Part shown: piece by piece, positions 1-64,000 of the stretch
Position numbering within the stretch: position 1 is the first letter of the stretch
How the letters are laid out: each line of letters starts with the position of its first letter
Sequence record: MN850619.1
Length of the DNA stretch: 64,000 nt
Reading direction: 5' to 3' (one strand)
Source: Escherichia phage finno
Notes under the pieces: model-generated
What the model was told of the DNA's origin: nothing
Databases searched by the model: none
What the model saw: the letters and a program-made list of their open reading frames with translations, nothing else
Position numbers and translations under genes: made by a program

Positions 1-1377
1 AGCAGAAAACCCCGCAAATCGGGTAACTTTATCTTTATTTGTTGGTTTAGCTCTTGCACGATAGCCTTTCTCGGCAAGTTTCCTGATGAGGGATGTTGCG
101 TAGGATTTACCAGCAGCGCCTGGGTCTTGAGGGATAAAAATACCAGTTCGCTTACCGTCACTTTCAGCAGTCAAATTAATTTGTGTTTCGACTCCAGAGG
201 GTCTATCTCTAAATCTTACTACATCAATGATATAATAGCAACCGTCTTTTTTAGATTTACCCATCTTAACACCTGCTGTCCAGTCTGGATTAGGGTTAAT
301 TTCAGATGGTAAAGTTGCTGCTAAGTCCCATGCTCTAACATCAAATACATCCTCTGGGAGTGAATCAACAATTTCACACCATTGTCTTTGCCAGTAGTTT
401 GAACCTTCTGCACGAGCCTTCCAGTTACCGAAACGAAGTCTTGCAACGTTTACAGGGGTGTTGTTTTCCAACTTACCACGGTACTTAGGTTCTAAGAAGT
501 CAAGAATTGGGTTATCATCAATCGTACCAGAGATGAAGGTATATGTTTGAGGAATCTCAAGAGGGAACATTTCAAGAATCTTGTCTCTCTCCCAATCAGA
601 AACCATCACACCATCATTCATTACATACCAACGAATACGACCACACTTTTCAGGGTCTGGATAACCTTCTTCATCTAAGAATGGTTCTACCCAATCATAA
701 ATAAAGTGGTCTCTGTCTGGGTTCATGGAAATCTTCATGTATGAATCGCCTTCAGCACCAGAACGTAAACGGGTTTGTAGGTATGAAATCTGTGAAGCAG
801 AGAAGTGTGTACCTTCGTCAAAGTAAATAGCTGAGTATTCAATACCCTGATGACCTTCAGCGTGCTTTTCAAGTTCTAGATAGGTAAACTTGATAGTCGC
901 CCCAGAAGGGAATGTGATAGTCATTTTCTGCTCGTGAGGAATCCCACCAAACTTACCAAATAGTTTCTTTGCAGCAGGCCATAAACCACCTTGTAACTGT
1001 GTTGTGTTTCGACGGAAATACACAGCATTATAGTTAGGGTCTTCAATAAATCTTAAAGAGTCCATTAACAATGCAGCAGTCTTACCAGCACCAGCAGCAC
1101 CACCATAGAGAACCAAGTCAGCATTAGTGTTTAAAAAGACCTCTTGAGAACCCGGCTGAGGGGCTACATAGTTCTTATCAGTCATCAACTTAAAGATGAG
1201 GCGAACTTGGTCTGGTGTGTATCTTAATAAAGTCAGAATTTGAGTTGGAAGGAATTTAGAGGGGTCTTTACCGAATGATTTGATAATTTCTTTTACTTCA
1301 TCAGAAAGCCCCAACTCTCCAGCTAGGACTTTCCTAACATCTTCCACTCGCTTCTGCTTAACAGCATTTAAGTCCAT
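1..1377 (-). CDS. terL: Terminase large subunit (C-terminus runs off window start)
   Basis: Minus-strand ORF with ATG at 1375-1377 and GGAGG RBS upstream; translation MDLNAVKQKR...LVLYGGAAGAGKTAALL has a Walker A P-loop and typical terminase ATPase/nuclease layout; open to position 1. Confidence 0.8.
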   Translation of the reverse strand, partial: MDLNAVKQKRVEDVRKVLAGELGLSDEVKEIIKSFGKDPSKFLPTQILTLLRYTPDQVRLIFKLMTDKNYVAPQPGSQEVFLNTNADLVLYGGAAGAGKTAALLMDSLRFIEDPNYNAVYFRRNTTQLQGGLWPAAKKLFGKFGGIPHEQKMTITFPSGATIKFTYLELEKHAEGHQGIEYSAIYFDEGTHFSASQISYLQTRLRSGAEGDSYMKISMNPDRDHFIYDWVEPFLDEEGYPDPEKCGRIRWYVMNDGVMVSDWERDKILEMFPLEIPQTYTFISGTIDDNPILDFLEPKYRGKLENNTPVNVARLRFGNWKARAEGSNYWQRQWCEIVDSLPEDVFDVRAWDLAATLPSEINPNPDWTAGVKMGKSKKDGCYYIIDVVRFRDRPSGVETQINLTAESDGKRTGIFIPQDPGAAGKSYATSLIRKLAEKGYRARAKPTNKDKVTRFAGFSA

Positions 1378-1398
1378 TAAGCGCCTCCGCAAATAGAA

Positions 1399-1599
1399 TT
1401 ATTCAGAGTCTGTAGCAGTCTCTTCTTTCTTAACTTCGAACTTTGCATCAACAGCATCCAGAAGTGCATCCATAGATGCTTCTTTAATATCAATACCTGT
1501 TGCTACAGATAATCTATCTGCAATTGCCATGATAGTGTTCTGCATAAATTCTAGCTTTTTATTAGCTTCATAAAGTTCTTTATAAACGGTCTCGCTCAT
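1399..1599 (-). CDS. Hypothetical small protein immediately upstream of terminase
   Basis: 66 aa ORF, same strand, ends 22 nt before terL start; acidic C-terminus; no recognisable motif. Confidence 0.4.
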   Translation of the reverse strand: MSETVYKELYEANKKLEFMQNTIMAIADRLSVATGIDIKEASMDALLDAVDAKFEVKKEETATDSE

Positions 1600-1821
1600 T
1601 ATGTTTTCTCCAAATAATTAACCATGTTTCCCCTTAAAAAAGACGGCACAGAGACCGTCAAGGAGAAACCACAATGTACGTCAGAGACATACTGTATAAG
1701 TCTTCCTATAAAGTATAACTCTGTAAAAAAGCCCTGTCTAAAAATACTCTTCGGTAGCGAAAGGAAGAATACTTATAGCAGGGCATTATTATTATTTTAA
1801 TTGAGAGAGAGTAAAATAACT

Positions 1822-1897
1822 TGGAGAATCCGAAGGGACTTGAACCCTTATAAACCTGTTTTGCAGACAGGCACATATCCATTTCTGTCACGGATTC
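1822..1897 (-). tRNA. tRNA-Cys (anticodon GCA), CCA encoded
   Basis: Reverse-complement T-arm AAGGG-ACTTGAA-CCCTT, acceptor GAATCCG/CGGATTC, anticodon stem CCTGT/ACAGG with loop giving GCA. Confidence 0.8.
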
Positions 1898-1901
1898 AAA
1901 T

Positions 1902-1994
1902 TGGAGGAAGATACCAGACTTGAACTGGTACACCGATTTCTCAGCTACTGGCAGTTTAGCAAACTGCTCCCTTACCTTTTAGGGTTAATCTTCC
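1902..1994 (-). tRNA. tRNA-Ser (anticodon GCU), class II with long variable arm
   Basis: T-arm ACCAG-ACTTGAA-CTGGT, acceptor GGAAGAT/ATCTTCC, anticodon stem GCAGT/ACTGC, 21-nt variable region, 93 nt with CCA. Confidence 0.8.
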
Positions 1995-1995
1995 A

Positions 1996-2730
1996 TTATT
2001 TCTGCAATGCGTTCTTCATTTCTGGTGTTGCAATAGTGTCGATTACACCAGTTTTACAAGCATCATCAAACCAGTCTGGTAAGATACCTGCTAAGAACCC
2101 ATTGATATTCGTTTTAAGGTACTCTGCAATAAGGGCGGCTTCTTCTTCAATCATCTGCACAACTTCATCTGCATAAGCTGTAATCTTTGAGATACCTTCA
2201 TTAATCTTACTAACAGCCTGATTAGCTAAATCAGAAACAGTATCAAGACCCTTATCAATAGCGTCTTGTAAGTCACTTAACACACCGTTAACACTGTCTA
2301 GTGTGCTGTTAATCATGTCAATAGCTTTTTGACCATACTCTGTAGCAACACCCATAATACCACTGAATGGTGTACAACCAACTTGTTCTCCTGCTGCACC
2401 CATAACATTGGAGTATCCCTTTGCTACCTGCATACGTGATGAAAACTCATCAATAGACTTTTGACCATAGTCTGTTAGGGTCTTAGTAGTTGCTGTAGTG
2501 CTTGTCAGGCTTGTTGTAAAGCTGTTTAGAAGGACTGTTGTAAGTCCAGCAGCAACAAGCTTCTCCTTCATTGTAGGGTCTGTTACAGAGCTAATAGAGC
2601 TTACAAGTGATGTAGAGGCAGCTACGGTTCCACCGAGAACTGCTGCACCAGTAATAAGTGGGTTAGAAAACCCTTTACCGGTTTTTAAGAGATTAAAAAT
2701 CTCCTTACCTTGTTCTGTCATCTCTTTCAT
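1996..2730 (-). CDS. Hypothetical Ala/Thr/Ser/Gly-rich protein inside the tRNA cluster
   Basis: ORF track 1996..2793; start trimmed to internal Met (MKEMTEQ...) because the annotated N-terminus overlaps tRNA-Phe; low-complexity T/S/A-rich core. Confidence 0.5.
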   Translation of the reverse strand: MKEMTEQGKEIFNLLKTGKGFSNPLITGAAVLGGTVAASTSLVSSISSVTDPTMKEKLVAAGLTTVLLNSFTTSLTSTTATTKTLTDYGQKSIDEFSSRMQVAKGYSNVMGAAGEQVGCTPFSGIMGVATEYGQKAIDMINSTLDSVNGVLSDLQDAIDKGLDTVSDLANQAVSKINEGISKITAYADEVVQMIEEEAALIAEYLKTNINGFLAGILPDWFDDACKTGVIDTIATPEMKNALQK

Positions 2731-2748
2731 TAAGCACCTTTGAAATTG

Positions 2749-2823
2749 GTAGTCCAGTGGGATTTGAACCCTCTTCTCATGTTTTTCAGACACGCGCTTT
2801 AACCATATAAGCTACTTGGACTA
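2749..2823 (-). tRNA. tRNA-Phe (anticodon GAA), tentative
   Basis: T-loop ATTTGAA, acceptor TAGTCCA/TGGACTA, anticodon loop gives CUGAAAA. Confidence 0.65.
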
Positions 2824-2828
2824 TAAAT

Positions 2829-2905
2829 TGGGGTGACCTACGGGATTTGAACCCGTATAGACCATGTTCACAGCATGGGTCATTACCATTTATGATAAGG
2901 CCACA
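2829..2905 (-). tRNA. tRNA-His (anticodon GUG) with extra 5' G(-1)
   Basis: T-arm ACGGG-ATTTGAA-CCCGT, anticodon stem CCATG/CATGG, loop gives GUG; extra 5' nucleotide consistent with His G-1. Confidence 0.8.
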
Positions 2906-2935
2906 TTTAAGGACTCTCGTAAGAACCCTTAGAAG

Positions 2936-3011
2936 TGGCAGCGGCATAAGGATTTGAACCTTAATAGGACAGCTTCAGAGACTGCTGCATTGCCAGTTAT
3001 GCTATACCGCT
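2936..3011 (-). tRNA. tRNA-Gln (anticodon CUG), tentative
   Basis: T-arm TAAGG-ATTTGAA-CCTTA, D-stem 4/4 pairs, U8/A14/G18G19/A21 present, anticodon loop CUCUGAA. Confidence 0.7.
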
Positions 3012-3016
3012 AAAAT

Positions 3017-3095
3017 TGGTGCTCCATATCGGATTCGAACCGATACATAACACAGATTTTAAGTCTGGCCTCTCTGCCAATTGGAGTAATGGAGC
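3017..3095 (-). tRNA. tRNA, anticodon region reads UAA (Leu-type) but class I length; assignment tentative
   Basis: T-arm ATCGG-ATTCGAA-CCGAT, perfect acceptor GCTCCAT/ATGGAGC, CCA encoded; anticodon loop CUUAAAA; short variable loop. Confidence 0.6.
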
Positions 3096-3097
3096 AT

Positions 3098-3173
3098 TGG
3101 CGGGGGATGTTGGAATTGAACCAACTTCTTCGATTTCAAAGACCGAGGTTTTAACCTTGTAAACTAATCCCCT
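3098..3173 (-). tRNA. tRNA-Gln (anticodon UUG)
   Basis: T-arm GTTGG-AATTGAA-CCAAC, D-stem 4/4, anticodon stem 5/5, loop CUUUGAA. Confidence 0.75.
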
Positions 3174-3181
3174 TTAAATCT

Positions 3182-3739
3182 TTACTTTCTCAGTGGATGA
3201 ATAAAGAATGCCAACATAACTCTTTCCCTTGAGAATGCTCTTTCTTCTGGGACAACACTTTTAAGTTTCCATCCAACATAAATTCTCCAGTAAAACTGTT
3301 TACCAAAGACTTTAATTGATGGGATAAAAGCGAATAATCCCCAAGCATTACTGTTCCACATTAGGAGATAACCAGTCTGATTATCTTCAGGGTTAGAACT
3401 TACGTTGATATTACCTTTCCACTTAGTAACATCTTTTACATCTCTTCCTAATACATGGTAAGAGAAGTTATAAGCTTTGTTTCTCCAGAGCCATCCAACT
3501 CTCTGCATGTAGACACCCAGCTTACCAATCTTTCTAATCTTAGCCCATCTTTTAACGTGGCCTTCATCACCATCAATCTGGTTGTCATAGGTCTCCATCC
3601 ATCTGAATCCAAAAGGTAAGTGTCCTTTCTTTTCACTGTAGAATGGAACTACGAAAGGTGCTAAGATGACTGCTAGGGTTGCTGCAAATGGTTCTAGTAA
3701 AGCTAGGAAAATCCATGAAGCATACTTCAAATATCTCAT
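3182..3739 (-). CDS. Hypothetical membrane protein embedded in tRNA cluster
   Basis: 185 aa ORF with hydrophobic N-terminus (WIFLALLEPFAATLAVILAPFVVPF), flanked by tRNAs without overlap. Confidence 0.5.
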   Translation of the reverse strand: MRYLKYASWIFLALLEPFAATLAVILAPFVVPFYSEKKGHLPFGFRWMETYDNQIDGDEGHVKRWAKIRKIGKLGVYMQRVGWLWRNKAYNFSYHVLGRDVKDVTKWKGNINVSSNPEDNQTGYLLMWNSNAWGLFAFIPSIKVFGKQFYWRIYVGWKLKSVVPEERAFSRERVMLAFFIHPLRK

Positions 3740-3758
3740 CTAAATAGCCTCTTAAAAT

Positions 3759-3836
3759 TGGTGTTCCAAGACGGATTCGAACCGTCACTAATACAAGGTT
3801 TGAGCTTGCATCCTCTGCCAATTGGGATACTGGAAC
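3759..3836 (-). tRNA. tRNA, anticodon region reads CAA (Leu-type) but class I length; tentative
   Basis: T-arm GACGG-ATTCGAA-CCGTC, acceptor GTTCCAA/CTGGAAC, anticodon loop CUCAAAC, 6-nt variable loop. Confidence 0.6.
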
Positions 3837-3837
3837 A

Positions 3838-3912
3838 TGGTACTCACTAAAGGACTTGAACCTTTTTCTTCATCTTGTAAGGGTGATGTTTTACCATATA
3901 AACTAAGCGAGT
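3838..3912 (-). tRNA. tRNA-Val (anticodon UAC), tentative
   Basis: T-arm AAAGG-ACTTGAA-CCTTT, acceptor pairs 7/7 with one G-U, anticodon loop CUUACAA. Confidence 0.65.
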
Positions 3913-4007
3913 GTGAAAGAGGTCTGAAGTTGTGCCGCTAACTCAACTCCGTGGAATTTGTTACGGTCTTCAGTTGACACCAGCGGTCTTTCACTTGACC
4001 TCTGAAT

Positions 4008-4084
4008 TGGTGCTGCTCACAGGACTCGAACCTGCATTTCCATCCTTACAAGGGATGTGTAATAGCCAATTATACGAAAGCAGC
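4008..4084 (-). tRNA. tRNA-Thr (anticodon UGU)
   Basis: T-arm ACAGG-ACTCGAA-CCTGC, perfect anticodon stem CATCC/GGATG, loop CUUGUAA. Confidence 0.8.
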
Positions 4085-4090
4085 ATTGTT

Positions 4091-4165
4091 TGGAGCATCC
4101 AGAGGGAATCGAACCCTCAACCTCAGTTTGGAAGACTGTAATTTTCCCGTTTAAACTATGGATGC
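4091..4165 (-). tRNA. tRNA-Gly (anticodon UCC)
   Basis: T-arm GAGGG-AATCGAA-CCCTC, perfect acceptor GCATCCA/TGGATGC, loop CUUCCAA. Confidence 0.75.
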
Positions 4166-4171
4166 GCTAAT

Positions 4172-4247
4172 TGGTGGAGTCACTGAGAATTGAACTCAGT
4201 TCCCAAGTTTGCAAAACTCGAATTTTAACCATATAAACTATGACCCC
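4172..4247 (-). tRNA. tRNA-Ala (anticodon UGC)
   Basis: T-arm CTGAG-AATTGAA-CTCAG, anticodon stem CAAGT/ACTCG, loop UUUGCAA. Confidence 0.8.
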
Positions 4248-4253
4248 AATGTC

Positions 4254-4329
4254 TGGTACAGGTGGAGGGAATTGAACCCGTCGTCTTACTGATTAAGAGT
4301 CAGCCGCATAACCATTTTGCTACACCTGC
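4254..4329 (-). tRNA. tRNA-Lys (anticodon CUU), tentative
   Basis: T-loop AATTGAA, acceptor ACAGGTG/CACCTGC, anticodon loop CUCUUAA; close paralog of the tRNA at 5569-5644. Confidence 0.65.
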
Positions 4330-4336
4330 ATTAATT

Positions 4337-4414
4337 TGGTAGGAGACAAGGGATTCGAACCCTCAAACATCTCGTTCTAAGCGAGATAGGTTTACCAATT
4401 ACCGTCAACCTCCC
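4337..4414 (-). tRNA. tRNA, anticodon region reads UAG (Leu-type) but class I length; tentative
   Basis: T-arm AAGGG-ATTCGAA-CCCTC, perfect anticodon stem TCTCG/CGAGA with loop CUUAGAA, acceptor pairs with three G-U. Confidence 0.6.
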
Positions 4415-4668
4415 ATTAAGTCTTTTTAGAGAACTTCTAAGAACCTAAGCAACAAGGTTCCACAACAAGCTGTAATAACCTTAGAAGCCCTCTAAAAAGA
4501 CCTAAAAAGGTCTTTGCATAGTCTTGTTTAATCCGGTGACTAGAACCTTTGGAGAGCTTGATATTATCTCTTCTCCGTGACACCTACTAGGTGCTTTATC
4601 AGTGTGTACGACAATACACGAGGGATACCAAAGCAACATCCGAATGAAGCTTGGCTTTAAATCTTATT

Positions 4669-4759
4669 AGGCGGTAAGTAAAGGAGTCGAACCCTCACCG
4701 TATCTCTACAGTGGCAACAGTTTTCAAGACTGTTTGGCTGCCATTAGCCGCTACCTACC
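4669..4759 (-). tRNA. tRNA-Ser (anticodon UGA), class II
   Basis: T-loop AGTCGAA, perfect anticodon stem ACAGT/ACTGT, loop CUUGAAA, about 20-nt variable arm; CCA apparently not encoded. Confidence 0.75.
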
Positions 4760-4772
4760 CCTAATAAGACTT

Positions 4773-4855
4773 TGGCATGGGACGGAGGAGTTGAACCCCT
4801 TTGAAACGGTTTTGGAGGCCGTTGCTCATGCCTTAGAGTCTTAACATCGTCCCAC
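4773..4855 (-). tRNA. tRNA (83 nt with CCA; anticodon not resolved)
   Basis: T-arm GGAGG-AGTTGAA-CCCCT and complementary acceptor ATGGGAC/GTCCCAC; the internal fold could not be resolved by eye. Confidence 0.5.
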
Positions 4856-4997
4856 ACTATAATTCGAAGCTCACCGTATTATCTCAACACTGTAAAGCCC
4901 CTTCTCAGATTATTTACATGTTCTGGAAAACATGAGATACAGACCACCTCCCTACAGGAAGACCCGCTTAGGTCGTCTAAGTAATCTGCTAACTAAT

Positions 4998-5074
4998 TGG
5001 CACACCCTACAGGATTCGAACCTGTAACTAACGATTTAGAAGACCGTTGCTCTATCCAATTGAACTAAGGGTGC
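4998..5074 (-). tRNA. tRNA-Arg (anticodon UCU)
   Basis: T-arm ACAGG-ATTCGAA-CCTGT, anticodon stem ACGAT/ACCGT, loop CUUCUAA. Confidence 0.8.
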
Positions 5075-5410
5075 ATTAATCTTTAAAAACTCTCTTAGAA
5101 AGCCCTTAAAGATGCCCACCTTATTAATCATACCGTGGGCGAGTACGCCAAATTCTTTGATGAGGGATTGGAAGACCTCACTGGTGTTTAGCCTATCAAG
5201 CTACTGCCAGAAAAACATTGTCGTTTGCATTTATTTTAAATTTGCAAAATAGACGCTACGCAACGAAAACTATTCAGAATATGTACAACAAATTTCCCCA
5301 CATTGTGTTACGTCTAACGCTCATGTATTGGTGTTTGAATTATACATATTATGAAGTATTTTAGTTACTATAAAGTAGTCACATCTCAATGTCAACAACT
5401 TTATTGAAAT

Positions 5411-5486
5411 TGGTACTGGTAGGTGGAATCGAACCACCGATGTTCCCTTATCAGGGGAGTGTTATAACCTTCTTAACTATACCAGC
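5411..5486 (-). tRNA. tRNA-Ile (anticodon GAU), tentative
   Basis: T-arm GGTGG-AATCGAA-CCACC, acceptor ACTGGTA/TACCAGC, loop CUGAUAA. Confidence 0.7.
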
Positions 5487-5487
5487 T

Positions 5488-5564
5488 TGGAGGTTCAGAT
5501 GGGAATCGAACCCACATTCATAGGGCTTATGAGACCCTTGCATTACCTTATCTGCGACTGAACC
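5488..5564 (-). tRNA. tRNA with CAU anticodon (Met, initiator or lysidine-Ile not distinguished)
   Basis: T-arm ATGGG-AATCGAA-CCCAC, perfect acceptor GGTTCAG/CTGAACC, loop CUCAUAA. Confidence 0.7.
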
Positions 5565-5568
5565 ATTT

Positions 5569-5644
5569 TGGTAGAAGTGGAGGGATTCGAACCCATCGCC
5601 TGTCAGATTAAAAGTCTGCCGCATCACCATTCTGCTACACTTCC
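5569..5644 (-). tRNA. tRNA-Lys (anticodon UUU), tentative
   Basis: Paralog of the tRNA at 4254-4329; loop CUUUUAA; acceptor AGAAGTG/CACTTCC. Confidence 0.7.
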
Positions 5645-5844
5645 ATTAAATTATCTTTGTAGATAAGCTACCCAGACTTGCTTAAGGTCTGTAGCGATGT
5701 GCCTTTTTGGGTTTAAATCTAGAATTTACCCTTTCACCCTTTGTGGTCGCATACTCACAGGTAAGCTTAATAACTTATCTACAAAGATAATTACCAGACC
5801 GTTGTTTATCATCTTAAGTGCTACCATTACACCAACTCGACCTC

Positions 5845-5920
5845 TGCCGAGTGAAGGAATCGAACCTTCCCATTTTCTTTACCGAGAAATAGATTGTTTA
5901 AGTTTTGCTGTAAACGGTCT
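5845..5920 (-). tRNA. tRNA-like element (canonical T-arm only); possibly degenerate
   Basis: T-arm GAAGG-AATCGAA-CCTTC is present but no complementary 5' acceptor or clean anticodon arm was found. Confidence 0.3.
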
Positions 5921-6075
5921 TCTGTAAATTTGTTGAGCCAGACCAAGTTTTAAATTTTTTCAAAATTGAATTGGCTTGAAAATATCATACGTACTTGCTG
6001 TATTTGGTCTTCTGCTCCTTTAAAGAATACTCGTAAGAACTCTTTAAGGGAGGGGCTAAATAGCCCTCTCAAAAT

Positions 6076-6154
6076 TGGCGGTTACGAAGGGATTTGAACC
6101 CTCATCATCTCCCGTGACAGGGGAGTATTTTAACCAAAATTAAACTACATAACC
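6076..6154 (-). tRNA. tRNA-Asp (anticodon GUC)
   Basis: T-arm AAGGG-ATTTGAA-CCCTC, perfect anticodon stem CTCCC/GGGAG, loop CUGUCAC. Confidence 0.8.
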
Positions 6155-6159
6155 TTTAT

Positions 6160-6247
6160 TGGTGTGCCGTGTAGGAGTCGAACCTACCGAGTCTCAATGA
6201 CAAGGGATTTACAGTCCCCACCGCTACCATCTACGGGATAACGACAC
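6160..6247 (-). tRNA. tRNA-Tyr (anticodon GUA), class II
   Basis: T-arm GTAGG-AGTCGAA-CCTAC, 15-nt variable arm, anticodon stem AGGGA/TCCCC, loop CUGUAAA. Confidence 0.75.
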
Positions 6248-6316
6248 ATTTAATTTCTATTCAGGCTAAGGACTTGCACCTTACAAATCGGTGAGCAATC
6301 GCTTCTCTCCTAAATT

Positions 6317-6393
6317 TGGCGGTTAGTCAGGGATTCGAACCCTGTGCCATTCGCTTAACAGGCGACCGCACATACCTTATGTGCTTCCTAACC
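6317..6393 (-). tRNA. tRNA-Asn (anticodon GUU)
   Basis: T-arm CAGGG-ATTCGAA-CCCTG, loop CUGUUAA. Confidence 0.75.
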
Positions 6394-6476
6394 ATGTTTA
6401 GTATTACCAGACCGTATCTTTCAATTTTTCCGCTAAAAATTTAATAAATATTGCTGTAAACGGTCTTCTGTAAATT

Positions 6477-6553
6477 TGGAGGCGGGTGCAGGAGTCGAAC
6501 CTGCCGATACCATGCTAATGAGACATGTGAGACGCCCTTTCTCTATACCCGCA
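6477..6553 (-). tRNA. Second tRNA with CAU anticodon (Met/fMet/Ile2 not distinguished)
   Basis: T-arm GCAGG-AGTCGAA-CCTGC, anticodon stem CATGC/ACATG, loop CUCAUUA; apparent U1-C72 mismatch. Confidence 0.6.
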
Positions 6554-6644
6554 ATTCTTAATGACCAGACCAAATCTCTTCTTTGTCCGATTTACCTTCA
6601 GATGAATAAGATTAAGTTTGCTGTAATTGGTCTTCTGTCAAAAC

Positions 6645-6722
6645 TGGCGTTCCAGAAGGGATTTGAACCCTCAGATATCCACTTTGAAAGAGTGGTGACT
6701 TTACCATTTTGTCTACTGGAAC
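6645..6722 (-). tRNA. tRNA-Glu (anticodon UUC)
   Basis: T-arm AAGGG-ATTTGAA-CCCTC, perfect acceptor GTTCCAG/CTGGAAC, perfect anticodon stem CCACT/AGTGG, loop CUUUCAA. Confidence 0.8.
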
Positions 6723-6729
6723 ATTAATT

Positions 6730-6806
6730 TGGTCTCTGTTGGAGGACTTGAACCTCCGGCCTTACCGCCCCAAACGGAACGCTCTACCAAGCTGAGCTAA
6801 ACAGAG
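6730..6806 (-). tRNA. tRNA-Pro (anticodon UGG)
   Basis: T-arm GGAGG-ACTTGAA-CCTCC, perfect acceptor and D-stem, loop UUUGGGG with G37. Confidence 0.8.
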
Positions 6807-6971
6807 ATAAACTTTTCAAACTCTATGTAACCACTTTAACATTATTTTTTAGTGATTGTCAAGAACTTTTTTAAAATATTTTTCAGTATCTTAGAAAAGC
6901 TCTCGTTTCGTTTCTATGTAGAACATATTAAAGGGTATCAAACACATTGTCAATACCCTTTTTAAAACTTT

Positions 6972-8387
6972 TTACCAGATATAACGGTCAATCATTACTG
7001 CTTTGAGCATTACGCTGATTGGGTCAAACTTCTCACCACCAAGTAGAGCTTTTAAAGTGGCTGGAGAGAAACCAGATACCATTGCTACACCGTTATCCTT
7101 AACAGATACTTCGCAAGTGCCATTACGGTTTGCTAAGTACCAGAATACCAATTGTGGCATCTCATATCCAGCTTTTTTGTACTTGCTCTGAATTGCTTCA
7201 AAGTTTGTACGACCGTTAGCTCCATCAACCTGATTGAACTCCATATCAGAGAAGATGATAAGCTTACTTGGCATATCTTTCTGAGTCAAGTTGTTTCTTT
7301 TACCTGTCTCAAGAATGCGGTCAAAAGCTGCTTGTAAGTTAGTTGAGCCATATTCAACGTGTCGCATCACCTGACGATGACGGTTTCGTAAATCACCACT
7401 CAGTTCGATGAAGTGAGGGTTTGTTGAATAAACCATTAACTCGTTCTTAAAGCAACCTGTATTGCGTTCTGCTACATACAATGCAAGTGATACACCAATA
7501 TCAAGAGCAGTAATTGAACCAAAATTCACCCAAGACATTGAGCTTGAAACATCAGTCATACACAAGATGTTTTCACCTTCTGCCATCCAGTTTGGTAGTG
7601 CTTTCCACTGCTCATTGGCAACATCTGCATTACCATGCTTGATAGACTTAATCACATCGTATGGGTAAACAGCACCAGCGTTAATCTTAGTCTCACCTTT
7701 TGATAAGGACTCAATGTAAGCTTTGTAGCGTTCTCCATCTTTACGGTTAAACAGTTTTTGGTAACGTGCAGCAGCAAGTGAAGGAATCTTACTGTAGTCA
7801 ATCTTACCAAACTCATTAGCAGAGATTTTTTGCTCAACTGTATCAGATAGTGCAGACAACAGTGTGCGGTACTCTTTCTCACTCAAGTTGGCAAACTTGC
7901 AGAAACGTTTTACAAACTGTTTGTGACGTGGTTTGACTCGTGGTAACCACTTAGCTGCCAAACCTGCTGTTGCAGGGTCTAGTAATGCTGCTTCTAAATG
8001 TTTGAAGGCATCTGTCTCGAAGCGAGTGCCTACGAAGATTTTGAAGTCATCAAAACGACCAAGTTCTGCAATCTTATCCATAATGCGAAGAACCTGTGTA
8101 GGCTCTAAAACTTTATCTTCAATTGCCTGAAGCAAAACAGTTCTGAAGGCTTTACGCTCACCCATACCCTCTCGTACATCTCGCATATGCAGTAAAATAC
8201 GAACTGCAACATCAACATCCTCACGCAAAGCTTTGTAGAACAGGTCTGGTAAGATTTCTACGTTGCTACGGCTTGAACCAGCAGCTTTGTAAAAGTCCAC
8301 AAGAGCAGACATTGATGAAGTATGGTTTACAGCACCATTTTCAGTTCGACCTGCATGAAGGTGCGCATGTTTAAATAATTCGCTCAT
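6972..8387 (-). CDS. vWA-domain protein (MIDAS-like DVSSSMS); possibly DUF2828/TROVE (Ro60)-like
   Basis: 471 aa ORF; N-terminal TENGA...SALVDFYKAAGS stretch and a central DxSxS metal-site motif followed by a vWA-like region; family assignment from motif recollection only. Confidence 0.5.
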   Translation of the reverse strand: MSELFKHAHLHAGRTENGAVNHTSSMSALVDFYKAAGSSRSNVEILPDLFYKALREDVDVAVRILLHMRDVREGMGERKAFRTVLLQAIEDKVLEPTQVLRIMDKIAELGRFDDFKIFVGTRFETDAFKHLEAALLDPATAGLAAKWLPRVKPRHKQFVKRFCKFANLSEKEYRTLLSALSDTVEQKISANEFGKIDYSKIPSLAAARYQKLFNRKDGERYKAYIESLSKGETKINAGAVYPYDVIKSIKHGNADVANEQWKALPNWMAEGENILCMTDVSSSMSWVNFGSITALDIGVSLALYVAERNTGCFKNELMVYSTNPHFIELSGDLRNRHRQVMRHVEYGSTNLQAAFDRILETGKRNNLTQKDMPSKLIIFSDMEFNQVDGANGRTNFEAIQSKYKKAGYEMPQLVFWYLANRNGTCEVSVKDNGVAMVSGFSPATLKALLGGEKFDPISVMLKAVMIDRYIW

Positions 8388-8468
8388 ATTTTACTCTCTT
8401 CTCTCATTTGTTGTTTGATGTGACAGACTTTAGAGCAACTTTGTAGAGTCTGTCAACACCTTTTAAAA

Positions 8469-8840
8469 TTATTTTTTGAGAGTCGCTACAGCAGAGAACG
8501 TTGGTTTGTTATCTGTCTGTGGCTGACCACCATTATCAGGGGTTTTCTTAGTGTCTGCTGCAAGTGCTTTCATCTCACCTGCTGAGTGAGTAAAGATGGT
8601 TTTACCGACCTCAATCATACTCTTGATGGTTACGTCGTCTGTGTTTAACCCGAACTCTGCAAGCTTAGCAGCGTCCCTTGTAACAATCGCCTCAAACAGT
8701 TTTGCAGCAAACTCAGCAGAATTATCAATGGTCAGTTGAGCTTTTACAAGTGAGCTTTTGTTACGAGAGCCTTTTGGTCTTCCAGATGGGTTTCCAGATT
8801 GGCCTTTTTTAAACTGGCCTTTGTTTGTTCTGTTTTTCAT
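8469..8840 (-). CDS. Hypothetical protein with basic GNPSGRPKGSRNK motif (putative DNA-binding)
   Basis: 123 aa ORF; N-terminal KGQSGNPSGRPKG motif; last gene before the strand switch. Confidence 0.45.
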   Translation of the reverse strand: MKNRTNKGQFKKGQSGNPSGRPKGSRNKSSLVKAQLTIDNSAEFAAKLFEAIVTRDAAKLAEFGLNTDDVTIKSMIEVGKTIFTHSAGEMKALAADTKKTPDNGGQPQTDNKPTFSAVATLKK

Positions 8841-8954
8841 TGGTATGCCTCTTATAAGACCTCTTAAAAGGCTTTTAAGATAAAAGATAGATATCCAGAA
8901 AGATATCTGTTTAAATAGCCTTTTTAGAGGAACCTTTTAAGTTATCTTCTAAGT

Positions 8955-9050
8955 ATTTATAAGCCTACACCTTGTCAAGTACTTTGTCAACAACTTTTTA
9001 ACTTGCAATAGTTCTTGACTTGTTGTATGGATTACTGTACCATCTTACTT
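8955..9050. promoter_or_regulatory. Divergent promoter region with tandem TTGTCAA motif (CACCTTGTCAAGTACTTTGTCAAC)
   Basis: On the minus strand this reads TTGACA-N17-TAGGCT with a second TTGACA; on the plus strand TTGACT-N17-TACCAT sits upstream of the 9089 start; same 25-nt motif recurs at 56170-56195. Confidence 0.45.
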
Positions 9051-9088
9051 AAAGCTGTAGGTCTGCCTTGTTCTACAAAGGAGACTTA

Positions 9089-9250
9089 ATGAGAAAATCA
9101 AATAAACCGAAGAAAGGTAAGAATACCAATCACTGTAAGGAATCAAAAAGGGTAGAATTAATCTACTATTCATCCTCTGAAATTGGTCTGTACCTGTTCT
9201 TTCAAAATTACAGAAGACAAGAGGATTATCTATGTGTAGTTCCCAATTAG
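9089..9250 (+). CDS. Hypothetical small basic protein
   Basis: ORF track 9068..9250; start moved to the ATG preceded by a GGAGA RBS. Confidence 0.4.
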   Translation: MRKSNKPKKGKNTNHCKESKRVELIYYSSSEIGLYLFFQNYRRQEDYLCVVPN

Positions 9251-9465
9251 AAATCGCAGATATTATAGATTTATATCAAACTGCAAAGAGTCATGGCTAT
9301 ATAACCTCAATTGGAAAGAATAGTCACTATGATGCTTTGACTGGAATGTATTTCAGGGCAATGGCTCAATCTAGTGAACAACACTTAGTGGTTTCTTCCA
9401 GTGAGTTTACTTCGTTTCTCTATTGCAGCAAAATTATAAATCGCAGGAGAACTGAAAAATGTTAA
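9232..9465 (+). CDS. Hypothetical protein
   Basis: 77 aa ORF in the plus-strand operon, overlapping neighbours by a few nt. Confidence 0.4.
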   Translation: MCSSQLEIADIIDLYQTAKSHGYITSIGKNSHYDALTGMYFRAMAQSSEQHLVVSSSEFTSFLYCSKIINRRRTEKC

Positions 9466-10049
9466 CAGTAAGTTTTAATTACAATAGTGATGGCTCTGTA
9501 TCAATTAACTCACCATATGCAAATGACCTACTTAAAGAGCTAGTCAATCAGTGTGAGAGGGGTCTTCACTATGTTCAAAATTCTTTTAAACAGAAGACTA
9601 TTGCTAATAACTTGATGCGTGTAACAGTGACGGCATCAAATCCAAATTATGACTTTGATAGTGAAAGTCCGTACTCATTAGTTGCGCTTGGAGAGAGCAG
9701 CCAATTCAAACTTGTTTGCCACGACTCAGAAACATTCCTTAAGGTATTTTCCAACCTTATCCATAATAATAAGTACAGCTACGTTGATGGTAGTGTAAAC
9801 TTCTATCCAGCAAACTATACATGTTTGTTGACTGATAATATGAGAAAAAGTAAGCAAGAGCCTACAGAAATCTCATTTGATGTGAACTCTAGTCCAGACG
9901 CAGAAACAAGTAAGAACTTTGATATGAGTTATGCGTTGTCACTCAGTAAGAAATCCGAGTTCATTGATTATGTCAATGGATTTGGTTTTAAGTTTGATGA
10001 GAGTATGAATCTTAAAAAACTTAAGAACCTACTTAAGACCAAAGCTTAA
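9459..10049 (+). CDS. Hypothetical protein
   Basis: 196 aa ORF with start overlapping the upstream stop. Confidence 0.5.
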   Translation: MLTVSFNYNSDGSVSINSPYANDLLKELVNQCERGLHYVQNSFKQKTIANNLMRVTVTASNPNYDFDSESPYSLVALGESSQFKLVCHDSETFLKVFSNLIHNNKYSYVDGSVNFYPANYTCLLTDNMRKSKQEPTEISFDVNSSPDAETSKNFDMSYALSLSKKSEFIDYVNGFGFKFDESMNLKKLKNLLKTKA

Positions 10050-10096
10050 GTGTGAATAGGGGCTGATGCCCCTTTAACTATTTATAAGGATATTTA

Positions 10097-10468
10097 ATGA
10101 AAGCTAAGAGTGCAAAAGACTTTTATTGCTTCCTACAATCCTATATCAATTCCGTGCAAAATGGTGAAAGGTACAGCCTTAATGATGTTATCCCAACACC
10201 TTTGACATGGAGACTCAGCAAATGGCCTGAAGAAGATATTACACCAACAATCGAACAGCGCACCTACAAACCTGAAATCAATATTCCAGACTCTGAGAAT
10301 CTATTATATCCAATGTTCCATATTGTTGGTCTTGGAAGATTCCTTATGGATATCCAGTATGTAATTGGTAAAGGTTATAAGGTTAAAGGCATTGTTGTTG
10401 GTGATGTATCTCCACACCACAAAGGTTATTTTAGACTAAACGCACATTTAGAGGCTAAAAAGAAATGA
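10097..10468 (+). CDS. Hypothetical protein, paralog of the N-terminal module of the downstream Ig-like protein
   Basis: 123 aa; aligns by eye with residues 1-110 of the 10465..11598 product (shared FMDLQY motif). Confidence 0.55.
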   Translation: MKAKSAKDFYCFLQSYINSVQNGERYSLNDVIPTPLTWRLSKWPEEDITPTIEQRTYKPEINIPDSENLLYPMFHIVGLGRFLMDIQYVIGKGYKVKGIVVGDVSPHHKGYFRLNAHLEAKKK

Positions 10469-11598
10469 TTAAAGCAAAGACTTACCCAGACTTCAAAGAG
10501 TTTGTGAAGGGCTTCATTGCAAACGTAAAAGCTGGTAAGAGATATGATTTTAGAACATATCAAGAGGCTATTTTACCGCTTACCTACAGTTCGTATTGGC
10601 CTGAAGCTGATATTGCAGAAGTTGAGGAGTTTGACTACAAACCAGACTACAAAGTTCCATTTAGTGATGAGTTGCTTTACAGCATCGGTGCTCAAATGAG
10701 AACTTCTGACTTCTTCATGGACTTACAATATGCAATTATCAATGGTAAAGACGTTGATACAGTTTATTGTGAATGGCTGGCAAGAGTTAAACCATTCTCA
10801 ATGTTGAATGCTAAGTTGAAGGACGCTATCAAGCCACCATCAATTACTCAGCAACCAACCAATCAAACAGTAAATGAAGGTGGTACACTTACCCTAAGCA
10901 TTATTGCAACTAATGCCACTGGATATCAATGGAAAAAGGATGGTGAGGATATCACTAGCGCCACATCTGCAACCTACACAAAACAGTCTGTAGCACCTTC
11001 TGATGCTGGTTCATACACTTGTGTTGTATCTGGAGAGGCTGGGACAAGTGTTACCTCAGATGCGGCAACAGTCACTGTCAACGCACTACCTGTGATTACA
11101 CAACAACCTTCTAGCCAGACCATCAATGAGGGTGGAAACATCAACTTGGAAGTGACTGCAACAGGTGCAACAGGTTACCAATGGAAGAAAGATGGCTCTG
11201 ACATTCCTTCAGCTACAAATGCTACCTATAGCAAGTCTGGTGCGCTGCCAGCAGATGCAGGCTCATACACTTGCGTTGTAACAGGTGCGGGTGGTGCAGT
11301 GACATCTAATGCTGCTGTAGTAACTGTGAACGTACTTCCAGTAATTACTCAACAGCCAACCAATCAAGAAATCACTGAAGGTGAGACCTTAACGTTGAAT
11401 GTTGTGGCAACTGGTGCAACAGGCTACCAGTGGAAGAAAGGTGAGGAAGACATCCTCGATGCAACTACTGCAACTTACACCAAAGAAGGTGCAACCGCTG
11501 CTGATGCAGGAAGCTACACCTGTGTAGTTACTGGTGCAGGTGGCTCTGTCACATCTAACGCAGCAACAGTTACTGTTAACCCAGCAGGGGAGGCATAA
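10465..11598 (+). CDS. Ig-like repeat protein (three tandem Ig-like domains), possible virion decoration/adhesin
   Basis: 377 aa; three ~80-aa repeats each with ITQQP..N.GG.L.L...ATGATGYQWKKDG...AT...DAGSYTCVV.G..G.VTS.AA.VTVN. Confidence 0.6.
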   Translation: MIKAKTYPDFKEFVKGFIANVKAGKRYDFRTYQEAILPLTYSSYWPEADIAEVEEFDYKPDYKVPFSDELLYSIGAQMRTSDFFMDLQYAIINGKDVDTVYCEWLARVKPFSMLNAKLKDAIKPPSITQQPTNQTVNEGGTLTLSIIATNATGYQWKKDGEDITSATSATYTKQSVAPSDAGSYTCVVSGEAGTSVTSDAATVTVNALPVITQQPSSQTINEGGNINLEVTATGATGYQWKKDGSDIPSATNATYSKSGALPADAGSYTCVVTGAGGAVTSNAAVVTVNVLPVITQQPTNQEITEGETLTLNVVATGATGYQWKKGEEDILDATTATYTKEGATAADAGSYTCVVTGAGGSVTSNAATVTVNPAGEA

Positions 11599-12062
11599 TG
11601 CAACTCTCAAGAAAAGGCTTAGAAGCTATTAAGTTCTTTGAAGGTCTTAAGCTAGAGGCTTACGAAGATTCTGCTGGAATCCCTACAATTGGGTATGGGA
11701 CAATCCGTATTGCTGGTAAACCTGTTAAGATGGGTATGAGAATCACGGCTGAACAAGCTGAACAGTATCTTCTCGCAGATGTTGAAAAGTTCGTTGCAGC
11801 AGTGAACAAAGCCATCAAGGTTCCAACTTCTCAGAACGAGTTTGATGCACTTGTAAGTGAAACATACAACATTGGCATCATAGCTATGCAGGACTCTACA
11901 TTTATCAAGCGCCACAACGATGGTAATAAGGTCGGTTGTGCAGAAGCTATGCAATGGTGGAACAAGGTTACAGTCAAAGGTAAGAAGGTTACTTCAAACG
12001 GCCTGAAAAACAGACGTAGAATGGAAGCTGACATTTATCTTGACAGTGTATACCCAAAGTAA
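11598..12062 (+). CDS. Endolysin, GH24 lysozyme (lambda R / P22 gp19 type)
   Basis: 154 aa; EGLKLEAYEDSAGIPTIGYG...NEFDALVS..YNIG matches the GH24 phage lysozyme catalytic region. Confidence 0.8.
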   Translation: MQLSRKGLEAIKFFEGLKLEAYEDSAGIPTIGYGTIRIAGKPVKMGMRITAEQAEQYLLADVEKFVAAVNKAIKVPTSQNEFDALVSETYNIGIIAMQDSTFIKRHNDGNKVGCAEAMQWWNKVTVKGKKVTSNGLKNRRRMEADIYLDSVYPK

Positions 12063-12074
12063 TATCTTCATAGG

Positions 12075-12101
12075 CTCCTTCGGGAGCCTTTTTTATTTTC
12101 T
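12075..12101 (+). terminator. Rho-independent terminator (GGCTCCTTCGGGAGCC + T-run)
   Basis: Perfect GC hairpin with TTCG tetraloop followed by TTTTTTATTTT immediately after the endolysin stop. Confidence 0.7.
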
Positions 12102-12113
12102 AAGGAGAAAACT

Positions 12114-12512
12114 ATGAAACTTTGGGCTAGTGACTTTGGAACTTTTAAGTACACTCGTAATGGCTCGCTTGTACGTATTGTCGGAAACAATGTGGTTTCA
12201 AGAGGTGACAAGGTATATACACGGTTTACTGTAGAGCTTGTTGAGTTGTCACCTATTGAGTCTGTGAACAATGGCCTCTTCAAGTTTGAGACTTACAATG
12301 TTAATGAACATGGACAATTCAACCCTCTTGGTGAAAGTGGACTTGATATTATTTCAGAGCACCCATTGACAAAAGAGCAACTCGCAAGTTATTATAAAAC
12401 TGTTCTGGAAAGGCAGTTAGCAACACATGAACAAGAAGCTAACTATCATTTACAACATTGCGAAGCTTTAAGAGCAAAAATCGAACAAGCAGAGAGAGGT
12501 TTTTATGAATAA
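12114..12512 (+). CDS. Hypothetical protein
   Basis: 132 aa ORF with AAGGAGA RBS. Confidence 0.5.
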   Translation: MKLWASDFGTFKYTRNGSLVRIVGNNVVSRGDKVYTRFTVELVELSPIESVNNGLFKFETYNVNEHGQFNPLGESGLDIISEHPLTKEQLASYYKTVLERQLATHEQEANYHLQHCEALRAKIEQAERGFYE

Positions 12513-12900
12513 TATCAGTCAGATTAAAGTTAAAGTCGATGTTAGCCGTTACAGTGGAGATGAAGAATTAGACCTGCGAGATGCGATTCTCTATGAGAAG
12601 AATGGTAATCTTCATTTACATTTTGAAGACACAAACACATATCTACACAGATGTCGAGATGATGTAGATGGTTGTCCTGTTTTTGCTTGGTATAATTTAG
12701 AGTTACCTCTTTATGCAATCCACTATCCAGATGGTGGGGAAGACTGGACTACTCAATCAATCTTTGATGAGCTTAACGGTATTCCAGTTGAGCAAGAAGA
12801 GCAAGAACCCGTTGAACTTACCTTCACTTTTATCAAAGAAGAGAAAGTAGGTGACTTGTCAGTAACCGAAGCAATTCAAGTCTCACAGGTTATTCGTTAA
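12505..12900 (+). CDS. Hypothetical acidic protein
   Basis: 131 aa ORF, overlapping start/stop. Confidence 0.5.
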   Translation: MNNISQIKVKVDVSRYSGDEELDLRDAILYEKNGNLHLHFEDTNTYLHRCRDDVDGCPVFAWYNLELPLYAIHYPDGGEDWTTQSIFDELNGIPVEQEEQEPVELTFTFIKEEKVGDLSVTEAIQVSQVIR

Positions 12901-13193
12901 TGAGCAAAGTACAGGTTGTTTTCCCTATTTGTGACTTCTCACTAGAGCGTGAACTTGACCTGTACGAAGAAATTACTGACGAAATTATCTGGTCTGTTGT
13001 AGAAGAGGCTATCAAGAAACTATATGGTGGCCTCTTAAACCCATCAAGTAAAAAGCTCAATACTAAACAAGTAGCTGATACATACACTTCCTATGATGCC
13101 TACAACAAACCTTTTGAGAATACCTGCTTTGACCTTATGGTAGGCAATAACAAAGTCAACTATTTCTTCGTCAGAGAGTTTAACGATGAGTAA
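12900..13193 (+). CDS. Hypothetical protein
   Basis: 97 aa ORF, ATGA overlap with upstream stop. Confidence 0.45.
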   Translation: MSKVQVVFPICDFSLERELDLYEEITDEIIWSVVEEAIKKLYGGLLNPSSKKLNTKQVADTYTSYDAYNKPFENTCFDLMVGNNKVNYFFVREFNDE

Positions 13194-13530
13194 GCTCCAT
13201 GTCACAGTTTACAAAAACTTCGCAGATATCAAAGAGTCTTTAACAAATAAGCTTGACTTACAACGTAAAAGACTCTTTTTAATGTATGACATAGACAACT
13301 ACAACCATCCTAAAGAGTTTAACTACAAAGATGGTACAAAGGTCGTTGAATTTGAAGATTCTGTGACGGTGTATGTCAAATATGACTTACCAGCAAAGTA
13401 CATAGGGATGTTAGAGTATTACATATTCAAACATACAGGTATGCGTGGTGAAGCTGTCAAGATATCTTCTATAGAAGTTTTTGAGAAACCTAACACACAA
13501 CTTAAAAAGTATTTAATGAGGAAACTGTAA
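13186..13530 (+). CDS. Hypothetical protein
   Basis: 114 aa ORF. Confidence 0.45.
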   Translation: MSKLHVTVYKNFADIKESLTNKLDLQRKRLFLMYDIDNYNHPKEFNYKDGTKVVEFEDSVTVYVKYDLPAKYIGMLEYYIFKHTGMRGEAVKISSIEVFEKPNTQLKKYLMRKL

Positions 13531-14111
13531 TGTCCGAAGAGCAACAGGATATCATTCCACAAGTAACACTTGTACAACACTTTGGAAATATTGAAGGGTG
13601 TGTTGCACTTTTTCAACCGAGTATCAATTCCCCTGCAAAAGTTTGCAAGTTGACTATGAATGTTAATAACATTAGTGTCTGCCTTGTTGATGAAGTCCAG
13701 TACTTCAAGTTTAATGACAGAGAAGTTGATGCTGCACTTTTGAAGTATCGAGCTAGTCTCGAAAAAGATATTGACCACAAAGAACTTGTAACACTGTTTG
13801 GTGACCTTCACAAGCTTCTTGAAAAAGTTATGAAGCGCACATACTACATGAACAATGGCTCAATTATCACCACTTTGATTTCACCATGTATTTCAGAGCC
13901 AATTTTAACTGATGACGGTGGATACTACGTGGTAGCATCAGCAGACCCTGATTGGTGGATGAAGAACACAGCACTTAAGACGGTTATCGAGGCTATCCGT
14001 GAACATATCCCTTCATTCAGCCCGTGGAAAGGTAAAAGTGATGATTTTATCGCACTATTGAGTGAAGAGAGTAACAAGCGCAGTGCATTACTGCCTAAAA
14101 AATACTCTTGA
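13530..14111 (+). CDS. Hypothetical protein
   Basis: 193 aa ORF. Confidence 0.5.
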   Translation: MSEEQQDIIPQVTLVQHFGNIEGCVALFQPSINSPAKVCKLTMNVNNISVCLVDEVQYFKFNDREVDAALLKYRASLEKDIDHKELVTLFGDLHKLLEKVMKRTYYMNNGSIITTLISPCISEPILTDDGGYYVVASADPDWWMKNTALKTVIEAIREHIPSFSPWKGKSDDFIALLSEESNKRSALLPKKYS

Positions 14112-14183
14112 CCGAGTATACAAAACTGATTATGATGGGAGCTATCGAGAGGTAGTTCCCTTTTTAGTTTCTGGAGAATAGAT

Positions 14184-14729
14184 ATGGCTAAAGTGAAAGA
14201 ACACGATAAAATTATTTTGTATGTTAAGCAGAACCCTTCAAAGAGTGTTGAGGCTGTTGTAACACACATCTCACAAAATGGTACAGTTTATTTCCGACCA
14301 CTGAAGAACTTAGACTTTGACACAACACCAAACCACACATTCAGTACTTCTGCAAGACTGTGTGCAGGAACTGTATACTCAACTGCTGAGATTGATTCCT
14401 TATCTTTCACAGGTGCTTACAAAGACTTTATAGGGATTGCTTTAAAGGACTCTGAAGAATCTTTTAAATTTTTCATGGAGACTGATAAAGGTTGCTACAC
14501 ACATGTTATGCCAGTCTATAAGAAAGTTGACACAGAACTTACCAGTAAGTGCGAAGAGATTAGTAGTGACTTAATAGAACTTCAAGCATCTACTAAGAAT
14601 GCCATTTACATTATCGAGCGAGATTACTTAGAAGTTCTTTTTAGAGACATGTTAAAAGCTGGTTTTACTCCAAATGAAATTACAAAAGAAACTCAACGCC
14701 AGTTCAGAAATGCTATGGTGAAAGAATGA
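14184..14729 (+). CDS. Hypothetical protein
   Basis: 181 aa ORF. Confidence 0.5.
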   Translation: MAKVKEHDKIILYVKQNPSKSVEAVVTHISQNGTVYFRPLKNLDFDTTPNHTFSTSARLCAGTVYSTAEIDSLSFTGAYKDFIGIALKDSEESFKFFMETDKGCYTHVMPVYKKVDTELTSKCEEISSDLIELQASTKNAIYIIERDYLEVLFRDMLKAGFTPNEITKETQRQFRNAMVKE

Positions 14730-14944
14730 AAAAACTAACTACAGTTGAAGATTACTACAAACTTTCCCTGTTAGAACAGTATCGTAGAAGCCAGAATATC
14801 AGAAAATGCTATGGTAAGCACGCTGAAGGTGACTTTTACCGTTGCTATGATGCAGATTTAAAAGGCGTAACACCTAGAGGGAAAGTCCTGCAAAGACTTG
14901 TTGACCTTGAGTGGAACAAACGATTGAGAGGGGTTGGAAAATGA
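14726..14944 (+). CDS. Hypothetical small protein
   Basis: 72 aa ORF, overlapping start. Confidence 0.4.
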   Translation: MKKLTTVEDYYKLSLLEQYRRSQNIRKCYGKHAEGDFYRCYDADLKGVTPRGKVLQRLVDLEWNKRLRGVGK

Positions 14945-15444
14945 TTTACGAAGAAAGATACAAGATAGATTTTCAGGATACTTGCCATCATACTTCTTTA
15001 AGAGTGACGAAACCAAATGGAGAGGTTGGTATCATAGCACATTTTGGTGGTGATTATTGGTATGGTACAGGTTGCTTTGAAGGCTACACACAAGAATACC
15101 TGAAAGCTTTCTACAGAGACTTTGCAAATGACTACAACAGAGTTGTTGACGAAAAGAATAAGTGTATTAAGCATGAACACCATGCCAGAGGTTGCCTAAG
15201 TATTGTTATGGTACTGGCGTTCTTCTTAGCAATGCTACTGGCAGTATCAGCAATTAGCTGCATAGCTCAAGATTTGACCATTACACAGATTACTACAAAG
15301 ATACATGATATCTGGTACTTGTATGCTGTTCCTTTAGCTGGTATTATCATCTCACTAATAAGGTTCAGAGTTCATAAGAAACGACTTAAGGACTCTGAGG
15401 TTAAACTTGAAGAGGTAAGTAAAGAATGCAACCTACAATTATAG
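14911..15444 (+). CDS. Hypothetical protein with two C-terminal transmembrane helices
   Basis: 177 aa; hydrophobic segments LSIVMVLAFFLAMLLAVSAISCIAQ and YLYAVPLAGIIISLI. Confidence 0.5.
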   Translation: MEQTIERGWKMIYEERYKIDFQDTCHHTSLRVTKPNGEVGIIAHFGGDYWYGTGCFEGYTQEYLKAFYRDFANDYNRVVDEKNKCIKHEHHARGCLSIVMVLAFFLAMLLAVSAISCIAQDLTITQITTKIHDIWYLYAVPLAGIIISLIRFRVHKKRLKDSEVKLEEVSKECNLQL

Positions 15445-15520
15445 CTGTATGTGTTCGTTTTGCAATCGCTGAAATGATTAACAAGGCAATCTTAAAAGAT
15501 GCCTATGGAGAGACTAAGTA

Positions 15521-15745
15521 ATGATTAAGACACCTGTACCAATTTTTGGATTTCCTTCTATAGAAGAGTTTAAAGTTTATCTTGACAAAAACTTCTACAA
15601 TGAGCAGCCTGTTACTTTGCTGAAGAGTGACTTATCAGAGCTTCTTGATATGGTTATCAAGTCAACCCCTGAGAAGGAACCTGAACAGAAAGCTGAGAAG
15701 AAGACTAGTAAGAAATCCGATAAGAAGACTGAAAAGTCTGAGTAA
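15521..15745 (+). CDS. Hypothetical small protein with lysine/glutamate-rich tail
   Basis: 74 aa ORF. Confidence 0.4.
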   Translation: MIKTPVPIFGFPSIEEFKVYLDKNFYNEQPVTLLKSDLSELLDMVIKSTPEKEPEQKAEKKTSKKSDKKTEKSE

Positions 15746-15797
15746 TAGCTTAGGGGTTACTTGATAGCCCCTTTGTATAAACTTAGAAGGTAGCGAA

Positions 15798-16262
15798 ATG
15801 AAAATTAAAGAAGTCGTTCAAAAAGCAATGCTTGACAACTCAACTAAAGATGAAATGTACAAAGAGATTTGTGATAAGTTGAATTGTTCAAGACATGCTG
15901 CTAAGGCTCTTGTACATTGTTTTATCTGGGAATGCTCAGAGGCTTATATGCAATATGTAGCTTTTGAAAGTTCTCACTTGCTAGGTGATGTAGAAGCTGG
16001 TGATAAGCTAAAAGAGCCTGAGATGAAAACAGTCCCTAGAGTCGGTAATACATACCCTCTTAAAGATTTCAAGACTGGAAAGATTGTTGCAAAAGGTGTA
16101 GTAGAATCTGTCTATCATGATGGTAAATACTTACTTAAAATATTTGAGTATGACAGCCACTATACGCACTTATGTGGGATTACATTCTTAGTAACAGAAG
16201 AAGACCTTATTAAGAACAACAGCAACAAGTTTGCAGTACCAGCCTACCAAGTTTTACGATAA
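15798..16262 (+). CDS. Hypothetical protein
   Basis: 154 aa ORF. Confidence 0.5.
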   Translation: MKIKEVVQKAMLDNSTKDEMYKEICDKLNCSRHAAKALVHCFIWECSEAYMQYVAFESSHLLGDVEAGDKLKEPEMKTVPRVGNTYPLKDFKTGKIVAKGVVESVYHDGKYLLKIFEYDSHYTHLCGITFLVTEEDLIKNNSNKFAVPAYQVLR

Positions 16263-16275
16263 TGGTGTGATAGCT

Positions 16276-16824
16276 ATGGAAAAAGATAACTTAAAAGAAG
16301 TTGAAGGTAACTACCTAGTACTTGACTGGAGCGATGTTCGAGAAGCACTCTCCGAAGAAAATCTTGACTGGTTCGAACAAATTATCTTTGCAGTACGGCA
16401 TAACAGAGAAGTTGAAAATGGTAAAGAGCCATTAGAAGGAATCTTTGTAGAGAAGTCTTATCCATTCTATGAAGATACTTTACAGAAAGTTAAGATGTAC
16501 TTTAAACAGAAGAACCGTAAAGTGGTCACTATGGTATCTCTTGGTGGACAGAGTATGTCTGTGATGGAAGATATCAACCCTAAGAGACCAAGTAAAGGTG
16601 TCTGTATAAAAATCACAGGTCATGAAGAGTATATCTCAGTGGATGATTTTAGTGTATTCTGCAATGGTTCTGCTGTCTTTAATGGTTTTCACTATGATAT
16701 CCGAGTGTATCCAATCAAGGGAGATGCTGTCATGATGCAGATATTTGATAACAATAATGGATTCACTCATTTTTATCAGACAACTAAGTCATCACTGAAA
16801 ACAGTTCTGGAAACACTGATTTAA
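16276..16824 (+). CDS. Hypothetical protein
   Basis: ORF track 16231..16824; start placed at the first internal Met after the upstream stop. Confidence 0.45.
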   Translation: MEKDNLKEVEGNYLVLDWSDVREALSEENLDWFEQIIFAVRHNREVENGKEPLEGIFVEKSYPFYEDTLQKVKMYFKQKNRKVVTMVSLGGQSMSVMEDINPKRPSKGVCIKITGHEEYISVDDFSVFCNGSAVFNGFHYDIRVYPIKGDAVMMQIFDNNNGFTHFYQTTKSSLKTVLETLI

Positions 16825-16835
16825 AATATCTTAAG

Positions 16836-16866
16836 AGCCTCCTTAATTGGGGGCTTTTTAATTTTT
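16836..16866 (+). terminator. Putative rho-independent terminator ending the plus-strand block
   Basis: AGCCTCC-ttaatt-GGGGGCT hairpin followed by TTTTTAATTTTT. Confidence 0.55.
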
Positions 16867-16869
16867 ATA

Positions 16870-18380
16870 AAATTTTATCGGTTGTCCCAACCTCTGGGTC
16901 ACCATCATATGTGAACAAAATATCTATCCTTCTTAACAACCTTCTTAATCTTACTCTCTATATAGTTATATAGTACTATATAGTATCTTAGTAACTATCT
17001 AGTGGTCTTAATAGCCCTCTGTATAACCCTTCTAACAAGCCCTCTAACAAGCCTTCTTAACAACCTATACAATCACCTTAACCATCCCTCTATACCCTCT
17101 TAGAAGCTCCTATACACCTCTTAATCTCTATGTCAGCTATGACACTCTCTATAGGTGTTCACTAGGTATTACTAAGCCTCTATATAGACTGTTTTAACAA
17201 ACTTAACAGGAATATCTTCACAGACCTTATCTCACAAGGTCTAACACGGTACTAACAAGGTATCTTATAAGCCTGTTTCTACCTGTATTTTTAAAAGACT
17301 GTCTAGGTAATTATTCAGAATTTTAAAATTTTTATAAAATAGGACTATCAAGTCATTTTTTAGGGTCTTTGAAGGAACTGAAAAATATCTGATTAGGATG
17401 TATATCTGCTTGGTAGCCCTTAACATCCCTGTAACATCCCCTTTGCAGAATTTTAAAATATCATTAACAATCTCTTAACAGTTATTACATCTTCTTAACA
17501 TCTCTTCAGAGGTCTTAACAGTTTATTAACAGAACTAACAAGGGTTTAACAGTTTTCTAACAAGTGCTGGATAGTCTTTACAGATGCTTAACAGATGACT
17601 AACAAGAGCTAACAAGTTAATTTTAAAGGGTTATTTTGTTAAGATAATTAACAAGTTTCTAACAAGTGTTTAATCTTTTTAACAAGCTATTAACATGGTC
17701 ACTACTCTTTTCTTATCGTTCCCTCCCCTTTCTTAGTGATTCTTTAAACATACCTCTTAAAAGCTCTGTATAGCTCTGTATAGCCCCTTTTAAGTTTCTT
17801 CCTAGTAACTACAGCCCAACTGTACAGATAGCTCTTTATAGGGCTTTACAGGGGCTTTAAAGGCTATGTCAAAGGTTCTTACAAGGCTTTTACATGGTTG
17901 TAACAGAGATTTAACAAGGGGCTAACAAGTTGCTAACAAGCATAACTATGTAGGATTTGTTAAGAAATTGTTAAGAAAATGTTAAGGGGGCTAGCATTTA
18001 CGTAACTTTTAAGCTACTTCAAAGTAACTTTTAAGCCCCTATAACATGCTTTTAAGACACTAACAAGCCCTTTTTAGTTATTCACAAGATAGCTAACGAG
18101 ATAATAAAGCTTACACCCTTATAAGATTCTTTTAAGGCTCTGAGAAGCTTTATAAAGGGCTTTTAAGGGTGAGGTAATGCAATCCCTTAAGTTAGGTTGA
18201 TAAGGCTGTTATAGGGCGTTATAGAGCGTTTAAGCGGTTACCCTTCCCTCTCGGGTTATGGGCTTATATTTAAGTTGATTTGATAAAAGGCTATAGAGTA
18301 GACTATAGAGTTATTGCTTTTTAAGGTCTGATAAGATTCTGGAAAGGAAAGGGAAAGGGTTGTATAAGGGATTTGATAGA
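16870..18380. repeat. ORF-free region packed with about 30 YTAACA(R)G motifs plus CTATAG/TATAG repeats; candidate origin or protein-binding array
   Basis: Examples: CTAACAAGCCCTCTAACAAGCCTTCTTAACAACC at ~17030; eight copies within 17460-17570; no ORF of 60 aa or more in 1.5 kb. Confidence 0.6.
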
Positions 18381-18386
18381 CGTAAA

Positions 18387-18436
18387 AAAGCCCCTATGGG
18401 AAAGGGGCTGTAAAGGTATCTGGGGCTAAATAGCCC
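18387..18436 (-). terminator. Terminator hairpins ending the minus-strand small-gene array
   Basis: Minus-sense AGCCCCTTTCCCATAGGGGCT followed by TTTTTT, plus a second GGGGCT-aaat-AGCCCC hairpin. Confidence 0.55.
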
Positions 18437-18447
18437 CGCTGCGTCGA

Positions 18448-18696
18448 TTAGTTGCAACCTTGTTTGTTGTAGTACAGGGAGACAATTTTTTCTCCCCAAT
18501 AGTGATAAGTATAACCATCCTTAAGAACTTCCTGTTTTGTTTCCTCCCAGAACTCCTCCGAAGGATTATATCCTTTGATAGTCTGACTGATAAGACCTTT
18601 CACCATTTCAAAGGCGTTATCAGTGCCTACGATGTCAAATTTAACATCCAGAGAGGAAAAACCGAACTCGTTAACAGTAGCGCGGATAGTTGCCAT
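18448..18696 (-). CDS. Hypothetical small early protein
   Basis: 82 aa ORF preceded by a conserved leader with AGGAGA RBS. Confidence 0.55.
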   Translation of the reverse strand: MATIRATVNEFGFSSLDVKFDIVGTDNAFEMVKGLISQTIKGYNPSEEFWEETKQEVLKDGYTYHYWGEKIVSLYYNKQGCN

Positions 18697-18790
18697 TTTT
18701 GAATCTCCTAGTTTAAGGGTTTTATTTAGTGGGGAGGTTGTCGCCTCCCGTTGATTAGTAATTTACTGCATGTTGGCGTATGTTGCAAGC
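18697..18790 (-). promoter_or_regulatory. Repeated promoter/leader element, type 1 (TTGCAA-N17-TAAATT, GGGAGG..CCTCCC hairpin, SD)
   Basis: Minus sense: TTGCAAcatacgccaacatgcagTAAATTACTAATCAACGGGAGGcgacaaCCTCCCCACTAAATAAAACCCTTAAACTAGGAGATTCAAAAATG. Confidence 0.55.
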
Positions 18791-19026
18791 CTTTTTTCGT
18801 TGTATTTTGTAAGAATCTCACAAGATAAAACATCATATTTTGCAACCGCGTTGCCTTTGTCGAGGTCAAAAAAGCCAAACGCTTTACCATCTTTGAATCC
18901 GACAACTTCGTAAGACTCTTTGATGATTTCACCATTGAACAAATCGCTTTCGATACGGTGGAATAATGCTACATCTTCTTTGTCGGTTGCAATTTGTAAA
19001 AGTTTGGTTAATTCTACGTTTTCCAT
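18763..19026 (-). CDS. Hypothetical small early protein
   Basis: 87 aa ORF. Confidence 0.55.
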   Translation of the reverse strand: MENVELTKLLQIATDKEDVALFHRIESDLFNGEIIKESYEVVGFKDGKAFGFFDLDKGNAVAKYDVLSCEILTKYNEKRLATYANMQ

Positions 19027-19110
19027 CTTGATGCCCCTAGTTTAAGGATTTTATTGAGTGGGGGAGGTCATCCCCCGTTAATGAGTAATTTACAGATTTT
19101 TGATTGTCTC
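19027..19110 (-). promoter_or_regulatory. Repeated promoter/leader element, type 1 variant
   Basis: CCCTAGTTTAAGGATTTTATTGAGTGGGGGAGGTCATCCCCCGTTAATGAGTAATTTACAG on the plus strand. Confidence 0.5.
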
Positions 19111-19620
19111 GTCAATGTCTTTTTCAATATCTTTTAAAGTTTTTTCTAAGTTCTTGATATTGAAAGATAAGCCCTCTCCCAATGTTTTGCTGTAACCACT
19201 AGGGCGCAAGTCATGCAGTTCGATTTCTTCCACTTCGAAGAGACTAACCAACTCACCGCTTACACTGTAAGCCATTGAAACAGTATTTGCAGGGGCTTTA
19301 TAGAACTTGTTTAAGGACTTGATAGAACGCTCATAAGCCATTTTATAACCGTTTAAAAGGTCTTTAACGTGGTTGCGAACGTTTTTACACTCATCTAAGT
19401 AAATCCCTAAGAATAGCGGTAATAACTCTGCTACAGCTTGCATAAAGTGAGAGACTACAACGGTTGCAACATTACGACGATGAACGTAATAAGCCCCGTT
19501 TTCTGATTTAGTGATGGTTGCAAAGTGTACCCCATTGCAGCGAAATTCATAGGTATCTTTAACAGGCTTAGACATTACAGCATTTGAGCGAATGTAGTTG
19601 ATAGCTTGAAATTTGTTCAT
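19090..19620 (-). CDS. Hypothetical early protein
   Basis: 176 aa ORF. Confidence 0.55.
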   Translation of the reverse strand: MNKFQAINYIRSNAVMSKPVKDTYEFRCNGVHFATITKSENGAYYVHRRNVATVVVSHFMQAVAELLPLFLGIYLDECKNVRNHVKDLLNGYKMAYERSIKSLNKFYKAPANTVSMAYSVSGELVSLFEVEEIELHDLRPSGYSKTLGEGLSFNIKNLEKTLKDIEKDIDETIKNL

Positions 19621-19805
19621 TTTGACTCTCCTAGTTTAAGGATTTTATTTAGTGGGGAGGTCATTACCTCCCGTTGATTAGTAATTTACTTGTTTTGATA
19701 GCTGATTGCAAGTAATTTTTTAAGTTTATCTTTAAAGAATCTTTTAAGTTAATCCCTTTAAGATAAACCCCCTCGAACAACATTACCAATGTCAAGGGGT
19801 ATTGT
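19621..19805 (-). promoter_or_regulatory. Type 1 leader plus upstream promoter (TTGACA-N17-TAATGT) with tandem TTGACA motif
   Basis: Leader at 19621-19700; ACCAATGTCAAGGGGTATTGTCAACAC at ~19775-19800. Confidence 0.5.
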
Positions 19806-19840
19806 CAACACTTTTTTAAAAGTTTTTTGTAAGTTATTGA

Positions 19841-20227
19841 TTAACTGATGAATATTTTTTCAGGCTTTACGTAGCTGATGCGTTGGTTTTTTAGCAGGTC
19901 ATCCCAGATTAACGCGGCGATATGGGAATAACCGGATTCACGTAATAACTTCATCGTTTTACATCTCGTTTCAAATCGGGTTGCGTAGTACTCGCTATTT
20001 AAAACCGTTTTAGTCCCTTCGTTATCTGTATGGATAATCTGCATCACTTGGAAGGGGCTTACATCCTCACCTTTATTCCATTGCTCAAAGTATTTTAGAC
20101 AATGCATAGGTGTCATCTTATCACTTACTTGAGTTGACCAAGATGAATCCGGTTTATTGGTAATTACAGTTACATAAGCCATTTTTTGAATCTCCAGTTT
20201 AGGATTTTGTTTAGTGGGGAAGGTCAT
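19841..20227 (-). CDS. Hypothetical early protein
   Basis: 128 aa ORF. Confidence 0.55.
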   Translation of the reverse strand: MTFPTKQNPKLEIQKMAYVTVITNKPDSSWSTQVSDKMTPMHCLKYFEQWNKGEDVSPFQVMQIIHTDNEGTKTVLNSEYYATRFETRCKTMKLLRESGYSHIAALIWDDLLKNQRISYVKPEKIFIS

Positions 20228-20300
20228 TCCCTCCCCGTTGATTAGTAATTTACAGATTTTTATCAGGCTTGTCTAGTCTTTTTCTATAATTATTTCATAT
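20228..20300 (-). promoter_or_regulatory. Repeated promoter/leader element, type 1
   Basis: TTGAATCTCCAGTTTAGGATTTTGTTTAGTGGGGAAGGTCATTCCCTCCCCGTTGATTAGTAATTTACAG. Confidence 0.5.
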
Positions 20301-20506
20301 TGACCGTCTACACTATCGAAATAGATACCATCTTCATCTTCTGTCTTAAAGTAACATTGTATGTCATCACTGGCGGGGTAGTCTTGCCTTGCTATCTGAC
20401 AGACCTGAACAGCATTTTCTTTACTTCCTGTAAACTCCTCAAGCCCTTTAAAATCGCATGAATGACCATTACAAATAGAAAGGATAAGATAAACGGTTGT
20501 AAGCAT
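20273..20506 (-). CDS. Hypothetical small protein with N-terminal signal/lipobox-like sequence
   Basis: 77 aa; N-terminus MLTTVYLILSICNGHSC. Confidence 0.45.
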   Translation of the reverse strand: MLTTVYLILSICNGHSCDFKGLEEFTGSKENAVQVCQIARQDYPASDDIQCYFKTEDEDGIYFDSVDGQYEIIIEKD

Positions 20507-20572
20507 GATTTAAGCCTCTTAAAAGCCCCTGTAAGGGGCTGATTAGTGTTTATAAGGTGATTGTATAGGTTT

Positions 20573-21115
20573 TCAGAAAAAGCTCTTTAAATCCTCTTCT
20601 GCGATGTTTCCCGCTAGTGTGTCCATGATGTCACAAAAAACCTGAATACTGTCCGACTGTTGAACACTTTTAGCAAGAAGCTCCAGAGACTCATCAAGAT
20701 AATTTAAATTTGGGTTATCCAATGAAGGAAGACAAAAAGGCGAAAACATCGCATTAAACTCGGTTACGTAAACCTTTTTAATCCAATTTAAATCGAAGTA
20801 TTCTGTAAAACTTGCTACGCCAGCCATATTATCACAAGAATAATCATCATTCAGCTCATCCTCTGGAATATCGAGTTCTAAGATAACAATATTTTGAGTC
20901 TTCATCTGAAAAGCTGCGGTGATAGTGGCATTGCCTAGAGCTTGCTGGATACCTTCAGAGATTATCTCTTCCTCATCGTCGCCATAGATTTTATTTTCTG
21001 GGTACACGTAAAAATTGCCGTCCATATCCGAACAATTCCATGCGCCTGATGGTTTATCACCGTTATTAATCAGGTTGAGGAAATTTTCTTGAGTAGTACC
21101 GTGAAAGCATTTCAT
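20573..21115 (-). CDS. Hypothetical acidic protein
   Basis: 180 aa ORF. Confidence 0.55.
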   Translation of the reverse strand: MKCFHGTTQENFLNLINNGDKPSGAWNCSDMDGNFYVYPENKIYGDDEEEIISEGIQQALGNATITAAFQMKTQNIVILELDIPEDELNDDYSCDNMAGVASFTEYFDLNWIKKVYVTEFNAMFSPFCLPSLDNPNLNYLDESLELLAKSVQQSDSIQVFCDIMDTLAGNIAEEDLKSFF

Positions 21116-21200
21116 TTTAGAATCTCCAGTTTAGGATTTAGTGGTAAAGCTCTTTATCTGGGGCTTAAGATATCAACTTTTAAGCCCCATGTAAAGCACT
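21116..21200 (-). promoter_or_regulatory. Repeated promoter/leader element, type 2 (TTTACA-N17-TATCTT with palindromic GGGGCTTAA..TTAAGCCCC spacer)
   Basis: Plus strand: AAAGCTCTTTATCTGGGGCTTAAGATATCAACTTTTAAGCCCCATGTAAAGCAC. Confidence 0.5.
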
Positions 21201-21404
21201 TTATTTGTTATTTTTTACAACTTTTAAAACTGCACGATAGCCTAAGCAATAAGAATCACCGAAGAGCGACCGACCCATGAAAGAATCCTCTTTTATATCC
21301 TTTGCAGTGACAGTTTTTTCTACGCCGTGAAAGAGAACTACATCACCAACTTTAATATCTTTGATGTGTGTAGTTTCAATGGTTAAACCGTTAATAATAG
21401 CCAT
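21201..21404 (-). CDS. Hypothetical small protein
   Basis: 67 aa ORF. Confidence 0.5.
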   Translation of the reverse strand: MAIINGLTIETTHIKDIKVGDVVLFHGVEKTVTAKDIKEDSFMGRSLFGDSYCLGYRAVLKVVKNNK

Positions 21405-21505
21405 TTTTGAATCTCCAGTTTAGGACTTTATTTAGTGGGGAAGGTCATTCCCGCCCCGTTGATGTGTAATTTACTCTATCTAAAAACCAGTGTCAACAAA
21501 AATTT
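21405..21505 (-). promoter_or_regulatory. Repeated promoter/leader element, type 1 (TTGACA-N17-TAAATT); identical copy at 22454-22542
   Basis: About 95 nt identical to the 22454-22542 copy, including AACCAGTGTCAACA. Confidence 0.55.
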
Positions 21506-21910
21506 TTAGAGTTCTGCATAAATTGCATCACAGACATCACGAAAATCGTGATTTGTCAAATTACGTTGTAACCAAGTGGCAAAGAAATCAGCGATTGCAA
21601 AATTAGCGTCATACTCGACGGATAGCCATACTTTAACAGCAAACCGAAACATTTTCAAATCAAGCTCTTTATTCATTACCTTAGATTTGCCTAACATGTC
21701 GGACATTTCATATTGTGCACCGTCTAGCGTGATACCTGCTGCAACGTCAGCCAATGAGTTTTTTACGTTTTCAACGTCTAAGATAACGCTTTGAATCTTC
21801 CCAATAATGTTGTGCAATGTCTCATCAGGCGCTGATGATGTCAGAACATTAATCCGGTTAACGGTCAAACGCGCTTTTAAGATTGATAACTCACGGTTAT
21901 TAATAGCCAT
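21506..21910 (-). CDS. Hypothetical protein
   Basis: ORF track 21506..21925; start trimmed to MAINN because the first residues lie in the repeat element and the RBS GGAGAACTTAAAA precedes this ATG. Confidence 0.5.
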   Translation of the reverse strand: MAINNRELSILKARLTVNRINVLTSSAPDETLHNIIGKIQSVILDVENVKNSLADVAAGITLDGAQYEMSDMLGKSKVMNKELDLKMFRFAVKVWLSVEYDANFAIADFFATWLQRNLTNHDFRDVCDAIYAEL

Positions 21911-21996
21911 TTTTAAGTTCTCCAATTTAGGATTTAGGGGTAAAGCTCTTTATCTGGGGCTTACTTTATCGAACTATAAGCCCCCTGTAAAGTACT
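21911..21996 (-). promoter_or_regulatory. Repeated promoter/leader element, type 2
   Basis: AAAGCTCTTTATCTGGGGCTTACTTTATCGAACTATAAGCCCCCTGTAAAGTAC. Confidence 0.5.
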
Positions 21997-22269
21997 TTAT
22001 ACTAAATGCAGCTTTTTACCTTTTACTATGATGTAACTCGATGCGCTATTGCTTTGCACATCCTGATAAATTCTGCGCAAACGGCCTTCGTAGTATACTT
22101 TCCAACTGGTTGGAATCTTTTTCCCGTATCCTGTAGCAGTTTTTTGTAGTCCTGCAAGTTGCCAATCTAAGATATGTTGTTCGGCTTGTAAATCCTCGAA
22201 GTGCATTACACCGTTCACATAGTGACGAAGGGTTACGTTTAAGGTGCGACCGTTGTTAGTAGTATACAT
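21997..22269 (-). CDS. Hypothetical protein
   Basis: ORF track 21997..22311; start trimmed to MYTTNNG (ATG at 22267-22269). Confidence 0.5.
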   Translation of the reverse strand: MYTTNNGRTLNVTLRHYVNGVMHFEDLQAEQHILDWQLAGLQKTATGYGKKIPTSWKVYYEGRLRRIYQDVQSNSASSYIIVKGKKLHLV

Positions 22270-22294
22270 TTTAAAAGCTCCTAGTTTAAGGATT

Positions 22295-22453
22295 TTATTT
22301 TGACAGTTCACTAATTAAGACATCAAAGACTATATCATTATCTGCTACAGTTGCAACACCAGTGATATAATCAATTTCTAAGATAACAACAACTTTCGTA
22401 CATAAACCGTCATCTATATCATTCCATACAACTTTATCACCTGCACAAAACAT
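22295..22453 (-). CDS. Hypothetical small protein (52 aa, below the ORF-track cutoff)
   Basis: Hand translation MFCAGDKVVWNDIDDGLCTKVVVILEIDYITGVATVADNDIVFDVLISELSK, preceded by the type 1 leader and RBS. Confidence 0.4.
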   Translation of the reverse strand: MFCAGDKVVWNDIDDGLCTKVVVILEIDYITGVATVADNDIVFDVLISELSK

Positions 22454-22542
22454 TTTTTGAATCTCCAGTTTAGGACTTTATTTAGTGGGGAAGGTCATTC
22501 CCGCCCCGTTGATGTGTAATTTACTCTATCTAAAAACCAGTG
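22454..22542 (-). promoter_or_regulatory. Repeated promoter/leader element, type 1 (duplicate of 21405-21505)
   Basis: Identical sequence TTGAATCTCCAGTTTAGGACTTTATTTAGTGGGGAAGGTCATTCCCGCCCCGTTGATGTGTAATTTACTCTATCTAAAAACCAGTGTCAACA. Confidence 0.55.
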
Positions 22543-22875
22543 TCAACAGTTTTGTTTTCGTTTGTTCAATTCTTGGACAATTACAGCGTAATAGTCTTTT
22601 AAGTCACTGATATTTAAAGCATTTATCAGAGAGTTATAATCATCGACTAACTGAAAATCATCTTTGAAGATGTCACTTATCTGATAGGTTTTCGCTTTAT
22701 ATCTGAAGCTCATCTCTAGCCGCTTTATTTGCTCATCACTGAGGCGCCCTAGAAAGCTTTCTACAAGGTTATTTCTAACCTGCTGTGTGATTGCCTTATT
22801 TGCTAGATTATAGGCTTTATATGCCTTATAAAGCGCGAGAATGGCAATGATTGCAGTGATGCCAGTCATTAACAT
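22543..22875 (-). CDS. Hypothetical membrane-anchored protein
   Basis: 110 aa; N-terminal TM helix MLMTGITAIIAILALYKAY. Confidence 0.55.
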   Translation of the reverse strand: MLMTGITAIIAILALYKAYKAYNLANKAITQQVRNNLVESFLGRLSDEQIKRLEMSFRYKAKTYQISDIFKDDFQLVDDYNSLINALNISDLKDYYAVIVQELNKRKQNC

Positions 22876-23165
22876 GGTGTTTCCTCTTTACGTGATACTT
22901 TGCCACTTACAGTTATCTCATAAGATTCTAATAAATCGCTTTTAGACTTTACAGGGATTTTAAAAGTATCATCATAAATATTGACCTGCAATACAGGTTT
23001 TTTATACTCCCTGCAACTATTCCATAAGCAAATCACTACACGACGGCCTTTTATTTTTCCGTGTAACCATTCCATAACATCATGGCTATTCCTTGATGTC
23101 TCAATAAAATCAATTTTGTTAAGTAACTTGCTTAGATTTTCACGGACTTTATTTGATAATTTCAT
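22869..23165 (-). CDS. Hypothetical protein, translationally coupled to the downstream gene
   Basis: 98 aa ORF overlapping the next start by 7 nt. Confidence 0.5.
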   Translation of the reverse strand: MKLSNKVRENLSKLLNKIDFIETSRNSHDVMEWLHGKIKGRRVVICLWNSCREYKKPVLQVNIYDDTFKIPVKSKSDLLESYEITVSGKVSRKEETPC

Positions 23166-23256
23166 TTTAGAGTCTCCTAGTTTAAGGGTTAATTTGATAA
23201 AGCTCTTTATCTGGGGCTATCATATCAGCTTGTTAGCCCCGTGTAAAGAGGTCTAT
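23166..23256 (-). promoter_or_regulatory. Repeated promoter/leader element, type 2 variant
   Basis: AAAGCTCTTTATCTGGGGCTATCATATCAGCTTGTTAGCCCCGTGTAAAGAGG. Confidence 0.45.
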
Positions 23257-23769
23257 TTAGTTCTTAAAGATATTCATCACTGAATCTTTTAATGCTTCCA
23301 AACGTTCTAATACTTCAGCCTCTGCGTCTGAATTGCTCACCTCTTCTTTTAATCTATCTTCTAAATCCTCACCGTCACTATAGCACCAATCAAAGGCATA
23401 TCCTAGATAAAAACTCTCTAAAACCGTGTTGTCATTTGCATCGATAACTTTCGCGGCAAGGTTGTATTCTGAAGCTTCTAAATCTCTTTCTAGTTCTTTC
23501 TGTAAGCTGATGTAAGCCTGTTTTGATGGGTTTTCCCGGCCTTGTTTTGCATAGTCACTAGAAAGCTGCTTAAGGCTATAATTTAAAGGGATTGCATATT
23601 TAAAATCGTTACGCTGACAGTTAGGGTTTTTAATAGTCACGCCGCCTTGATGGTCATCTGTAAACTTCCAATTATCAAGATTATGGCTTGCTTCGTAGCA
23701 ATTTACCGCTTCATAGATAATGGTGAATTTTTCTTTTACAACTTCAAAGGTAGCGTCTACAGTTTTCAT
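23257..23769 (-). CDS. Hypothetical acidic protein
   Basis: 170 aa ORF. Confidence 0.55.
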   Translation of the reverse strand: MKTVDATFEVVKEKFTIIYEAVNCYEASHNLDNWKFTDDHQGGVTIKNPNCQRNDFKYAIPLNYSLKQLSSDYAKQGRENPSKQAYISLQKELERDLEASEYNLAAKVIDANDNTVLESFYLGYAFDWCYSDGEDLEDRLKEEVSNSDAEAEVLERLEALKDSVMNIFKN

Positions 23770-23854
23770 TTTTGAATCTCCAATTTAGGATTTAGTGGTA
23801 AAGCTCTTTATCTGGGGCTTAAGATATCAACTTTTAAGCCCCTTGTAAAGTACT
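23770..23854 (-). promoter_or_regulatory. Repeated promoter/leader element, type 2
   Basis: Near-identical to the 21116-21200 copy. Confidence 0.5.
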
Positions 23855-24148
23855 TTATTTGTTATTTTTCAGCTTTGCATAACTTCTCATTGTACGAATG
23901 GGGGATGTTAAGGCTATGCGTCTAATATATGCCTTTTTCGTGTATACATTTGTCTTCCCGATAGTGCTTACACATGTAAAAAGGTTTATCGGTGAATTTT
24001 TTAGCTTCAACTGTTTATCAGCCTTCACGCCCCACCTTACAGCAGATTGTTTTCCGTTGTCAACCACTTTCCCGCATAACTTTTTAGCCATAGCGCGAGC
24101 GTCATCACGAGTTTTTGCAGTAATTACAACGTTTTTGATAATAGCCAT
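23855..24148 (-). CDS. Hypothetical basic protein
   Basis: ORF track 23855..24163; start trimmed to MAIIKN after the repeat/RBS. Confidence 0.5.
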   Translation of the reverse strand: MAIIKNVVITAKTRDDARAMAKKLCGKVVDNGKQSAVRWGVKADKQLKLKNSPINLFTCVSTIGKTNVYTKKAYIRRIALTSPIRTMRSYAKLKNNK

Positions 24149-24234
24149 TTTTAAGTTCTCCAATTTAGGATTTAGTGGTAAAGCTCTTTATCTGGGGCTT
24201 ACTTTATCGAACTATAAGCCCCTTGTAAAGTACT
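24149..24234 (-). promoter_or_regulatory. Repeated promoter/leader element, type 2
   Basis: Minus-sense TTTACA-aggggcttatagttcga-TAAAGT with palindromic GGGGCTTA..TAAGCCCC. Confidence 0.5.
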
Positions 24235-24618
24235 TTATTCGTTAATTTTGAAGATTGTTACATAACCATCGCTCCCGATGATTTGCGATACCCCAGCTTT
24301 TTCTACTTTATAGCCCATATTTTCAAGATGATAAACAGCATCATCATAACCATATGCGCCACCCTGATAACGTCGCTTATCGCATTTTATCAGGTTTTTA
24401 CCACGTCCAGCAAGTGCATTCAGTACAGCTTTTTCACTTGATAGCGTACCATCTAACATGGTTGCCGTGTAATGGTTGATTCTATTCCCGTTTACATCAT
24501 ACTTAAAATTGAATGCGTGAACAACAATAATGTTGCCTTTAAAATTCTCATCAAGTGACTTCTCCAGTACTTTGCGAAAGTTGTCTTTGTTGATGAATTT
24601 CGGTGCACGATAAGCCAT
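24235..24618 (-). CDS. Hypothetical protein
   Basis: 127 aa ORF. Confidence 0.55.
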   Translation of the reverse strand: MAYRAPKFINKDNFRKVLEKSLDENFKGNIIVVHAFNFKYDVNGNRINHYTATMLDGTLSSEKAVLNALAGRGKNLIKCDKRRYQGGAYGYDDAVYHLENMGYKVEKAGVSQIIGSDGYVTIFKINE

Positions 24619-24704
24619 TTTTGAATCTCCTAGTTTAAGGTTAGTTAGTAAAGCTCTTTATCTGGGGCTTACTTTATCGAACTATAAGCCCCTTGTAAAG
24701 TACT
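24619..24704 (-). promoter_or_regulatory. Repeated promoter/leader element, type 2
   Basis: Near-identical to the 24149-24234 copy. Confidence 0.5.
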
Positions 24705-24911
24705 TTATTTATCGTAGTAATAAATTGCTGTCTGTCTTGTAAACTTCTTAGTATTTCTTGTCAGATAGCAATTAGAATTAATAGCCGTTTCTACATAGTT
24801 GCAATAGTCAGCTTCTGATATTCTGGACCACACGCCACAGATTTGCATGTAAAAACGTTTTGCCTTTGTGTTAATGTTAGTTGTAACCATCAATTCGCGA
24901 CTGTACAGCAT
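24705..24911 (-). CDS. Hypothetical small Cys-containing protein (first gene of the array)
   Basis: 68 aa ORF. Confidence 0.5.
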   Translation of the reverse strand: MLYSRELMVTTNINTKAKRFYMQICGVWSRISEADYCNYVETAINSNCYLTRNTKKFTRQTAIYYYDK

Positions 24912-25317
24912 TTTTAGATTCTCCAGTTTAGGAAGTGGGCTTGATTGCCCGTCTGATGCAAATATTAGATAACCATACTCAAAGAGTCAATAGAAATTTT
25001 AAAAATATTTTTTTTTTTTTGCAAAATTGTAATGAAACGGGTGCGCGCGACTACCACAAAACAGAACTACAATCAAGAATTATTTTTCAATCCGCTACAA
25101 ATTTTTCTGTTGACTTTTATTTCCAGATGTGGTAGCCTTGTGAGAAATAGCGACATCCCCACCTACACCCACCTACCTGCACAATTCTAAAATGATTTTT
25201 CTTGCCCGACCTGATTTTTCTCTGCACGTTTTGAAAATGATTTTTCTATCCGGCGATGAGATTTTTTGGGATATCTGTACAGACCCCTCCAGATACCTGC
25301 ACAAATTGAAAATGAAA
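24912..25317 (-). promoter_or_regulatory. Upstream control region of the small-gene array (16-nt poly-T tract, direct GAAAATGATTTTTCT repeats)
   Basis: About 400 nt without ORFs; T16 at ~25005-25020; two copies of GAAAATGATTTTTCT plus a related GAAAATGAAAAAGG. Confidence 0.4.
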
Positions 25318-25372
25318 AAGGCCGCCTTACCTTAAATTTTTCAATGGGTTAGGCAGCCTTCTTAGATGATTT
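25318..25372 (-). terminator. Putative terminator after the macro-domain gene (imperfect 12-bp stem + T-run)
   Basis: Minus-sense GGCTGCCTAACC...GGTAAGGCGGCC followed by TTTTTCATTTTC. Confidence 0.4.
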
Positions 25373-25393
25373 GTAGATACTGTGAAGTACTAA

Positions 25394-26173
25394 TCAGCTT
25401 ATGAATTTGAACTTTTTAGAATACATCAAGTAGTGAACTTCATCCTGATTTGTTGTGTAGATGTACGCTGCTGGGTAGTTATCAAAGAACACCCCTTCAT
25501 ATCTTCCAAACGGGTCAACTGGGAACATTTCACTGTTACACATACCCATCTCACTAACCAGAGGGTAACTAACCTCAACCTTGCCATCAACAAGCTGATA
25601 GAGGGTAACTTGATTAGTCTTCCCGTCACTTAGCACGACACCATCATAGAATTGTGGTGCTGAGGTAGCATACTTAGGGGTAACTACACTTGCCATTGCT
25701 TCATCATAGACGTATAGGTACACATCAACGTTATACATAACACTATTAATGAGGCTTTTCACAGCTTGTGCATCTAAACCACCTATACCTGCCCCAATCA
25801 TGGGTAAACCAATCTTACGAATGTTGTGCAGCCAGCAAAATTTACGGAGTTTTTCTAGTGACTCCACTAAGTATCGGTATGATGCACACTTCCCAACATC
25901 CAACTGTGTATATAGGTTAAAAATGTAACCATACTCCGTTCGAGCATGTGACACCTCACCAACCATCTGGTATCCGATATCATGAGCACTGTAGCCAAAC
26001 TTTTTATGGAATTTCCGGTCAGCTTCTTCAGCTTTTGGGAAAATCTTAGCAATTTTTTGAGCGATTCCAGCACCCATGAGGTTACGACAGTTGCAACCAT
26101 GAGCAATTAACTCAATATCTGTGTTTTTGAAGGCAGCCAGTAAGTTACCTTTCACAACTTTTACAATACCCAT
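25394..26173 (-). CDS. Macro-domain protein (ADP-ribose binding/processing), with C-terminal extension of unknown function
   Basis: 259 aa; ELIAHGCNCRNLMGAGIAQKIAKIFP and IGLPMIGAGIGGLD resemble the two macro-domain glycine-rich motifs. Confidence 0.5.
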   Translation of the reverse strand: MGIVKVVKGNLLAAFKNTDIELIAHGCNCRNLMGAGIAQKIAKIFPKAEEADRKFHKKFGYSAHDIGYQMVGEVSHARTEYGYIFNLYTQLDVGKCASYRYLVESLEKLRKFCWLHNIRKIGLPMIGAGIGGLDAQAVKSLINSVMYNVDVYLYVYDEAMASVVTPKYATSAPQFYDGVVLSDGKTNQVTLYQLVDGKVEVSYPLVSEMGMCNSEMFPVDPFGRYEGVFFDNYPAAYIYTTNQDEVHYLMYSKKFKFIS

Positions 26174-26374
26174 TTAACATCTCTCCCAAGATTCTTTATC
26201 TTCTGAAGGTTTTACACGTTGCCCCTCATGGTCTACCCAGATGCACCCACAACCTTCACAGATTACTGGCATTGCATAGCCAGCTTTAAAGTCATCTTCA
26301 GTGATAAGACCTTTTAAGTCACCTGTATCACGTCCGAACATTTCGATAGAACAGTCTTTACAGAAGTCAGCCAT
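26174..26374 (-). CDS. Hypothetical small Cys-rich (zinc-ribbon-like) protein
   Basis: Start trimmed to MADFCKDCS; CxxC...CEGCGC. Confidence 0.4.
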   Translation of the reverse strand: MADFCKDCSIEMFGRDTGDLKGLITEDDFKAGYAMPVICEGCGCIWVDHEGQRVKPSEDKESWERC

Positions 26375-26594
26375 GAATAATTGCCTCTTGAATGATGATA
26401 CCTTTACCACAACGGCTTTTAAAGCCTTCCAATGGTTCAGAGATGAAGCCACGTAAGCAGTCAGTGAATACTAAGTTCTTCCTGTAAGCTATCACATCAT
26501 TTGCTGTAAATGGGATGACCTCATTTCGTCCAATGAACACTGCTGACCTGATAAGTTTTCGTGTCTTTTTATCTCTGGCTAGTATTACTTTCAT
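26367..26594 (-). CDS. Hypothetical small protein
   Basis: 75 aa ORF overlapping the next start by 8 nt. Confidence 0.4.
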   Translation of the reverse strand: MKVILARDKKTRKLIRSAVFIGRNEVIPFTANDVIAYRKNLVFTDCLRGFISEPLEGFKSRCGKGIIIQEAIIHG

Positions 26595-26895
26595 AGTTTA
26601 CCTTCTCAGTTAGCTCATATAAGTCAACATGCTCAATACTGTCAATGTTGATATCAATCTTTTTGAAACGCTCCATCACTTCGTTATCAGTCATCCATAT
26701 CAGACACCAATGATTCTGGATGGATTCTTCAAGAAGGTCAACACAATCTTTAAAAGTTTTTGTATCACTTCTTGTTCCTACTACTGCGATTGTTCCATAT
26801 AGCCACTTACCATTGCCATAAGATACTTGTGCTACGCCAACTTCTTTACCTTTCTCATAGTAAACGGCTACAAAGTCTCTTCCATTAATCTGCAT
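26569..26895 (-). CDS. Hypothetical protein
   Basis: 108 aa ORF. Confidence 0.5.
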   Translation of the reverse strand: MQINGRDFVAVYYEKGKEVGVAQVSYGNGKWLYGTIAVVGTRSDTKTFKDCVDLLEESIQNHWCLIWMTDNEVMERFKKIDINIDSIEHVDLYELTEKVNYESNTSQR

Positions 26896-26897
26896 AG

Positions 26898-27167
26898 TTA
26901 CTTCCTCGTTTTAAGAATTGCTAAGATTTCTTTAGAGTCTGGTAAGAACCATGTGTAGTGATTCTCTTTGATTTCTGGATGAGTGTCAACCTTTATTTTG
27001 CAGTCTTTACCAACATGCTTAAGTTGTGCTGTGACACCTTGCATAAGGATATGACACATCACATTATCCATAATGGTTGGTATGAAGTCAATTCGCATAT
27101 AAGTTTCTTTTGGTCGCGGTAACAGTAAGTACCCCTCTACATAGAAAGTATCTTGATTCTCTGTCAT
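26898..27167 (-). CDS. Hypothetical protein
   Basis: 89 aa ORF. Confidence 0.5.
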   Translation of the reverse strand: MTENQDTFYVEGYLLLPRPKETYMRIDFIPTIMDNVMCHILMQGVTAQLKHVGKDCKIKVDTHPEIKENHYTWFLPDSKEILAILKTRK

Positions 27168-27433
27168 TGCTGCTTATTCCCTAATAAAATCATGTCAATA
27201 AGGTTGTTAGCTTTGATTGTGCACTGGTAAAAGCCGTCACGATAGAACTCAAGGGCTGCTGCTACATCACTGCCTGTGTTGCCTTTGATGATATACCGTG
27301 ATTCTTCTTGAGTGTACTTATCACTCTCACTTACTTGGGAGTTTTTGAATGTACTGCTCACTTTGTTCGTTGAACACCCTGACATAGTTATCAGTAACAC
27401 AAACATTATAAAACTCTGGCTTAGTTTTTTCAT
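27164..27433 (-). CDS. Putative lipoprotein; candidate o-spanin overlapping the upstream gene
   Basis: Signal peptide with lipobox (LLITMSGC); start lies inside the 27327..27674 gene in another frame. Confidence 0.35.
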   Translation of the reverse strand: MKKLSQSFIMFVLLITMSGCSTNKVSSTFKNSQVSESDKYTQEESRYIIKGNTGSDVAAALEFYRDGFYQCTIKANNLIDMILLGNKQQ

Positions 27434-27674
27434 ATGTTAGTACCTCTTTTGTATGCTTATTCTTAGCAAGCACATCTTTCAAATCATTTTTGTAATTGGT
27501 GCTCAGTGTGACTAATCCTTCCTGATAAGCATCTTTAGCAACACTTATGAGCTTTTGATTATTTAGCTCAGTTTCAGCAACTTGATAGTCTCTGTAAGAG
27601 TATCCTCCCCAGACACCTGCCCCAACTAAGAAAACAATTATGAAAGTAGCTTGACAGAACTCTTTAAATGTCAT
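27327..27674 (-). CDS. Membrane-anchored protein; candidate i-spanin
   Basis: 115 aa; N-terminal TM helix (ATFIIVFLVGAGVWGGY) followed by a charged, probably helical region. Confidence 0.35.
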   Translation of the reverse strand: MTFKEFCQATFIIVFLVGAGVWGGYSYRDYQVAETELNNQKLISVAKDAYQEGLVTLSTNYKNDLKDVLAKNKHTKEVLTYEKTKPEFYNVCVTDNYVRVFNEQSEQYIQKLPSK

Positions 27675-27687
27675 TTAACAATCTCCT

Positions 27688-27718
27688 GAAAATGAAAAAG
27701 GCTCCCGAAGGAGCCTGT
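27688..27718 (-). terminator. Rho-independent terminator (GGCTCCTTCGGGAGCC + T-run), minus strand
   Basis: Same hairpin sequence as the plus-strand terminator at 12075, followed by TTTTTCATTTTC. Confidence 0.65.
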
Positions 27719-27727
27719 ATCTTAACC

Positions 27728-28192
27728 TTAACCGAGGACTTTAGCAAGGACATTTGCAGCCATCGAAGAAGCTTTTGCAGCAGCAGCTACCCCAGCTTTG
27801 ACAGTGCTATCCTTGATAGCAGATACCGTTGCAGCATCAGTAAAGAGATAAGTAGTTGTTTTAGAACCACTTGTAAAGGAAAGCATGAGAGCAGTTTCCA
27901 GATTGAAAGAGCGATACGGAGCACCTTCTTTAACGATACCTTCAGCACCTAATTCTGAAGCCATCCCCATATCATAGATGGTCATCAGGTTTTCTTTGTG
28001 TGCTGTCGTTGAGCCAGAACCTTTTACGTGTTTCTTAACATTCAAAAGAGCACGATACTCTCGGATGTTGCCGTCTGCTTTTACATTGACAGCACGGAAG
28101 ATTTTACCCTCAAAGTTGCTCTTGATAATGTTACGAACTACTTCAGATTTGTTTGCCGTAACGTCCAGTGCTACCGTAATGATATTGTTCAT
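27728..28192 (-). CDS. Hypothetical protein
   Basis: 154 aa ORF, Ala/Ser-rich C-terminus; no motif recognised. Confidence 0.55.
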   Translation of the reverse strand: MNNIITVALDVTANKSEVVRNIIKSNFEGKIFRAVNVKADGNIREYRALLNVKKHVKGSGSTTAHKENLMTIYDMGMASELGAEGIVKEGAPYRSFNLETALMLSFTSGSKTTTYLFTDAATVSAIKDSTVKAGVAAAAKASSMAANVLAKVLG

Positions 28193-28201
28193 AAGTTTCT
28201 C

Positions 28202-28897
28202 TCAATGTTTAACTAACATGGTTTTGATGTGTGGAAGGATTCTGTTCACCTTCTGCACATTCTTCTCTGTATCTTCTATAAAACATACTATATTAAAGTA
28301 AGGCAGAATGCAAGACTGAATCATCCTCACTTTCAAACTTTCTGCACTTATAGAGTTAGTACCAAAACCACGCATAAAAAGCATGTAGTCATGCTCTGTG
28401 TTATGTCTTAAAAACATCTCAGTAGGTATTCTCTGAGATTCGCCTCTCGCTGTCAAGAGTCCAACAGCAGCATGATTAGCAATTGCATCAATGATATTGA
28501 AAACATACGTTGGTTTTGCTCTTACAGAGTCAAGAAGATTAGTGTACTGCGAAAATGAACCATCAGTCAATTCCGTTGAACAATCTTCGTGATTAAAATT
28601 TGTAAGAACTCCATCAATATCTGCTAAGATAAGATTACCTTTCTCTACAAGGTCTTTATTGACTATGACTAAACTATCACGTTTTACACCTATGGATTGT
28701 CCAGTCTCTTTGTCCACAACGTTCACAATTGGTTCTGATGTGTGGAACTCTTCAAGTGAACATACAACTTCTCTTGCGGTGTCTTCAAAATCCCTGCACT
28801 GTTCTGGAGTCCATACACAGGAATCAAGACCTAGCTCATGAGGGTGCAAGTCATAAGCATGGCACAATACTTCATCAGACTTTCTTAATTTTTTCAT
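28202..28897 (-). CDS. HAD-like hydrolase domain protein (possible 5'-nucleotidase/phosphatase)
   Basis: 231 aa; LILADIDGVLT matches HAD motif I (DxDGV/T); N-terminal ~90 aa extra domain. Confidence 0.4.
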   Translation of the reverse strand: MKKLRKSDEVLCHAYDLHPHELGLDSCVWTPEQCRDFEDTAREVVCSLEEFHTSEPIVNVVDKETGQSIGVKRDSLVIVNKDLVEKGNLILADIDGVLTNFNHEDCSTELTDGSFSQYTNLLDSVRAKPTYVFNIIDAIANHAAVGLLTARGESQRIPTEMFLRHNTEHDYMLFMRGFGTNSISAESLKVRMIQSCILPYFNIVCFIEDTEKNVQKVNRILPHIKTMLVKH

Positions 28898-29423
28898 GGT
28901 TTACCTTAGAAATGTTTGTTGCAAATTCACATTGAGCGATTACTTTCATATTGTTATAGACATCTTGAGAATATTTCTTAGCTTTAGGGATTCTGTACGA
29001 ATACCCAGCATTATATGATGCTAAAACTTTTTGTAAAGTCTTCTTTGACTTTGGCTGACCATGCACCTTTGTCCAAAACTCAAGCTCTTTGTGAGTTTCC
29101 TTAGCAGCATAGTCAAAGTCTTTTAAGAGTTTCTTTTTAGCCACATTAGGACTGATTTTGTTACGCTTTACAACAGTCTTCAAGTGATTCTGGAAAATAC
29201 CATAATCATGCGTCTTTTTATTCTCTACCTTCAGACCTAACTCTGACTCTTGTAAGGCTATAGCAGCTAGAGTGATACCCCAACCTTTACCCATGTTATT
29301 CTCACCATACTGGTAAGCTTTTAACATGTTTACTTTTTGGCTAATTGATAGCTCTGGGCAGTCAACTGCATAAGATAAGTGTGCTGTAAACATTAAGCAC
29401 AAACCTAGAATCAATTTCTTCAT
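28875..29423 (-). CDS. Secreted protein with signal peptide; possible lytic transglycosylase/lysozyme-like domain
   Basis: 182 aa; N-terminus MKKLILGLCLMFTAHLSYA; QESELG...YGIFQ resembles the SLT ES...GLMQ motif. Confidence 0.35.
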   Translation of the reverse strand: MKKLILGLCLMFTAHLSYAVDCPELSISQKVNMLKAYQYGENNMGKGWGITLAAIALQESELGLKVENKKTHDYGIFQNHLKTVVKRNKISPNVAKKKLLKDFDYAAKETHKELEFWTKVHGQPKSKKTLQKVLASYNAGYSYRIPKAKKYSQDVYNNMKVIAQCEFATNISKVNHEKIKKV

Positions 29424-29469
29424 TGGTTCTCCTGTTTAGTTTATCGTGACAACAATTATACAGCACTCT

Positions 29470-29505
29470 GCACAAAATACAAATAAAAAAGGCCGCCGAA
29501 GCAGC
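29470..29505 (-). terminator. Rho-independent terminator after rIIB
   Basis: Minus-sense AAGGCTGCTTCGGCGGCCTT followed by TTTTTTATT. Confidence 0.55.
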
Positions 29506-29523
29506 CTTTTAAGAAATTACTTA

Positions 29524-30633
29524 TTAGATTTCACGTTTACGTTGGGAGATAAGTTCTCCAGCAGTGCCAACGATGACATGCAAAGCTTCAGTCTTACCAT
29601 CCCATTCTTTCAGCACTTTACGTTGATTATCAACGATTGCTGCAACTTCATAACGAGACGAACGCATCTTCATATCGTTGTAATCAGTTGGAACAGATAC
29701 AACATCTCGTGGATGGACACGAACCTTCAGGATTGTATCACCTGAGAAGCAACGAACGTAATCCCAAGCACCAACATGAAGACCTTGAGAGCAAGTTACG
29801 TTACGGTTATTATCAACCATCCAACGTGGCATCTCTACAATGTTACCCAAATCATTAGGTACTCTGTATGTGTGGGAGTCAACCAGCTTACCTTCACGAG
29901 TAGATACTTTCTTCCAACCAATGATGTAGCCTTCTTCATCGATTTCAACATCAAGGTGGGATACGAAGCCCCAAAGTTGTTCTACAGAGTCTTTAGATGG
30001 GTTTTCCATCAGTTTTTCGAAGAACATTACAAGGCGTTCAAAACCCTTATCTCCAGTCTTCATCATGTGAAGAATACGGTCAACCAGAGTAGAACGCATC
30101 TCAACAGCACCGTAGAATAACTTATCCCCTTTGATGGTGATAGCGCCCTGAGTGAAGTTTTCGATAGACTTACGAATGTTCATCAGTTCGAAAGCTTTCT
30201 TATACTCACCGGATACAACAGCCATCACGATTTCTTTGTAGTTCGGATGGGTAGATTCAACGATTTCAGAATCTGCACCGAAAGTCATGATAACAGAGTC
30301 ACCAGTAATCATGTACTCAATCTGGTTGCCATTCTGCATAGCTTCATGCAGTTTATTTACCGGAGCTTTCTGTACATCCTCTTTAACAGCCTTTTTAACT
30401 GGCTTGTCAGCTTTCTTCTTAAAGGTCTTAGCAACTTGCTTTAAAGTCTTCGTAGCCGGTGTAGAAGTTGCCTTTTTATTCCCTTTTAAGGTTGCTTCAT
30501 GACGCTCTACAGCACGACCGACTGAACGGGTTGAGGTGTTAAATTTCTGTGCAATAGCTGTTTTAGTCAGCTTGCCCTCTTTAACCAGTTTGTAAATTTC
30601 TGCGTCAATCTGTGCTTTAGTTTTAGTAGTCAT
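29524..30633 (-). CDS. rIIB: rIIB-like protein
   Basis: 369 aa; C-terminal TCSQGLHVGAWDYVRCF...KVRVHPRDVVSVPTDYNDMKMRSSRYEV closely matches the conserved T4 rIIB C-terminus. Confidence 0.8.
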   Translation of the reverse strand: MTTKTKAQIDAEIYKLVKEGKLTKTAIAQKFNTSTRSVGRAVERHEATLKGNKKATSTPATKTLKQVAKTFKKKADKPVKKAVKEDVQKAPVNKLHEAMQNGNQIEYMITGDSVIMTFGADSEIVESTHPNYKEIVMAVVSGEYKKAFELMNIRKSIENFTQGAITIKGDKLFYGAVEMRSTLVDRILHMMKTGDKGFERLVMFFEKLMENPSKDSVEQLWGFVSHLDVEIDEEGYIIGWKKVSTREGKLVDSHTYRVPNDLGNIVEMPRWMVDNNRNVTCSQGLHVGAWDYVRCFSGDTILKVRVHPRDVVSVPTDYNDMKMRSSRYEVAAIVDNQRKVLKEWDGKTEALHVIVGTAGELISQRKREI

Positions 30634-30659
30634 CTTATTACTCTCTCTTTTTAGTTAAT

Positions 30660-30705
30660 AACTCATTTTGTGAGGCTATTATAAGGGGCTTCAAAGCCCC
30701 TTGTC
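30660..30705 (-). promoter_or_regulatory. Consensus sigma70-type promoter for rIIB with palindromic spacer
   Basis: Minus-sense TTGACA-AGGGGCTTTGAAGCCCC(17)-TTATAAT; the spacer is a perfect hairpin GGGGCTT/AAGCCCC. Confidence 0.6.
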
Positions 30706-30712
30706 AAGCACT

Positions 30713-33079
30713 TTAATCGTAAACTGTAGTCCCTTCTGGAACACATTTTACATCAAAGCCTAAGAACTTACTCACTTCAATAGGTGACACTTTATTCCAA
30801 TCTAAATGGGAAAGCAAGAAGTTTTCTTGTTTTCTTTTTGAAAGGTAGTTTGTCACCTTGATAACCATACGGTCACCAGCTTTCTTAATTTTCTTGTACA
30901 GTTTTGTATCATTGTCAAGGCATTCTTTCAAAGTTTGCAATCTACTAATAGTGTAAGTATATGCAAATGGTGCAGCAACATACTGGATTTTACCGAAAAT
31001 TGCCTCTACAGCCTCTTCGTTACCTTCTAGGAAGATAGTTTTGCTAGTATCTCGTGAGTAGCAATAACCACGAGAAATCTTCCTGTTATTGAATGTAAAG
31101 TTTCTGGCAATAATCCAACTGCTTGTAAGGTCAAGAACACCATTCATGTAGGTGCGTGTCATGTACCTGTTATGATTAATCCAATGAACATCAGTTAAGC
31201 TGTCGTTCAAGAGCTTCTCATCTACTTCAATCCAGTCTTCTGGTATCTTTTTCCAATTTGCTTTTCGGAAAACATAGACTGTCTTTCCAATAACATTAGC
31301 AACTGACTTAGCTACATCTTCTGGAGATGAGCAAAAGCATTCGCCATCAACTGTGTCACCTACTGCCTTAATGTAAAGCTGGGGTTCTTCAATTGTGTCT
31401 AAGTCTTCTGACACCTCTTTGTAGGAGGCTACACCTTCTGCTGGAACAGCTTTCCAGAGTTTTACAACACCTCTTACAGCTTCTTTACGCTGGTAATGGT
31501 GTTCCTTATCAGACATTTTCACAATCTTTAACAAGCTTTTATCAAGTTTGTGTAGATTGATTAAATCATCTAAATCTTTTTCAGTCGAGAATACAAACAC
31601 AATGCCATTGTATCTGTGAAACAGGCTTGACTCGTTGGCGTAGTCTCGACATGCACCACGCAGAATCTGATTGCGGCCTACAGTCTTCTCAGTACCGTTT
31701 TTATTGCGACGGTCATTAATAACAAACAAAAACTGTTCAATTTGGCTTTTACGCATTGCGCCAAAGATATTGAACATACTTGCCTCTTGAGTGTAGGAAA
31801 GTGCTGTTGCACGAATCTTACTCTCTAAAGAGTTGAACTTGACATAAGCAACTGGATTATAAAGATAATCTACTTTAGGGATATTGTTCCCGTTTCTATC
31901 AACCTTAATATTACCTTTGCCGTCACGTTCATAAATGACTGAGCCGTCTTCTGCGTAGATAATCCCACGACGAATGTTTAGTAATTCTTCTTCCAGAGTA
32001 TCAAGTTTAACACCACCCCACTCTAGCTTTGGACACACAGCATTAAACATTTCTCGTGAGTTCAAACGTAACTCTGCATAAGCCTGTGCAGCATCCATGA
32101 GTGTAGGTTGGCTATTAACTTTCTTGATAACATCCTTTGTAATTGCTTCAGTTATCTTTTTAGTAGCCTCAATGATAACATTTTTTGTCGTATCATTCAT
32201 CTGCAATGCTTCACGAGAAGCTGCAATAGCAACTGAACCAATAGGCATGTAAATGTTTACAAGGTCTACGCTCCTACGGAAAAACTCTGGCAAGACTTTG
32301 AAGAAATCATCACCAAGTAATGCTTCCATATTAACTGGATAGGCAATATTACCCATCACCACATTAAACTCTGTCCTGTTGCCACTAGAACGCCAGCTTT
32401 GCTTATGAATCATAGCATCATAAACACCCTCTTCACGGGCAATGACGTTCATATCTGCTAACACATCATCATATACAATATTGCTTTCTGGTTTTACAGC
32501 AAAGTATGAATATACGTGACCAGCCTCTTCAAAGAACTTTGAAATACGGTGGTCAGCAACTGCTACACGTACAGCTAAACCATTGGGTTCATTTGTTGGG
32601 TTAGTAGTAAGTTTAGTTACTTGAGGGATACCATTCTCAAGGTAAACAGAGTACTTATTAACAACACCATCAACATAACTAGATACTGTGAATGACTGAG
32701 CAATTGCAAATGGGGATTTTGAGCCGATACCCATTGCACCAATGTAATCATTAGAGTCATTCTTCGTAGAAGCCCCATAGTTCAGATACAAACTCATTAC
32801 TTTGTCATGGGTTAAACCAGTTCCAAAGTCACGGACTTCAAAGTAAGGCTCAAATCGAGTAGGTAAATGCACATGGAACGGGATGTTCTCTTTTCCAGCT
32901 TCTTTCTGAGCATCTACTGCATTACATGACAGTTCACGAATCACTGCCCTTTCTTTAAATGTGTATACACCAGAACTCAAAAGGCTGAACATTTCAGGTG
33001 TCATTGTAATCTGTGCTTGAGATGTCTCCAAAGAAGTTGAACTCTTAATCACTTCTGCGTGGTCATTTACCATGCGCAT
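30713..33079 (-). CDS. rIIA: rIIA-like protein (N-terminal GHKL-type ATPase fold)
   Basis: 788 aa; FKERAVIRELSCNAVDA...VRDFGTGL...NDYIGAMGIGSKSPF aligns by eye with the T4 rIIA N-terminus. Confidence 0.85.
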   Translation of the reverse strand: MRMVNDHAEVIKSSTSLETSQAQITMTPEMFSLLSSGVYTFKERAVIRELSCNAVDAQKEAGKENIPFHVHLPTRFEPYFEVRDFGTGLTHDKVMSLYLNYGASTKNDSNDYIGAMGIGSKSPFAIAQSFTVSSYVDGVVNKYSVYLENGIPQVTKLTTNPTNEPNGLAVRVAVADHRISKFFEEAGHVYSYFAVKPESNIVYDDVLADMNVIAREEGVYDAMIHKQSWRSSGNRTEFNVVMGNIAYPVNMEALLGDDFFKVLPEFFRRSVDLVNIYMPIGSVAIAASREALQMNDTTKNVIIEATKKITEAITKDVIKKVNSQPTLMDAAQAYAELRLNSREMFNAVCPKLEWGGVKLDTLEEELLNIRRGIIYAEDGSVIYERDGKGNIKVDRNGNNIPKVDYLYNPVAYVKFNSLESKIRATALSYTQEASMFNIFGAMRKSQIEQFLFVINDRRNKNGTEKTVGRNQILRGACRDYANESSLFHRYNGIVFVFSTEKDLDDLINLHKLDKSLLKIVKMSDKEHHYQRKEAVRGVVKLWKAVPAEGVASYKEVSEDLDTIEEPQLYIKAVGDTVDGECFCSSPEDVAKSVANVIGKTVYVFRKANWKKIPEDWIEVDEKLLNDSLTDVHWINHNRYMTRTYMNGVLDLTSSWIIARNFTFNNRKISRGYCYSRDTSKTIFLEGNEEAVEAIFGKIQYVAAPFAYTYTISRLQTLKECLDNDTKLYKKIKKAGDRMVIKVTNYLSKRKQENFLLSHLDWNKVSPIEVSKFLGFDVKCVPEGTTVYD

Positions 33080-33107
33080 AATACTTTCCTCTTAGTTTAC
33101 TGTTAAA

Positions 33108-33284
33108 TTACTTATTAAACATTTTACCAGAACCACCACAAATAGGGCAACAGCCTGCTCTTGTATACCCTTCCCCGTTGCAGTAATCACACTTCTTGCA
33201 CTCTGCATAGTACTTGCAAAGAAGGTAAACAAATACTGCTACACTACCAAGTGACAGTAAAATTTCTATCCAATATGCTTGCAT
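33108..33284 (-). CDS. Hypothetical small membrane protein with zinc-ribbon C-terminus (58 aa)
   Basis: Hand translation MQAYWIEILLSLGSVAVFVYLLCKYYAECKKCDYCNGEGYTRAGCCPICGGSGKMFNK. Confidence 0.4.
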   Translation of the reverse strand: MQAYWIEILLSLGSVAVFVYLLCKYYAECKKCDYCNGEGYTRAGCCPICGGSGKMFNK

Positions 33285-33601
33285 GACTCACCTCTCATAT
33301 TTTTGTAAAGGATAAAGCTTCTGTCATGAACGATACTTGTAGATACTGCAAAGTTACTTTCAAGCATCTGTTTATTTGGATTGTAGAAGCTTTCTTTAAA
33401 CTCGTCAAGAGCAAACTGGTGATGTTGTGGAAGACCTTTTACGCAAACCTTTATTGTAATTGCTGCTGCAACCTTACCCGTCAGTTCTTCTTTAGCTGCT
33501 ACTAAAATTTTGTTAAGGAACTTTTTACCATCTTCAGGTTTCTTAATATTCTCCCAACGTTCTTCTAGGACAACGTTAATGTTCATTTCTTTGATTTTCA
33601 T
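33266..33601 (-). CDS. Hypothetical protein
   Basis: 111 aa ORF. Confidence 0.5.
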   Translation of the reverse strand: MKIKEMNINVVLEERWENIKKPEDGKKFLNKILVAAKEELTGKVAAAITIKVCVKGLPQHHQFALDEFKESFYNPNKQMLESNFAVSTSIVHDRSFILYKNMRGESCKHIG

Positions 33602-33611
33602 AATCTTCTCC

Positions 33612-33640
33612 AGAAATTAAAAAGGCTCCCGTAGGAGCCT
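33612..33640 (-). terminator. Rho-independent terminator after the NAMPT-like gene
   Basis: Minus-sense AGGCTCCTACGGGAGCCT followed by TTTTAATTTCT. Confidence 0.6.
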
Positions 33641-33654
33641 CTTATCATATACTT

Positions 33655-35436
33655 TTAAAGCTGCTTGTCAATATTATTTCGAATATCACCAAGAGTTGTG
33701 TAACCGAACTGCTCAGAGTCACTAAAGACTAAACGTAAAGCACAAGCTGGGTGGTCAAGTACATCTGCAAAACTCTGGAATCCATAGCCATCTACAGCTT
33801 TCAGCTTATCACCATCCCACATAGGTGCTACACCACCAAAGGCAGATTTCTTAACACCACTATCTGTTTTAGGGTCTTTTGCAAGCATAATCTCTTTACC
33901 ACCAATGCTTGCAAGAGTTGCTTTGACAGCAAATGCAAAGGTGTCACGAGTCATGTACTGGTAAGTGTAAGAACCTACGCCAAACACCACGTTAGAGCTT
34001 GCAAAACCCATTTCATACAGACGCTTCAGGATTTCGTTTGCACGTTCCAGTGTGATAGAGTCACCATAGATAAGGCCGATATGCTCGTCCAGTACCTTAA
34101 ATCCTTTAGAGTTAATAGTTCCCCCAAAGATGTTGTACAGTGTCTTAATAGCTCCATCAATCTCAGCTACAGGACGTGTTACAACGTTTGCAGAGCCAAC
34201 CATATAAGCATTTTTCAACATCACTGTATCAGCAACTTCAAAGTCTTCTCGGTCAACAACCATTTCGTAGCCTTCTGACAGTAGCCATCCAGCAATACCA
34301 TAGCTGATGTTTTCAAGCTTCATGTTCAGAACAGCATTCAGCATTGTGTCACTGGCTTCCAGCTTGCTTAGGTGCTCGTAATAAGCCTTTTTAGCACACT
34401 CTAAGTGGATTGCTTTATAACCTGTGACAATATGTACAGGGTCTCCAGAGTCAGGACGAATTACCAGTTTACCGTCACGTTCCATAATTTCTTTACGAAG
34501 TGCTGGTAAGATTTCTGACACAGTTCTCCAGAAGTTATAAGTGTCTGAAACAATACTTGCAATACCAGTTGGGTAAGTTTCTGTTAAGAAACGACGGAAG
34601 GTTTGTAACTCACCTTTAAATCGTCTTTCTTCTTCAACCAACTCGTTACCACCTTCCCAAGCAATGTTTGCACACATTACAGAGTGTTCAGTGGCTGGTA
34701 CAGAGCTTCCAATATCAGAGATTGGATAGGTCTGCCCATAGATACGTTTAGCCGTGTATACAGCAGGGAAGCTATCAGTCCCTTTAAAGCTGGTTAAGTG
34801 TCCTACAGCGTTGAATGCGTCATCAGTAAAGCCGGACATACCACGCATAGCAAAGTCATGGCACTGATAAGGTAAATGCAAGTCGTTGTCGCAAGTGAGG
34901 TCAGCCCACTTCTTACAGATACGTTTGTAGTGCAATGCAATAGTTGCAATGGTGCAAGCCTTCCAAATCTCAGCAGAGAAAGCGTCTTCTAGATAACCTG
35001 CTACCCAATGGAAACCTGAAACAGTGTTCTGGAAGACAATCATTGGAACACGCATAGGAACAACTGTACCTTCTTCTACAGCGTATACTTCAACTGGTAG
35101 ATAGCCTAAATCGTGAAGTGCTTCCCAATGCTCTCGACCGATAGCATCTTTACCCAGAACACCATTCATGACTTCTAAGATTTCGTCAACTGCTCCTTTT
35201 TTATCACGTTCAAAGAAAGTGGCGTTCCAGTGGTCTATCAAGTAATCTTTAACAAAACGTTGAATACCAAAAGCTACTACACCATCAATTGCTAAGGGGC
35301 TGTTAAACCATTTGTCGCTACGTGGTGTCAGGTTGAACATCAAGTAATCTGTTGCACTGGGGTATTGGTAAACATGGCCAGATTTGTAAGCGTCCGCGTT
35401 TAAACCTGCTGGTACTGCATAAAGTGATTTAGTCAT
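33655..35436 (-). CDS. nadV: Nicotinamide phosphoribosyltransferase family protein (NadV/NAMPT-like; possibly the Namat-type nicotinamide ADPR transferase of a NAD+ reconstitution pathway)
   Basis: 593 aa; NADAYKSGH, VPATEHSVM, VSDTYN, IRPDSGDP, GDSI and FGVGSYTYQYMTRDT match conserved NAMPT motifs; ~100-aa insertion relative to canonical NAMPT. Confidence 0.8.
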   Translation of the reverse strand: MTKSLYAVPAGLNADAYKSGHVYQYPSATDYLMFNLTPRSDKWFNSPLAIDGVVAFGIQRFVKDYLIDHWNATFFERDKKGAVDEILEVMNGVLGKDAIGREHWEALHDLGYLPVEVYAVEEGTVVPMRVPMIVFQNTVSGFHWVAGYLEDAFSAEIWKACTIATIALHYKRICKKWADLTCDNDLHLPYQCHDFAMRGMSGFTDDAFNAVGHLTSFKGTDSFPAVYTAKRIYGQTYPISDIGSSVPATEHSVMCANIAWEGGNELVEEERRFKGELQTFRRFLTETYPTGIASIVSDTYNFWRTVSEILPALRKEIMERDGKLVIRPDSGDPVHIVTGYKAIHLECAKKAYYEHLSKLEASDTMLNAVLNMKLENISYGIAGWLLSEGYEMVVDREDFEVADTVMLKNAYMVGSANVVTRPVAEIDGAIKTLYNIFGGTINSKGFKVLDEHIGLIYGDSITLERANEILKRLYEMGFASSNVVFGVGSYTYQYMTRDTFAFAVKATLASIGGKEIMLAKDPKTDSGVKKSAFGGVAPMWDGDKLKAVDGYGFQSFADVLDHPACALRLVFSDSEQFGYTTLGDIRNNIDKQL

Positions 35437-35481
35437 CTTTTAATCTCTCTCAAAATGGGGCTTTCAAGCCCCTATAAAGTT

Positions 35482-36363
35482 TCAATCAATGGTTGCTACA
35501 GTAACTTGGGCGTAATGTGTTAAGCCACGGTCTTTAGCTTCACCTAAAGAGTTTGTAGTGTAGATATGGTCAATACCATTGTCAAGTAAGTTTTCAACAC
35601 CTTTAGAGAAAATACCATGAGTTACATAGAGTTCCACACGTTTTGCACCTGCTTCACGGAGATGTTTCGCTGCTTCTATGAAGGTTCGACCACCATCACA
35701 GATATCATCCAGAATCATGACGGTTTTATCTGTCAAATCAGCATCGTCAAGGATTCGCATACCAGTGATTTCTCCCGTCTTAAGATTGCGCACTTTAGAC
35801 ATTGTGATGTATGGTTTATCCACCTCTTTAGCAGTCTCTGCAATCTTCTTAGCAGCACCTGCATCTGGGGCTACTAAGTAATCAATTAGAGGGTCATTTG
35901 CATAGTGAACTGCAATTTCCTTTTGAGGAATACTCTGGAAGCAGTTAAACAGGTTATCTGGTACATAGCTGTGAGGGTCAACTGCACAGACTGCATCAAA
36001 ACCCATTGCATTAACCTGTTGTGCAAACACTTTCAAAGCTGCTGCATCACCTTTAAACATGTGACGGTCGTAACGTGCATTTGGCAAATAGTAAAAGATA
36101 GCAGTCTTCATAGCAAACTTATGGGGTACTAAATCGTCAATTGCTTCTTTAGCAAGTGCCACAGCAAATAATGTGTCTTTGTCATAACCCTTTACAATCA
36201 TAATCACGTTGTTGATGGATGATGCTGCATAAGCAGTAAAATCAACAAGCTCTTGTGAAAAGTGTCCACCAATCTCACCAGAAGGGAACTGGATGATGTT
36301 AAACTCTTCTTCATGAGACCCTTTTGTCGGTGAATGAATTATAACACGAATAGATGTTTTCAT
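35482..36363 (-). CDS. prs: Ribose-phosphate pyrophosphokinase (PRPP synthetase) family protein (Prs-like; possibly the Adps-type ADPR-pyrophosphate synthetase)
   Basis: Start trimmed to the ATG at 36361-36363 (track start is TTG); FPSGE, YLPNARYDR, VDPHS and ILDDICDGGRT match Prs motifs. Confidence 0.75.
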   Translation of the reverse strand: MKTSIRVIIHSPTKGSHEEEFNIIQFPSGEIGGHFSQELVDFTAYAASSINNVIMIVKGYDKDTLFAVALAKEAIDDLVPHKFAMKTAIFYYLPNARYDRHMFKGDAAALKVFAQQVNAMGFDAVCAVDPHSYVPDNLFNCFQSIPQKEIAVHYANDPLIDYLVAPDAGAAKKIAETAKEVDKPYITMSKVRNLKTGEITGMRILDDADLTDKTVMILDDICDGGRTFIEAAKHLREAGAKRVELYVTHGIFSKGVENLLDNGIDHIYTTNSLGEAKDRGLTHYAQVTVATID

Positions 36364-36377
36364 AGTTTTCTCTCTCT

Positions 36378-36785
36378 TTATTCCCAAATAACCTTTCTAC
36401 GCTTTATCTGGATAATGTTCTTTTTACAATATTCGATAGCTTCATCTATTGACCCAAAACTTTCCTTCTCCACAAAGAAGCGAACTTCACCATCTTGTAT
36501 CTTTTGTTCTTCGGCTGTTGGCTCTTCAAGTATTTTACTTGATACTTCTCTGTTAATCTGCATTACATACTCGAAAGAGTTCTTCTTGTATCCAACTATT
36601 TTAATGTAACCCCTCTGGCGAAGACGATTGAACCGAGTTGACTTGTTTGTCTTGGATACATCTGGAAATTCCTTGTCATGGATACTACGTATCTGTGAGC
36701 AAGTAAATGTTTTATCATAGCCAAACTCATTATACAGGACTTTTAACAGTTCAATCATAACATCACTCCCAAATAACTTTTGCAT
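36378..36785 (-). CDS. Hypothetical protein, paralog family A (copy 2)
   Basis: Start trimmed to MQKLFGS by homology with 37249..37671; shared C-terminus EAIEYCKKNIIQIKRRKVIWE. Confidence 0.55.
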   Translation of the reverse strand: MQKLFGSDVMIELLKVLYNEFGYDKTFTCSQIRSIHDKEFPDVSKTNKSTRFNRLRQRGYIKIVGYKKNSFEYVMQINREVSSKILEEPTAEEQKIQDGEVRFFVEKESFGSIDEAIEYCKKNIIQIKRRKVIWE

Positions 36786-37227
36786 GTTTAACTTTAATAA
36801 GATGCTCTTTGCAGTGCTCAATAGCTTCATCTAGTGTTTTAAACATAACATCCGCGATAAAGTATCTTACGTCAGGTTGTACATCAACATCTTTAACCTC
36901 AGATAAGTTTGATTTTTGTGAACTCCCCAACTCTTCACGCGTGTTATCTAGCATCCTTGACAGTTGTATGTGCTTCTCCATAAAGGCTCGATTTAATTGA
37001 TTAATACTTAGTCTACCTTTGCTTTTTACCTGCCCTACAGTCAGTAGTACACCAGACTGTCTTAACATTGTTAGATACCCACGGGTATTACTGATTGACT
37101 GGCCTCGTATAAAAAGGCTATTCTCTCTTAATGCGTCAATTGCTTCGTTAGAGTCAAAAGTGTTTTCTGTCCCGAAGGTTTTGTATAAAATCTCTATTAC
37201 GTGCTTCTGTAAATTGCAAAAAATCAT
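36763..37227 (-). CDS. Hypothetical protein, paralog family B (copy 2)
   Basis: 154 aa; MIFCNLQKHVIEILYKTFGTENTFDSNEAI...EHCKEHLIKVKHAKVIWE; overlaps the downstream A-type start by 23 nt. Confidence 0.55.
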   Translation of the reverse strand: MIFCNLQKHVIEILYKTFGTENTFDSNEAIDALRENSLFIRGQSISNTRGYLTMLRQSGVLLTVGQVKSKGRLSINQLNRAFMEKHIQLSRMLDNTREELGSSQKSNLSEVKDVDVQPDVRYFIADVMFKTLDEAIEHCKEHLIKVKHAKVIWE

Positions 37228-37248
37228 AGTGTATTCCTAATCAAATGT

Positions 37249-37671
37249 TTAAACTTCTTCCCAAACAATACGCTTTCTTTTTGTTTGGATAACCGTCCTC
37301 TTACAATGCTCAACTGCTGCCTCCATACTGGTAAAGTGTATGTCACCTATGAAGTACCCTACTTCACCTACACTGACCTCTTCATCCTTTTGTTGATAGT
37401 CATTACAATTTAAAAGCACATTTTTAGCTTTGCTTTCATTGATTCTCATAAGATACTCATTATTAAATCCTGTCGCTCCAACAACACTAATGTACCCACT
37501 TTTACGTAATCTGTGAGACCAATTAGCTTTATCCCTGATTGAAGCATGTGGTAGATATTTATTAAAAACCTTAGTTAGTTGTGAGCCAGAAAATGTTTTA
37601 TCATAGCCAAAATTTATATACAGAACCTTCAGAAGCTCAAACATGTTATTACTCCCAAATAATTTTTGCAC
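37249..37671 (-). CDS. Hypothetical protein, paralog family A (copy 1)
   Basis: 140 aa; MQKLFGSNNMFELLKVLYINFGYDKTF...VEHCKRTVIQTKRKRIVWE. Confidence 0.55.
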   Translation of the reverse strand: MQKLFGSNNMFELLKVLYINFGYDKTFSGSQLTKVFNKYLPHASIRDKANWSHRLRKSGYISVVGATGFNNEYLMRINESKAKNVLLNCNDYQQKDEEVSVGEVGYFIGDIHFTSMEAAVEHCKRTVIQTKRKRIVWEEV

Positions 37672-38104
37672 GTTTTACTTTGATAATATACTTTTTGCAG
37701 TGTTCAACAGCATCTTGGAGTGTATCAAACATCAACTCACCAATAAAGAATTTTATGTCTGGAGACACACCTACACCACCACTTAAGTCTTTTTGCTGCT
37801 CTTCACGTTGGTTTCGTGGCTCTTTAAGTAAATAGTCTAGCTGAATGTGCTTCTCAATAAAACCTCTATTTAATTGGTTGATGAGCATCCTCCCTTGTTG
37901 CTTAATCTGTCCTACCACGATGAGCACACCCCACTTTCTCATCTGAGTCAAGTAGTACCTGATGTTTGCTATTGGCTGTTTTTTGATGTAATCACTTCCT
38001 TCTTGTAGGGCTTCAATAGCTTCATTTGAGTCAAATGTGTTATCTGTCCCAAACTTATTGTATAGAATCTCAATAATTCTTTTTTGGAAGCTGCAAAAAA
38101 TCAT
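37649..38104 (-). CDS. Hypothetical protein, paralog family B (copy 1)
   Basis: 151 aa; MIFCSFQKRIIEILYNKFGTDNTFDSNEAI...EHCKKYIIKVKRAKIIWE; overlaps the downstream A-type start by 23 nt. Confidence 0.55.
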   Translation of the reverse strand: MIFCSFQKRIIEILYNKFGTDNTFDSNEAIEALQEGSDYIKKQPIANIRYYLTQMRKWGVLIVVGQIKQQGRMLINQLNRGFIEKHIQLDYLLKEPRNQREEQQKDLSGGVGVSPDIKFFIGELMFDTLQDAVEHCKKYIIKVKRAKIIWE

Positions 38105-38113
38105 AATTTTCTC

Positions 38114-38392
38114 TCAATCAAAAGTTACGTTTGTTACTGCCATTGCAGATTTGCATTTTACAGGGTCTACAACGTGATAAAGTACACTACAGTTACCTGT
38201 GCTGTCTGGTACAGGCTTTACCCATTGCTGCTTTATAGTTGGCTCCCCTAAGTCTTTGTAAGAGCCATCTGTAAAGTTGTTTACCATCTCAAGTGCAATT
38301 GGTTCTGGAACATGACCACGTATCATGTACATTTCACAACCATTACCACCTTCACTGACTAATGGTAAAATCTCCCACTTCTCTTTAGCCAT
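38114..38392 (-). CDS. Hypothetical protein
   Basis: 92 aa ORF. Confidence 0.5.
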   Translation of the reverse strand: MAKEKWEILPLVSEGGNGCEMYMIRGHVPEPIALEMVNNFTDGSYKDLGEPTIKQQWVKPVPDSTGNCSVLYHVVDPVKCKSAMAVTNVTFD

Positions 38393-38900
38393 TGTAAGTC
38401 GCCCTATAAACTGTCTCGAACTTCAACAGGAGAGATATTGCCAAATCTGTATAGTTGTTGTCAAGCACATCTGGCATATTATTTTTGATATATTTCTCTT
38501 GCTCTTCATAGGTCATCTTAGGAGTGCTTAGAAGGTTATCTCCTTGCTTCTGGTTATCAAGTTTAGTCTGGATAAACCAGTTTGCACAGTGATGCTCACC
38601 ACCCTTTGTAACAGGTTTGTGGTGGCCTAATGTAAATGTTTGCTTACCTGTATACCTGCAAAGATTGTTCAGTGTTGCAATAGTGTTCTTCACAACACAC
38701 CATTCATATAGGTTATCTATTGTGTAGTGTGGGTAATAACGGACAAGTGCTCTTTCACGGAAGTTATCACGATTCCAAAGAACCATGTGATTCGAGTTAG
38801 AAGGGTCGTATTGGTGGGAGTCAATGAACTCTTGACGCTCCTCAAAGCTGAGTCTTAGAACTGACATTGCAGCCGAACGTTTCAGGTTTGACAGATACAT
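38385..38900 (-). CDS. HNH endonuclease (homing-endonuclease-like)
   Basis: 171 aa; LGHHKPVTKGGEHHCANW is a clear HNH motif. Confidence 0.6.
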   Translation of the reverse strand: MYLSNLKRSAAMSVLRLSFEERQEFIDSHQYDPSNSNHMVLWNRDNFRERALVRYYPHYTIDNLYEWCVVKNTIATLNNLCRYTGKQTFTLGHHKPVTKGGEHHCANWFIQTKLDNQKQGDNLLSTPKMTYEEQEKYIKNNMPDVLDNNYTDLAISLLLKFETVYRATYNG

Positions 38901-38951
38901 ATCATCTCCAAAATAAAAAGGGAACCTTTACAGTTCCCTTATAGTATCTGT

Positions 38952-39272
38952 TTACTGAGCTACTTTCAAGATGCTTGTGAATGAAATCTCACTCTCATCC
39001 ATAAACTCTTTTGCTTCTCCAGTAACTTTTACAAAGTTATCTAGGCAGATAATCTTCTTATCTTTCTTGCTATAGGTTAGCTTGACCTTTTCGATATCTT
39101 TCTTAGAGTTTTTCTCTTCATTAAAGAGCTTCACAGCTTCTTTAAATGGTAGGTATGAACCATCATCATCGCTAATAAAACCTGTGCCACAATAGTAGAA
39201 GTTGTATTCTTTAGCCATAAACTGACACAGTACGAAAATCTGTAATTTGCGAGTGTTATAGACTTTGCTCAT
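38952..39272 (-). CDS. Hypothetical protein
   Basis: 106 aa ORF. Confidence 0.5.
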   Translation of the reverse strand: MSKVYNTRKLQIFVLCQFMAKEYNFYYCGTGFISDDDGSYLPFKEAVKLFNEEKNSKKDIEKVKLTYSKKDKKIICLDNFVKVTGEAKEFMDESEISFTSILKVAQ

Positions 39273-39274
39273 GA

Positions 39275-39532
39275 TTATTTAGCCTTCTTATTACGTTTAC
39301 GGTTACGAGCTTTCTTAGCTGCTCGTTTAATAGCTGCTGCACCAGACGGACGATGGGCTTGTTTCTTACCACCTTTGCCACGGCCTACATAGATACTTTT
39401 CATAATCTCATTGGCCAGCTTCTCATCCATCTTGAAGTTCTGCATAAGATGAGTCACATCAACTCCAGTGAGCATACCTAATGAAGCTAGTGCTGCTTTT
39501 ACTTTTGATTTAAAACTATTCCAGATTCCCAT
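39275..39532 (-). CDS. Hypothetical small protein with highly basic C-terminal tail
   Basis: 85 aa; C-terminus KRAAKKARNRKRNKKAK. Confidence 0.5.
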   Translation of the reverse strand: MGIWNSFKSKVKAALASLGMLTGVDVTHLMQNFKMDEKLANEIMKSIYVGRGKGGKKQAHRPSGAAAIKRAAKKARNRKRNKKAK

Positions 39533-39657
39533 TTCGTATCTCTCTCAATCTTTTCACAAAATGTTTTAAGTTCTTCTTCAGTGACACCAAACGGTTAAGT
39601 TTGTTCTGTAGAACATTGTAAAGTGGCCTTTACCGATAACCTACTTTACGACGAAAC

Positions 39658-40143
39658 TTACTCGGCTCTCCACTGACAATCACCTTGCCACCCATACTCT
39701 TTTCTCCATAGGTTTTGGTTATCAGAACCACGATACGGTTTAACTGTTGGTTTAGATGAATCATACTTACCATCAATCACCACGTCAACATATTTCATTA
39801 CATCTAGGTGAATTTTTTCGTGTAACTGAAAACCTGTCCAGAGCCAGATAGACTTCTCTGGGTAAACAGTTTTAATACGTTTACATATATTGGTAACCTC
39901 TTGAATATTTCTATCATCCAGAGGTTCTCCACCAAGTATTGACAAACCACTGACAGCATTATCACCCATTAGTTGGATGATTCCGTAGAGGTTTGCATAA
40001 GTAAATGCTTTACCAGCATTAAACTTCCAAGACTCCCTGTTAAAGCAGCCTTCACAGTGATGTTTACAGCCAGCTACGAAGAGGCTTACACGAACCCCTT
40101 CACCATTAGCTGTATCGAATGGTCTAATCTCCATGTAATTCAT
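39658..40143 (-). CDS. nrdG: Anaerobic ribonucleotide reductase activating protein (radical SAM)
   Basis: 161 aa; CKHHCEGCFN cysteine cluster near the N-terminus; immediately downstream of nrdD. Confidence 0.8.
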   Translation of the reverse strand: MNYMEIRPFDTANGEGVRVSLFVAGCKHHCEGCFNRESWKFNAGKAFTYANLYGIIQLMGDNAVSGLSILGGEPLDDRNIQEVTNICKRIKTVYPEKSIWLWTGFQLHEKIHLDVMKYVDVVIDGKYDSSKPTVKPYRGSDNQNLWRKEYGWQGDCQWRAE

Positions 40144-40177
40144 CTAGTTACCTCACCAATTTATTTAATTGCTTTAC

Positions 40178-40573
40178 TCATTCAAACACTACCTGACAGG
40201 GAACCTGTTTAGTAATAAACTCTTCACAGTGCTCTTTAATGAAGTTTTGTAATGGCACACAGTCTTGTGCACAAGTCATTAGCATAATGTACTCTGGATT
40301 CATAATATTTTCAAGACTGTAGAAGACAACATTGTCAGATAATTCATGACCGTCTTCTTCAGACCAAGTTCCAGTGACTACAGCTAATTTGTCAAGCAAT
40401 TCATTAGGCAACGGTACACCATCTTCTACGGAATCACTTAGAACGTTGTCGCTGATGTACAATGTGAAGGTCGTATGGAATGTTGAGTATTTTACGTGAT
40501 TCTTTTCGCAAGAGCCACACTCTGAGGCGTAATCTTTAAGCCACTCTAACTGTTTTTGATTTAACTTAATCAT
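40178..40573 (-). CDS. Hypothetical acidic Cys-containing protein
   Basis: 131 aa ORF. Confidence 0.5.
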   Translation of the reverse strand: MIKLNQKQLEWLKDYASECGSCEKNHVKYSTFHTTFTLYISDNVLSDSVEDGVPLPNELLDKLAVVTGTWSEEDGHELSDNVVFYSLENIMNPEYIMLMTCAQDCVPLQNFIKEHCEEFITKQVPCQVVFE

Positions 40574-40770
40574 AATTTCACCTTAGTTGGTAATGCACTG
40601 AATGCTATAGCTAACCCTAAAAATGGTTTGAAGCATGACCATAAATCCATCTGACCATTATATGATAAATTCCATTGTGGGTCTGAAAAACCCCATACCA
40701 TAGCACTAACCCCAAAGAAGAAGATTATAGTGCGGAGTATGTATATCATCGTTTTTGATATCTTAAACAT
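40570..40770 (-). CDS. Hypothetical small membrane protein
   Basis: 66 aa; two hydrophobic segments. Confidence 0.45.
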   Translation of the reverse strand: MFKISKTMIYILRTIIFFFGVSAMVWGFSDPQWNLSYNGQMDLWSCFKPFLGLAIAFSALPTKVKL

Positions 40771-40882
40771 TTTAACTTATCTCTCAATTCACAATAAGAG
40801 AGTCCTAAAAAGAACCCTAGTAAGACAGAACCGATGAACAACCCAATAATACTATCTGCCATATCTAACATCCAAAGAAAAA

Positions 40883-40920
40883 GGTGATGTAAGCCTATCA
40901 AGACCCACATCACCTTGTCA
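40883..40920 (-). terminator. Rho-independent terminator after nrdD
   Basis: Minus-sense AAGGTGATGT-loop-ACATCACCTT followed by TTTTCTTTGG. Confidence 0.55.
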
Positions 40921-40924
40921 AGTT

Positions 40925-43069
40925 TTACATAGAAATCCTGTCACGAATCTCAGCGATTTTTGCATCGTTCATTCGGGATTCACCTTTAATCTTAGTCCAT
41001 CCCAGATATCCGCACACCCTGTTAATCACAGAGATATCATGTGAATGACAAACCTCACATTCTTCGACATCAGCCTTTGGTCTGTTACCACAATGTTCAC
41101 AGATTGCTAAGTCAAAGTTAAGACCTTGATAGAAACCTTTCAACATCCCTCTTGTAATACAACTCTTAAGTGCTGATAAGTTTTCTGGATTAGCCACCCT
41201 TACATACTGGATTCTGCCGCCTCTACAGATATGGAAGAAGGGTTCTTCTAAGTCCTGCTTCTCAAATGGTGTAATGTCTGCTGCAACATTCATATGGAAG
41301 CTGTTTGTAAAGTATTCCTTATCAGAAACACCTTTGATAACGCCAAACATATCTCTGAACTGTTTTAGCTGAGTTCCACAAAGTGATTCTGCTGGAGTGC
41401 CATAGACTGCATATAAGAAGCCATCTTCATTTTTAAACTCTTCAGTCTTCATGTTGATATATTCCAGAACATCATATGCAAAACTACAGCTTCCAACTTC
41501 ATGAAGTCGTTTACCTTCAGCAAGAACAGATAGCTCATCAAGCGCAGTAACCCCAAAAGAAGCTGTGAAGGACTTCACGATATCCCAGCCAACCTTGTCA
41601 GTAGGCTTCTTATTCCCTTTGTACAGACCACCTTGTGTGAATGCAAGAGGGTTAGAACTTGCTGGCATATTAGCAATCATTTCGTAGCGTTTCTTGTGGA
41701 AGCTGCGAATCATTTCTAGGTACTTATCAAGCTCTTTCCAGAAATCTAAACCATTCTCTTTAGAATACTGGTAAATCATTGGCAAGTTCAAAGATACAGC
41801 ACCAATGTTAGCACGACCAACGTAGAACTCTTCCCCATCCTCATTAAGATATGGAGATAAGAAGGCTCTACAACCCATCGGCGAAATTACCTTGCCAGAA
41901 CGCTCAAAAGCTTCTGCTACAGCACCATGACCAGATACACTTAAGAAATCTGGATACATTGCTTTAGAGCAACACTCTATAGCTTTACTGTACAGGTGGC
42001 CTTGACAGATATTCTCATTATGTCTCTTCTGGTCATAAATATAAACCAGTTTAGGGAATACAACAGGTTTCTTGCTCTTACCTTGTCCATTCATACGAAC
42101 ATCTAGGAGAGTACTTGCAATCATATATTGCAGTCGGTTATCTTCATTGGACATATCTGAGTCAAGTAACCCGAATGTCAAAGTTGTGAATGCAAAATCC
42201 CCACGGCTACAAGGTACAGTATTTAGCTTCATTTCAAGTGACTGGAAACCTTGAGTTAGTTCAATCTGTAGCTGCTCCATGACATAATTATGGTAATGTT
42301 CTTTAGGAATACCATACGATGCTGCTTTCTCAGCATGATAGCGTAGAGACTTCTTAGCATACGGTACAAGTACCTTATCAATCTCTGCTAAAGTAAAGCC
42401 ACCAAATTGCTGTGCAGTTGCTGAAAGAACTACGTCACCAATAACCTGTAAGGCCGACAGCACAGACTTTGGTTCACAATATTCGATGCCAGACATTTCA
42501 AAGCCACCTTTCAGGACTTTACCAATGTCAAACAGGCAACAGTTGATACCACCAAAAATTAGGTCTCTTAAATCATGGATATAGATAAACCCTTTTTCAA
42601 TGGCTTCAAGTTCCTCTGGTGTTAAATGGTACTGTTTAAAGATTTCTTTAGTCAGATAACCACGAATAATTGAGCCTTTTGTAGAAATTAAACTGCTGTC
42701 AAAATTAGCGTTTTCTCGGTCACCTAAGAAGAGTGTATCCTTGGTCTTCTGGTAGAGTTCATCCCAATTTTGAGCAACCTCTTTACGGTAATTTCTATAT
42801 GTTGAGTAAGACTCATAAATCTCGTGATTGACTTCTGCCAAAGCACCCTCAACAATACTGTGAATATCATTTACAGAAATTAGCAAATTATTCTGCTTAG
42901 TGGACTTTACCAGAATCCTCATAAATGCTGACTCAAGAGCTTGGGTAACATCTGGTGGGAGTTCTTTATACCCAACCCTATTAGCTGACTTTGTGACTGC
43001 TGCTAAAACTTTTTTGATATCAGGTTCTTCGAGTGAGCCATTCTTTTTAATAATCTGTACTTTGTTCAT
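40925..43069 (-). CDS. nrdD: Anaerobic ribonucleoside-triphosphate reductase (class III RNR)
   Basis: 714 aa; C-terminal CEHCGNRPK...CEVCHSHD zinc site and RVCGYLG glycyl-radical motif. Confidence 0.9.
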   Translation of the reverse strand: MNKVQIIKKNGSLEEPDIKKVLAAVTKSANRVGYKELPPDVTQALESAFMRILVKSTKQNNLLISVNDIHSIVEGALAEVNHEIYESYSTYRNYRKEVAQNWDELYQKTKDTLFLGDRENANFDSSLISTKGSIIRGYLTKEIFKQYHLTPEELEAIEKGFIYIHDLRDLIFGGINCCLFDIGKVLKGGFEMSGIEYCEPKSVLSALQVIGDVVLSATAQQFGGFTLAEIDKVLVPYAKKSLRYHAEKAASYGIPKEHYHNYVMEQLQIELTQGFQSLEMKLNTVPCSRGDFAFTTLTFGLLDSDMSNEDNRLQYMIASTLLDVRMNGQGKSKKPVVFPKLVYIYDQKRHNENICQGHLYSKAIECCSKAMYPDFLSVSGHGAVAEAFERSGKVISPMGCRAFLSPYLNEDGEEFYVGRANIGAVSLNLPMIYQYSKENGLDFWKELDKYLEMIRSFHKKRYEMIANMPASSNPLAFTQGGLYKGNKKPTDKVGWDIVKSFTASFGVTALDELSVLAEGKRLHEVGSCSFAYDVLEYINMKTEEFKNEDGFLYAVYGTPAESLCGTQLKQFRDMFGVIKGVSDKEYFTNSFHMNVAADITPFEKQDLEEPFFHICRGGRIQYVRVANPENLSALKSCITRGMLKGFYQGLNFDLAICEHCGNRPKADVEECEVCHSHDISVINRVCGYLGWTKIKGESRMNDAKIAEIRDRISM

Positions 43070-43084
43070 TATTGCCCCTTTACA

Positions 43085-43115
43085 TGCTAAAAAGGTCTCC
43101 GAAGAGACCCTTTCA
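43085..43115 (-). terminator. Rho-independent terminator upstream of nrdD
   Basis: Minus-sense GGTCTCTTCGGAGACC followed by TTTTTTAGC. Confidence 0.6.
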
Positions 43116-43117
43116 TT

Positions 43118-43324
43118 TTAAATCTTTTTAGAAAACTTCGCAAAGAGTTCTCTTAGTTTTTCAGTGATACCTAACTGTATCTCTAATATTTCAAAGATAA
43201 CCCATAGTAACATGGCTCCAAACAATGAACCTTGTTCAAAGTCAGTAAATAGGTTAACAATAAGCATACCAATCACAATAGCTGGTGCATCAACAACCAA
43301 ACCTTCCCAAAGGCGTTTAAGCAT
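43118..43324 (-). CDS. Hypothetical small membrane protein
   Basis: 68 aa; hydrophobic core. Confidence 0.45.
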   Translation of the reverse strand: MLKRLWEGLVVDAPAIVIGMLIVNLFTDFEQGSLFGAMLLWVIFEILEIQLGITEKLRELFAKFSKKI

Positions 43325-43559
43325 TATTCACCTCTGCCATAAAATTCTGTAGCGTACCAACAGGTTTTAGGTTTTGTCCATCAGTTTTCATGATGAATGG
43401 CATCTGACGAACTGGCATCTGTGCAATATCCATCAGGTCTGATAGCTCATAGTCCTGCCCTAACATTCTCACAACATGGTCAATACCACGAGCTTTTGCA
43501 AAATTCTTTGCAGTCTCACACTGAGGGCATCCAGTTTTGGAGTAAATTACATAAGTCAT
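43317..43559 (-). CDS. Glutaredoxin/thioredoxin-like redoxin (CPQC active site)
   Basis: 80 aa; YSKTGCPQCETAK is a glutaredoxin-type CxxC motif; adjacent to the RNR genes. Confidence 0.8.
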   Translation of the reverse strand: MTYVIYSKTGCPQCETAKNFAKARGIDHVVRMLGQDYELSDLMDIAQMPVRQMPFIMKTDGQNLKPVGTLQNFMAEVNNA

Positions 43560-44632
43560 TAAGGAACCTCTAAAAATCCACTATTCAAATCATCTACAAC
43601 AGTATTCAATAGGTACGCACCGTTCTGTTGCTCCTGATTAGCATTCTGCTCTTTATCAATTTCCATCTTCTTAATCATGTACTTCAAAGGTGGTTCTTTA
43701 GGAGCTACAAAATCTCTGGGAATGCCAAACATATCATACAATGGGGCGGCATTATAGTAAACCCACTCATGAAGAAGCTTTGTATTTAGGCCAACTACAG
43801 CACGTCCTTCGGAGAAGATATAATACGACCATTTCTCTTCACTTTCAACTACTTCATCTAAGATTACTTTAATCTCTGGAAGAATTTGTTGAAAAGCTTT
43901 CTGCCACTCATCATCTCTTAAAGTTTCTTTTAAAACTTCAATATCAATTTTAGTGTGAAGGATTTCGTCAAGCATAATTTTCTGTACCGCTTGAGCAATA
44001 CCCTGAAATTTATCTTGAGCATCAAGTGCAAAAGTACATGCAAAAGATGCCATAAAAGATATACCTTCAAGTGCAGTCACTGCAAACAGCCCTTTCAGAA
44101 TCACTTTATGGAAGTGTAAAGGGTCTTTGTCCAGAAGTGAATCACGAACATAACTCAGACGATAGTTTATACCTTCATCCAGTAATTCTTCAAGAACACG
44201 ATTCACAGTTTTTAATCGGTCTTGCACAGCAACATTCTGGTTAATCTCATCTAAGATTGTTTCAGGGTTTTTAATACATTGCCTTACAATCTCTGAGTAA
44301 GTAAGAGCATGTAGGTTTTCAATCTCAGATTGCTTCATAATTGCAGTTGCATATATGTCATCAGAGATAAAAGGTGCAAAGGCAAATGCCAAGCTCTTAG
44401 CAACTTGAGTGTCTGCTTCCCATTGCCACTTAAGAATCTCAAGCATTACACCTGACATTGATGCTGGGACACTCTCAAAATCAAGACGTGATTGTTCAAA
44501 AGGGAACTCATCTTCTGACCAGTCTTGTGCTTTTTGTTGTTTATAAAGTTCAAAGATTTTTGGGTAGTGTTTATTAAGTGAGTCAAAAGTTTTTCTCTCA
44601 CCACCTAAAAAGATTGGGTGCTGGTTAATCAT
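43559..44632 (-). CDS. nrdB: Ribonucleotide reductase class Ia small (beta) subunit
   Basis: 357 aa; ferritin-like di-iron layout and position next to nrdA. Confidence 0.85.
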   Translation of the reverse strand: MINQHPIFLGGERKTFDSLNKHYPKIFELYKQQKAQDWSEDEFPFEQSRLDFESVPASMSGVMLEILKWQWEADTQVAKSLAFAFAPFISDDIYATAIMKQSEIENLHALTYSEIVRQCIKNPETILDEINQNVAVQDRLKTVNRVLEELLDEGINYRLSYVRDSLLDKDPLHFHKVILKGLFAVTALEGISFMASFACTFALDAQDKFQGIAQAVQKIMLDEILHTKIDIEVLKETLRDDEWQKAFQQILPEIKVILDEVVESEEKWSYYIFSEGRAVVGLNTKLLHEWVYYNAAPLYDMFGIPRDFVAPKEPPLKYMIKKMEIDKEQNANQEQQNGAYLLNTVVDDLNSGFLEVP

Positions 44633-44889
44633 AGCGTGATTTCTCCTTTCTTTATCATTTCTAGGGCTTGTTTTCTGTCTAAAACTTCCCAGTTTTCTTT
44701 GTTAAACATCTCATAAGGTCTTGCGTAGATTTTACCATCTGCTGTAGAGATGTAAGAGATACCAGCAACCCATGAGTCATCATTTTGTTTTATCATCATA
44801 TCTGTGCTACTCACATAGTACATCGTTTTCCGAGGCTTGTGGAGCAAGTATATAGGCCGCTCATGTTTTTCTATTAAGTCTTTCATGGT
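44629..44889 (-). CDS. Hypothetical protein inserted between nrdA and nrdB
   Basis: ORF track 44629..44970; start trimmed to MKDLIEK (RBS GGAGA), since the longer N-terminus overlaps the nrdA 3' end. Confidence 0.45.
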   Translation of the reverse strand, partial: TMKDLIEKHERPIYLLHKPRKTMYYVSSTDMMIKQNDDSWVAGISYISTADGKIYARPYEMFNKENWEVLDRKQALEMIKKGEITL

Positions 44890-44941
44890 CTCTCCAAAGT
44901 TATTTTTAGAGGGTCTTTTACGACCCTCATAGTTGTTAAAA

Positions 44942-47176
44942 CTAAACACCACAACCCTCGCAATAAGCATCTTGCAGTGCAGATTTACCTACACCAATGC
45001 GACTGTTAAGGTAGTACATGGTTTTCATACCTACCGAGTTGGCATAAATCATGTACTTCAAAGCTTGAGCTAATGATACCTTCTTAGACTTTGCATAGTC
45101 AACATAGAAGTCTGAAGAGATAGCTTGACCAGTGAACTTTTGAACAATTGCATAACAATCAATCATATCAAAGGTGTCGATACCCCAAGCAATTTCATAG
45201 ACATACTTCAGCTCTTCATAATCTGGAACAATAAAAAGTACGTTACCAGTTGCAGACTTTTTAGTTAAAATAAAGTCACGAATTGGGTACAAGCCGTTTG
45301 TCGTATTAGTTGCTAGTGAAGAACTCTCATTAGGCATGTAAGCTTCTAATACAGAGTTTCGGATTCCACCATTTTCTTTGATACGTTGTGATAAGTCATC
45401 CCAATCATATCGTAGTTTTGCATCATGCTTTTCATCAATCTTCTTGTTAGCTGTCTTTGGAGGAACCCAGCCTTCAGGATACTTAGTGAACTTCATGTAC
45501 TCTGGAACGCCACGCTCTTTAGCAAGTCTCAGAGAGGCTTCATGCAGATAGTAAGAGTGCATCTCTGCAAGTTCATGAAGTTTCGTTTTACCTGCTCGTG
45601 AAGAGTAGTTCACGTAGTTCTTCGCAAGGTAATGAGCCACATTTGTAAGGCCAATCCCAACAGAACGACGCTTCTGAACATGGTTACGCATCGACGGATA
45701 CGGATAATCCATAAGGTCAATAACGGAGTCAACCATTGCAAGAGCATAATAAGCAACGTCAGCGTATTCATCTTCTGAAATTCTCCCTGCAACCAAACTA
45801 GCTAGGAAGCAAAGAGCCACCTCACCATCCTCTTTCACAGCATCGTCTCTGTAAAGGTCTGTCTCTTTCTCAAAACCATACACTGGCAATACAATTTCCA
45901 TACAAAGATTTGACATCTTCAATGGTTCTTTAAATGGTGTATGTGTGTTCGCATTATTTGTGAAGAATGGATACACACGACCTGTAGCATAACGCTGTTG
46001 AATAAACAGCTTAGCAATTTCACGAGCCTTTACTCGTCTGTGCTTAACTCCTGAATGTACTGCATGACCAACTGCCATAGCAAACTCATCAGCAGATGCT
46101 GTGTAGAACATGTCATAGAGTTTTGGTGCATCTTTGTAAGAGAATAACAACCAATCTGTATCATACTGAACACACTGCCAGAAATAATCGTTTGTGCCGA
46201 ATGAGTAGTCCATCTCATTAATACGTTTAGAAGGAACCGTTGTAGGGTGCTTCAAACGCAGTAAATCTTCAATCTGCGGGTCTAGAGCAGTGTAGAAGTT
46301 ATTAGCTGAACCACCACGACTCTTCTGTTTATTTGCCTCTACAGATGAACGTACAAGCTTGTAATAAGGCAGTTTACCCATGTGCTCAATAGTATTTTGA
46401 CGGATACCATCACCAATAGTACGTGTCTCCATCAGCATACCAATACCAGCTTGCTTTGTGGTCATATCATAAGCAACCTTTGCAGCAATACCGAGAGACT
46501 CAGCAGTATCATTTGCCTTAATCAAACAGCATGACGCATAACCTGATTTAGTAGCTCTTAAACCGTTTAAATAAGGTGTAGGAGCATTAATCTTCAGGTC
46601 AGATAGATAAGTGTACAGCTTGATAACATCTTGCAGTCTACGGTGCTTTGGTTGCTTCTCAAAGGCTTTCATAGCCATACCCATAAACATAAATTGCGGT
46701 GACTCAAAAAGTCTTCCCGTTTTAATATCACGGATACCATACTTGTCTCTGAACTGTTTCAAGACTGCATAACCGTAAGAGATATCTTTTGAGTGTACGA
46801 TGTAACCTTGCAGGTATTCAAGCTCTTCCTGTGAATAGTCCATCTTCTCCCAAAGTCCCGCCCTCTCCATGTTTTTAACGAAGGTAACCAGCGTAGGAAC
46901 CTTAGTAAAGCCTCCAAAGGCTTCTTTGTAGATAATACCCAAAAGCAGTCGTCCAGCCATATCTGAGTACTCTTGAGTTTGTTTATCAACACAAACATCA
47001 ATCATGGCTTGGTGCATCTCTTTTGTAGTGCAACCCTCATAGACACGTTTCATGGCTTCCATAGTGACTTCTGACCAGATAATTCCACGCTTATCTGCCC
47101 ATGATGCCCATTTATTCAGTCTTTCTGGGTCAAAGCTTACTACTGTACCATTTGATTTTTTAATTGTCTTAATCAT
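44942..47176 (-). CDS. nrdA: Ribonucleotide reductase class Ia large (alpha) subunit
   Basis: 744 aa; C-terminal redox cysteine pair CEGCGV; size consistent with NrdA. Confidence 0.9.
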   Translation of the reverse strand: MIKTIKKSNGTVVSFDPERLNKWASWADKRGIIWSEVTMEAMKRVYEGCTTKEMHQAMIDVCVDKQTQEYSDMAGRLLLGIIYKEAFGGFTKVPTLVTFVKNMERAGLWEKMDYSQEELEYLQGYIVHSKDISYGYAVLKQFRDKYGIRDIKTGRLFESPQFMFMGMAMKAFEKQPKHRRLQDVIKLYTYLSDLKINAPTPYLNGLRATKSGYASCCLIKANDTAESLGIAAKVAYDMTTKQAGIGMLMETRTIGDGIRQNTIEHMGKLPYYKLVRSSVEANKQKSRGGSANNFYTALDPQIEDLLRLKHPTTVPSKRINEMDYSFGTNDYFWQCVQYDTDWLLFSYKDAPKLYDMFYTASADEFAMAVGHAVHSGVKHRRVKAREIAKLFIQQRYATGRVYPFFTNNANTHTPFKEPLKMSNLCMEIVLPVYGFEKETDLYRDDAVKEDGEVALCFLASLVAGRISEDEYADVAYYALAMVDSVIDLMDYPYPSMRNHVQKRRSVGIGLTNVAHYLAKNYVNYSSRAGKTKLHELAEMHSYYLHEASLRLAKERGVPEYMKFTKYPEGWVPPKTANKKIDEKHDAKLRYDWDDLSQRIKENGGIRNSVLEAYMPNESSSLATNTTNGLYPIRDFILTKKSATGNVLFIVPDYEELKYVYEIAWGIDTFDMIDCYAIVQKFTGQAISSDFYVDYAKSKKVSLAQALKYMIYANSVGMKTMYYLNSRIGVGKSALQDAYCEGCGV

Positions 47177-47185
47177 TTTTGAATC

Positions 47186-47218
47186 CTACAGATGAAAAGA
47201 GCCTCCGAAGAGGCTCCC
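47186..47218 (-). terminator. Hairpin/terminator upstream of nrdA
   Basis: Minus-sense AGAGCCTCTTCGGAGGCTCT followed by TTTCATC. Confidence 0.45.
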
Positions 47219-47222
47219 TAGT

Positions 47223-47561
47223 TTAAATCTTGAAAATTTGCTCATTCTGCCACATATCATAAAACTTATCACTTACCTTTGTGACTGAAGAAGTGTGCAT
47301 ACAATTCAGGGAGAACCATGATGATGTATTATCATCCATAATTGTTTCAAGTTTTTGTGTAACGTTCACATCCATGTCTGCAACAACGTAATTACCTCGC
47401 ATCTTGCAAACAACTCTTCCAAACAAGATTGCACTTCTACCTCTTCGGTCATCACAGTACATAACTGTGTCTCCGTGCTTAACGTCTTGTCCGATGCTGT
47501 CAACACCTAGCTTAACACCTGAGATAATGTCATCATAAGATAGCTTTTTTGCTTTAGACAC
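47223..47561 (-). CDS. Hypothetical protein
   Basis: 112 aa ORF. Confidence 0.5.
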   Translation of the reverse strand: MSKAKKLSYDDIISGVKLGVDSIGQDVKHGDTVMYCDDRRGRSAILFGRVVCKMRGNYVVADMDVNVTQKLETIMDDNTSSWFSLNCMHTSSVTKVSDKFYDMWQNEQIFKI

Positions 47562-47886
47562 GGTATTTCTCCAAGTTTCTTTTTAGATACAACCAACCAT
47601 AGTCAGTCCTTTCTACACCCATAAAGAGTGGAGCCATCACAACTTTACCGAAAGTATTCCTGTGTTGGCAGATTTCAAAGGAATACTCTTTCTCAATATC
47701 AATCCCGTATTTGTACAGGACTGCTTTTAAAACTTGTTCATTGTCCAGAAGTGTATCTGGAGTCTCACCATATTTTTCTAGTAACGGGTCATTCATAAAC
47801 ACCGTCATAGAAATATTGTAGTTTGAGAAGTGGCTCTTCTGAGCCACACCTTCTTTATTAATGTTCTGTGAATCCATTATAACCAA
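47554..47886 (-). CDS. Hypothetical protein
   Basis: 110 aa ORF. Confidence 0.5.
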   Translation of the reverse strand: MVIMDSQNINKEGVAQKSHFSNYNISMTVFMNDPLLEKYGETPDTLLDNEQVLKAVLYKYGIDIEKEYSFEICQHRNTFGKVVMAPLFMGVERTDYGWLYLKRNLEKYRV

Positions 47887-48613
47887 CCCCTTTTAACCAG
47901 CACTTCAGGTTATTAGCATCATAATTCAGTTTCGGGTATGAGGTTACATGGAACTGCTCACCATCATAGTAGACAATATCTGCAATCCATAGTCCGTTCT
48001 CTTTACAGAAGTCTTTATCTGCTTTAGAGGTAATTGGATTAACTTCTACAAAACCATCTACACCCAAATCCTTTAAGCTACCTACAATACCTTTGCAGAT
48101 AACGCATGTCTCAGATACTACCACAAAAAGTTCTTGGCTTTCAAGCTCTACAATGTATTCACCAAGCTGTACTTTAGGGAGATTTGATTGCTTCATAATC
48201 TTCCCATCGGCTGCACGAACAATCGCATACCACTCTTTACCATCAACTACTGACATTCTGATAATACACTCTTGACCAGTACGCTTTTCAATGTCTGCAA
48301 GACGTTTTAAAGCTTCTTCATAGTCATCTGTGTACTTCAGGTCATTATTATGGCAAACAGCTTTCATAGCACCGTTATGGTCATGTTGTGACAGATAAAT
48401 CAATCCGTCAAGAACATATTGCAAATCCGCCTGAGCATCCAGTGTCTCAATGGGGTCTTTCTCTTCAATTGCTTTTACAAGCTCTTTTGCTTCTTCAAGC
48501 ATACACAGAGATTGAGATTTTAAAGATTCCCAATACTCATCACTGTAAGGTTGCTTTTGAGTGTTTCCACAACGAAGGTTCCAGTTTTTTACTGATTCTC
48601 TTGAGTTAAACAT
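47858..48613 (-). CDS. Putative nucleotide pyrophosphohydrolase (MazG-like N-terminal domain) with C-terminal Cys-containing domain
   Basis: 251 aa; EEAKELVKAIEE...DAQADLQYVLDGLIYL resembles the MazG/HisE all-alpha NTP-PPase motif. Confidence 0.35.
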   Translation of the reverse strand: MFNSRESVKNWNLRCGNTQKQPYSDEYWESLKSQSLCMLEEAKELVKAIEEKDPIETLDAQADLQYVLDGLIYLSQHDHNGAMKAVCHNNDLKYTDDYEEALKRLADIEKRTGQECIIRMSVVDGKEWYAIVRAADGKIMKQSNLPKVQLGEYIVELESQELFVVVSETCVICKGIVGSLKDLGVDGFVEVNPITSKADKDFCKENGLWIADIVYYDGEQFHVTSYPKLNYDANNLKCWLKGVGYNGFTEH

Positions 48614-48852
48614 TCGGACTCCTTAAAATATTTGTTAACCTTTAGCTCTCGTGTTTCAATATATTCTAGATGCTCACGTAGCTCTTGACGTTTAAGCATT
48701 AGGTGCTGCATTTGAGATTCAACAGCTTCAACTTCTTTGAGTATTGACTCTCTAGCATTTGCAAGGATGCGCTCAAGTTCTTCAATCTTGCTGTCAACTT
48801 TTGCTACATGACTCACAGCTTTACTTTTGTTAAACATTTTATTCTCTCTCAA
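48589..48852 (-). CDS. Hypothetical small coiled-coil protein
   Basis: 87 aa; heptad-like charged sequence. Confidence 0.45.
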   Translation of the reverse strand: MRENKMFNKSKAVSHVAKVDSKIEELERILANARESILKEVEAVESQMQHLMLKRQELREHLEYIETRELKVNKYFKESECLTQENQ

Positions 48853-48858
48853 TAGTTA

Positions 48859-49356
48859 TCAAGCACAATTTGCTTTCATTACCTTATGGATTCTTTTTTC
48901 AGCATCTTCATAAGTTTCTTTAGTAATAAACTTAATTGCTGCAATATTGGCATTGTAGAAGAGTCTGAGCTTCGAGTCAATCCTTTTTGTCATTACATCG
49001 AACTTATGTTGAAGGTTTGCTTCACCATAAACTAGACCACCTTTTGTGTAGTAGGTTTGGATAATGTAAAAGTCAAAAGACTCTTTTCCAAAACTCTCAA
49101 TATCTTTTTTAATATACTCAGAAGATGTTTCGTAAGTCATCCAATCACTCTCCTTAGTGACTACCTTCTTCCGAGTCTTCCCAGCAACTTTTCTTTTTGT
49201 CACACTGTTAAGTTGTTTCTTTCCGATATAATATTGTCCGGTCTTCTTACAGTGTACTAAATAGACAAAGCCAAAATGTTTAGTGGGGTCAACTTCCCCA
49301 CATAAAGATACCCAATGACCATAGGTGGGGCAATTGCCAAATCCTTTAATCTTCAT
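48859..49356 (-). CDS. GIY-YIG endonuclease (homing-endonuclease-like)
   Basis: 165 aa; FGFVYLVHCKKTGQYYIGKK matches the GIY-(10-11)-YIG motif. Confidence 0.55.
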   Translation of the reverse strand: MKIKGFGNCPTYGHWVSLCGEVDPTKHFGFVYLVHCKKTGQYYIGKKQLNSVTKRKVAGKTRKKVVTKESDWMTYETSSEYIKKDIESFGKESFDFYIIQTYYTKGGLVYGEANLQHKFDVMTKRIDSKLRLFYNANIAAIKFITKETYEDAEKRIHKVMKANCA

Positions 49357-50386
49357 TCATACACGGCTCCCAATTATATTTCTTAAAAGAGAAATTATCT
49401 TTTGGATTTCTCTCTTGATATGCCACCCAGAAATGCTGTTCCATTAACTCTAACGGTGTCTTTGTAACAGTCTGTCCATCCCATGATACATAGGTGTAAG
49501 ACTCTTTTTTAGCATAGAGTTCATAGATAGCATCAAGACACTCTTTGTAGGTCTCTTTACCCTCTAAAGCGTTCATCACAGCTACTTTACCAGCACCTTT
49601 AAGACCAAAGTAGTTGTCTGCATTATCCCCAGCAACAGCCTGATAACACAAGAATTTAAAACCTACACCAACTGTTTTTGCAGCTTTTGGTTTTGATTTG
49701 ATAGGGCAATCCCAGATATCACCAACATTATTGTCAGCGATAAAAATTAGTGGTGACTTTTCATAAGTCATATCAATACAATACGTCCCTTCAGCTTGTC
49801 GAAGGTCTTTGTCAATACTCATAAGAGCAGCTTTCTTACCCATCTTTTCAGCTTTAGCAATTACGATTGAATCGGCTTCGAAGCCACCCTTTAAGAGCTT
49901 GAACTCTGGTCTGGATAAAAGATATTCACGACAAGCGACTAAGTGTGTTGGTGTGACAGCATCTTTACGGTTACCTTGATATTGGTGCTCAAGACCTTTA
50001 ATGTCTTTATGTTTATGCACACCTTTCTCTGTTAAATAACCTACCCAAGTTCTCTCTTTACCAACAACCTTAAGCCATTCCTGAAGAACCTGTTGAGTAG
50101 CCATGATAGCTTCTTTTTCACTCTTAGCTTCTTTCCAAGTCTGTCTTTCCCATTCATCTTCATCAAATGTCAGGCCAAGTTCTTCCACAAGGATTCTCTG
50201 GTCTGCTAACCATCTTGCAGCATCTTTCGCATTATCAAATGGTTCAGATTCTTCTGCTGTGAGTTTATTGACATATTTATATTTTGCTTTCTCAACTACA
50301 CAAGCACCTTTATAGGCAATACTGTCAGAGTCAATAAAAACATGTGTAACTGAATCGGGAAGTTTTGTTAATGTGTACTTCTCCAT
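49346..50386 (-). CDS. 5'-3' exonuclease / flap endonuclease (RNase H-like)
   Basis: 346 aa; N-terminal VFIDSDSIAY (PIN-like) and AGDNADNYFGLKGAGKVA (H3TH-like) motifs. Confidence 0.6.
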   Translation of the reverse strand: MEKYTLTKLPDSVTHVFIDSDSIAYKGACVVEKAKYKYVNKLTAEESEPFDNAKDAARWLADQRILVEELGLTFDEDEWERQTWKEAKSEKEAIMATQQVLQEWLKVVGKERTWVGYLTEKGVHKHKDIKGLEHQYQGNRKDAVTPTHLVACREYLLSRPEFKLLKGGFEADSIVIAKAEKMGKKAALMSIDKDLRQAEGTYCIDMTYEKSPLIFIADNNVGDIWDCPIKSKPKAAKTVGVGFKFLCYQAVAGDNADNYFGLKGAGKVAVMNALEGKETYKECLDAIYELYAKKESYTYVSWDGQTVTKTPLELMEQHFWVAYQERNPKDNFSFKKYNWEPCMNED

Positions 50387-50448
50387 TATGGCTCTCCATA
50401 TGAAAAAGCCCCATACTAAGTACAGGGCTTTAAAGTAACTTTTAGAGA

Positions 50449-51306
50449 TTAGTCTTCTGTATCGAAGTCTTCATCTTCTTCGTCATCTGGGTCTGGCAAA
50501 TCTTCATCATCACCATCATCAGAAGCATTCGAAGATTTATGGTCTGTTGCGTCTTCTTCAGTGATTTCACCGTTATCTTCAACACCATCAAGACCAAGCA
50601 TAGCCAGTTCATCTTCATCAAGTTCAGGTTCACCATTAGCACCGTTACCACCAGTGTAAGGTACAAGAGTATCAATGATAAACTGTTCCTGAATAGGTTT
50701 TGTCAGAACATTGTTCTCAAAAGTGTAGAAGTGAGTAGAAAGAATCACACTACCAAAAGAACCGTTACCAACTGCGATATCTGGATGAATTACGTCATAG
50801 TTCTTGTCATCTTCATGTTTATCAGATGCTTGAGCTTTGATTTTCTTCATCGGCTGCTTAACAGCTACACGCTTACCATTTACTTCTTCAATCAGCATTA
50901 TAGGGAATGACTGTTTAGCTGTCCATACAGCACCATCTTTATAAGCTGCTGCACGACTTACTTTCAAGATGTAGTAAGTGTCTGCTTCAAAAGGTGGTTT
51001 ACAACCAAACTTCTCTTCGAAGTCATCTGCATCAACTGCTTCAGTAGTAACTTTATCCCAGCCTTCTGGATTTTTCTTAGACTTAGTAAACTCTTTAAAC
51101 AGTTTGTTACCGTCTTCTGCCAGAATTGATACGCTGTAGTTACAATCTTTTCCTGGGAATTTCTTATCAATAGATTTACCTTTTCCCGGACGTGGTGAAG
51201 TGTTCAGGTAATAAAACCAGACATCTTTCAGCAGGTAACGCAGAGTTTGACGTTCAGTACCATTGTACTTCTCTACCGGAGCTTTCATTTTAACAACTTT
51301 AGACAT
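50449..51306 (-). CDS. Putative single-stranded DNA-binding protein with acidic C-terminal tail
   Basis: 285 aa; C-terminal DDGDDEDLPDPDDEEDEDFDTED tail typical of phage SSBs; position in the replication module. Confidence 0.45.
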   Translation of the reverse strand: MSKVVKMKAPVEKYNGTERQTLRYLLKDVWFYYLNTSPRPGKGKSIDKKFPGKDCNYSVSILAEDGNKLFKEFTKSKKNPEGWDKVTTEAVDADDFEEKFGCKPPFEADTYYILKVSRAAAYKDGAVWTAKQSFPIMLIEEVNGKRVAVKQPMKKIKAQASDKHEDDKNYDVIHPDIAVGNGSFGSVILSTHFYTFENNVLTKPIQEQFIIDTLVPYTGGNGANGEPELDEDELAMLGLDGVEDNGEITEEDATDHKSSNASDDGDDEDLPDPDDEEDEDFDTED

Positions 51307-51378
51307 TATTTAAACCTCTATCTCAATTTATGAAGAGTACCAATTCTAATTTGTTGATACTCTATTGTCAAATACTAA

Positions 51379-51528
51379 TTACTGGAAGTTGTGCTTATCT
51401 TTAGAAGCTGCTTTACGTGCAGTTTTTCCAGTTCTTACACGTTTTTCTTCATAGTATTTTGCTGGTTTTCCAGCAGTGGCTTTTAAGGAATCCCCAAAAA
51501 CTTTTTCAAATGCTTTAGAGTGTTTCAT
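51379..51528 (-). CDS. Hypothetical small basic protein (49 aa, below the ORF-track cutoff)
   Basis: Hand translation MKHSKAFEKVFGDSLKATAGKPAKYYEEKRVRTGKTARKAASKDKHNFQ. Confidence 0.35.
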   Translation of the reverse strand: MKHSKAFEKVFGDSLKATAGKPAKYYEEKRVRTGKTARKAASKDKHNFQ

Positions 51529-51780
51529 GATATTCTCCGATATACTTGATATTCAAACACATTTTCTTTAATTATAAACAGCCAGCTAATATTATGCTGA
51601 GGCAGCGCAATGATGACTGTAATCATGCTCTGGTGGAAATCTTCTTTTATCTCAACTTCCCCATCGCATTTCATGAGGAGCATTCTATAGAACCTATCAA
51701 TCTTTGTCAAACACTCTTCCTGAAATTTATTTAAACTTTTTCCTTCAAAGAAGGGTGTGAACCCCTCTCTTTTATAACTA

Positions 51781-53772
51781 TCACTCAGTTTCGAATGGGC
51801 AGTCATCTGCATCCTCACTTAATACAGGTGGAATCGTTGAGCTTTGACGCTGCTCTTCAGTATAGACTTCACCAGTCTCACGGTCAAACACTTCATCCTC
51901 ATAATGTGGCAAAGAGTCATCGTAATGGTCTTCAGCTTCACCAATGCCAAACTGTTGGCGAATATTTTCTGCTGCACCATCAATGTCAACTCCACAACCA
52001 GATGCTTTAATGAGACGTCCTGTATCTGGATTGTACCAAGTATGACCAGCAATACCCGTTGACTTACCGTGACGACGACATTTAGTTAACTTGATTTTTG
52101 TCAAGTTTTTCTTAACAGGGTCTGGGTCAACCTTGTTACGCATTAACAGAATGTTGTTCATAGAAATCTGGAAATACGCACCAGAGCCTTTAATATCCTC
52201 TTCAGAGATATCCCCACCTTCAGAGTTAGCCTTCTGACCACCTGCACTCTTACGAACGTGACAGACGTTCACTTGTGCATACTGGTAGCGTTTGCAACGA
52301 CGCAATAGCTCAGACAAAACTTCCTCTTCATCCGTATCTGAACGTGACAGAGCCAACGTAATAGGGTCAAGAATAATAATCTTACAGTCTAAGCTGTTAA
52401 CAAGATAGTCAACAAACTCCAGCAAGTTATCTTGGTCAATTGCCCCTTGATGGTCTACGATGTGGATACGACGACCTTTAGACAGTTCTGCGTGTGCTTC
52501 CTTCAATTCATCCCAATCGCGTTCGTCATAAGGAATCTCAGAAATCTGCTTGCTCAGGTGGATTGCACAGAGCATCTCCATCAACTCTTCATAGGTATCC
52601 TCTACAGGAATTACACCAATATTGTAATCTGTATCTTTCCAAGCTGTGTAAATCATTTCACGAGTGTATGCTGATTTACCCACTGAAGATGGTGCTGCCA
52701 GAGTTGTAATCTCACCTAGACCATAACCACCATAAGTCAGTCTGTTCAAATCTCCGAAAGATTCTGGGAAAGGAATCAATGGAATCTGACCACGATTCTT
52801 CATTGCCTCAAAACCATCTGCGAAGTTCTTGATACCAGCAGGACAGTAACGAGGTGCATTGTAGATACGCTGCTTAAATCCTTCCAGAACTGTATCTTTC
52901 TCTTTATAGAACTTTGTCCACCATTCGTTAAGGTCTTTTACACCCTCTGGATACTGGAATAAACGAACCTTCTCAATCGGAAGGATACCAGCAGCCTCTT
53001 TGGTAGCTTTAGCACCTGCTTCATCATTATCAAAGCACAAGTAAATCTCATCAAATGATGTGATGTACTGATAGTTGTCTTTGATAGACTTAATGTTTGC
53101 ACCCGATGGAACAGATACGTGACAGTAATTCTTACGACGAGACTTGTCCTTAATCGCAAGAGAAGTCATATAGATTGCTGTCGCACATTCCATCTCACCT
53201 TCCCAGATGAATAGACGGTTACCACCTTCTGGAGCAATCCATGAACCGAACATTGCCAGTTCACCTTTAATGTCTCCAACACCACCTGAGAAGTCTTTTA
53301 GCTTACCTCGTAGGTGTTCTTTTGGATGGTCTTCTGGGTAACGGTGACGAACACGGTAGCCAACATGTTCTAGCTTACCATCTTCATTACGTTTGTAAGT
53401 TGGGTAGAAGTGCGCATCAATTTCACCATCACTGTCAATGTCAACCTTTATACCTAAGCGTTCAAGGACTTTTGCAGGAATCTTCCTGTCTTTCAAGTCC
53501 ATTGCTTCTAGGTTTTCTTTTACATCGTCTAAATCCATTCCACGGAAAGTACGGTTTTTATTGTCTGAACCAGTAGAATAAGTGCTCACGATTTGTCCTT
53601 TATCAAAATCCCACTCTGGGAAACCTTTGTTACAACTAAAGCAAGTCATCGAATAAGAGTCATCGTCATGATGATAGATTGAACCAGCATCTGATGAACC
53701 ACAACGTGGACATGCACAATGACCAATAAACTGACCAGCCTCTTTCAATTTACGACCTTTAGACATTAGCAC
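51781..53772 (-). CDS. DNA primase/helicase (zinc-finger primase + DnaB-family helicase)
   Basis: 663 aa; N-terminal CxxC...CxxC zinc ribbon, central primase region, C-terminal Walker A (AAPSSVGKSAYT) helicase domain. Confidence 0.8.
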   Translation of the reverse strand: MLMSKGRKLKEAGQFIGHCACPRCGSSDAGSIYHHDDDSYSMTCFSCNKGFPEWDFDKGQIVSTYSTGSDNKNRTFRGMDLDDVKENLEAMDLKDRKIPAKVLERLGIKVDIDSDGEIDAHFYPTYKRNEDGKLEHVGYRVRHRYPEDHPKEHLRGKLKDFSGGVGDIKGELAMFGSWIAPEGGNRLFIWEGEMECATAIYMTSLAIKDKSRRKNYCHVSVPSGANIKSIKDNYQYITSFDEIYLCFDNDEAGAKATKEAAGILPIEKVRLFQYPEGVKDLNEWWTKFYKEKDTVLEGFKQRIYNAPRYCPAGIKNFADGFEAMKNRGQIPLIPFPESFGDLNRLTYGGYGLGEITTLAAPSSVGKSAYTREMIYTAWKDTDYNIGVIPVEDTYEELMEMLCAIHLSKQISEIPYDERDWDELKEAHAELSKGRRIHIVDHQGAIDQDNLLEFVDYLVNSLDCKIIILDPITLALSRSDTDEEEVLSELLRRCKRYQYAQVNVCHVRKSAGGQKANSEGGDISEEDIKGSGAYFQISMNNILLMRNKVDPDPVKKNLTKIKLTKCRRHGKSTGIAGHTWYNPDTGRLIKASGCGVDIDGAAENIRQQFGIGEAEDHYDDSLPHYEDEVFDRETGEVYTEEQRQSSTIPPVLSEDADDCPFETE

Positions 53773-53959
53773 CTCTTCGTTGTAGTTCTGCCTTCAATCC
53801 ATTTTCAATCTTGTCCAGTTCATGAATTTCATCTGCAATCTCTTTCCTTCGTGATTCAACTCTCTTAAGACGTTCAATCATTACCTCATTGGAAAGAGAT
53901 GAGAGTTCCACTAAACGGTGGTCAATAACTTTAAAATTGTCTTTTACTCTCATCTTCAT
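53759..53959 (-). CDS. Hypothetical small coiled-coil protein
   Basis: 66 aa ORF overlapping the primase-helicase start. Confidence 0.4.
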   Translation of the reverse strand: MKMRVKDNFKVIDHRLVELSSLSNEVMIERLKRVESRRKEIADEIHELDKIENGLKAELQRRGANV

Positions 53960-53967
53960 TCTCTCTT

Positions 53968-54711
53968 TTAAATCTTCAGGATAGCTCTTAGTTTGCTCTC
54001 AAGGTCTTCAAGAGTACCATTATTATGAATAATGTCACGCTCATATTTTGTAGAAATGCCATTTTCTGAAACATGTGATGAAACTTTGTCCACATTGTCT
54101 CTTTTTACTTCAATAGTTTGGTGTGCAAATCTACTCAGCCACTCAGCTTCAGAGTCAAATCTTAAATCACTGATTAAAACAACACCTTCTTGATTTCTAA
54201 GTGAGCAAACATCAAAGAAATTTACCATTCGTTTTTCGAGGTCTTTAGACCAGAACTTGTCACCCATAACTTTACGGATAACTTCAGTGCCCCAAATCTG
54301 TTGAATTTGCCTTGATGAGAATCTATACTTTTTGCTAAATCCCAGACGTGTTAATAGAGTCGGTTTAGCAACCTTCTTAAGCTCCATGATTAATCGTCCG
54401 GTTAACTCTGACATAAGCTTAAAATCCATATGGTAACGTTCACCTTTGAAGGTGAACTCCATAGCTTCAGTAACTTTGACCATTAGTTCAGGATATGATA
54501 AGTCAAAAACCTGTGGAGTCTCTTTAGTTTCACCATACAGGTCATTCCAAGTTAGGTCAAATATCCTTGATGCAGATAGCTTAAGGTTGTCTGCATAGGC
54601 CATCACTGCAACATTGTAGCCGTACTCATCCTCTAAGATGTTCTTCACAATAGAACATGAGGTGTCTTTTCCAGAACGTGCCTTTCCAGTAAATGCGATA
54701 ATATTACTCAT
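53968..54711 (-). CDS. Deoxynucleoside monophosphate kinase
   Basis: 247 aa; N-terminal P-loop IIAFTGKARSGKDT resembles the T4 gp1 dNMP kinase P-loop. Confidence 0.6.
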   Translation of the reverse strand: MSNIIAFTGKARSGKDTSCSIVKNILEDEYGYNVAVMAYADNLKLSASRIFDLTWNDLYGETKETPQVFDLSYPELMVKVTEAMEFTFKGERYHMDFKLMSELTGRLIMELKKVAKPTLLTRLGFSKKYRFSSRQIQQIWGTEVIRKVMGDKFWSKDLEKRMVNFFDVCSLRNQEGVVLISDLRFDSEAEWLSRFAHQTIEVKRDNVDKVSSHVSENGISTKYERDIIHNNGTLEDLESKLRAILKI

Positions 54712-54772
54712 TTTATCTCCCTTAATTACTAAAAAGCCCCCAACTAAGGAGGCTTGTAAGATTTATAAAGAT

Positions 54773-55573
54773 TTAGTGCAGTTGCTCAGCAGACTCTTTT
54801 TCAGCCATAGCTGAGAGTTGCTTAACAAAATCATCACCGAAGTTAATGCGTAGTTTCTCTTCAATGATTGAAGCACCAATGTTCACCAAAACATCATTGA
54901 TTGCTTGCATACTGACACCGCCAGTCATCTCCTCAATGAACTCAATACTCATACCCATCATCTGTGAAAGTTGGATTAGTGCAACGATATTCATCATCGT
55001 AGAGATAGCTGGAATCATCAGTGCAACTTTCACCTGAAGTGGTTCTATATCAGCTACAGAGTCATTTTCAACAGCTTCTTCCAAAGACTCTTTAGTTTGC
55101 TGGATAATCTCCTTGATTCGTGGGTTTAGTTCTTCTACGCCCCAATCAAGTTTTTCATATCGTGAAAGTTTCTCTTCCATACGCTTCTCAAGAGCAGCCA
55201 TAACAGCACTTGTTGATGAGATAAGCGTATCAATAATGAAATCAGTGTCCTTAGTCAGCAACAGTTCCTTATCTTCGTCTGACATCCTGATATAGTCATT
55301 CTTTTGCATTTCATAAAAGATGAACTCAGCAAGTGCATCAACACCAACCGCAATAGATGCCAGAGCAAGTGTAGTGTCTGTCAACATCATGTTAACCTGT
55401 TCTGCAAAAGCACCGTTATCAGACTTGTCTTCAGGCAAGTTATAGCTTGAAGGCATAAACTGTTCTGTGTAGTTGTTCCCACGAAGAATCATAGCCATAC
55501 TTTCTACGGCATTGATTAAAAATGCTTCGTCAATACCTTTTTCTTCAAGCATCTTTTCTACATCGATATTCAT
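54773..55573 (-). CDS. Hypothetical acidic protein
   Basis: 266 aa ORF. Confidence 0.55.
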   Translation of the reverse strand: MNIDVEKMLEEKGIDEAFLINAVESMAMILRGNNYTEQFMPSSYNLPEDKSDNGAFAEQVNMMLTDTTLALASIAVGVDALAEFIFYEMQKNDYIRMSDEDKELLLTKDTDFIIDTLISSTSAVMAALEKRMEEKLSRYEKLDWGVEELNPRIKEIIQQTKESLEEAVENDSVADIEPLQVKVALMIPAISTMMNIVALIQLSQMMGMSIEFIEEMTGGVSMQAINDVLVNIGASIIEEKLRINFGDDFVKQLSAMAEKESAEQLH

Positions 55574-55574
55574 A

Positions 55575-55997
55575 TTATTTCTCTCTCAGTTGGTTAAGTT
55601 TCTTTCTAGAACATTTTAAGTTTTCTGATGAAGAAAAGTCAAGTGTCTTTTCAGAACGTGGATAATAGTGCCTATCCCAAGAAGTTTCAACATCGTTAAT
55701 CAGTGATGCTAGATTACACAGGTCTGTACCACTTTGCAACCTCTTTTTAAGAGAATCTAGTAAAGCAACTGTGTCTTTAGCTTTACGTCTCGCTGTAGCA
55801 ACATCTTTCATATGCTCAAACACAGAGCATTTTAAGTCATCTTCATAGTTTTCAGATAACTCTATTTCATGTTGTATATCAACCATTCTCCTGTGATGGT
55901 GAGCATATTCCCGTTGAGCAGCAATGTCAAGTTCTTCCAACTTCTGCAAAGCTCTAACAAAGTCAGCTATGTCTGGGTGAACAAACATTTTCTGCAT
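55575..55997 (-). CDS. Hypothetical protein
   Basis: 140 aa ORF, first gene of the minus-strand block. Confidence 0.55.
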   Translation of the reverse strand: MQKMFVHPDIADFVRALQKLEELDIAAQREYAHHHRRMVDIQHEIELSENYEDDLKCSVFEHMKDVATARRKAKDTVALLDSLKKRLQSGTDLCNLASLINDVETSWDRHYYPRSEKTLDFSSSENLKCSRKKLNQLREK

Positions 55998-56149
55998 GTA
56001 AGCCTCTTTTAAGTAACTATTAAGTTTTAATCTTTTATCTTAACGTATTCTATACGTTATACTTTAAAGCTTTTTAAAAGCTATTAAATAATCTTTTAAG
56101 AGTTTTAAAGTATCTGTATAGTTAAACTGTTAAGTAACCTTTTAAGTAA

Positions 56150-56220
56150 AAACCCACTTCGCAAAGATTAACACCTTGTCAAGTGCATTGTCAACTTGCT
56201 TTTTATAATTTTTTGCAGTA
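56150..56220. promoter_or_regulatory. Divergent promoter region with tandem TTGTCAA motif and TATAAT box
   Basis: CACCTTGTCAAGTGCATTGTCAAC (minus-sense TTGACA-N17-TTAATC); plus-strand TATAAT at ~56204-56209 upstream of the polymerase gene. Confidence 0.45.
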
Positions 56221-56254
56221 ATGTATGAGGTTAATGATTTTAGAGGGAGTAAAA

Positions 56255-58954
56255 ATGGAAAACGTAGATTTTAAAAACTTACATTTGGTTGGTGATACAG
56301 AAACTGATGGTTTACTCCTTGAGTTCACTAAAGTGCACGTAATGGCTTTCGCAGACTATAAATCTGACGATGAAGAGCCACCTGTATGGGTCTTTACAGA
56401 TGAACCTATCCTCGGTCACAAGTATACCAAGTACATTAAGGGTGGCTTACGTGAAGGTATTGAGTTTGCGTTAAAGGCAAAACGTCTTTGCATCCACAAC
56501 GGTCTCGGTTATGACTGGTGGGTTTTCAATCACATTGCACCTGATTTATGGAACTTTGATAATCCAAAGTGTAAACCGTGGAGTAATTTCTTTCAGGATT
56601 CTCTTATCCAGTCTCGTGTTCAGTGGATGGATAGACCAACTCCAAAGGGTTATAAAGGTGCTCATGGTTTGGCTGCATGGGGTGCTCGTGTTGGTGTTCG
56701 TAAACCAGAGATTGAGCATTGGGGTGTGTGGAATGCAGAAATCTTCACTCGTGTTGTAGAAGATATCCGTATTAACGCCAAAACTAAACGGGCACTTGAT
56801 AACGAGTATCTCAAGCTTAAGAAGTGTGGTATAGATACTTATGAAACCTACATGCGAGCTAAAGAAACATCTTTCTGGATGAGTCAACAAGCTATCAATG
56901 GCTGGAAAGCTGATAAAGAGCTTATGGAGTTCCATGTAAAGGAACTTGACAAGTTGACTAATGAGCTTGCTTCAGAGGTTGAACCACACCTACCTCCAAC
57001 TATTAAGACCAAAGGTAAAGTCACTGGAGAAGAGTTTGCAAAAGCTTGGAATGAGTATGTTGAAACATTTGGTCATGCAGATGGACTGAAAAGAATTACC
57101 AAGTACCCTAAGACAAAGTATCGTCAGCAGGTACGTAATGGCGAGATGCAGACATACGAAATCAAACCATTTGGTAAGCCAACTACAAAGATTTTTAACA
57201 TTGAAAAGAGAAATTGCTATACACCAACCAACTCTGTAACTGGTGAAGAGTACAAAGAGGGTTTTGTAGCGATGAAGGATGCTCGTGCAATCTGCAACGA
57301 GTTGAATGCAAAGATTGGCAAAAAATGCAAAGACTGGAAACCAGTAAAAACAGTCAAGACTGTGAAGTACTATAACAGCCACGTTGTCAATCACTTTGAA
57401 CTTGAGTCAAGTCGCTACACAGGTTTGATTGATGCACCATATACACCAATTGAGTTCGAAGTTTCTCGTATGACTCAGGTAGCAGTTGTTAAAGACTACT
57501 TGAAATCAGTTGGTTGGATTCCAGATGACTGGAACTACAAGAAAGACTCAGATGGTCGTCCTGTTAAGGTTTGTCGTTTCAAAGACAATAAAAAGATGAT
57601 TACAAAGCATCCTAAGTGGCAGGAAATGGTTGAGCGGTGTGGTTTGAGTTATGTTGAGCATGAAGGTGTACAGTACATTGAGCATAACTGGTCTGTGAAG
57701 AAGTACACAGATTTGCTTGAGCCTTGCTTAATCCGTACTTCGCCAAAACTTACTGAATCATCTTATGATACGATTGAAGGTGAGCTTGGACAGAAGATTG
57801 CGAAATACTACACTTTGATGCACCGACGCAGAACTATTGAGAACTCAAAGGATGATGAGAAAGGTTGGTTGAACCAGATTCGTCCTGATGGTCGCCTTAG
57901 TGCTGGTGCAATGGTGTTTGGTACTTCAACTGGACGTATGACACAGTATGGTATTGTAAACGTACCGTCTGGTGCTGCTGTCTATGGGGAACCAATGAGG
58001 GCAGTGTGGATTTGTGAGGAAGGTACTAACGTTGTCTCTGTCGATATGAACTCAGCCCAGCTAGTTCTGCTTTGTAACTTTATGGGTGATAAAGACTTCA
58101 CCAAAGCGGTAACGCAAGGTAAAGAAGAGATTGAGTTCATTCGTCAAGAAGATGGACGCTATTACTGCAAACACTTTGATGAGTACCTCAACCCAGAGAT
58201 TGATAAGTACCTTCGCTATGACTCTGAGAATGACCTGTACGTTGTCTATTCAGGGACTGATGCACATACATTGAACAGTATTTACTTTAGCTTGAATGAT
58301 GAGCAGGATATCTTGACTTGTCGAGCCACTCAGGATGAGAATCTCCTCCATGAGATTAGTAAGGGTCGTAAGAAAGCTAAGAATGGTATCTATGCACTGC
58401 TGTTCGGTGCAGGTGATGAGAAGTTTGCTAAGACGATTAAGGCTGCAACTACTCAGGAAGGTGCGCTGACTAAACAGACTTACTTTATCCGTTTGCCTAA
58501 AATTAAAAAGCTGCTAGATGACTTGGAAGCTGACTACAAAGCAACTAAAAAGGCACTTGAAGAGGTGTTTGGTAAGACTGCTGCAATCTCTAAAGGGGGT
58601 TTTGTAAAGGTTGCTGGAGCTTGGTTGTGGTGTAAATCTCCACATAAGTTATTGAATTATTTGCTCATGGGTTCAGAGGCTCAGATTCAAAATGAGGCAA
58701 TTAACCTTGCTTGCCGTCGTATGATTGACGAAGGCTTAATGAAGTTAAATGGGCGTAAACCAGCTATTGGTGCTCGTTTACTCTGCGCATATCATGACGA
58801 GACGAGTTGGGAATGTCCAGAAAGTATGACGGCAGAGGTGAAAGCAGTTACTGACTGGTATTATGGACAAGCTTCTAAGAACTTAGGTCTTAAGAAAGAA
58901 ACACTTGTTACAGGTACTGGTAAGGTTGGTAAAAGCTGGCTTGAAGTACACTAA
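56255..58954 (+). CDS. DNA polymerase, family A, with 3'-5' exonuclease domain
   Basis: Start at the ATG preceded by a GGGAG RBS; N-terminal Exo I motif LVGDTETDGL; ~900 aa. Confidence 0.85.
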   Translation: MENVDFKNLHLVGDTETDGLLLEFTKVHVMAFADYKSDDEEPPVWVFTDEPILGHKYTKYIKGGLREGIEFALKAKRLCIHNGLGYDWWVFNHIAPDLWNFDNPKCKPWSNFFQDSLIQSRVQWMDRPTPKGYKGAHGLAAWGARVGVRKPEIEHWGVWNAEIFTRVVEDIRINAKTKRALDNEYLKLKKCGIDTYETYMRAKETSFWMSQQAINGWKADKELMEFHVKELDKLTNELASEVEPHLPPTIKTKGKVTGEEFAKAWNEYVETFGHADGLKRITKYPKTKYRQQVRNGEMQTYEIKPFGKPTTKIFNIEKRNCYTPTNSVTGEEYKEGFVAMKDARAICNELNAKIGKKCKDWKPVKTVKTVKYYNSHVVNHFELESSRYTGLIDAPYTPIEFEVSRMTQVAVVKDYLKSVGWIPDDWNYKKDSDGRPVKVCRFKDNKKMITKHPKWQEMVERCGLSYVEHEGVQYIEHNWSVKKYTDLLEPCLIRTSPKLTESSYDTIEGELGQKIAKYYTLMHRRRTIENSKDDEKGWLNQIRPDGRLSAGAMVFGTSTGRMTQYGIVNVPSGAAVYGEPMRAVWICEEGTNVVSVDMNSAQLVLLCNFMGDKDFTKAVTQGKEEIEFIRQEDGRYYCKHFDEYLNPEIDKYLRYDSENDLYVVYSGTDAHTLNSIYFSLNDEQDILTCRATQDENLLHEISKGRKKAKNGIYALLFGAGDEKFAKTIKAATTQEGALTKQTYFIRLPKIKKLLDDLEADYKATKKALEEVFGKTAAISKGGFVKVAGAWLWCKSPHKLLNYLLMGSEAQIQNEAINLACRRMIDEGLMKLNGRKPAIGARLLCAYHDETSWECPESMTAEVKAVTDWYYGQASKNLGLKKETLVTGTGKVGKSWLEVH

Positions 58955-59015
58955 TTAGTATTGACAAGGTGCTCAGGGAAGAGTACCTTATACTATATCT
59001 TGTATAGGAGGGCTT

Positions 59016-59225
59016 ATGAGCCACCGTGGAAGAACCCATGCAGCGATGATGAAAGGTGCTTCAAAGGAAACTATCAAGAACCGTAAGCAGAAGTTGTTTG
59101 AGAGAATGAACAGGTTAATTGACAATTCATCTCTTTCAGGTTCTGAGAAGGTTTTCTTGAAAGGTAATCTGAAAAGTATTGCACAAGAACTTATTGATAT
59201 TGAGTATTGGAGACATCAAAAATGA
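59016..59225 (+). CDS. Hypothetical small protein
   Basis: 69 aa ORF. Confidence 0.45.
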   Translation: MSHRGRTHAAMMKGASKETIKNRKQKLFERMNRLIDNSSLSGSEKVFLKGNLKSIAQELIDIEYWRHQK

Positions 59226-59440
59226 CACTTGCAGACGTTATTCAGCAACTTCACGACAATTGCTATACTCCAGAGTTGATTCAGGAGATGTCCATTGTAG
59301 TGATGCCTAGCAAGTTCGTAAAAGGTTTTAATGGTGACTCTTTAAAGGTCGCGCATATCCTTATCGTTGATGGTAAGATTGCAAGAGACCGTACAGGTGT
59401 TCTTAAGGGTGAACGTATTGATATTCTGGAGTTGCTATGA
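59207..59440 (+). CDS. Hypothetical small protein
   Basis: 77 aa ORF. Confidence 0.45.
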   Translation: METSKMTLADVIQQLHDNCYTPELIQEMSIVVMPSKFVKGFNGDSLKVAHILIVDGKIARDRTGVLKGERIDILELL

Positions 59441-59572
59441 AGAAAATGTACAGTCTCTGGGGAAGGGTTGGTAAAGGTTTTGACTGGACACTTCTTCGTT
59501 CAAACGTTAAACGTAGTGAATTACCAGAACTCATCACTCACTATTTAAAAACATACAGAGAGGTAGACTATC

Positions 59573-59830
59573 GTGAACAATAAGGTTAAGAGTTGTGTGA
59601 AAGCAATGGTTGCACTTGGAGTAATTTTTCTATCTGGCTGCAACCCCTCTTATGAAGATAAAAATGCTTCTTACAGCCTCCCACCAGAGATGCAAGATTG
59701 CAGAGTATACAAGTTACATGGTGATGCTATAAGCAGAGATATTGTTGTTGTCAGATGCCCAAACTCTCAAACAACAACATCTTACAGCTATGGCAAAAAT
59801 GGGGAATCACATACTACGGTTATTGAGTGA
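59573..59830 (+). CDS. Putative lipoprotein
   Basis: 85 aa; signal peptide with lipobox (VIFLSGC). Confidence 0.5.
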   Translation: MNNKVKSCVKAMVALGVIFLSGCNPSYEDKNASYSLPPEMQDCRVYKLHGDAISRDIVVVRCPNSQTTTSYSYGKNGESHTTVIE

Positions 59831-59840
59831 GGTTTTCACG

Positions 59841-60047
59841 ATGGAAGTCCTAGTAAACTACATCTACTGTTATGATGTTGTTCACTCCACTACAACCGTA
59901 GCTCAACGTAATCCAATAGTTCCACGAGAAGGTGAGCTGGTTCGCATTGATGGTTGGATTTACACTGTGGAAAGCATCATTCATAAGTTTGATGTTGCTG
60001 GTGATGTTCAAGTTATTGACGTAGAGATTGGCGGTAAGAGAAAATGA
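59841..60047 (+). CDS. Hypothetical small protein
   Basis: ORF track 59742..60047 begins at a TTG inside the upstream gene; trimmed to the first ATG (MEVLVNY). Confidence 0.4.
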   Translation: MEVLVNYIYCYDVVHSTTTVAQRNPIVPREGELVRIDGWIYTVESIIHKFDVAGDVQVIDVEIGGKRK

Positions 60048-60262
60048 CTGTAGAAGATAAATTTAAGAACGCAGTTCTTACAGAAGATGGTGAGCTTGAA
60101 ACATTCATTCTTCGTGTTGATGGTAAGCTATTCCGGTGTCGTTGTGGGTCAAACTGTTTCCATAAACCAGATAAAAATGACTTAGAGCTTTACGCATGTA
60201 ATGCTTGCAATACTTGGTATCACTCAGAGGTTAAAAATGACAATTCTGTACAAACAAAATAA
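60044..60262 (+). CDS. Hypothetical small zinc-binding protein
   Basis: 72 aa; CRCGSNC...CNACNTW cysteine pairs. Confidence 0.45.
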   Translation: MTVEDKFKNAVLTEDGELETFILRVDGKLFRCRCGSNCFHKPDKNDLELYACNACNTWYHSEVKNDNSVQTK

Positions 60263-61337
60263 AGATGGTTCCTTCAACGTCTGGTCATGCGTTGCTGTAG
60301 GTGACAAAGTTATTACAACCTATGGTAAAGAAAATGGCAAAATGATGTTTGAAGAGTATACAGCAGAACCTAAAAACATCGGTAAAAAGAATGAGCGTAA
60401 TGCTGAACAGCAAGCTCTCTTTGAAGTTGCTGCTAAGTATAAAAAGCAAGTTGACCGTAAAGGTTATGCTTACACAAAAGAGTCTGCACAGAATACTGAG
60501 AAGGTAGGTGTACAGCTTGCTCATGATGCTGCAAAGGTTAGCCATGCAAAGTATCTGAAGTTCCCTGCTGATGCTCAACCAAAACTGGATGGTGTACGTT
60601 GTAGAATTTCAAGAGATGCTGATTCAGTTAGCTTCACGGCTTATTCTCGTGAGAATACTGTTTACAACGTTCCAGCAGAACTAATCCCAGATTTGCTTTT
60701 GTTGCTTAAATTACATCCACAAGTTGAAGACTTTGATGGTGAGATTTATGCTCATGGTTGGGACTTAGAAGATATTGTATCTATGATTAAGAATGCTGAC
60801 AATCCAGACCGTCACCTTCTTAAATTCTACTGGTATGATATCTGTGACAATTCAAAATCTTGGCCTGAGCGTCGTGAAGTTATTGATAACTCACCTATTG
60901 TTGAGCTTGGGGATACCTGTAGAGTTGTTCCTGTGCAGACTATCCGTGTAAATTCTTGGGAAGAGTTTGATGAAGCTCATGATAAGTGGGTTGAAGCTAA
61001 GTTTGAAGGTGCAATGTACCGTTCAATCTCTGAAGACTCCCTCTATGAGTGTTGTCACCGTTCATACTTCTTGATTAAGCACAAGAAGATGCACACTGAA
61101 GAGTTTAAAGTGACTGGTGTAAAGACTGATAAACGTGGGCATGGTAAGTTCGTTGTAGAGACTCTTCCTAACGTCTTTGTAGATGTCTCATGGAAGACCA
61201 CTCATGAGAAGAAACAGTATCTTGCTGAGCATCCTGAAGAGTTTATCGGGAAACCTTTGACGGTTCAGTTCCAGAAGATGACTCGTAAGGGTTCTTTACA
61301 GTTCCCTGTCGGGCTAGTTATTAGGGATTATGAGTAA
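60237..61337 (+). CDS. ATP-dependent DNA ligase
   Basis: Start trimmed to MTILYKQ (ATG with AGAGG RBS); adenylation motif I KLDGVRC, later EGAMY. Confidence 0.65.
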   Translation: MTILYKQNKDGSFNVWSCVAVGDKVITTYGKENGKMMFEEYTAEPKNIGKKNERNAEQQALFEVAAKYKKQVDRKGYAYTKESAQNTEKVGVQLAHDAAKVSHAKYLKFPADAQPKLDGVRCRISRDADSVSFTAYSRENTVYNVPAELIPDLLLLLKLHPQVEDFDGEIYAHGWDLEDIVSMIKNADNPDRHLLKFYWYDICDNSKSWPERREVIDNSPIVELGDTCRVVPVQTIRVNSWEEFDEAHDKWVEAKFEGAMYRSISEDSLYECCHRSYFLIKHKKMHTEEFKVTGVKTDKRGHGKFVVETLPNVFVDVSWKTTHEKKQYLAEHPEEFIGKPLTVQFQKMTRKGSLQFPVGLVIRDYE

Positions 61338-61339
61338 AC

Positions 61340-61486
61340 TATGTTAAGTACAATCATTCTGTTTGCATTAGTTATCTTTGTGTTGTCTTACATCACAAGT
61401 AAGCTTTTGAACACATCCTTTGCAATGGGTTTCTTGTTCACAATCTTCTGTTTTGCAACACATATAGCTATCAGGGCTTTTATATA
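61340..61486 (+). CDS. Hypothetical small membrane protein (48 aa, below the ORF-track cutoff)
   Basis: Hand translation MLSTIILFALVIFVLSYITSKLLNTSFAMGFLFTIFCFATHIAIRAFI. Confidence 0.35.
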
Positions 61487-61493
61487 AAAGTTG

Positions 61494-61521
61494 TTGACAT
61501 AGAAAATATGGTGAGTATACT
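61494..61521 (+). promoter_or_regulatory. Sigma70-like promoter (TTGACA-N16-TATACT)
   Basis: GTTGACATAGAAAATATGGTGAGTATACTGAGC; a second TTGACA at ~61697. Confidence 0.5.
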
Positions 61522-61769
61522 GAGCAGCATAAACCAACGGGTACTCACCAGCATCACTTAAGAGTCTTCTAAAAGGGTTTTTAAGTCATGTATTGCACGG
61601 TAAGGTGATGTGAAGTCTGGTCTGGCATGGTGTAGTCTGGTATGGAAGGATGGCAGTAGCCTTATAAAAAATCTGCCAAATAAGCTATAAAATCTGTTGA
61701 CAAGTCAGGTGTTATAGCTTATTTTTATACTCAATGTAATACAAAATTTAATATAGCTTTGAGGTCATT

Positions 61770-62153
61770 ATGAAAAAGATTTTATTAGCTGCTGCAATGG
61801 TTATGGCAATGAATTTACCAGTCAATGCAACAGAACTTCCAAATGTGGACTTATCAGGTGTTCCAGAAGATACTTGCCAGATTGTAAAAGGTGTTGCTCT
61901 AGCTAATGGTGAGCTACTTAAACCAATCTCTGAAGAATCTTTGACAGAGATGACTGATAAGGTGACTGACTACCAGTATCGTGTTCTTGCAGAGTATTTC
62001 CTGCAATCTGCAAATATTAAAGAGAAGCACCATGATGATATTGATGTACAGGCGATGCTCAACCACCGTATCCAGTTTAAAGAAGATTTGATGCAAAAAG
62101 CTATGTATGGTGTTGAGTATTTCTTAGAAAACAGAAGCTGCACAGGTATTTGA
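61770..62153 (+). CDS. Secreted/periplasmic protein with N-terminal signal peptide
   Basis: 127 aa; N-terminus MKKILLAAAMVMAMNLPVNA. Confidence 0.55.
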   Translation: MKKILLAAAMVMAMNLPVNATELPNVDLSGVPEDTCQIVKGVALANGELLKPISEESLTEMTDKVTDYQYRVLAEYFLQSANIKEKHHDDIDVQAMLNHRIQFKEDLMQKAMYGVEYFLENRSCTGI

Positions 62154-62154
62154 T

Positions 62155-62367
62155 ATGGCTCTTAAAAAGTTACATCCCAGAAGCGGTTATGGTAAGATAA
62201 TTGATGATACAGACGGCTTTACAGTCTTTACAGTCATCTGTCAAGATGATTCACAGATTGAAAAGGCTCTTGATGATTATCTTAACGATGAACGTGAAAA
62301 GGTTAGGGCTACAAACATAGATTCATTGATTGACACTTCACGCAAACGGAAGAAGAAAGATGAATGA
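62155..62367 (+). CDS. Hypothetical small protein
   Basis: 70 aa ORF. Confidence 0.45.
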   Translation: MALKKLHPRSGYGKIIDDTDGFTVFTVICQDDSQIEKALDDYLNDEREKVRATNIDSLIDTSRKRKKKDE

Positions 62368-62659
62368 GGTTTTTGACCCTTATGCCCCACAAGATGATTG
62401 GGAGGCTGATAGAGAGGCTGAAATGGAGAGTTATATTTGTCCAATGGATGTAGACGAGATGAGAGATTTCGTTGCACATCGTTTTAAGAGAGAGATTAAA
62501 TCCAGAGGTCTTTCTCAAGAGCAAGTTGCTAAAATTTGTGGTATCTCTCAAGCTCGTGTATCCAACATAATCCACCTCACTGGGAATGTCTCTCTTGAGT
62601 ATATGTTGGGAGTCTGTGAAAAATTTGGTGTTAATTTTAATTTAAGGTTGGCAGATTAA
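62330..62659 (+). CDS. Putative helix-turn-helix DNA-binding protein
   Basis: 109 aa; LSQEQVAKICGISQARVSNI resembles an XRE-type HTH. Confidence 0.45.
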   Translation: MTLHANGRRKMNEVFDPYAPQDDWEADREAEMESYICPMDVDEMRDFVAHRFKREIKSRGLSQEQVAKICGISQARVSNIIHLTGNVSLEYMLGVCEKFGVNFNLRLAD

Positions 62660-62660
62660 T

Positions 62661-63020
62661 ATGAAACGTGAAAACATTATCCACTCTGAAAACTTTGCAT
62701 TAGGCTTTTATGGTGTGCCTACTCACCTTGAGAAGTATTATGGTGTAAAGATTCTTTCCAATCTCATTATGGCTTACAAAGATGGTAAGATTAAGCATAC
62801 TGAGAAGAAACGTGTCATGGGCTATATGGCTGTAGGTTCAGCAATCTCGAACATTAAGTTGGAAACAACTAGCAGTCAGATTGTAAAAGACCACTTCATC
62901 AAAGAGCTTTACCAAAATCTTGATGGTGTAGATGTTCAGGCTGTTTGGCTGGATGTTGATGGTCACAACTACACAAGTTTTGTTTTCAAAAACGATGACA
63001 TTAAGTGCTTGTTCCCATAA
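62661..63020 (+). CDS. Hypothetical protein
   Basis: 119 aa ORF. Confidence 0.5.
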   Translation: MKRENIIHSENFALGFYGVPTHLEKYYGVKILSNLIMAYKDGKIKHTEKKRVMGYMAVGSAISNIKLETTSSQIVKDHFIKELYQNLDGVDVQAVWLDVDGHNYTSFVFKNDDIKCLFP

Positions 63021-63033
63021 TAGGTGATTAACT

Positions 63034-63549
63034 ATGATTGATATCTTCTTACAAGATGCTCATGCAGATTTCCTTAAAGAGATACTTAAAAAGTTTATGG
63101 CTTCACAGTATGAGAATGAAGCATCTTTTAAAATAGTTATATGTGGCGATGAAGCTGGTTTTGTTGAGATTGAGCATGAAGGTACTGGAAAGACTGTTTG
63201 TAAGTTACCTGATAGTATGTTCTCTAAAACGTTCTTAACAAAGACTAGTATAAATGTTAAGCTTGTACCGCAGATTGAAACATACTCTGGTACAGATTAC
63301 CCTAAAGGTTTCAAGTCACTAATGAAGTATTTCTTAGATGACTTTGTGAGTAATCTTCTGAGGGAGGTAAAAGAAAGTCGTACAGTGTTAACTGTAGAGA
63401 ATACAGGAGGCACTATAAGGGTTACTTCTGACTGTTTTGTTATGAGCCTCTTCGACTTCGTTCCTAAGAACTTTGATGGTATTCTGGATGAAGAAGATGA
63501 CTGTGTAGACTTTATATTGGTTCTTGAGCCAGTTTTTGAGGTTAAGTAA
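63034..63549 (+). CDS. Hypothetical protein
   Basis: 171 aa ORF. Confidence 0.5.
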   Translation: MIDIFLQDAHADFLKEILKKFMASQYENEASFKIVICGDEAGFVEIEHEGTGKTVCKLPDSMFSKTFLTKTSINVKLVPQIETYSGTDYPKGFKSLMKYFLDDFVSNLLREVKESRTVLTVENTGGTIRVTSDCFVMSLFDFVPKNFDGILDEEDDCVDFILVLEPVFEVK

Positions 63550-63810
63550 ATGAAAATTGAACACTGCTATGAGTCTGATGGAACACCTATCCGATGTCCA
63601 CATTGTGGATGTACAGACTTGCAAGGTGAAGTTCATGTGATTGTTAATGGTCATATAGCTGAAGAGAGTACGACATGTGTTGGTTGTGGTGAGCATATAT
63701 CATTCTGGGCTTATGGTTCATACCAACCCACACCACACTTAATCTACCATAGCAATAAAGCTGTGAAGAATGTTATCAACTGGTTTATTAAGAAAGGATT
63801 TACAAAATGA
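63550..63810 (+). CDS. Hypothetical zinc-ribbon protein
   Basis: 86 aa; CPHCGC...CVGCGEH. Confidence 0.45.
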   Translation: MKIEHCYESDGTPIRCPHCGCTDLQGEVHVIVNGHIAEESTTCVGCGEHISFWAYGSYQPTPHLIYHSNKAVKNVINWFIKKGFTK

Positions 63811-64000
63811 TTAAATTAATCTTTGCAAGTGGTGAAAATGGGGAGTTTGGTACTCCAACTGGTATGCCGTGGCCTCAACATAAGGAAGACATGCAAGAGT
63901 TTAAGAGACTCACTAAAGACAACTTAGTAGTAATGGGTAACGAGACTTTCAAGACTCTGGGAAGTAAACCTTTACCTGAACGTGAAAACCTTATCTTAAC
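63808..64000 (+). CDS. frd: Dihydrofolate reductase (N-terminal part; continues past window end)
   Basis: MIKLIFASGENGEFGTPTGMPWPQHKEDMQEFKRLTKDNLVVMGNETFKTL matches the DHFR N-terminal NADPH/folate-binding region. Confidence 0.8.

What the first reader, a model, noticed from the sequence alone, without database searches (positions are those of the whole stretch)
6972..8387. vWA-domain protein, possibly Ro60/TROVE-like, directly adjacent to the tRNA array
The 471-aa product has a MIDAS-like DVSSSMS motif and an N-terminal stretch reminiscent of TROVE-domain proteins. Ro60 orthologs bind Y RNAs that contain tRNA-like modules and are usually encoded next to them; here the gene abuts a tRNA cluster that includes several tRNA-like elements that do not fold canonically (4773-4855, 5845-5920, and unassigned stretches at 4415-4668 and 3913-4007). 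The Ro60 assignment is weak and rests on motif recollection.
Basis: inference. Interest (0 to 1): 0.5.

Follow-up and report, generated by a model that had tools for sequence, protein, structure and literature searches.

The report
Phage Ro60-like protein with partner RNAs
The gene encodes a distant, ring-shaped relative of the Ro60 RNA-binding protein in a Felix-O1-type phage, and just downstream of it, scattered among the phage's tRNA genes, lie four small structured RNAs of an apparently undescribed family that accompanies this protein family in many unrelated phages, much as Y RNAs accompany Ro60.

Summary
A 471-aa ORF lies at 6972-8387, on the minus strand. Its DVSSSMS motif belongs to a complete, family-invariant MIDAS. 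It sits 165 nt upstream of a co-directional array of 25 tRNAs in a Felixounavirus.

The new part is the RNA. Four elements in the tRNA array (6640-6562, 6473-6404, 6017-5935, 5927-5791, minus strand) share a covarying 7-bp closing helix, the motif UUNCAGCAA and a 3' G. The fourth also carries a permuted tRNA-like module (T arm, hairpin, D arm), as in bacterial YrlA Y RNAs.

The same RNA family sits beside DUF2828 genes in 59 of 78 related loci, almost all on the gene strand and often within 300 nt, including loci with no tRNAs. It is absent beside the two genuine TROVE Ro60 genes examined, whose Y RNAs use a GNCGAA motif, and it has no Rfam match.

Best reading: a Ro60-like/Y-RNA-like ribonucleoprotein. 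Binding was not tested.

The parts
6972..8387 (-). Gene for a 471-aa Ro60-fold protein: an N-terminal alpha-helical (HEAT-like) ring domain (Pfam DUF2828) plus a C-terminal vWA domain with a complete MIDAS (Pfam DUF7788). PHROG 850. Orthologue of Bas63 gp130.
8427..8456 (-). Sigma-70-like promoter (TTGACA, 18 nt, TAAAGT) about 40 nt upstream of the gene's ATG.
   Evidence: This is a consensus match only.
6833..6953 (-). Two sigma-70-like promoters (TTGACA-17-TAATAT at 6953-6925; TTGACA-18-TAAAGT at 6862-6833) between the gene's stop and the first tRNA. They would drive the array of tRNAs and small RNAs independently of the gene.
   Evidence: Consensus matches only. The same layout (gene, TTGACA promoter, small RNAs, tRNAs) occurs in Klebsiella phage FBKp34.
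6562..6640 (-). Short Y-RNA-like element A, between tRNA-Glu and tRNA-Met. Outer 4-bp stem UGAC/GUCA; AGA bulge; P1 AGACCAA/UUGGUCU; motif UUACAGCAA; 3' G.
   Evidence: R2 model hit 6564-6636 at 33.4 bits. Descriptor hit.
6404..6473 (-). Short Y-RNA-like element B, between tRNA-Met and tRNA-Asn. Outer stem UUAC/GUAA; P1 AGACCGU/ACGGUCU; UUACAGCAA; 3' G.
   Evidence: R2 hit 6406-6469 at 33.1 bits. Compensatory UUGC/GCAA outer stem in Suspvirus.
5935..6017 (-). Short Y-RNA-like element C. Outer stem GAGC/GCUC; P1 AGACCAA/UUGGUCU; AUACAGCAA; 3' G.
   Evidence: R2 hit 5937-6013 at 31.3 bits. Descriptor hit.
5791..5927 (-). Long Y-RNA-like element D. P1 AGACCGU/ACGGUCU + UUACAGCAA, then a permuted tRNA-like module: CUUA/UAAG helix, long variable hairpin, T arm GAAGG-UUCGAUU-CCUUC, acceptor-like hairpin ACUCG...CGAGU, D arm GUG-UAAUGGUA-GCAC. 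This is the module order of YrlA.
   Evidence: z -2.7; T arm matches tRNA model positions 47-63. R1 model, built without window sequences, hits 5808-5893 at 25.3 bits, E 0.0013. Compensatory change in the hairpin in Suspvirus and Mooglevirus.
1822..6806 (-). Co-directional array of 25 tRNA genes in which the four elements are embedded. tRNA 5' and 3' ends lie 5-12 nt from elements A and B.

Best explanation
The ORF encodes a divergent Ro60-fold RNA-binding protein of the DUF2828/DUF7788 family. It is built from a helical-repeat ring capped by a MIDAS-containing vWA domain. I propose that it forms a ribonucleoprotein with four phage-encoded small RNAs made from the adjacent tRNA operon.

Suggested by promoter-like matches only: the RNAs are transcribed from two strong promoter-like sites just downstream of the gene.

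Inferred: because the RNAs lie 5-12 nt from flanking tRNAs, ordinary tRNA processing (RNase P at the next tRNA's 5' end, 3' trimming of the previous tRNA) would release them.

Inferred by analogy with Ro60 and Y RNA: the protein recognises the family-defining module, which is the 7-bp closing helix, the adjacent single-stranded UUNCAGCAA and the 3' G. The variable interior acts as the effector or tether module. In element D that interior is a permuted tRNA-like domain lacking an anticodon loop. It could recruit host tRNA- or RNA-handling enzymes such as PNPase or tRNA modification and processing enzymes, or gate access of other RNAs to the protein's ring.

From the literature: the biological output is protection of the infection from host defence. 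The 99%-identical Bas63 gp130 is needed for normal plaques on a ppl-expressing host and can protect T7.
For: Protein:
- AF2 model pLDDT 90.3, pTM 0.89.
- The ten best Foldseek PDB hits are all Ro60/TROVE, full length, E 3e-8 to 2e-6.
- Invariant MIDAS.
- hhalign to Ro60: E 1.6e-5 over aa 219-447.
- 99% identity to Bas63 gp130, reported as Ro60-like and as a ppl counter (PMC11482910).

RNA:
- Four copies in the window against 0.24 expected by chance, and exactly four descriptor hits, all on the gene strand.
- All four fold into the same bulged stem.
- The elements are conserved, with compensatory changes, in Suspvirus and Mooglevirus.
- A covariance model (R1) built without window sequences, searched over the window plus 78 related loci: 65 of 65 non-tRNA hits are on the gene strand.
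- Descriptor scan: 115 hits on the gene strand, 5 on the opposite strand, 4.4 in shuffles. 59 of 78 loci are positive. 55 of 115 hits lie within 300 nt of the gene, against about 4% expected if hits were spread evenly.
- P1 helix 97% paired, with double-sided changes at all 7 pairs; slid controls are about 40% paired.
- Elements occur in loci with no tRNAs at all.
- Elements occur in named phages of Campylobacter, Bacillus, Mycobacterium, Klebsiella and Vibrio.
- The tRNA-like model cross-detects unannotated YrlA-type RNAs beside genuine Ro60 genes. The P1/UUNCAGCAA model finds nothing there. This fits a protein-specific recognition module.
Against: - No binding, expression or processing data exist for these RNAs. 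The RNP is an inference from co-occurrence and analogy.
- In the preprint, gp130 alone, from a plasmid or inserted into T7, restores T7 plaquing on ppl. At least that phenotype therefore does not need the phage RNAs, unless host RNAs substitute.
- 19 of 78 loci gave no strict descriptor hit.
- P100 and phiM7 gave no R2 core hit at E<=0.1. R1 gave a weak 18-bit short-form hit in P100 and tRNA-like module hits in phiM7.
- The N-terminal domain shows no significant sequence match to TROVE.
- Alignment A6 was fitted to the model, which inflates the pairing counts somewhat.
- R2 E-values for the window copies are modest (0.008-0.02 in a 0.78-Mb search), and the calibration is rough.
Confidence: 0.62

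Rival explanations
1. The protein is a stand-alone anti-defence protein that acts on the ppl system or its products by protein-protein or protein-nucleic-acid contact through its ring and MIDAS. The neighbouring small RNAs have an unrelated job in the tRNA operon, such as processing punctuation, spacers or stability elements.
For: gp130 alone rescues T7 and Bas63 on ppl hosts. In this window the elements lie between tRNAs and behind their own promoters.
Against: The same RNA motif sits 9-70 nt from DUF2828 genes in many loci with no tRNA within 8 kb (L011, L014, L017, L023, L024, L056, L060, L065). It is always on the gene strand. It is absent from the tRNA-rich loci of genuine Ro60 phages and from the rest of the 64-kb window. 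A pure tRNA-processing role does not predict linkage to the gene.
Confidence: 0.2
2. The elements are cis-regulatory sites such as autoregulatory operators, leaders or terminators of the DUF2828 mRNA, not free small RNAs. The protein would bind its own transcript to control expression.
For: In many distant loci one element lies 9-60 nt upstream of the start codon or 17-50 nt downstream of the stop. In phi-pp2 it abuts the start codon.
Against: In the window the nearest copy is more than 330 nt downstream of the stop, beyond two promoter-like sites and two tRNAs. Copies are multiple (up to 4-5 per locus). Many carry a full tRNA-like domain with conserved T- and D-loop residues. That is typical of stable trans-acting YrlA-type RNAs and unnecessary for an operator.
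Confidence: 0.1
3. The ORF is a structural or virion vWA protein, or a generic vWA adhesion protein, and its position next to the tRNA array is chance.
For: Some records call homologues 'vWFA protein' or 'putative structural protein'. The gene lies near lysis and tail-related genes on the opposite strand.
Confidence: 0.03

Closest known systems
Ro60 (TROVE2/Rsr) with Y RNAs, especially bacterial and phage Rsr with YrlA/YrlB (Chen et al. 2014, PMC4201824) and Thermus phage phiLo Ro60 with Yrl1/Yrl2 (PMC12135203)
   Same: Same protein architecture: a helical-repeat ring plus a MIDAS vWA domain. Partner RNAs are encoded next to the gene on the same strand. Those RNAs have a closing stem formed by their 5' and 3' ends and come in short and long forms. 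The long form has a permuted tRNA-like domain in the order V, T arm, acceptor-like hairpin, D arm. Genuine phage Ro60 genes also sit inside tRNA arrays.
   Different: There is no Pfam TROVE or vWA_Ro60 match; the window protein hits DUF2828 and DUF7788 instead. Sequence identity to Ro60 is 11-16%. The conserved RNA module is a 7-bp helix + UUNCAGCAA + G, not GGUCCGA/GNCGAA. The core model finds nothing beside the two genuine Ro60 genes examined. Binding and PNPase recruitment are untested.
Bas63 gp130 (PhageMaP preprint, PMC11482910)
   Same: The same gene: 464 of 471 residues identical, with identical synteny directly upstream of tRNA-Pro. The preprint noted structural similarity to Ro60, the position upstream of the tRNAs, and anti-ppl activity.
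   Different: The preprint guessed that 'some tRNA genes are possibly Y RNAs'. Here the candidate partners are not annotated tRNAs. They are four unannotated elements in the tRNA spacers, and they define a family shared with distant phages.
'Ro-like RNA binding protein' annotation of actinobacteriophages and PHROG 850 'RNA-binding protein'
   Same: Cluster L mycobacteriophage proteins such as Rumpelstiltskin gp54 are homologues of the window protein (33% identity, full length) and have the same Pfam pair. An element lies just downstream of gp54.
   Different: The same label is also used for genuine TROVE Ro60 of cluster C mycobacteriophages and Streptomyces phages. The annotation therefore merges two distinct families.
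Stable non-tRNA RNAs inside phage tRNA clusters (T4 species 1 and 2 RNAs, rnaC/rnaD). This item rests on my own knowledge and was not tested here.
   Same: Small stable RNAs co-transcribed and processed with phage tRNAs.
   Different: No sequence or structure comparison was made. No Ro60-like protein is known to me in T4.

Membership tests
Ro60 / TROVE protein family | Significant match to Pfam TROVE (PF05731) and vWA_Ro60 (PF25045) | tested here: not met
   Pfam scan at E<=1 returns only DUF7788 and DUF2828. Genuine phage Ro60 proteins (Cali gp224, Phredrick gp105) hit both TROVE and vWA_Ro60.
Ro60 / TROVE protein family | Fold: ring of helical repeats closed by a vWA domain | tested here: met
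Ro60 / TROVE protein family | MIDAS motif DxSxS...T...D in the vWA domain | tested here: met
   D279, S281, S283, T349 and D381 are invariant in 84 homologues.
Ro60 / TROVE protein family | Detectable sequence homology to Ro60 by profile comparison | tested here: inconclusive
   hhalign gives probability 79%, E 1.6e-5, but only for aa 219-447 (last helices plus vWA). The N-terminal ring domain was not aligned, and the Ro60 profile had only 3 sequences. A profile search against PDB sequences found no Ro60.
Ro60 / TROVE protein family | Binds Y RNA and misfolded RNA | not testable with these tools
   Needs RIP/CLIP or EMSA.
DUF2828/DUF7788 family (PHROG 850) | Full-length match to the family profiles | tested here: met
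   PHROG 850 E 5e-184 over residues 1-471. PF25043 E 2e-43 and PF11443 E 2e-29. 2563 homologues, and all 120 listed carry PF11443, with PF25043 in all but one truncated entry. 709 phage records.
Y RNA, YrlA type | Encoded within a few kb of the Ro60(-like) gene on the same strand | tested here: met
   Window elements lie 330-1180 nt downstream on the same strand. Across 78 loci, 115 hits on the gene strand against 5 on the opposite strand, with 55 of 115 within 300 nt.
Y RNA, YrlA type | Stem formed by the 5' and 3' ends, enclosing the rest of the RNA | tested here: met
   P1 is 97% paired, and all 7 pairs covary.
Y RNA, YrlA type | Permuted tRNA-like domain: V region, T arm, acceptor-like hairpin, D arm | tested here: met
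   Element D and long forms in other loci: T arm 100%, hairpin 93.5% and D arm 95% paired. Model R1 also finds YrlA-type RNAs beside genuine Ro60. The layout matches the description. Elements A-C lack this domain, like YrlB.
Y RNA, YrlA type | Conserved Ro-binding motif GNCGAA(N)G / GGUCCGA near the 5' end | tested here: not met
   The window and family consensus is WUWCAGCAA after the P1 5' strand. Cali Y RNAs carry GGCCGAG and GGCCGAAGG. R2 finds 0 hits beside Ro60.
Y RNA, YrlA type | Match to a curated Rfam Y-RNA model | tested here: not met
   No Y_RNA or related hit at E<=1 over 1-10000, nor at E<=10 over 5780-6045.
Y RNA, YrlA type | Physical association with the Ro60(-like) protein | not testable with these tools
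   Needs an experiment.

The most novel reading that the evidence does not exclude
DUF2828/DUF7788 proteins and the 'P1-UUNCAGCAA' RNAs form a second, previously unrecognised Ro60/Y-RNA-type ribonucleoprotein lineage. It is found in more phage records than genuine Ro60: 709 against 358 records in the phage collection, spanning phages of Enterobacteria, Vibrio, Campylobacter, Listeria, Staphylococcus, Bacillus and Mycobacterium. It has its own co-evolved protein-RNA recognition code. Its tRNA-like or other variable modules would be used to hijack or shield host RNA machinery as a counter-defence, with anti-ppl activity in Bas63 as the known case.
Probability: 0.45. Interest if true: 0.8.

Novelty: new variant of a known kind. 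Interest (0 to 1): 0.62.

Why it matters
What Ro60/Y-RNA particles do outside animals is still poorly understood, and phage versions have only begun to be studied, with phiLo in 2025.

If the reading here is right, a much larger Ro60-like family has its own set of Y-like RNAs. These can now be located by a simple signature. The family is present in genetically tractable E. coli and Salmonella phages (Felix O1, Bas63) and already has a measurable phenotype, resistance to the ppl defence.

That makes three things directly testable. One is how the protein recognises RNA, since the motif differs from that of Ro60. Another is what the tRNA-mimic module recruits. The third is whether the RNAs are needed for counter-defence.

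It also corrects annotation. 'Ro-like RNA binding protein' currently covers two distinct families. In Bas63, parts of these RNA elements are annotated as small opposite-strand ORFs, and they carry no annotation in the other Felix-O1-type records examined.

Tried and rejected
- Sequence searches of the protein and of its family profile against PDB found no Ro60. Only fold comparison did.
- NCBIfam and PADLOC gave nothing useful.
- Rfam gave no Y-RNA, YrlA or other family for the elements.
- A scan of IMG/VR with AGAAGACCNNNNNCAGCAA was too loose. About 120 mostly chance loci came back, and only the Felixounavirus contigs had multiple hits. These loci were reused as a harsh control: 27 chance-like hits in 2.06 Mb over both strands.
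- MAFFT could not align the RNAs structurally (A2 and A3). I therefore bootstrapped a covariance model from 8 hand-trimmed seeds (A4). I then rebuilt the model from real sequences aligned to it (A6 to R2).
- About 30 R1 hits were tandem-tRNA artefacts (the T arm of one tRNA plus the D arm of the next) and were removed by overlap with ARAGORN calls.
- The predicted 'anticodon-stem-like' helix is only 68% paired, and I do not rely on it.
- The neighbouring ORFs (DUF5681, DUF7338, DUF7217) gave no functional clue.
- The supplement of Chen et al. 2014, which holds the YrlA alignment, is not held in the library. I therefore compared with YrlA-type RNAs found beside genuine Ro60 genes of phages Cali and Phredrick.
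- The stretches 4415-4668 and 3913-4007 fold but matched neither RNA model. I found no link to the protein.
Full report
**1. Observation**

The ORF listing shows one long ORF at 6972..8387. It is on the minus strand, 471 aa, with an ATG start. The translation contains DVSSSMS at residues 279-285.

ARAGORN finds 25 tRNA genes, all on the minus strand, from 6806 down to 1822. The gene is therefore co-directional with the array, and its stop lies 165 nt upstream of the first tRNA (tRNA-Pro).

The window is a Felixounavirus. Positions 6000-9000 are 98% identical to Escherichia phage adrianh, and 251 phage records cover at least 80% of that stretch. In those records the gene is called 'vWFA protein', 'RNA-binding protein' or 'hypothetical protein'.

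**2. The protein**

Family assignment:
- Pfam gives DUF7788 (aa 275-455, E 2e-43) and DUF2828 (E 2e-29). It gives no TROVE, vWA_Ro60 or generic VWA hit at E<=1.
- PHROGs gives phrog_850 'RNA-binding protein' over the full length, E 5e-184.
- NCBIfam, PADLOC and sequence searches against PDB give nothing.

The family is large:
- 2563 homologues at E<=1e-3. All 120 listed carry PF11443, with PF25043 in all but one truncated entry.
- tblastn finds it in 709 of 50,697 phage records. Hosts include Escherichia, Salmonella, Vibrio, Aeromonas, Campylobacter, Listeria, Staphylococcus, Enterococcus, Bacillus and Mycobacterium. In cluster L mycobacteriophages it is annotated 'Ro-like RNA binding protein'.

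In an 84-sequence alignment (A1), D279, S281, S283, T349 and D381 are invariant, which is a complete MIDAS. Several N-terminal positions are also invariant: T15, N17, G18, R69, D70, R72, G74, G76, E77, R78.

Structure:
- AlphaFold2 on A1 gives a confident model, pLDDT 90.3 and pTM 0.89.
- Foldseek against PDB returns Ro60/TROVE structures as the ten best hits, all full length, with E 3e-8 to 2e-6 and TM 0.5-0.66. Isolated vWA domains follow at E>=4e-3.
- hhalign of A1 against a small Ro60 alignment gives probability 79% and E 1.6e-5, for aa 219-447 against Ro60 298-526. The Ro60 alignment held human Ro60, whose sequence I validated against PDB 9nen_A, plus two phage Ro60s.

Genuine phage Ro60 proteins (Cali gp224, Phredrick gp105) hit Pfam TROVE and vWA_Ro60. 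DUF2828 homologues from Mycobacterium, Campylobacter and Bacillus phages hit DUF2828 and DUF7788.

Conclusion: this is a Ro60-fold paralogue family, not a TROVE-family orthologue.

**3. What was already known**

The PhageMaP preprint (PMC11482910) reports four things about Bas63 gp130:
- It lies directly upstream of the tRNAs.
- Its deletion cripples Bas63 on a ppl-expressing host.
- gp130 alone, from a plasmid or from the T7 genome, restores T7 plaquing on ppl.

Bas63 is MZ501086. Its bas63_0130 has the same length and synteny as the window ORF and is 464/471 identical to it.

The preprint speculated that some annotated tRNAs might be Y RNAs. In the searchable library I found no paper that links DUF2828 to Ro60, or that describes partner RNAs for it. 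The library is partial, so this is not proof of absence.

**4. The RNAs in the window**

Reading the minus strand shows a module repeated in four tRNA spacers. CAGAAGACCNNTNACAGCAA occurs four times on the minus strand against 0.24 expected by chance.

Each copy folds the same way:
- an outer 4-bp stem (UGAC/GUCA, UUAC/GUAA, GAGC/GCUC, UUAC/GUAA, so it covaries between copies);
- an AGA bulge opposite a single G;
- a 7-8-bp helix AGACCNN/NNGGUCU;
- the single-stranded motif UUACAGCAA directly after the 5' strand.

Elements A-C (6640-6562, 6473-6404, 6017-5935) have AU-rich interiors.

Element D (5927-5791) contains a T arm that matches tRNA model positions 47-63. A closed hairpin and a D arm with the GG follow it. 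This T, acceptor-like hairpin, D order is the one described for YrlA.

The elements are conserved in Suspvirus CHB7 and Mooglevirus Sf14, with compensatory changes:
- outer stem of B: UUAC/GUAA becomes UUGC/GCAA;
- hairpin of D: ACUCG/CGAGU becomes ACACG/CGUGU.

Promoter-like TTGACA sites lie before the gene (8456-8427) and twice between the gene and the array (6953-6925, 6862-6833). Elements A and B lie 5-12 nt from the flanking tRNA ends, so tRNA processing would release them. That last step is an inference.

**5. The RNAs elsewhere**

I fetched 80 IMG/VR loci encoding relatives of the protein, most at 39-48% identity.

tRNA linkage:
- About half of the 75 non-Felixounavirus loci have tRNAs within 8 kb.
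- Every one of those tRNAs is on the gene strand.
- The gene also sits directly upstream of tRNA arrays in Suspvirus, Mooglevirus and Klebsiella phage FBKp34.

First sign of the RNA family: 'free' T-loops outside ARAGORN tRNAs lie next to the gene in many distant loci. They share one layout: 5' stem strand, UU(U/A)C(A/C)GCAA, spacer, T arm, hairpin, D arm, 3' stem strand, G.

Model R1 was built from 8 trimmed seeds, none from the window or its close relatives. Searching the window plus 78 related loci (1.14 Mb, both strands) gave 95 hits at E<=1, all on the gene strand:
- About 30 are tandem-tRNA artefacts.
- 65 do not overlap tRNAs.
- These include element D of the window (25.3 bits, E 0.0013).
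- Many are short forms only 38-75 nt long.

Among 47 unique full-span elements:
- The 7-bp P1 helix is almost always fully paired.
- It covaries strongly. Pair 6, for example, is GC 11, AU 21, CG 10, UA 4.
- Pair 1 (A-U), pair 2 (G-C) and pair 5 (U-A) are conserved.
- The motif W-U-W-C-A-G-C-A-A and the G after the 3' strand are conserved. G6 is present in 46/46 and the 3' G in 44/46.

The count of structure pairs on a cleaner alignment (A6, 50 sequences) gives the following percentages of cells forming standard pairs:

| Helix | Paired |
|---|---|
| P1 | 97% (all 7 pairs change on both sides) |
| T arm | 100% |
| Acceptor-like hairpin | 93.5% |
| D arm | 95% |
| 'Anticodon-stem-like' helix | 68% |
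| Slid controls | about 40% |

No shuffle out of 500 reached the observed values. One caveat is that A6 was fitted to the model.

An independent descriptor required 7/7 P1 pairs, NTNC[AC]GCA[AT], a 3' G and an insert of at most 150 nt:
- 115 hits on the gene strand, 5 on the opposite strand, 4.4 in shuffles.
- 59 of 78 loci are positive.
- 55 of 115 hits lie within 300 nt of the gene, against about 4% expected if uniform over +/-8 kb.

Many positive loci have no tRNA at all. There the element lies 9-70 nt from the gene, upstream or downstream.

Model R2 (core model, from A6) gave 54 of 54 hits on the gene strand:
- window elements A, B and C at 33.4, 33.1 and 31.3 bits;
- the Bas63 copies;
- elements next to the gene in Campylobacter phage CP30A, Bacillus phage MrDarsey and Mycobacterium phage Rumpelstiltskin.

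FBKp34 has a promoter, two short elements and one long element between the gene and its tRNAs. KVP40-like phi-pp2 has one element abutting the start codon.

In the whole 64-kb window the descriptor finds exactly the four elements, all on the minus strand.

**6. Relation to true Y RNAs**

Genuine Ro60 occurs in 358 phage records, mostly actinophages.

Beside Cali gp224 and Phredrick gp105, R1 finds unannotated YrlA-type RNAs at L214 3671-3779 and at L215 1948-2043 and 3142-3243. The tRNA-like module is therefore shared between the two systems.

R2, the P1/UUNCAGCAA core, finds nothing there even at E<=10. The Cali RNAs carry GGCCGAG and GGCCGAAGG, which is the GNCGAA motif of Chen et al..

Rfam has no match for the window elements.

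So each protein family has its own conserved RNA module. That is what a co-evolved binding site would look like.

**7. Mechanism**

Shown:
- The protein has the Ro60 fold.
- The RNA family is real and structured.
- The RNA family is tightly linked to the gene and shares its strand.
- The long form has the YrlA layout.

From the literature: the protein has anti-ppl activity.

Suggested by consensus matches only: separate promoters for the gene and for the array.

Inferred:
- The protein binds P1/UUNCAGCAA.
- The RNAs are released by tRNA processing.
- The variable or tRNA-like module tethers or gates host RNA enzymes.

The main counter-evidence is that gp130 alone rescues T7 on ppl. Either that phenotype is RNA-independent or host RNAs can substitute.

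**8. Verdict**

The protein's Ro60 likeness is already in annotation and in a preprint. The partner-RNA family and its distinct recognition motif appear to be new, so I class this as a new variant of a known kind.

Noticed in passing
window 5075-5366 (-), tag ORF 5228-5196: A tmRNA-like messenger module lies just upstream of tRNA-Arg(TCT). It reads AAUAAAU-GCAAACGACAAUGUUUUUCUGGCAGUAGCUUGAUAG, which encodes ANDNVFLAVA** (E. coli ssrA tag: ANDENYALAA). Standard ARAGORN misses it. At a relaxed threshold ARAGORN calls a tmRNA by borrowing the tRNA-Arg 3' half. Rfam tmRNA hits are weak (14-20 bits). In Suspvirus and Mooglevirus the 33 nt differ only by two synonymous changes (GAC>GAU, UGA>UAA), which suggests selection on the peptide.
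   Followed up: partly
window 4773-4857 (-): A non-canonical tRNA-Trp-like gene missed by ARAGORN. It has an 8-bp acceptor stem, G73-CCA, and the anticodon loop CUCCAAA as in E. coli tRNA-Trp but with a C31-A39 mismatch. Seven extra nucleotides lie before a 3-bp D stem. Trp is the only amino acid absent from the 25 called tRNAs. The anticodon stem shows fully compensatory changes in Suspvirus (ACGG/CCGU to UAAG/CUUA) and in a distant contig, L008 (GCUGG/CCAGU).
   Followed up: partly
window 5645-5792 (-): A perfect 17-nt inverted repeat (UUAUCUUUGUAGAUAAG ... CUUAUCUACAAAGAUAA), extended to about 24 bp, encloses about 100 nt between element D and tRNA-Lys. The predicted fold is -47.9 kcal/mol. 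Bas63 annotates small opposite-strand ORFs here. Function unknown.
   Followed up: no
window 4415-4669 (-) and 3913-4007 (-): Two further unassigned spacers fold into long hairpins (-74.6 and -30.7 kcal/mol). 3913-4007 has AGAGGUC...GACCUCU ends and an internal AGACCGU that recalls P1, but it lacks UUNCAGCAA. Neither RNA model hits them. In Suspvirus CHB7 a PD-(D/E)XK endonuclease ORF occupies the spacer equivalent to 4415-4669.
   Followed up: partly
L214 3640-3790 and 3810-3910 (Mycobacterium phage Cali); L215 1948-2043 and 3142-3243 (Streptomyces phage Phredrick): Unannotated YrlA/YrlB-type Y RNAs lie upstream of genuine TROVE Ro60 genes, and those genes are themselves embedded among phage tRNA genes. 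Placement within tRNA arrays is thus shared by both Ro60-type families in phages.
   Followed up: partly
GenBank GU169904.1 (Staphylococcus phage SA1), 145270-146682: A record labelled as a Staphylococcus phage carries a 97.9%-identical copy of this Felixounavirus gene. This suggests a chimeric or contaminated assembly.
   Followed up: no
window 6014-6075 (-): A GC-rich hairpin (GGGCUAUUUAGCCC) plus a second hairpin lie between tRNA-Asp and element C. There is no U-tract, so it is not an obvious intrinsic terminator.
   Followed up: no

Follow-up and report, generated by a model that had tools for sequence, protein, structure and literature searches.

The strong early sigma-70 promoters of the virulent coliphages T7 (A1-A3) and T5, as well as UP-element promoters such as rrnB P1, combine an A/T-rich upstream tract, a TTGACA hexamer, a spacer of 17-18 bp, and a TAnnnT -10 box; those of T7 and T5 are read by unmodified host polymerase at the head of early transcription units. 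In T4 middle promoters, a MotA box (TGCTT) at -30 replaces the -35 element, 11-13 bp from a sigma-70 -10 box, and temporal switching is brought about by a remodelled host polymerase. The sites of lambda CII and P22 C1 (TTGC-N6-TTGC; PRE, PI, and PaQ) are direct repeats of a TTG unit with a 6-nt gap, which overlap the -35 region; the repeat flanks a poor -35 with a period of 10, the -10 box is poor, and the promoter is activator-dependent. Finally, PeSL cassettes of T4-type phages have been presented as early sigma-70 promoters close to consensus that are joined to stem-loops and recur between small early genes (PMC2839356, PMC4122927).

Here, we analysed a doubled TTGACA motif found at three sites (sites 1, 2, and 3) in a 64,000-nt stretch of DNA from Escherichia phage finno (MN850619.1), referred to below as the window. 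These sites resemble the T7, T5, and rrnB P1 promoters in the four features listed above, and may, like those of T7 and T5, be read by unmodified host polymerase at the head of early transcription units. They differ from them in having a hexamer in the spacer, a weak -10 box, and a long, conserved and structured leader, none of which is, to our knowledge, a described feature of those promoters. As in T4 middle promoters, a second upstream element is associated with a TAnnnT -10 box, but the extra element is TTGACA and lies 4-6 bp from the -10 box. The window pair also shares with the CII and C1 sites a TTG direct repeat that overlaps the -35 region, a 6-nt gap, and a poor -10 box. A lambda CII-type activator site was nevertheless rejected, because the units are TTGACA rather than TTGC, the first unit is a consensus -35 in its own right, and the units start 12-13 bp apart; moreover, the second unit is located in the spacer and the phage is virulent. 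A possibly PeSL-like character was seen at site 3, at a weaker copy of the motif (6925-6953), and at repeats at 21496 and 22546, with hairpins overlapping both site 3 and the 6925-6953 copy. PeSLs, as described in the 2014 paper, have a single -35 (PMC4122927), and sites 1 and 2 have neither an adjacent upstream terminator nor a same-strand upstream gene to terminate.

The window phage belongs to the Felix O1-like genus Felixounavirus (Ounavirinae), as a 5-kb piece around its DNA polymerase gene was 95-97% identical to many relatives. Genes at 1-8840 are read leftward and encode a DUF5681 protein, a 471-aa protein, and 25 tRNAs. They are followed by a rightward block of tail and lysis genes (9089-16824), a leftward block comprising small early genes, rII, and genes for nucleotide metabolism and replication (18448-55997), and, from 56255 on, rightward genes that include the DNA polymerase gene. 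The two strand switches, at about 8840-9089 and 55997-56255, correspond in Felix O1 to intergenic regions 40/41 and 96/97. The genome paper on that phage reported almost no promoters in these two divergent control regions and no promoter-specificity-modifying proteins (PMC3185647), and stated that its temporal regulation was unexplained (Whichard et al. 2010, PMC3185647). By RT-PCR, ORF22 peaked at 5 min and ORFs 23, 41, 42, 97, and 98 at 25 min (PMC3185647); this timing is too noisy for the genes downstream of our sites to be assigned to one temporal class. Our literature search found no mapped transcription start sites, RNA-seq, in vitro transcription, or binding data for Felix O1-like phages or Ounavirinae.

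The original prediction described two TTGTCAA half-sites, about 11 nt apart, in both strand-switch regions and within the small-gene array. All three sequences were present in the window. The position given for site 2 (56172-56195) was right, whereas those given for site 1 (8960-8985) and site 3 (19778-19800) were off by 8-10 nt: site 1 (CACCTTGTCAAGTACTTTGTCAAC) is located at 8968-8991 and site 3 (CAATGTCAAGGGGTATTGTCAAC) at 19787-19809. Sites 1 and 2 indeed lie in the two strand switches, and site 3 in one intergenic gap of the small-gene array. The units are paired with a start-to-start spacing of 12, 12, and 13 nt, rather than about 11 nt, and with heptamer gaps of 5, 5, and 6 nt at sites 1, 2, and 3, respectively, and one of the heptamers at site 3 is ATGTCAA. 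A search for TTGTCAA-N8-14-TTGTCAA returned no match because the true gap is 5. When read on the minus strand (site 1, GTTGACAAAGTACTTGACAAGGTG; site 2, GTTGACAATGCACTTGACAAGGTG; site 3, GTTGACAATACCCCTTGACATTG), all three sites correspond to TTGACA-N6/7-TTGACA.

The motif was far more frequent than expected by chance. Counting TTGACA pairs on the same strand with a gap of 5-7, we found three perfect ones in the window, versus a mean of 0.11 (maximum of 2) in 100 dinucleotide shuffles; with up to one mismatch, 12 pairs were observed versus 2.86 in the shuffles, and a search for the 20-mer with up to three mismatches gave 22 matches versus 4.8 expected. This excess, together with the conservation across genera described below, bears out the idea of a non-chance cis-element in promoter regions. 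An equal frequency in coding regions, which had been named as grounds for refutation, was not found: all three perfect sites fell within the 15.4% of the window outside CDS and tRNA. The complete Felix O1 genome contained only the same three perfect sites, and its structural module had none.

All three sites are oriented towards minus-strand genes, whose starts (8840, 55997, and 19620 for sites 1, 2, and 3, respectively) are located 130-175 nt downstream. The original prediction assigned to each site two tandem TTGACA hexamers with a -10-like box 17 nt downstream. This held for the upstream hexamers only (hexamer 1), which are followed by TAGGCT at 17 nt, TAATCT at 18 nt, and TAATGT at 17 nt at sites 1, 2, and 3, respectively. 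The downstream hexamer (hexamer 2) falls within the spacer, starting 12-13 bp from hexamer 1 and ending 4-6 nt short of the -10 box, so that the spacers are made up of 6+6+5, 6+6+6, and 7+6+4 nt (gap, hexamer 2, and gap). The -10 boxes match TATAAT at only three of six positions, with the T, A, and T of TAnnnT present; because these boxes are weak, the sites were not called by a simple sigma-70 consensus promoter/terminator scan of the three regions. Upstream of hexamer 1, an A-rich tract was observed at each site (…TTAAAAAGTTG, …AAAAAATTATAAAAAGCAAG, and …AAAAAACTTTTAAAAAAGTG), which looks UP-like by inspection. This context is common to many single-hexamer TTGACA promoters in the window, for example those at 6862, 6953, 8456, and 21496, and takes the form AAAAAGnnG or AAAAAG(T/C)nG before many of them. 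In a small comparison, double-hexamer promoters appeared to go with weaker -10 boxes than single-hexamer promoters.

At site 1, all on the minus strand, hexamer 1 (8985-8990) would be the -35 of a leftward promoter whose -10 is TAGGCT (8962-8967), hexamer 2 (8973-8978) occupies about -23 to -18 within the spacer, and the A-rich UP-like tract (…GCAAGTTAAAAAGTTG), recognised by inspection only, extends over 8991-9012. This site is a candidate promoter for the DUF5681 gene (8469-8840) and the 471-aa gene, possibly with read-through into the tRNA cluster beyond. On the plus strand, two rightward promoter candidates were distinguished: TTGCAA-17-TATGGA (9003-9031), read from the sequence, and TTGACT-17-TACCAT (9015-9043), flagged by the promoter scan. 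The block containing both (9003-9043) was invariant across genera. The Felix O1 paper lists a promoter here, P41, as TTGACA(N15)TATAGG, the -35 of which is hexamer 1 (PMC3185647).

At site 2, hexamer 1 (56189-56194), hexamer 2 (56177-56182), and a TAATCT -10 box preceded by TGn (56165-56170; TAGTCT in some relatives) are likewise on the minus strand and form a candidate promoter for the gene at 55575-55997 and, beyond it, for replication and nucleotide-metabolism genes. The rightward candidate for the DNA polymerase gene, TTGCTT-17-TAATGT (56196-56224, plus strand), was read from the sequence and alignment; its -35 is only 1 bp from the leftward -35, and its -10 is TAGGGT in Mooglevirus. In the Felix O1 paper, nothing similar to a promoter was found in the 96-97 region, i.e. 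at site 2 (PMC3185647), while the GenBank record of ASO1B marks hexamer 1 of this site as a sigma-70-like promoter.

Site 3 lies upstream of the gene at 19090-19620 and consists, on the minus strand, of hexamer 1 (19803-19808), the putative -35 of the promoter for this gene, hexamer 2 (19790-19795), 13 nt further on, and a TAATGT -10 box (19780-19785). Hexamer 2 also contributes to an inverted repeat, which is imperfect (CCCCTTGA…TCGAGGGG). Neither a divergent partner promoter nor a rightward gene was found at this site, so that the divergent-promoter setting originally proposed for the motif applies to sites 1 and 2, which stand back to back with rightward candidates, and not to site 3. Hexamer 1 is marked as a promoter in the GenBank records of ASO1A and AYO145A; the wording in these records, as in that of ASO1B, is "similar to TTGACA(N15-18)TATAAT". 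All of the prior annotations (P41, ASO1A, ASO1B, and AYO145A) choose other -10 boxes (N15-N16) and leave the second hexamer unmentioned. The recognition of hexamer 1 as a sigma-70-like promoter was thus known before, and what appears to be new is that the spacer holds a second -35 hexamer under selection.

Several other ways of reading the motif were examined. A hairpin between the near-palindromic heptamers of sites 1 and 2 was rejected, as no more than 3+3 AT-rich pairs could form around a central mismatch. At 6925-6953 and at site 3, by contrast, the hexamers are overlapped by a genuine inverted repeat. We also discarded the possibility that the complementary TTGTCA is used rightward: site 1 offered a single weak candidate (TTGTCA-17-AATAGT), and sites 2 and 3 offered none. 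The consensus sites of PhoB, FNR, and IHF and the 434 operator do not appear to fit the motif.

The presence of two perfect -35 hexamers on the same strand could also indicate tandem promoters, P1 and P2, that overlap with a 12-bp offset and each have their own -10 box, as the original wording implies. We consider this very improbable. The best sequences 16-18 nt downstream of hexamer 2 were ACTTAG, AGTGGG, and GGGGTT, which match the -10 consensus at only one or two of six positions, and no TAnnnT was kept in the register of hexamer 2 in relatives. Moreover, a 1-nt insertion at site 1 of Suspvirus and Mooglevirus shifts this register.

To describe the conservation of the sites, the three regions were aligned with those of Suspvirus, Mooglevirus, and other Felixounavirus phages, as well as with IMG/VR contigs retrieved by means of anchors outside the motif. 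Because of the relatedness of the IMG/VR and GenBank sequences, the variants counted here are not independent events: 12 distinct variants of the site 1 footprint (33 contigs or phages), 16 of site 2, and 7 of site 3. At sites 1 and 2, both hexamers were invariant. At site 3, hexamer 2 was invariant in the 7 phages and hexamer 1 varied only in Suspvirus EP1 (TTGACG). The bases between the hexamers varied: AAGTAC, AAGGAC, AAGCAC, AATGAC, TTCCTC, AGCCTC, and AGGGGA were found at site 1, three to four positions varied at site 2, and variation was also observed at site 3. In the -10 boxes (TAGGCT, TAGCCT, TAAGTT, and TAGTGT at site 1; TAATCT and TAGTCT at site 2; TAATGT, TAACTT, TAGATT, and TACATT at site 3), T1, A2, and T6 were kept while the middle bases varied. 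These alignments support purifying selection on both hexamers and on positions T1, A2, and T6 of the -10 box, in the pattern expected of sigma-70 -35 and -10 elements, and show that selection also acts on the second hexamer. As a whole, the intergenic regions are conserved to an unusual degree and may therefore have other, overlapping functions.

A neutral origin of hexamer 2, as the functionless second copy of a 12-bp tandem duplication that was copied between sites, would fit the exact ACTTGACAAGGTGT common to sites 1 and 2. This seems hardly credible given that, in the three genera compared, the bases between and around the hexamers have changed freely and 12 of the 12 hexamer positions have not, and that the arrangement recurs independently in a second phage lineage (see below).

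The selection of both units, although a -35 element needs just one, could also be explained by an operator, in which a phage or host protein would bind the TTGACA(A) pair and mask the leftward -35 together with the spacer; where the pair lies at about -40 to -60 of a rightward promoter, as it does at sites 1 and 2, the bound protein might also act on the adjacent rightward promoter and thus serve as a temporal switch. The phage encodes a Cro/C1-type HTH protein (62360-62656), no other recognisable regulator was revealed when the small early ORFs were scanned against PHROG and Pfam, and the temporal control of Felix O1 is without explanation (PMC3185647). An operator of this kind, which was the interpretation originally put forward, nevertheless appears unlikely. 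In all sequences examined, both copies carried the central A on one and the same strand, whereas the seventh base, which would complete TTGnCAA, varied (TTGACAT at site 3 and at the Mooglevirus site 1). The conserved unit is therefore a direct repeat of an asymmetric hexamer identical to the -35 consensus and not a dyad, and the two units lack the dyad symmetry of an operator for a Cro/CI-type HTH protein. Site 3 has no divergent partner promoter on which such a switch could act. Moreover, hexamer 2 is shifted by 1 bp in some sequences with no change in the distance from -35 to -10, and similar layouts exist in Kolesnikvirus, where tblastn found no homologue of the HTH protein, and in T4-type phages, as described in the following two paragraphs.

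In Kolesnikvirus, which is more distant (about 60% DNA polymerase identity), the site 2 homologue is a single TTGACA-17-TACATT, which confirms which of the two hexamers is the -35. Two other sites with a perfect TTGACA-N6-TTGACA-N5-TAnnnT layout were found in the same genome, that of the Erwinia phage vEam_PM_21: TTGACA-tcaact-TTGACA-gaacg-TATGTT, upstream of rIIB, and TTGACA-ttccac-TTGACA-ggggc-TAAAGT, near the right end. The double-hexamer layout thus behaves as a movable promoter variant that is not bound to particular genes. A tblastn search of the vEam_PM_21 genome with the HTH protein encoded at 62360-62656 gave no homologue, although two perfect sites are present; this phage may have other regulators of an unrecognised kind.

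An exact scan of IMG/VR for TTGACA-N6-TTGACA-N5-TAnnnT served as a lead to a second group of phages: among the matches listed, many of the non-coding ones adjoined, and pointed away from, a gene for a T4 gp55-like late sigma factor. Since such a scan returns positives only, gp55-like loci were then sampled by protein similarity alone, without regard to the motif. This sample contained 80 loci with 71 distinct upstream regions, and their nearest isolates were a Methylophilales phage and cyanophages (60-67% identity). Two perfect TTGACA hexamers, 11-12 nt apart, were observed in 60 of the 71 regions, and in most of the others one hexamer was degenerate. The gaps on either side of hexamer 2 were (6,5) in 43 regions, (5,6) in 14, and (6,6) in 2; these gaps compensate each other, and the distance from hexamer 1 to the -10 box was 17 in 57 out of 59 regions. 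In these T4-type regions, hexamer 1 behaves as the -35 and hexamer 2 floats by 1 bp, a description that the window sites fit as well. Variants included TTGCTT-N5-TTGACA-N6-TATATT in the isolate Melnitz and a single TTGACA-17-TAGAAT in cyanophage Syn1. Taken together, the two groups raise the possibility, which we put forward only tentatively, that TTGACA-N5/7-TTGACA-N4/6-TAnnnT is a distinct functional architecture in unrelated virulent phages, namely Ounavirinae that infect enterobacteria and aquatic T4-type phages.

Two weaker copies of the motif were found on the minus strand of the window. The first, with one mismatch (TTGACA-atgtgt-TTGATA-ccctt-TAATAT, 6925-6953), is located upstream of the tRNA cluster and overlaps the hairpin listed as terminator t42 (PMC3185647, Table 2). 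The second (TTGAAA-N6-TTGACA-N6-TTGACC-N5-TACACT, 35557-35597), inside the PRPP-synthetase CDS and about 120-160 nt upstream of nadV, is doubtful because it is not kept in Felix O1, which has TCGACC there.

Downstream of the promoters, and also on the minus strand, each site is followed by a leader. The leader of site 1 (about 115 nt, 8841-8955) was near-invariant across genera and is predicted to form a long hairpin with the arms CTTAAAAGG/CCTTTTAAG. That of site 2 (about 160 nt, 55998-56158), which is conserved and rich in AT, contains CTTAAAAG-type repeats, and compensatory changes were seen in its small TAACGTAT/ATACGTTA hairpin; that of site 3 (about 150 nt, 19621-19773) contains CTTAAAAG repeats and an GGGAGGTAATGACCTCCC hairpin. 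RNA folding of the leaders was more favourable than that of shuffled sequences, with z values of -3.45, -1.74, and -3.77 for sites 1, 2, and 3, respectively, and compensatory changes across genera were observed at a few leader pairs. Within one mismatch, 93 CTTAAAAG-type motifs were counted versus 40 expected; they cluster at the three leaders and at 17755-18168, and most of them are arms of long inverted repeats. Rfam, at gathering thresholds, identified only tRNAs and nothing at the motif or the leaders. Across genera, the leaders look more conserved in the alignments than the start of the flanking coding sequence. They may act as a structured 5'-UTR, a processing site, an anti-termination element, or a site at the DNA level.

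This extreme conservation prompted us to consider that the sites are transcription-activated replication origins, each made of a strong promoter and a conserved AT-rich unwinding region with short repeats. Precedents exist: the primary origin of T7 consists of tandem promoters and an AT-rich stretch, and T4 oriF and oriG of a promoter and an unwinding element. The AT-richness of the leaders, their numerous CTTAAAAG-type direct and inverted repeats, and the proximity of site 2 to the DNA polymerase gene are consistent with this idea, as is the short AT-rich palindrome, with no obvious ORF, that follows the double promoter of the T4-type phages. We regard it as improbable all the same, since the leaders also fold as RNA hairpins with compensatory changes at a few pairs, which fits a 5'-UTR role; there would also be three origins in 87 kb, which is possible, and hexamer 2 would be left unexplained here as well.

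Overall, the sites are best explained, with a probability we would place only somewhat above even, as leftward promoters for host sigma-70 polymerase, in which the duplicated -35 box in the spacer would be an intrinsic promoter feature. Each promoter would comprise the A-rich UP-like tract, a perfect -35 (the upstream TTGACA), a spacer of 17-18 bp with a second perfect TTGACA embedded in it, and a weak TAnnnT -10 box, followed by a structured, conserved, AT-rich leader of about 115-160 nt, and polymerase presumably starts at all three sites. An intrinsic role of hexamer 2 is favoured, and a role as the operator of a dedicated repressor is less likely, because this hexamer is identical to the target of sigma region 4 and lacks dyad symmetry, because a 1-bp shift of it is tolerated while the true spacer is kept, and because the layout recurs in phages sharing no recognisable regulator. 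We suppose that hexamer 2 is itself read by sigma region 4. It might be an extra docking site, which would raise polymerase capture where the -10 box is poor, or a second register, which would be used after the phage modifies the polymerase. In this second option, the -35, duplicated one helical turn downstream, would offer another register to host polymerase or to a phage-remodelled polymerase with a repositioned sigma region 4. Such a role is a guess, as no accepted mechanism is known to us that would let sigma-70 polymerase profit from a -35 hexamer at -23 to -18; a literature search for a "second -35 element" was unproductive.

Felix O1-like phages find wide use in the typing and biocontrol of Salmonella and in E. 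coli therapy. The present analysis places conserved host-type promoters at both of their strand switches and names the likely -35 and -10 boxes; in addition, it shows that the spacer contains an extra -35 hexamer under selection and that there is recurrence of the same layout in a second, unrelated phage lineage. If hexamer 2 has a mechanistic role, it would represent a promoter element outside the standard description, which covers the -35, extended -10, -10, and UP elements. If it provides a second register, the double-hexamer promoters would be control points of the temporal programme of Felix O1-like phages.

The stretches separating the −10 boxes of the three leftward double-hexamer promoters (TTGACA-N6/7-TTGACA, minus strand) from their minus-strand genes, hereafter the leaders, showed almost no change across three genera. 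Long hairpins were predicted in each of them (8841–8955 at site 1, z = −3.45; 55998–56158 at site 2, z = −1.74; 19621–19773 at site 3, z = −3.77), and a few of the pairs within them exhibited compensatory changes, as at 56041–56059 downstream of site 2, where TAACGTAT/ATACGTTA was replaced by TATATGTAT/ATACATA. The leaders could be 5'-UTR processing elements, anti-termination elements, or sites acting at the DNA level.

Directly after the −10 box of site 1, TATAAATA (8954–8961, minus strand) matched the T4 late-promoter consensus exactly, upstream of the unit leading to the packaging genes. This match is probably due to chance, since it was not kept at the equivalent position in Suspvirus or Mooglevirus, which carry TAATAAAA there. 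The 11-mer TTGACAAGGTG, identical to the second hexamer and flank of sites 1 and 2, was also found at 40916–40921 (minus strand) and 58961–58966 (plus strand), directly past the stop codons of nrdD and the DNA polymerase gene. The longest DNA polymerase ORF in the window begins at 56225; however, the true start is likely the ATG at 56255, because it is preceded by AGAGGGAG and the equivalent start is annotated in relatives.

Promoters fused to hairpins were located at 6925–6960, 30670–30710, 40880–40925, 21460–21500, and 22510–22550, and are reminiscent of the PeSL cassettes that combine promoter and terminator in T4-type phages. The first, GGGTATTGACAATGTGTTTGATACCC, is listed as terminator t42 in the Felix O1 paper (PMC3185647) and includes a −35 box. 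In another, TTGACAaggggctttgaagccccttATAAT, the hairpin sits within the spacer, and a 39-bp promoter together with the hairpin CAACGGGGCGGGAATGACCTTCCCC appears repeatedly in the gaps separating small early genes.

Two perfect TTGACA-N6-TTGACA-N5-TAnnnT sites were observed in Erwinia phage vEam_PM_21, at positions 69909 and 83701, one upstream of rIIB and the other toward the right end, past the final gene; at these places, Felix O1-like phages have a single-hexamer promoter or none. In aquatic T4-type phages (loci L197–L276 on IMG/VR contigs; L277, 1340–1400; L278, 1380–1450), a strong divergent promoter, usually with a double TTGACA, was predicted upstream of the late-sigma gene gp55. Downstream of this promoter lies a short conserved stretch (…GGTGTAGCCCC…/…TATGTAAGGGTT…), in many cases an AT palindrome that includes a T-run, with no obvious ORF; this may represent a small RNA or some kind of origin-like element.

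Finally, a nearly ORF-free gap of 1.6 kb (16825–18447) separates convergent gene blocks, and its counterpart has no annotated genes in wV8 and Felix O1. It is crowded with short repeats in both orientations, namely CTTGTTAG, CTGTTAAG, GCTTAAAAG, TATACAGAG, and CTATAAC. In Kolesnikvirus, similar CTGTTA/CTTTAAC repeats lie within sequence duplicated at both record ends (about 72 and 84320), which suggests that the gap may be close to the genome ends or may form an array for protein binding.

Follow-up and report, generated by a model that had tools for sequence, protein, structure and literature searches.

Hex-Dec of a Felixounavirus: a hexamer decoration protein with a probably deletion-derived Ig-like array and an upstream paralogue of its capsid-binding domain

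Judged by its sequence, the 377-aa product of ORF 10465-11598 is the hexamer decoration protein of its genus, Hex-Dec, already characterised in Felix O1-like phages. The reading that very probably accounts best for the whole locus combines this identity with an Ig-like array derived by deletion and an upstream duplicate of the Hex-Dec capsid-binding domain (CapBD); its final step, an accessory role for the duplicate, is proposed with low confidence. The identity of Hex-Dec, its location on the capsid and the variation of its Ig count from 1 to 4 were published in 2025. Absent from the published accounts that we found are the Ig types A-D with their origin by repeated deletion, and the co-expressed, charge-reversed, Ig-less CapBD copy that is kept in most Ounavirinae lineages outside Kolesnikvirus. 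This small upstream gene is the sole part of the locus not yet described.

The window, i.e. the whole stretch of 64,000 nucleotides that was analysed, is Felixounavirus DNA, ~97% identical to Escherichia phage skuden and 93-97.5% identical to many Felixounavirus genomes. The two same-strand ORFs of 123 and 377 aa proposed in the first-pass annotation are both present, and the endolysin gene is the third and last of the unit that they open. The features of the locus are as follows.

10059-10072, + strand: GC-rich hairpin GGGGC-TGAT-GCCCC followed by TTTAAC, between a 196-aa upstream ORF and the paralogue (read from the sequence)
10097-10468, + strand: 123-aa ORF, Ig-less CapBD paralogue (ORF list, BLASTP, PHROG, AF2 fold match, dN/dS)
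10465-11598, + strand: 377-aa ORF, assigned as the capsid decoration protein Hex-Dec (PDB search, Pfam, PHROG, synteny, published cryo-EM and mass spectrometry)
10465-10830, + strand: CapBD, Hex-Dec aa 1-122 (ungapped alignment to 9ncf_S and 9c2d_S)
10837-11088, + strand: Ig-like domain 1, aa 125-208, orthology type A (Pfam, domain typing)
11089-11337, + strand: Ig-like domain 2, aa 209-291, B/C chimera (informative-site map)
11338-11586, to 11595 with the C-terminal tail GEA, + strand: Ig-like domain 3, aa 292-374, orthology type D (Pfam, domain typing)
11598-12062, + strand: endolysin (Pfam Phage_lysozyme, E 7.1e-40)
12072-12099, + strand: intrinsic terminator AGGCTCC-TTCG-GGAGCCT followed by TTTTTATTTT (terminator scan; annotated at the matching place in wV8 and AYO145A)

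The paralogue stop overlaps the Hex-Dec start (ATGA), the Hex-Dec stop overlaps the endolysin start (TAATG), and the terminator at 12072-12099 ends the unit. The hairpin at 10059-10072 was not called by our simple terminator scan because its T-run is short; the same site is an annotated rho-independent terminator in wV8 and AYO145A. Gene order is that of Bas63 (bas63_0125 / 0124 / 0123), wV8 and AYO145A. As in Bas63, where the three genes are also far from the structural module, the Hex-Dec gene adjoins the endolysin gene outside that module: a search for the major capsid protein (MCP) across the 64-kb window, made to check its Asp221, gave no match.

Searching the PDB with phmmer matched Hex-Dec to 9ncf_S, the 'Immunoglobulin-like domain protein' of the Bas63 capsid (E 2e-285), and to 9c2d_S/9c3a, a 372-aa 'tail protein' chain (E 8.6e-170) that we assigned to Sf14 gp20 by its length and the accompanying paper. 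The orthologues are gp124 of Bas63 (Escherichia phage JohannRWettstein; PDB 9NCF chain S), Sf14 gp20, Felix O1 gp36 and wV8 gp41. Felix O1 gp36 was found in virions by mass spectrometry (14 peptides, 44% coverage; PMC3185647), Sf14 gp20 was likewise detected, and cryo-EM of Bas63 and Sf14 placed the orthologues at capsid hexamer centres (PMC12609058, PMC11821841). The earlier suggestion of a virion surface protein with a variable repeat number is thus borne out among relatives: orthologues are present in virions, and their Ig count runs from 1 to 4.

In the T=9 heads of Bas63 and Sf14, monomeric Hex-Dec fills the pentamer-proximal hexamers, of which there are 60 along the facet edges (PMC12609058, PMC11821841). 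We transfer this location to the present protein because its CapBD is ~98% identical to that of Bas63 (9ncf_S, no gaps). Arg79 and Arg107, which in Sf14 form salt bridges to MCP Asp221 at an Asp-lined hexamer centre (PMC11821841), are both kept (...AQM-R79-TSD..., ...WLA-R107-VKP...). The N-terminal 122-aa CapBD would accordingly be a monomeric plug in the middle of every pentamer-proximal hexamer, 60 in all, anchored to Asp221 by Arg79 and Arg107 if the Sf14 contacts hold here, and the three acidic I-set Ig-like domains would extend outward as a flexible fibre. Sf14 gp20 (Shigella phage, Mooglevirus; PDB 9C2D/9C3A) belongs to the same family, with an N-terminal CapBD of 118 aa, both arginines and three Ig-like domains; its phage is of another genus and its Ig domains are more diverged. 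It binds pentamer-proximal hexamers only, a choice that the Sf14 authors explained by a displacement of Asp221 in the three-fold hexamers. The domain itself has a narrow distribution: a CapBD/paralogue profile run against 1.84 billion representative proteins recovered 12 clusters only, all Ounavirinae-like, and fold searches of BFVD and the PDB gave nothing beyond the CapBD family, the BFVD matches all being Ounavirinae. An internal duplication of the CapBD lobes was considered and set aside, its profile signal being weak (P 0.004).

Most GenBank/RefSeq records of the matching region, and the PHROG family of Hex-Dec itself (phrog_3995), carry the label 'tail protein', and the 'major tail protein' families PHROG 158, 853 and 3575 also match the 377-aa product. 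That it is a tail or major tail protein is almost certainly wrong, and we rejected this candidate. Apart from the orthologous phrog_3995, the PHROG tail families match in the Ig region alone (158, 853 and 3575 at residues ~96-208 and onward), and Ig domains are spread promiscuously among phage structural proteins. Pfam found no tail-tube or sheath domain, the N-terminal domain was modelled in capsid hexamers in both cryo-EM studies, and the Bas63 authors explicitly called the label wrong. Its correction is the practical gain for this genome. The first-pass annotation neither identified the N-terminal module as a capsid-binding domain nor noticed that the label is mistaken.

We then turn to the Ig-like region. 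Pfam confirmed three tandem Ig-like units in the 377-aa protein (Ig_3 E 5.8e-34 in three stretches, I-set 1.2e-26, Ig_2 2.4e-25). They had been described as near-identical, which they are not: pairwise identity is 68-71% in amino acids and 64-67% in nucleotides, synonymous sites have reached saturation (pS 0.68-0.79), and exact in-register DNA matches are at most 11-12 nt long. As for the DNA repeats reported at ~10830-11580, conserved blocks of 41 and 23 nt do recur at 249-252-nt spacing, but recurrence is limited to these, and Tandem Repeats Finder reported no ~250-nt array.

Across the genus, the domains fall into four orthologous types, A-D; identity is 91-93% among domains of one type and 69-74% from type to type. 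Our comparison confirmed the published range of 1-4 Ig domains (PMC12609058), and the relatives' arrays are ABCD, ABD, ABC, AD or single A/D-chimera domains. The shorter arrays are chimeras produced by in-frame deletion, and 7 or more different breakpoints can be told apart among them. No variant holds two copies of one type, only losses or chimeras being observed, and hence there is no sign of amplification. Chimeras were mapped by codon-level informative sites. In domain 2, nt 1-198 of the unit are type B (73-74 B-like against 1-4 C-like sites) and nt 199-249 are type C (0-2 B-like against 11 C-like), with the crossover at ~11284-11298, inside the conserved SYTCVVTGAGG block. The present array (A, B/C chimera, D) would have arisen from an ancestral A-B-C-D by a single in-frame 252-nt deletion with its crossover in this block, and comparison points to independent deletions of like kind in other members of the genus. 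wV8 has the same architecture as the window, whereas Bas63 has all four domains (A-B-C-D). The four types thus appear to be old, and the variants in Ig number to descend from a four-domain ancestor by in-frame deletions that left chimeras, assuming that the type-C sequence of these was inherited from a four-domain parent of the same lineage and not gained by exchange between phages.

The contrary reading takes the repeats as recent, near-identical tandem duplications whose copy number shifts fast by homologous recombination, as in a contingency-type array. Copy number does differ between phages only ~3-7% diverged in this region, and the breakpoints do lie in conserved blocks. We nevertheless hold this very unlikely, given the low identity of the repeats, the orthology of each type throughout the genus and the lack of any doubled type; repeats that are recent or near-identical are ruled out by repeat identity, pS and Tandem Repeats Finder. 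Of the first-pass annotation's recombinationally variable repeat number, the variability therefore stands; its proposed source in near-identical repeats does not, because the repeats are old and codon-diverged, and the deletion chimeras take its place. Variation of Ig number by repeated independent deletion would bear on the tuning of phage display fibres and on Hex-Dec as a display scaffold.

The 123-aa ORF upstream had been proposed to be paralogous to the first ~110 aa of Hex-Dec, and BLASTP agrees (37/101 identical, 37%, E 2e-17, against the N-terminal ~120 aa). PHROG profiles, in which the ORF is phrog_4463, recover the relation in both directions; 26 invariant columns are common to the paralogue and CapBD clades, and one profile recovered both clades from the 1.84 billion proteins. 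An AF2 model of low confidence (mean pLDDT 61.8) has 9ncf_S as its best and only meaningful PDB match (E 1.1e-3, TM 0.57, 123 columns). NCBIfam and Pfam gave no match. The ORF is evidently a true, diverged and Ig-less CapBD paralogue, probably an old tandem duplicate of the CapBD alone. Its counterparts are Felix O1 gp37 (by gene order), wV8 gp42, Bas63 gp125 and VpaE1 ORF40c. A ribosome-binding site, AAGGA, lies 8 nt upstream of its start, and as read from the sequence the paralogue is translationally coupled to Hex-Dec; it would be co-transcribed and coupled with both Hex-Dec and the endolysin.

Charge and anchor have changed in the paralogue. It is basic (pI 9.1 against 5.0), and it lacks both capsid-anchoring arginines: the Arg79 position is Gly in all paralogues (Gly78), and the Arg107 position is His107 here and His or Gln in Felixounavirus and Mooglevirus-type paralogues, the L031 paralogue, a distant one, alone having Arg there. 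A basic paralogue could still bind an Asp-lined hexamer centre. Mooglevirus paralogues are 72-78% identical to the window's, and the gene is missing from Erwinia phage phiEa104 (Kolesnikvirus) and from a distant lineage with a single Ig-less CapBD gene.

Could the paralogue be a functionless, decaying relic of the tandem duplication? Its non-synonymous evolution is ~2.5x faster than that of CapBD, the anchoring arginines are gone, it has decayed to a remnant in phage SP116, and it may be shortened in SP3_SHan-2021, judged solely by the 1437 bases that its alignment spans (other one-Ig records: ~1560). We consider decay quite unlikely all the same: dN/dS is 0.11-0.14 (~0.12, against 0.04 for CapBD), far under 1 and indicative of purifying selection, an intact ORF of 122-124 aa is present in 27/28 IMG/VR loci as well as in a lineage only ~48% identical, and the gene combines a good ribosome-binding site with translational coupling to Hex-Dec.

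The paralogue is not among the virion proteins in the published Felix O1 proteome, nor among the 22 of VpaE1 as described in the main text, although it would yield seven good tryptic peptides, candidates including FLMDIQYVIGK, WPEEDITPTIEQR and YSLNDVIPTPLTWR; these are two studies of limited sensitivity. The same proteomes, as described, argue against a fusion of the two ORFs by programmed -1 frameshifting on the run A-AAA-AAG before the paralogue stop, which would make a ~500-aa protein with two CapBD-like modules. The heptamer T-AAA-AAG stands 3 nt 5' of the TGA, and Hex-Dec is read in the -1 frame with respect to the paralogue. Fraser and co-workers are said to have noted in 2006 that Ig domains are often added to phage structural proteins through frameshifting. 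However, any ATGA overlap automatically gives the -1 frame, and the heptamer varies, being GAAAAG in wV8 and other sequences in Mooglevirus-type and further lineages; what is conserved instead is a Shine-Dalgarno-like GAGG for re-initiation. We discarded the fusion, which is highly improbable, on this lack of conservation in wV8 and Mooglevirus-type lineages.

A second hexamer-centre decoration protein, perhaps in the 20 three-fold hexamers that Hex-Dec leaves empty or competing with it over occupancy, is unlikely but deserves a fuller account. The paralogue has the sequence core and, in its low-confidence model, the fold of CapBD; it is co-expressed, under purifying selection and basic, facing an Asp-lined hexamer centre (PMC11821841), and its different basic residues could read the shifted Asp221 of the three-fold hexamers. 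On the other side, neither the Bas63 nor the Sf14 cryo-EM study reports density at other hexamers, every paralogue has Gly for Arg79, and the gene is lost in SP116 and missing in Kolesnikvirus; to these the proteomes of Felix O1 and, in its main-text description, VpaE1 add their silence. Three-fold averaging would smear a monomer on the axis, and at low copy it could escape the proteomes, so a paralogue on three-fold hexamers would go unnoticed. We likewise doubt the wider proposal that two paralogous plugs read the two T=9 hexamer classes, Hex-Dec the 60 pentamer-proximal ones and the paralogue the 20 three-fold ones or, as a transient cap, the procapsid. If the paralogue does bind capsids, the two would be paralogous decoration proteins that distinguish quasi-equivalent hexamers. 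Most likely in our view, at low confidence, is a non-virion accessory protein of head decoration or assembly, a kept but dispensable gene whose product might, for example, pair transiently with Hex-Dec or with the hexamer centre, both of which are acidic. The PhageMaP text does not mention g125, the Bas63 paralogue.

Known decoration proteins resemble Hex-Dec in part. T4 Hoc is likewise a hexamer-centre monomer with a string of acidic Ig-like domains and is dispensable in the laboratory, but its CapBD is C-terminal, so that the order is reversed, and the two CapBDs have been contrasted as to larger size, distinct topology and pseudo-C2 symmetry (PMC12609058). The Hoc-like PHROG families 2973, 4069 and 3945 match Hex-Dec at residues ~121-294 only, and PHROG and PDB searches gave no sequence match to Hoc outside the Ig region; Hoc is an analogue of Hex-Dec, not a member of its family. 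T5 pb10 (PDB 5LXK, 8ZVI) also binds hexamer centres, with a single Ig domain that is homologous to those of Hex-Dec (E ~1e-11). Its CapBD has no sequence match: the full-length 8zvi_a matches at chain residues 80-158 only, 5lxk_A is the Ig domain, and pb10 is absent among the fold matches of the paralogue model. By analogy with Hoc and pb10, the Ig domains of Hex-Dec probably confer weak adhesion that depends on host or environment; for carbohydrate or mucus as the ligand, the analogy is with T4 Hoc only.

A distant orthologue is P104_00380 of the Erwinia phages phiEa104 and phiEa21-4 (Kolesnikvirus), with a CapBD of ~31% identity and one Ig-like domain. Its gene lies immediately 5' of the lysozyme gene, as Hex-Dec adjoins the endolysin; the annotated type of the Ig domain is Big_2/invasin, not I-set, and there is no stand-alone paralogue gene.

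The sole functional datum on Hex-Dec comes from the PhageMaP screen: Bas63 g124 knock-outs were less fit on E. coli S17-1 and not on three K-12 strains (bioRxiv 10.1101/2024.10.10.617714).

The 377-aa ORF for Hex-Dec, the decoration protein at the centre of capsid hexamers, lies between an ORF for an Ig-less paralogue of the capsid-binding domain at its N terminus (CapBD, residues 1-122) and an endolysin gene.

10059-10072, GC hairpin GGGGCTGATGCCCC, 24 nt 5′ of the paralogue ORF; a terminator in the wV8 and AYO145A annotation
10097-10468, (+) strand, as the next two ORFs; paralogue ORF, 123 aa
10465-11598, (+) strand, as its neighbours; Hex-Dec ORF, 377 aa
11598-12062, same strand; endolysin ORF, 154 aa (Pfam Phage_lysozyme, E 7.1e-40)
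12072-12099, strong intrinsic terminator, 3′ of the endolysin ORF

An ATGA overlap joins the paralogue and Hex-Dec ORFs, and a TAATG overlap couples Hex-Dec to the endolysin ORF, which also has a strong GGAGG site; with the flanking hairpin and terminator, these overlaps make the three genes look like one translationally coupled unit. Gene order is the same in phage Bas63 (bas63_0125, 123 aa; bas63_0124, Ig-like domain protein; bas63_0123, endolysin). The locus region was 93-97.5% identical to > 200 genomes of Felix O1-like phages, of which Escherichia phage skuden matched best. One matching record bears the name 'Staphylococcus phage', and the best match of the VpaE1 paralogue is 'Staphylococcus phage SA1' (99% identity); a record that places a Felix O1-like sequence under such a name seems either mislabelled or contaminated.

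Judged by every feature that sequence can test, the 377-aa protein belongs to the Ounavirinae Hex-Dec family. Two matches in the PDB, searched by sequence, were decisive. The first (E 2e-285), 9ncf_S, is annotated in the Bas63 capsid as 'Immunoglobulin-like domain protein', and residues 1-122 align with it ungapped at ∼98% identity. The second (E 8.6e-170), 9c2d_S/9c3a, is a 372-aa 'tail protein' chain, which we equate with Sf14 gp20 because of its length and what the Sf14 paper describes. The cryo-EM study of Bas63, which names the protein Hex-Dec, describes a monomer bound only in the facet-edge hexamers of a T=9 capsid (PMC12609058). Sf14 gp20 is placed identically, with one copy per asymmetric unit and hence 60 per capsid, and its Arg79 and Arg107 form salt bridges with Asp221 of three major capsid protein subunits (PMC11821841); both arginines are kept in the window protein. 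Felix O1 gp36, whose gene adjoins that of the lysin gp35, was recovered from purified virions (14 peptides, 44% coverage; PMC3185647), so that the surface location proposed in the first-pass annotation agrees with both the virion proteome and the capsid structures. In a genome-wide knock-out screen (PhageMaP), the importance of Bas63 g124 was greater with E. coli S17-1 as host than with three K-12 strains (bioRxiv 10.1101/2024.10.10.617714). From this structural, proteomic and screening literature the main feature is already known, structural and comparative work on Hex-Dec having appeared in 2025; what remains new is how the Ig array came about through deletion chimeras, together with a charge-reversed and unstudied paralogue of CapBD.

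Carried over directly from Bas63 and Sf14, the model for the window protein would be a capsid plug bearing an Ig fibre. Its Ig domains may be adhesive by analogy with Hoc and pb10, the one observation in support being the S17-1 fitness effect. T4 Hoc is similar in function, but homology is limited to the Ig domains, domain order is reversed and CapBD has no match in it; T5 pb10 shares orientation and the Ig domain, but its capsid-binding domain does not match. CapBD is confined to a narrow family, a search of 1.84 billion proteins yielding 12 representative clusters. Within CapBD (10465-10830), hhalign of the two halves matched residues 6-29 to 76-99 in the expected helix-strand register (P 0.004). 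At sequence level this is a faint sign of the internal duplication to which the pseudo-C2 lobes reported for Bas63 would go back. With lobes, gene and Ig array all duplicated, duplication is seen at three scales. A CapBD fold match in BFVD, A0A6B9M0A5 of Shigella phage Z31 ('Immunoglobulin I-set domain protein', 134 aa), may be a zero-Ig Hex-Dec cut down to CapBD or an annotation fragment.

The three Ig-like repeats noticed at first pass were borne out by Pfam (Ig_3, 5.8e-34; I-set, 1.2e-26; Ig_2, 2.4e-25; three stretches each), and occupy residues 125-208, 209-291 and 292-374. Their description as near-identical did not hold: protein identity between the units is only 68-71% and DNA identity 64-67%, synonymous differences are saturated (pairwise proportion 0.68-0.79), and the longest exact in-register DNA match is 11-12 nt. 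Tandem Repeats Finder found no ∼250-nt array in the Ig region, where recurrence at the DNA level consists only of conserved 41-nt and 23-nt blocks spaced 249-252 nt apart. Repeat number does vary among relatives, from one to four, as predicted for Felixounavirus species in the Bas63 paper (PMC12609058); two surveys gave a similar picture.

Ig domains in Hex-Dec of relatives. Loci: 28 IMG/VR loci plus wV8 (two loci end at a contig end; one IMG/VR locus is wV8). Records: 216 matching phage records from GenBank, sampled at even spacing, Ig number inferred from alignment span.
1 Ig: 210-211 aa, 4 loci; ∼12 records
2 Ig: 294-298 aa, 11 loci; ∼18 records
3 Ig: 377 aa, 10 loci; ∼21 records
4 Ig: 461 aa, 2 loci; ∼5 records

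All Felixounavirus Ig domains cluster into exactly four orthologous types, A-D, with 91-93% identity within and 69-74% between types. Clustered as whole domains, the arrays read ABCD, ABD (the window), ABC, AD or a single domain that groups with A or D. When breakpoints were mapped at codon level from type-diagnostic sites, the shorter arrays proved to be in-register chimeras with differing breakpoints.

Breakpoints in the shorter Ig arrays (L-numbers, comparison loci from other phages).
B/C, codon ∼67-70: window, wV8
B/C, last ∼8 codons: L014, L015
Clean B-to-D junction: L011, L012, L017
A/C, near unit end: L002, L008, L013, L016
B/D, codon ∼26: L010
C/D, codon ∼55-65: L007
A/D, codon ∼60, ∼40 and ∼30: L018, L019 and L020 respectively

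Thus, three of three single-domain arrays are A/D chimeras, and those of L019 and L020 keep just the N-terminal part of repeat 1, in contrast to the Bas63 paper, where repeat 1 is stated to be conserved (PMC12609058). In the window, unit 2 is B-type at 73-74 diagnostic sites versus 1-4 C-type over nt 1-198, and B-type at 0-2 versus 11 C-type over nt 199-249, which places the crossover at ∼11284-11298, inside the conserved SYTCVVTGAGG block. None of the arrays mapped holds the same type twice. The variable repeat number suggested earlier stands, but it is not amplification of labile repeats. The most plausible source of the variation is an old four-domain array that lost sequence in frame, repeatedly and independently, or else the exchange of alleles so formed, a detail absent from those portions of the two structural papers that were available (PMC12609058, PMC11821841).

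The upstream paralogue belongs to phrog_4463 ('unknown function') and matched nothing in Pfam or NCBIfam. Its kinship with the N-terminal ∼120 residues of Hex-Dec, also claimed at first pass, was upheld by 37/101 identical residues (E 2e-17) and reciprocal PHROG matches. An AF2 model of modest confidence (pLDDT 61.8) gave a sole meaningful PDB match, the Bas63 CapBD (E 1.1e-3, TM 0.57, full length), all others having E > 2; BFVD matches were confined to Ounavirinae. The paralogue is basic (pI 9.1), versus 5.0 for CapBD and 4.5 for whole Hex-Dec. Every paralogue has Gly in place of Arg79, and those of Felixounavirus and Mooglevirus type have His or Gln in place of Arg107. Fusion to Hex-Dec by a -1 frameshift at A-AAA-AAG is highly improbable and was rejected because this heptamer is not conserved whereas a GAGG re-initiation signal is.

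The paralogue, which by gene order should be gp37 in Felix O1, has no entry among the virion proteins of that phage (PMC3185647; the name is not given there), although seven good tryptic peptides are expected. By description, the 22 virion proteins of VpaE1 are those of Felix O1 and, in addition, gp54, gp58 and gp68, a list that leaves out its paralogue, ORF40c. The paralogue goes unmentioned in both structural papers (PMC12609058, PMC11821841) and in the PhageMaP text (bioRxiv 10.1101/2024.10.10.617714). A low-copy second decoration protein on the 20 three-fold hexamers would suit the kinship with CapBD, but seems unlikely beside these virion lists. As a guess, we favour an accessory protein outside the virion, which would be produced together with Hex-Dec late in infection, act transiently on acidic Hex-Dec or the Asp-lined hexamer centre and be dispensable.

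The gene is intact (122-124 aa) in 27/28 IMG/VR loci, as it is in a metagenomic phage with a ∼48%-identical paralogue and the same paralogue/Hex-Dec/lysozyme synteny. With dN/dS of 0.11-0.14, versus 0.04 for CapBD and 0.05-0.09 for the endolysin, it is constrained yet more relaxed than either. That it is a decaying relic would fit this relaxation, but is unlikely, slightly more so than a second decoration protein. In Salmonella phage SP116 the gene is a decayed remnant, so an isolated, viable phage lacks it; what is left amounts to ∼170 bp, in fragments that are out of frame (VKDFYC..., VIVGDVS..., LRLNAHLEDKKK; L019 2830-3000 in vB_SPuM_SP116), between the hairpin and the Hex-Dec start. A shorter alignment span in SP3_SHan-2021 (H157; 1437 bases) may reflect a similar deletion.

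Erwinia phage phiEa104 lacks the paralogue, a single CapBD-plus-Ig gene preceding the lysozyme. In a neighbour-joining tree the paralogue and Hex-Dec sequences form separate clades, and the single-copy Erwinia genes branch close to the base; this tree and two single-copy lineages would fit a duplication within the Felixounavirus/Mooglevirus branch. In the second and still more distant lineage (L033, metagenomic contig SRR33913824_1108), a single Ig-less 153-aa CapBD gene (4001-4462) lies directly 5′ of the lysozyme gene, with flanking synteny unchanged (DUF2828/DUF7788 gene, DUF5681 gene, 185-aa ORF). Its C-terminal tail is lysine-rich and of low complexity; with this tail in place of Ig, CapBD is joined to different display modules across lineages. 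Two allele groups of the paralogue exist within Felixounavirus, with 96-100% and 84-88% amino-acid identity to the window copy (10097-10468 versus L007, L008, L011, L012, L014, L017 and L020); most differences are in the inter-lobe loop (residues ∼49-68). The CapBD adjoining either group stays 96-99% identical, a pattern that hints at mosaicism with its boundary between the paralogue and Hex-Dec genes.

Several further observations concern the flanks. According to the PhageMaP preprint (bioRxiv 10.1101/2024.10.10.617714), the endolysin orthologue Bas63 g123 is a trigger of the Ec67 retron defence system. Upstream of the locus is a minus-strand array of 25 tRNA genes (1822-6806), of a type typical of the Felix O1-like genus, followed by a 471-aa ORF (6972-8387) and a 123-aa ORF (8469-8840); in wV8 the corresponding ORFs carry the annotations 'RNA-binding protein' and DUF5681. 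The 196-aa ORF upstream of the paralogue (9459-10049; phrog_4034, function unassigned in PHROG) is syntenic with the locus in all lineages examined, including phiEa104 (29% identity), and its distant L033 homologue gives a faint Phage_Inh_N hint in Pfam.
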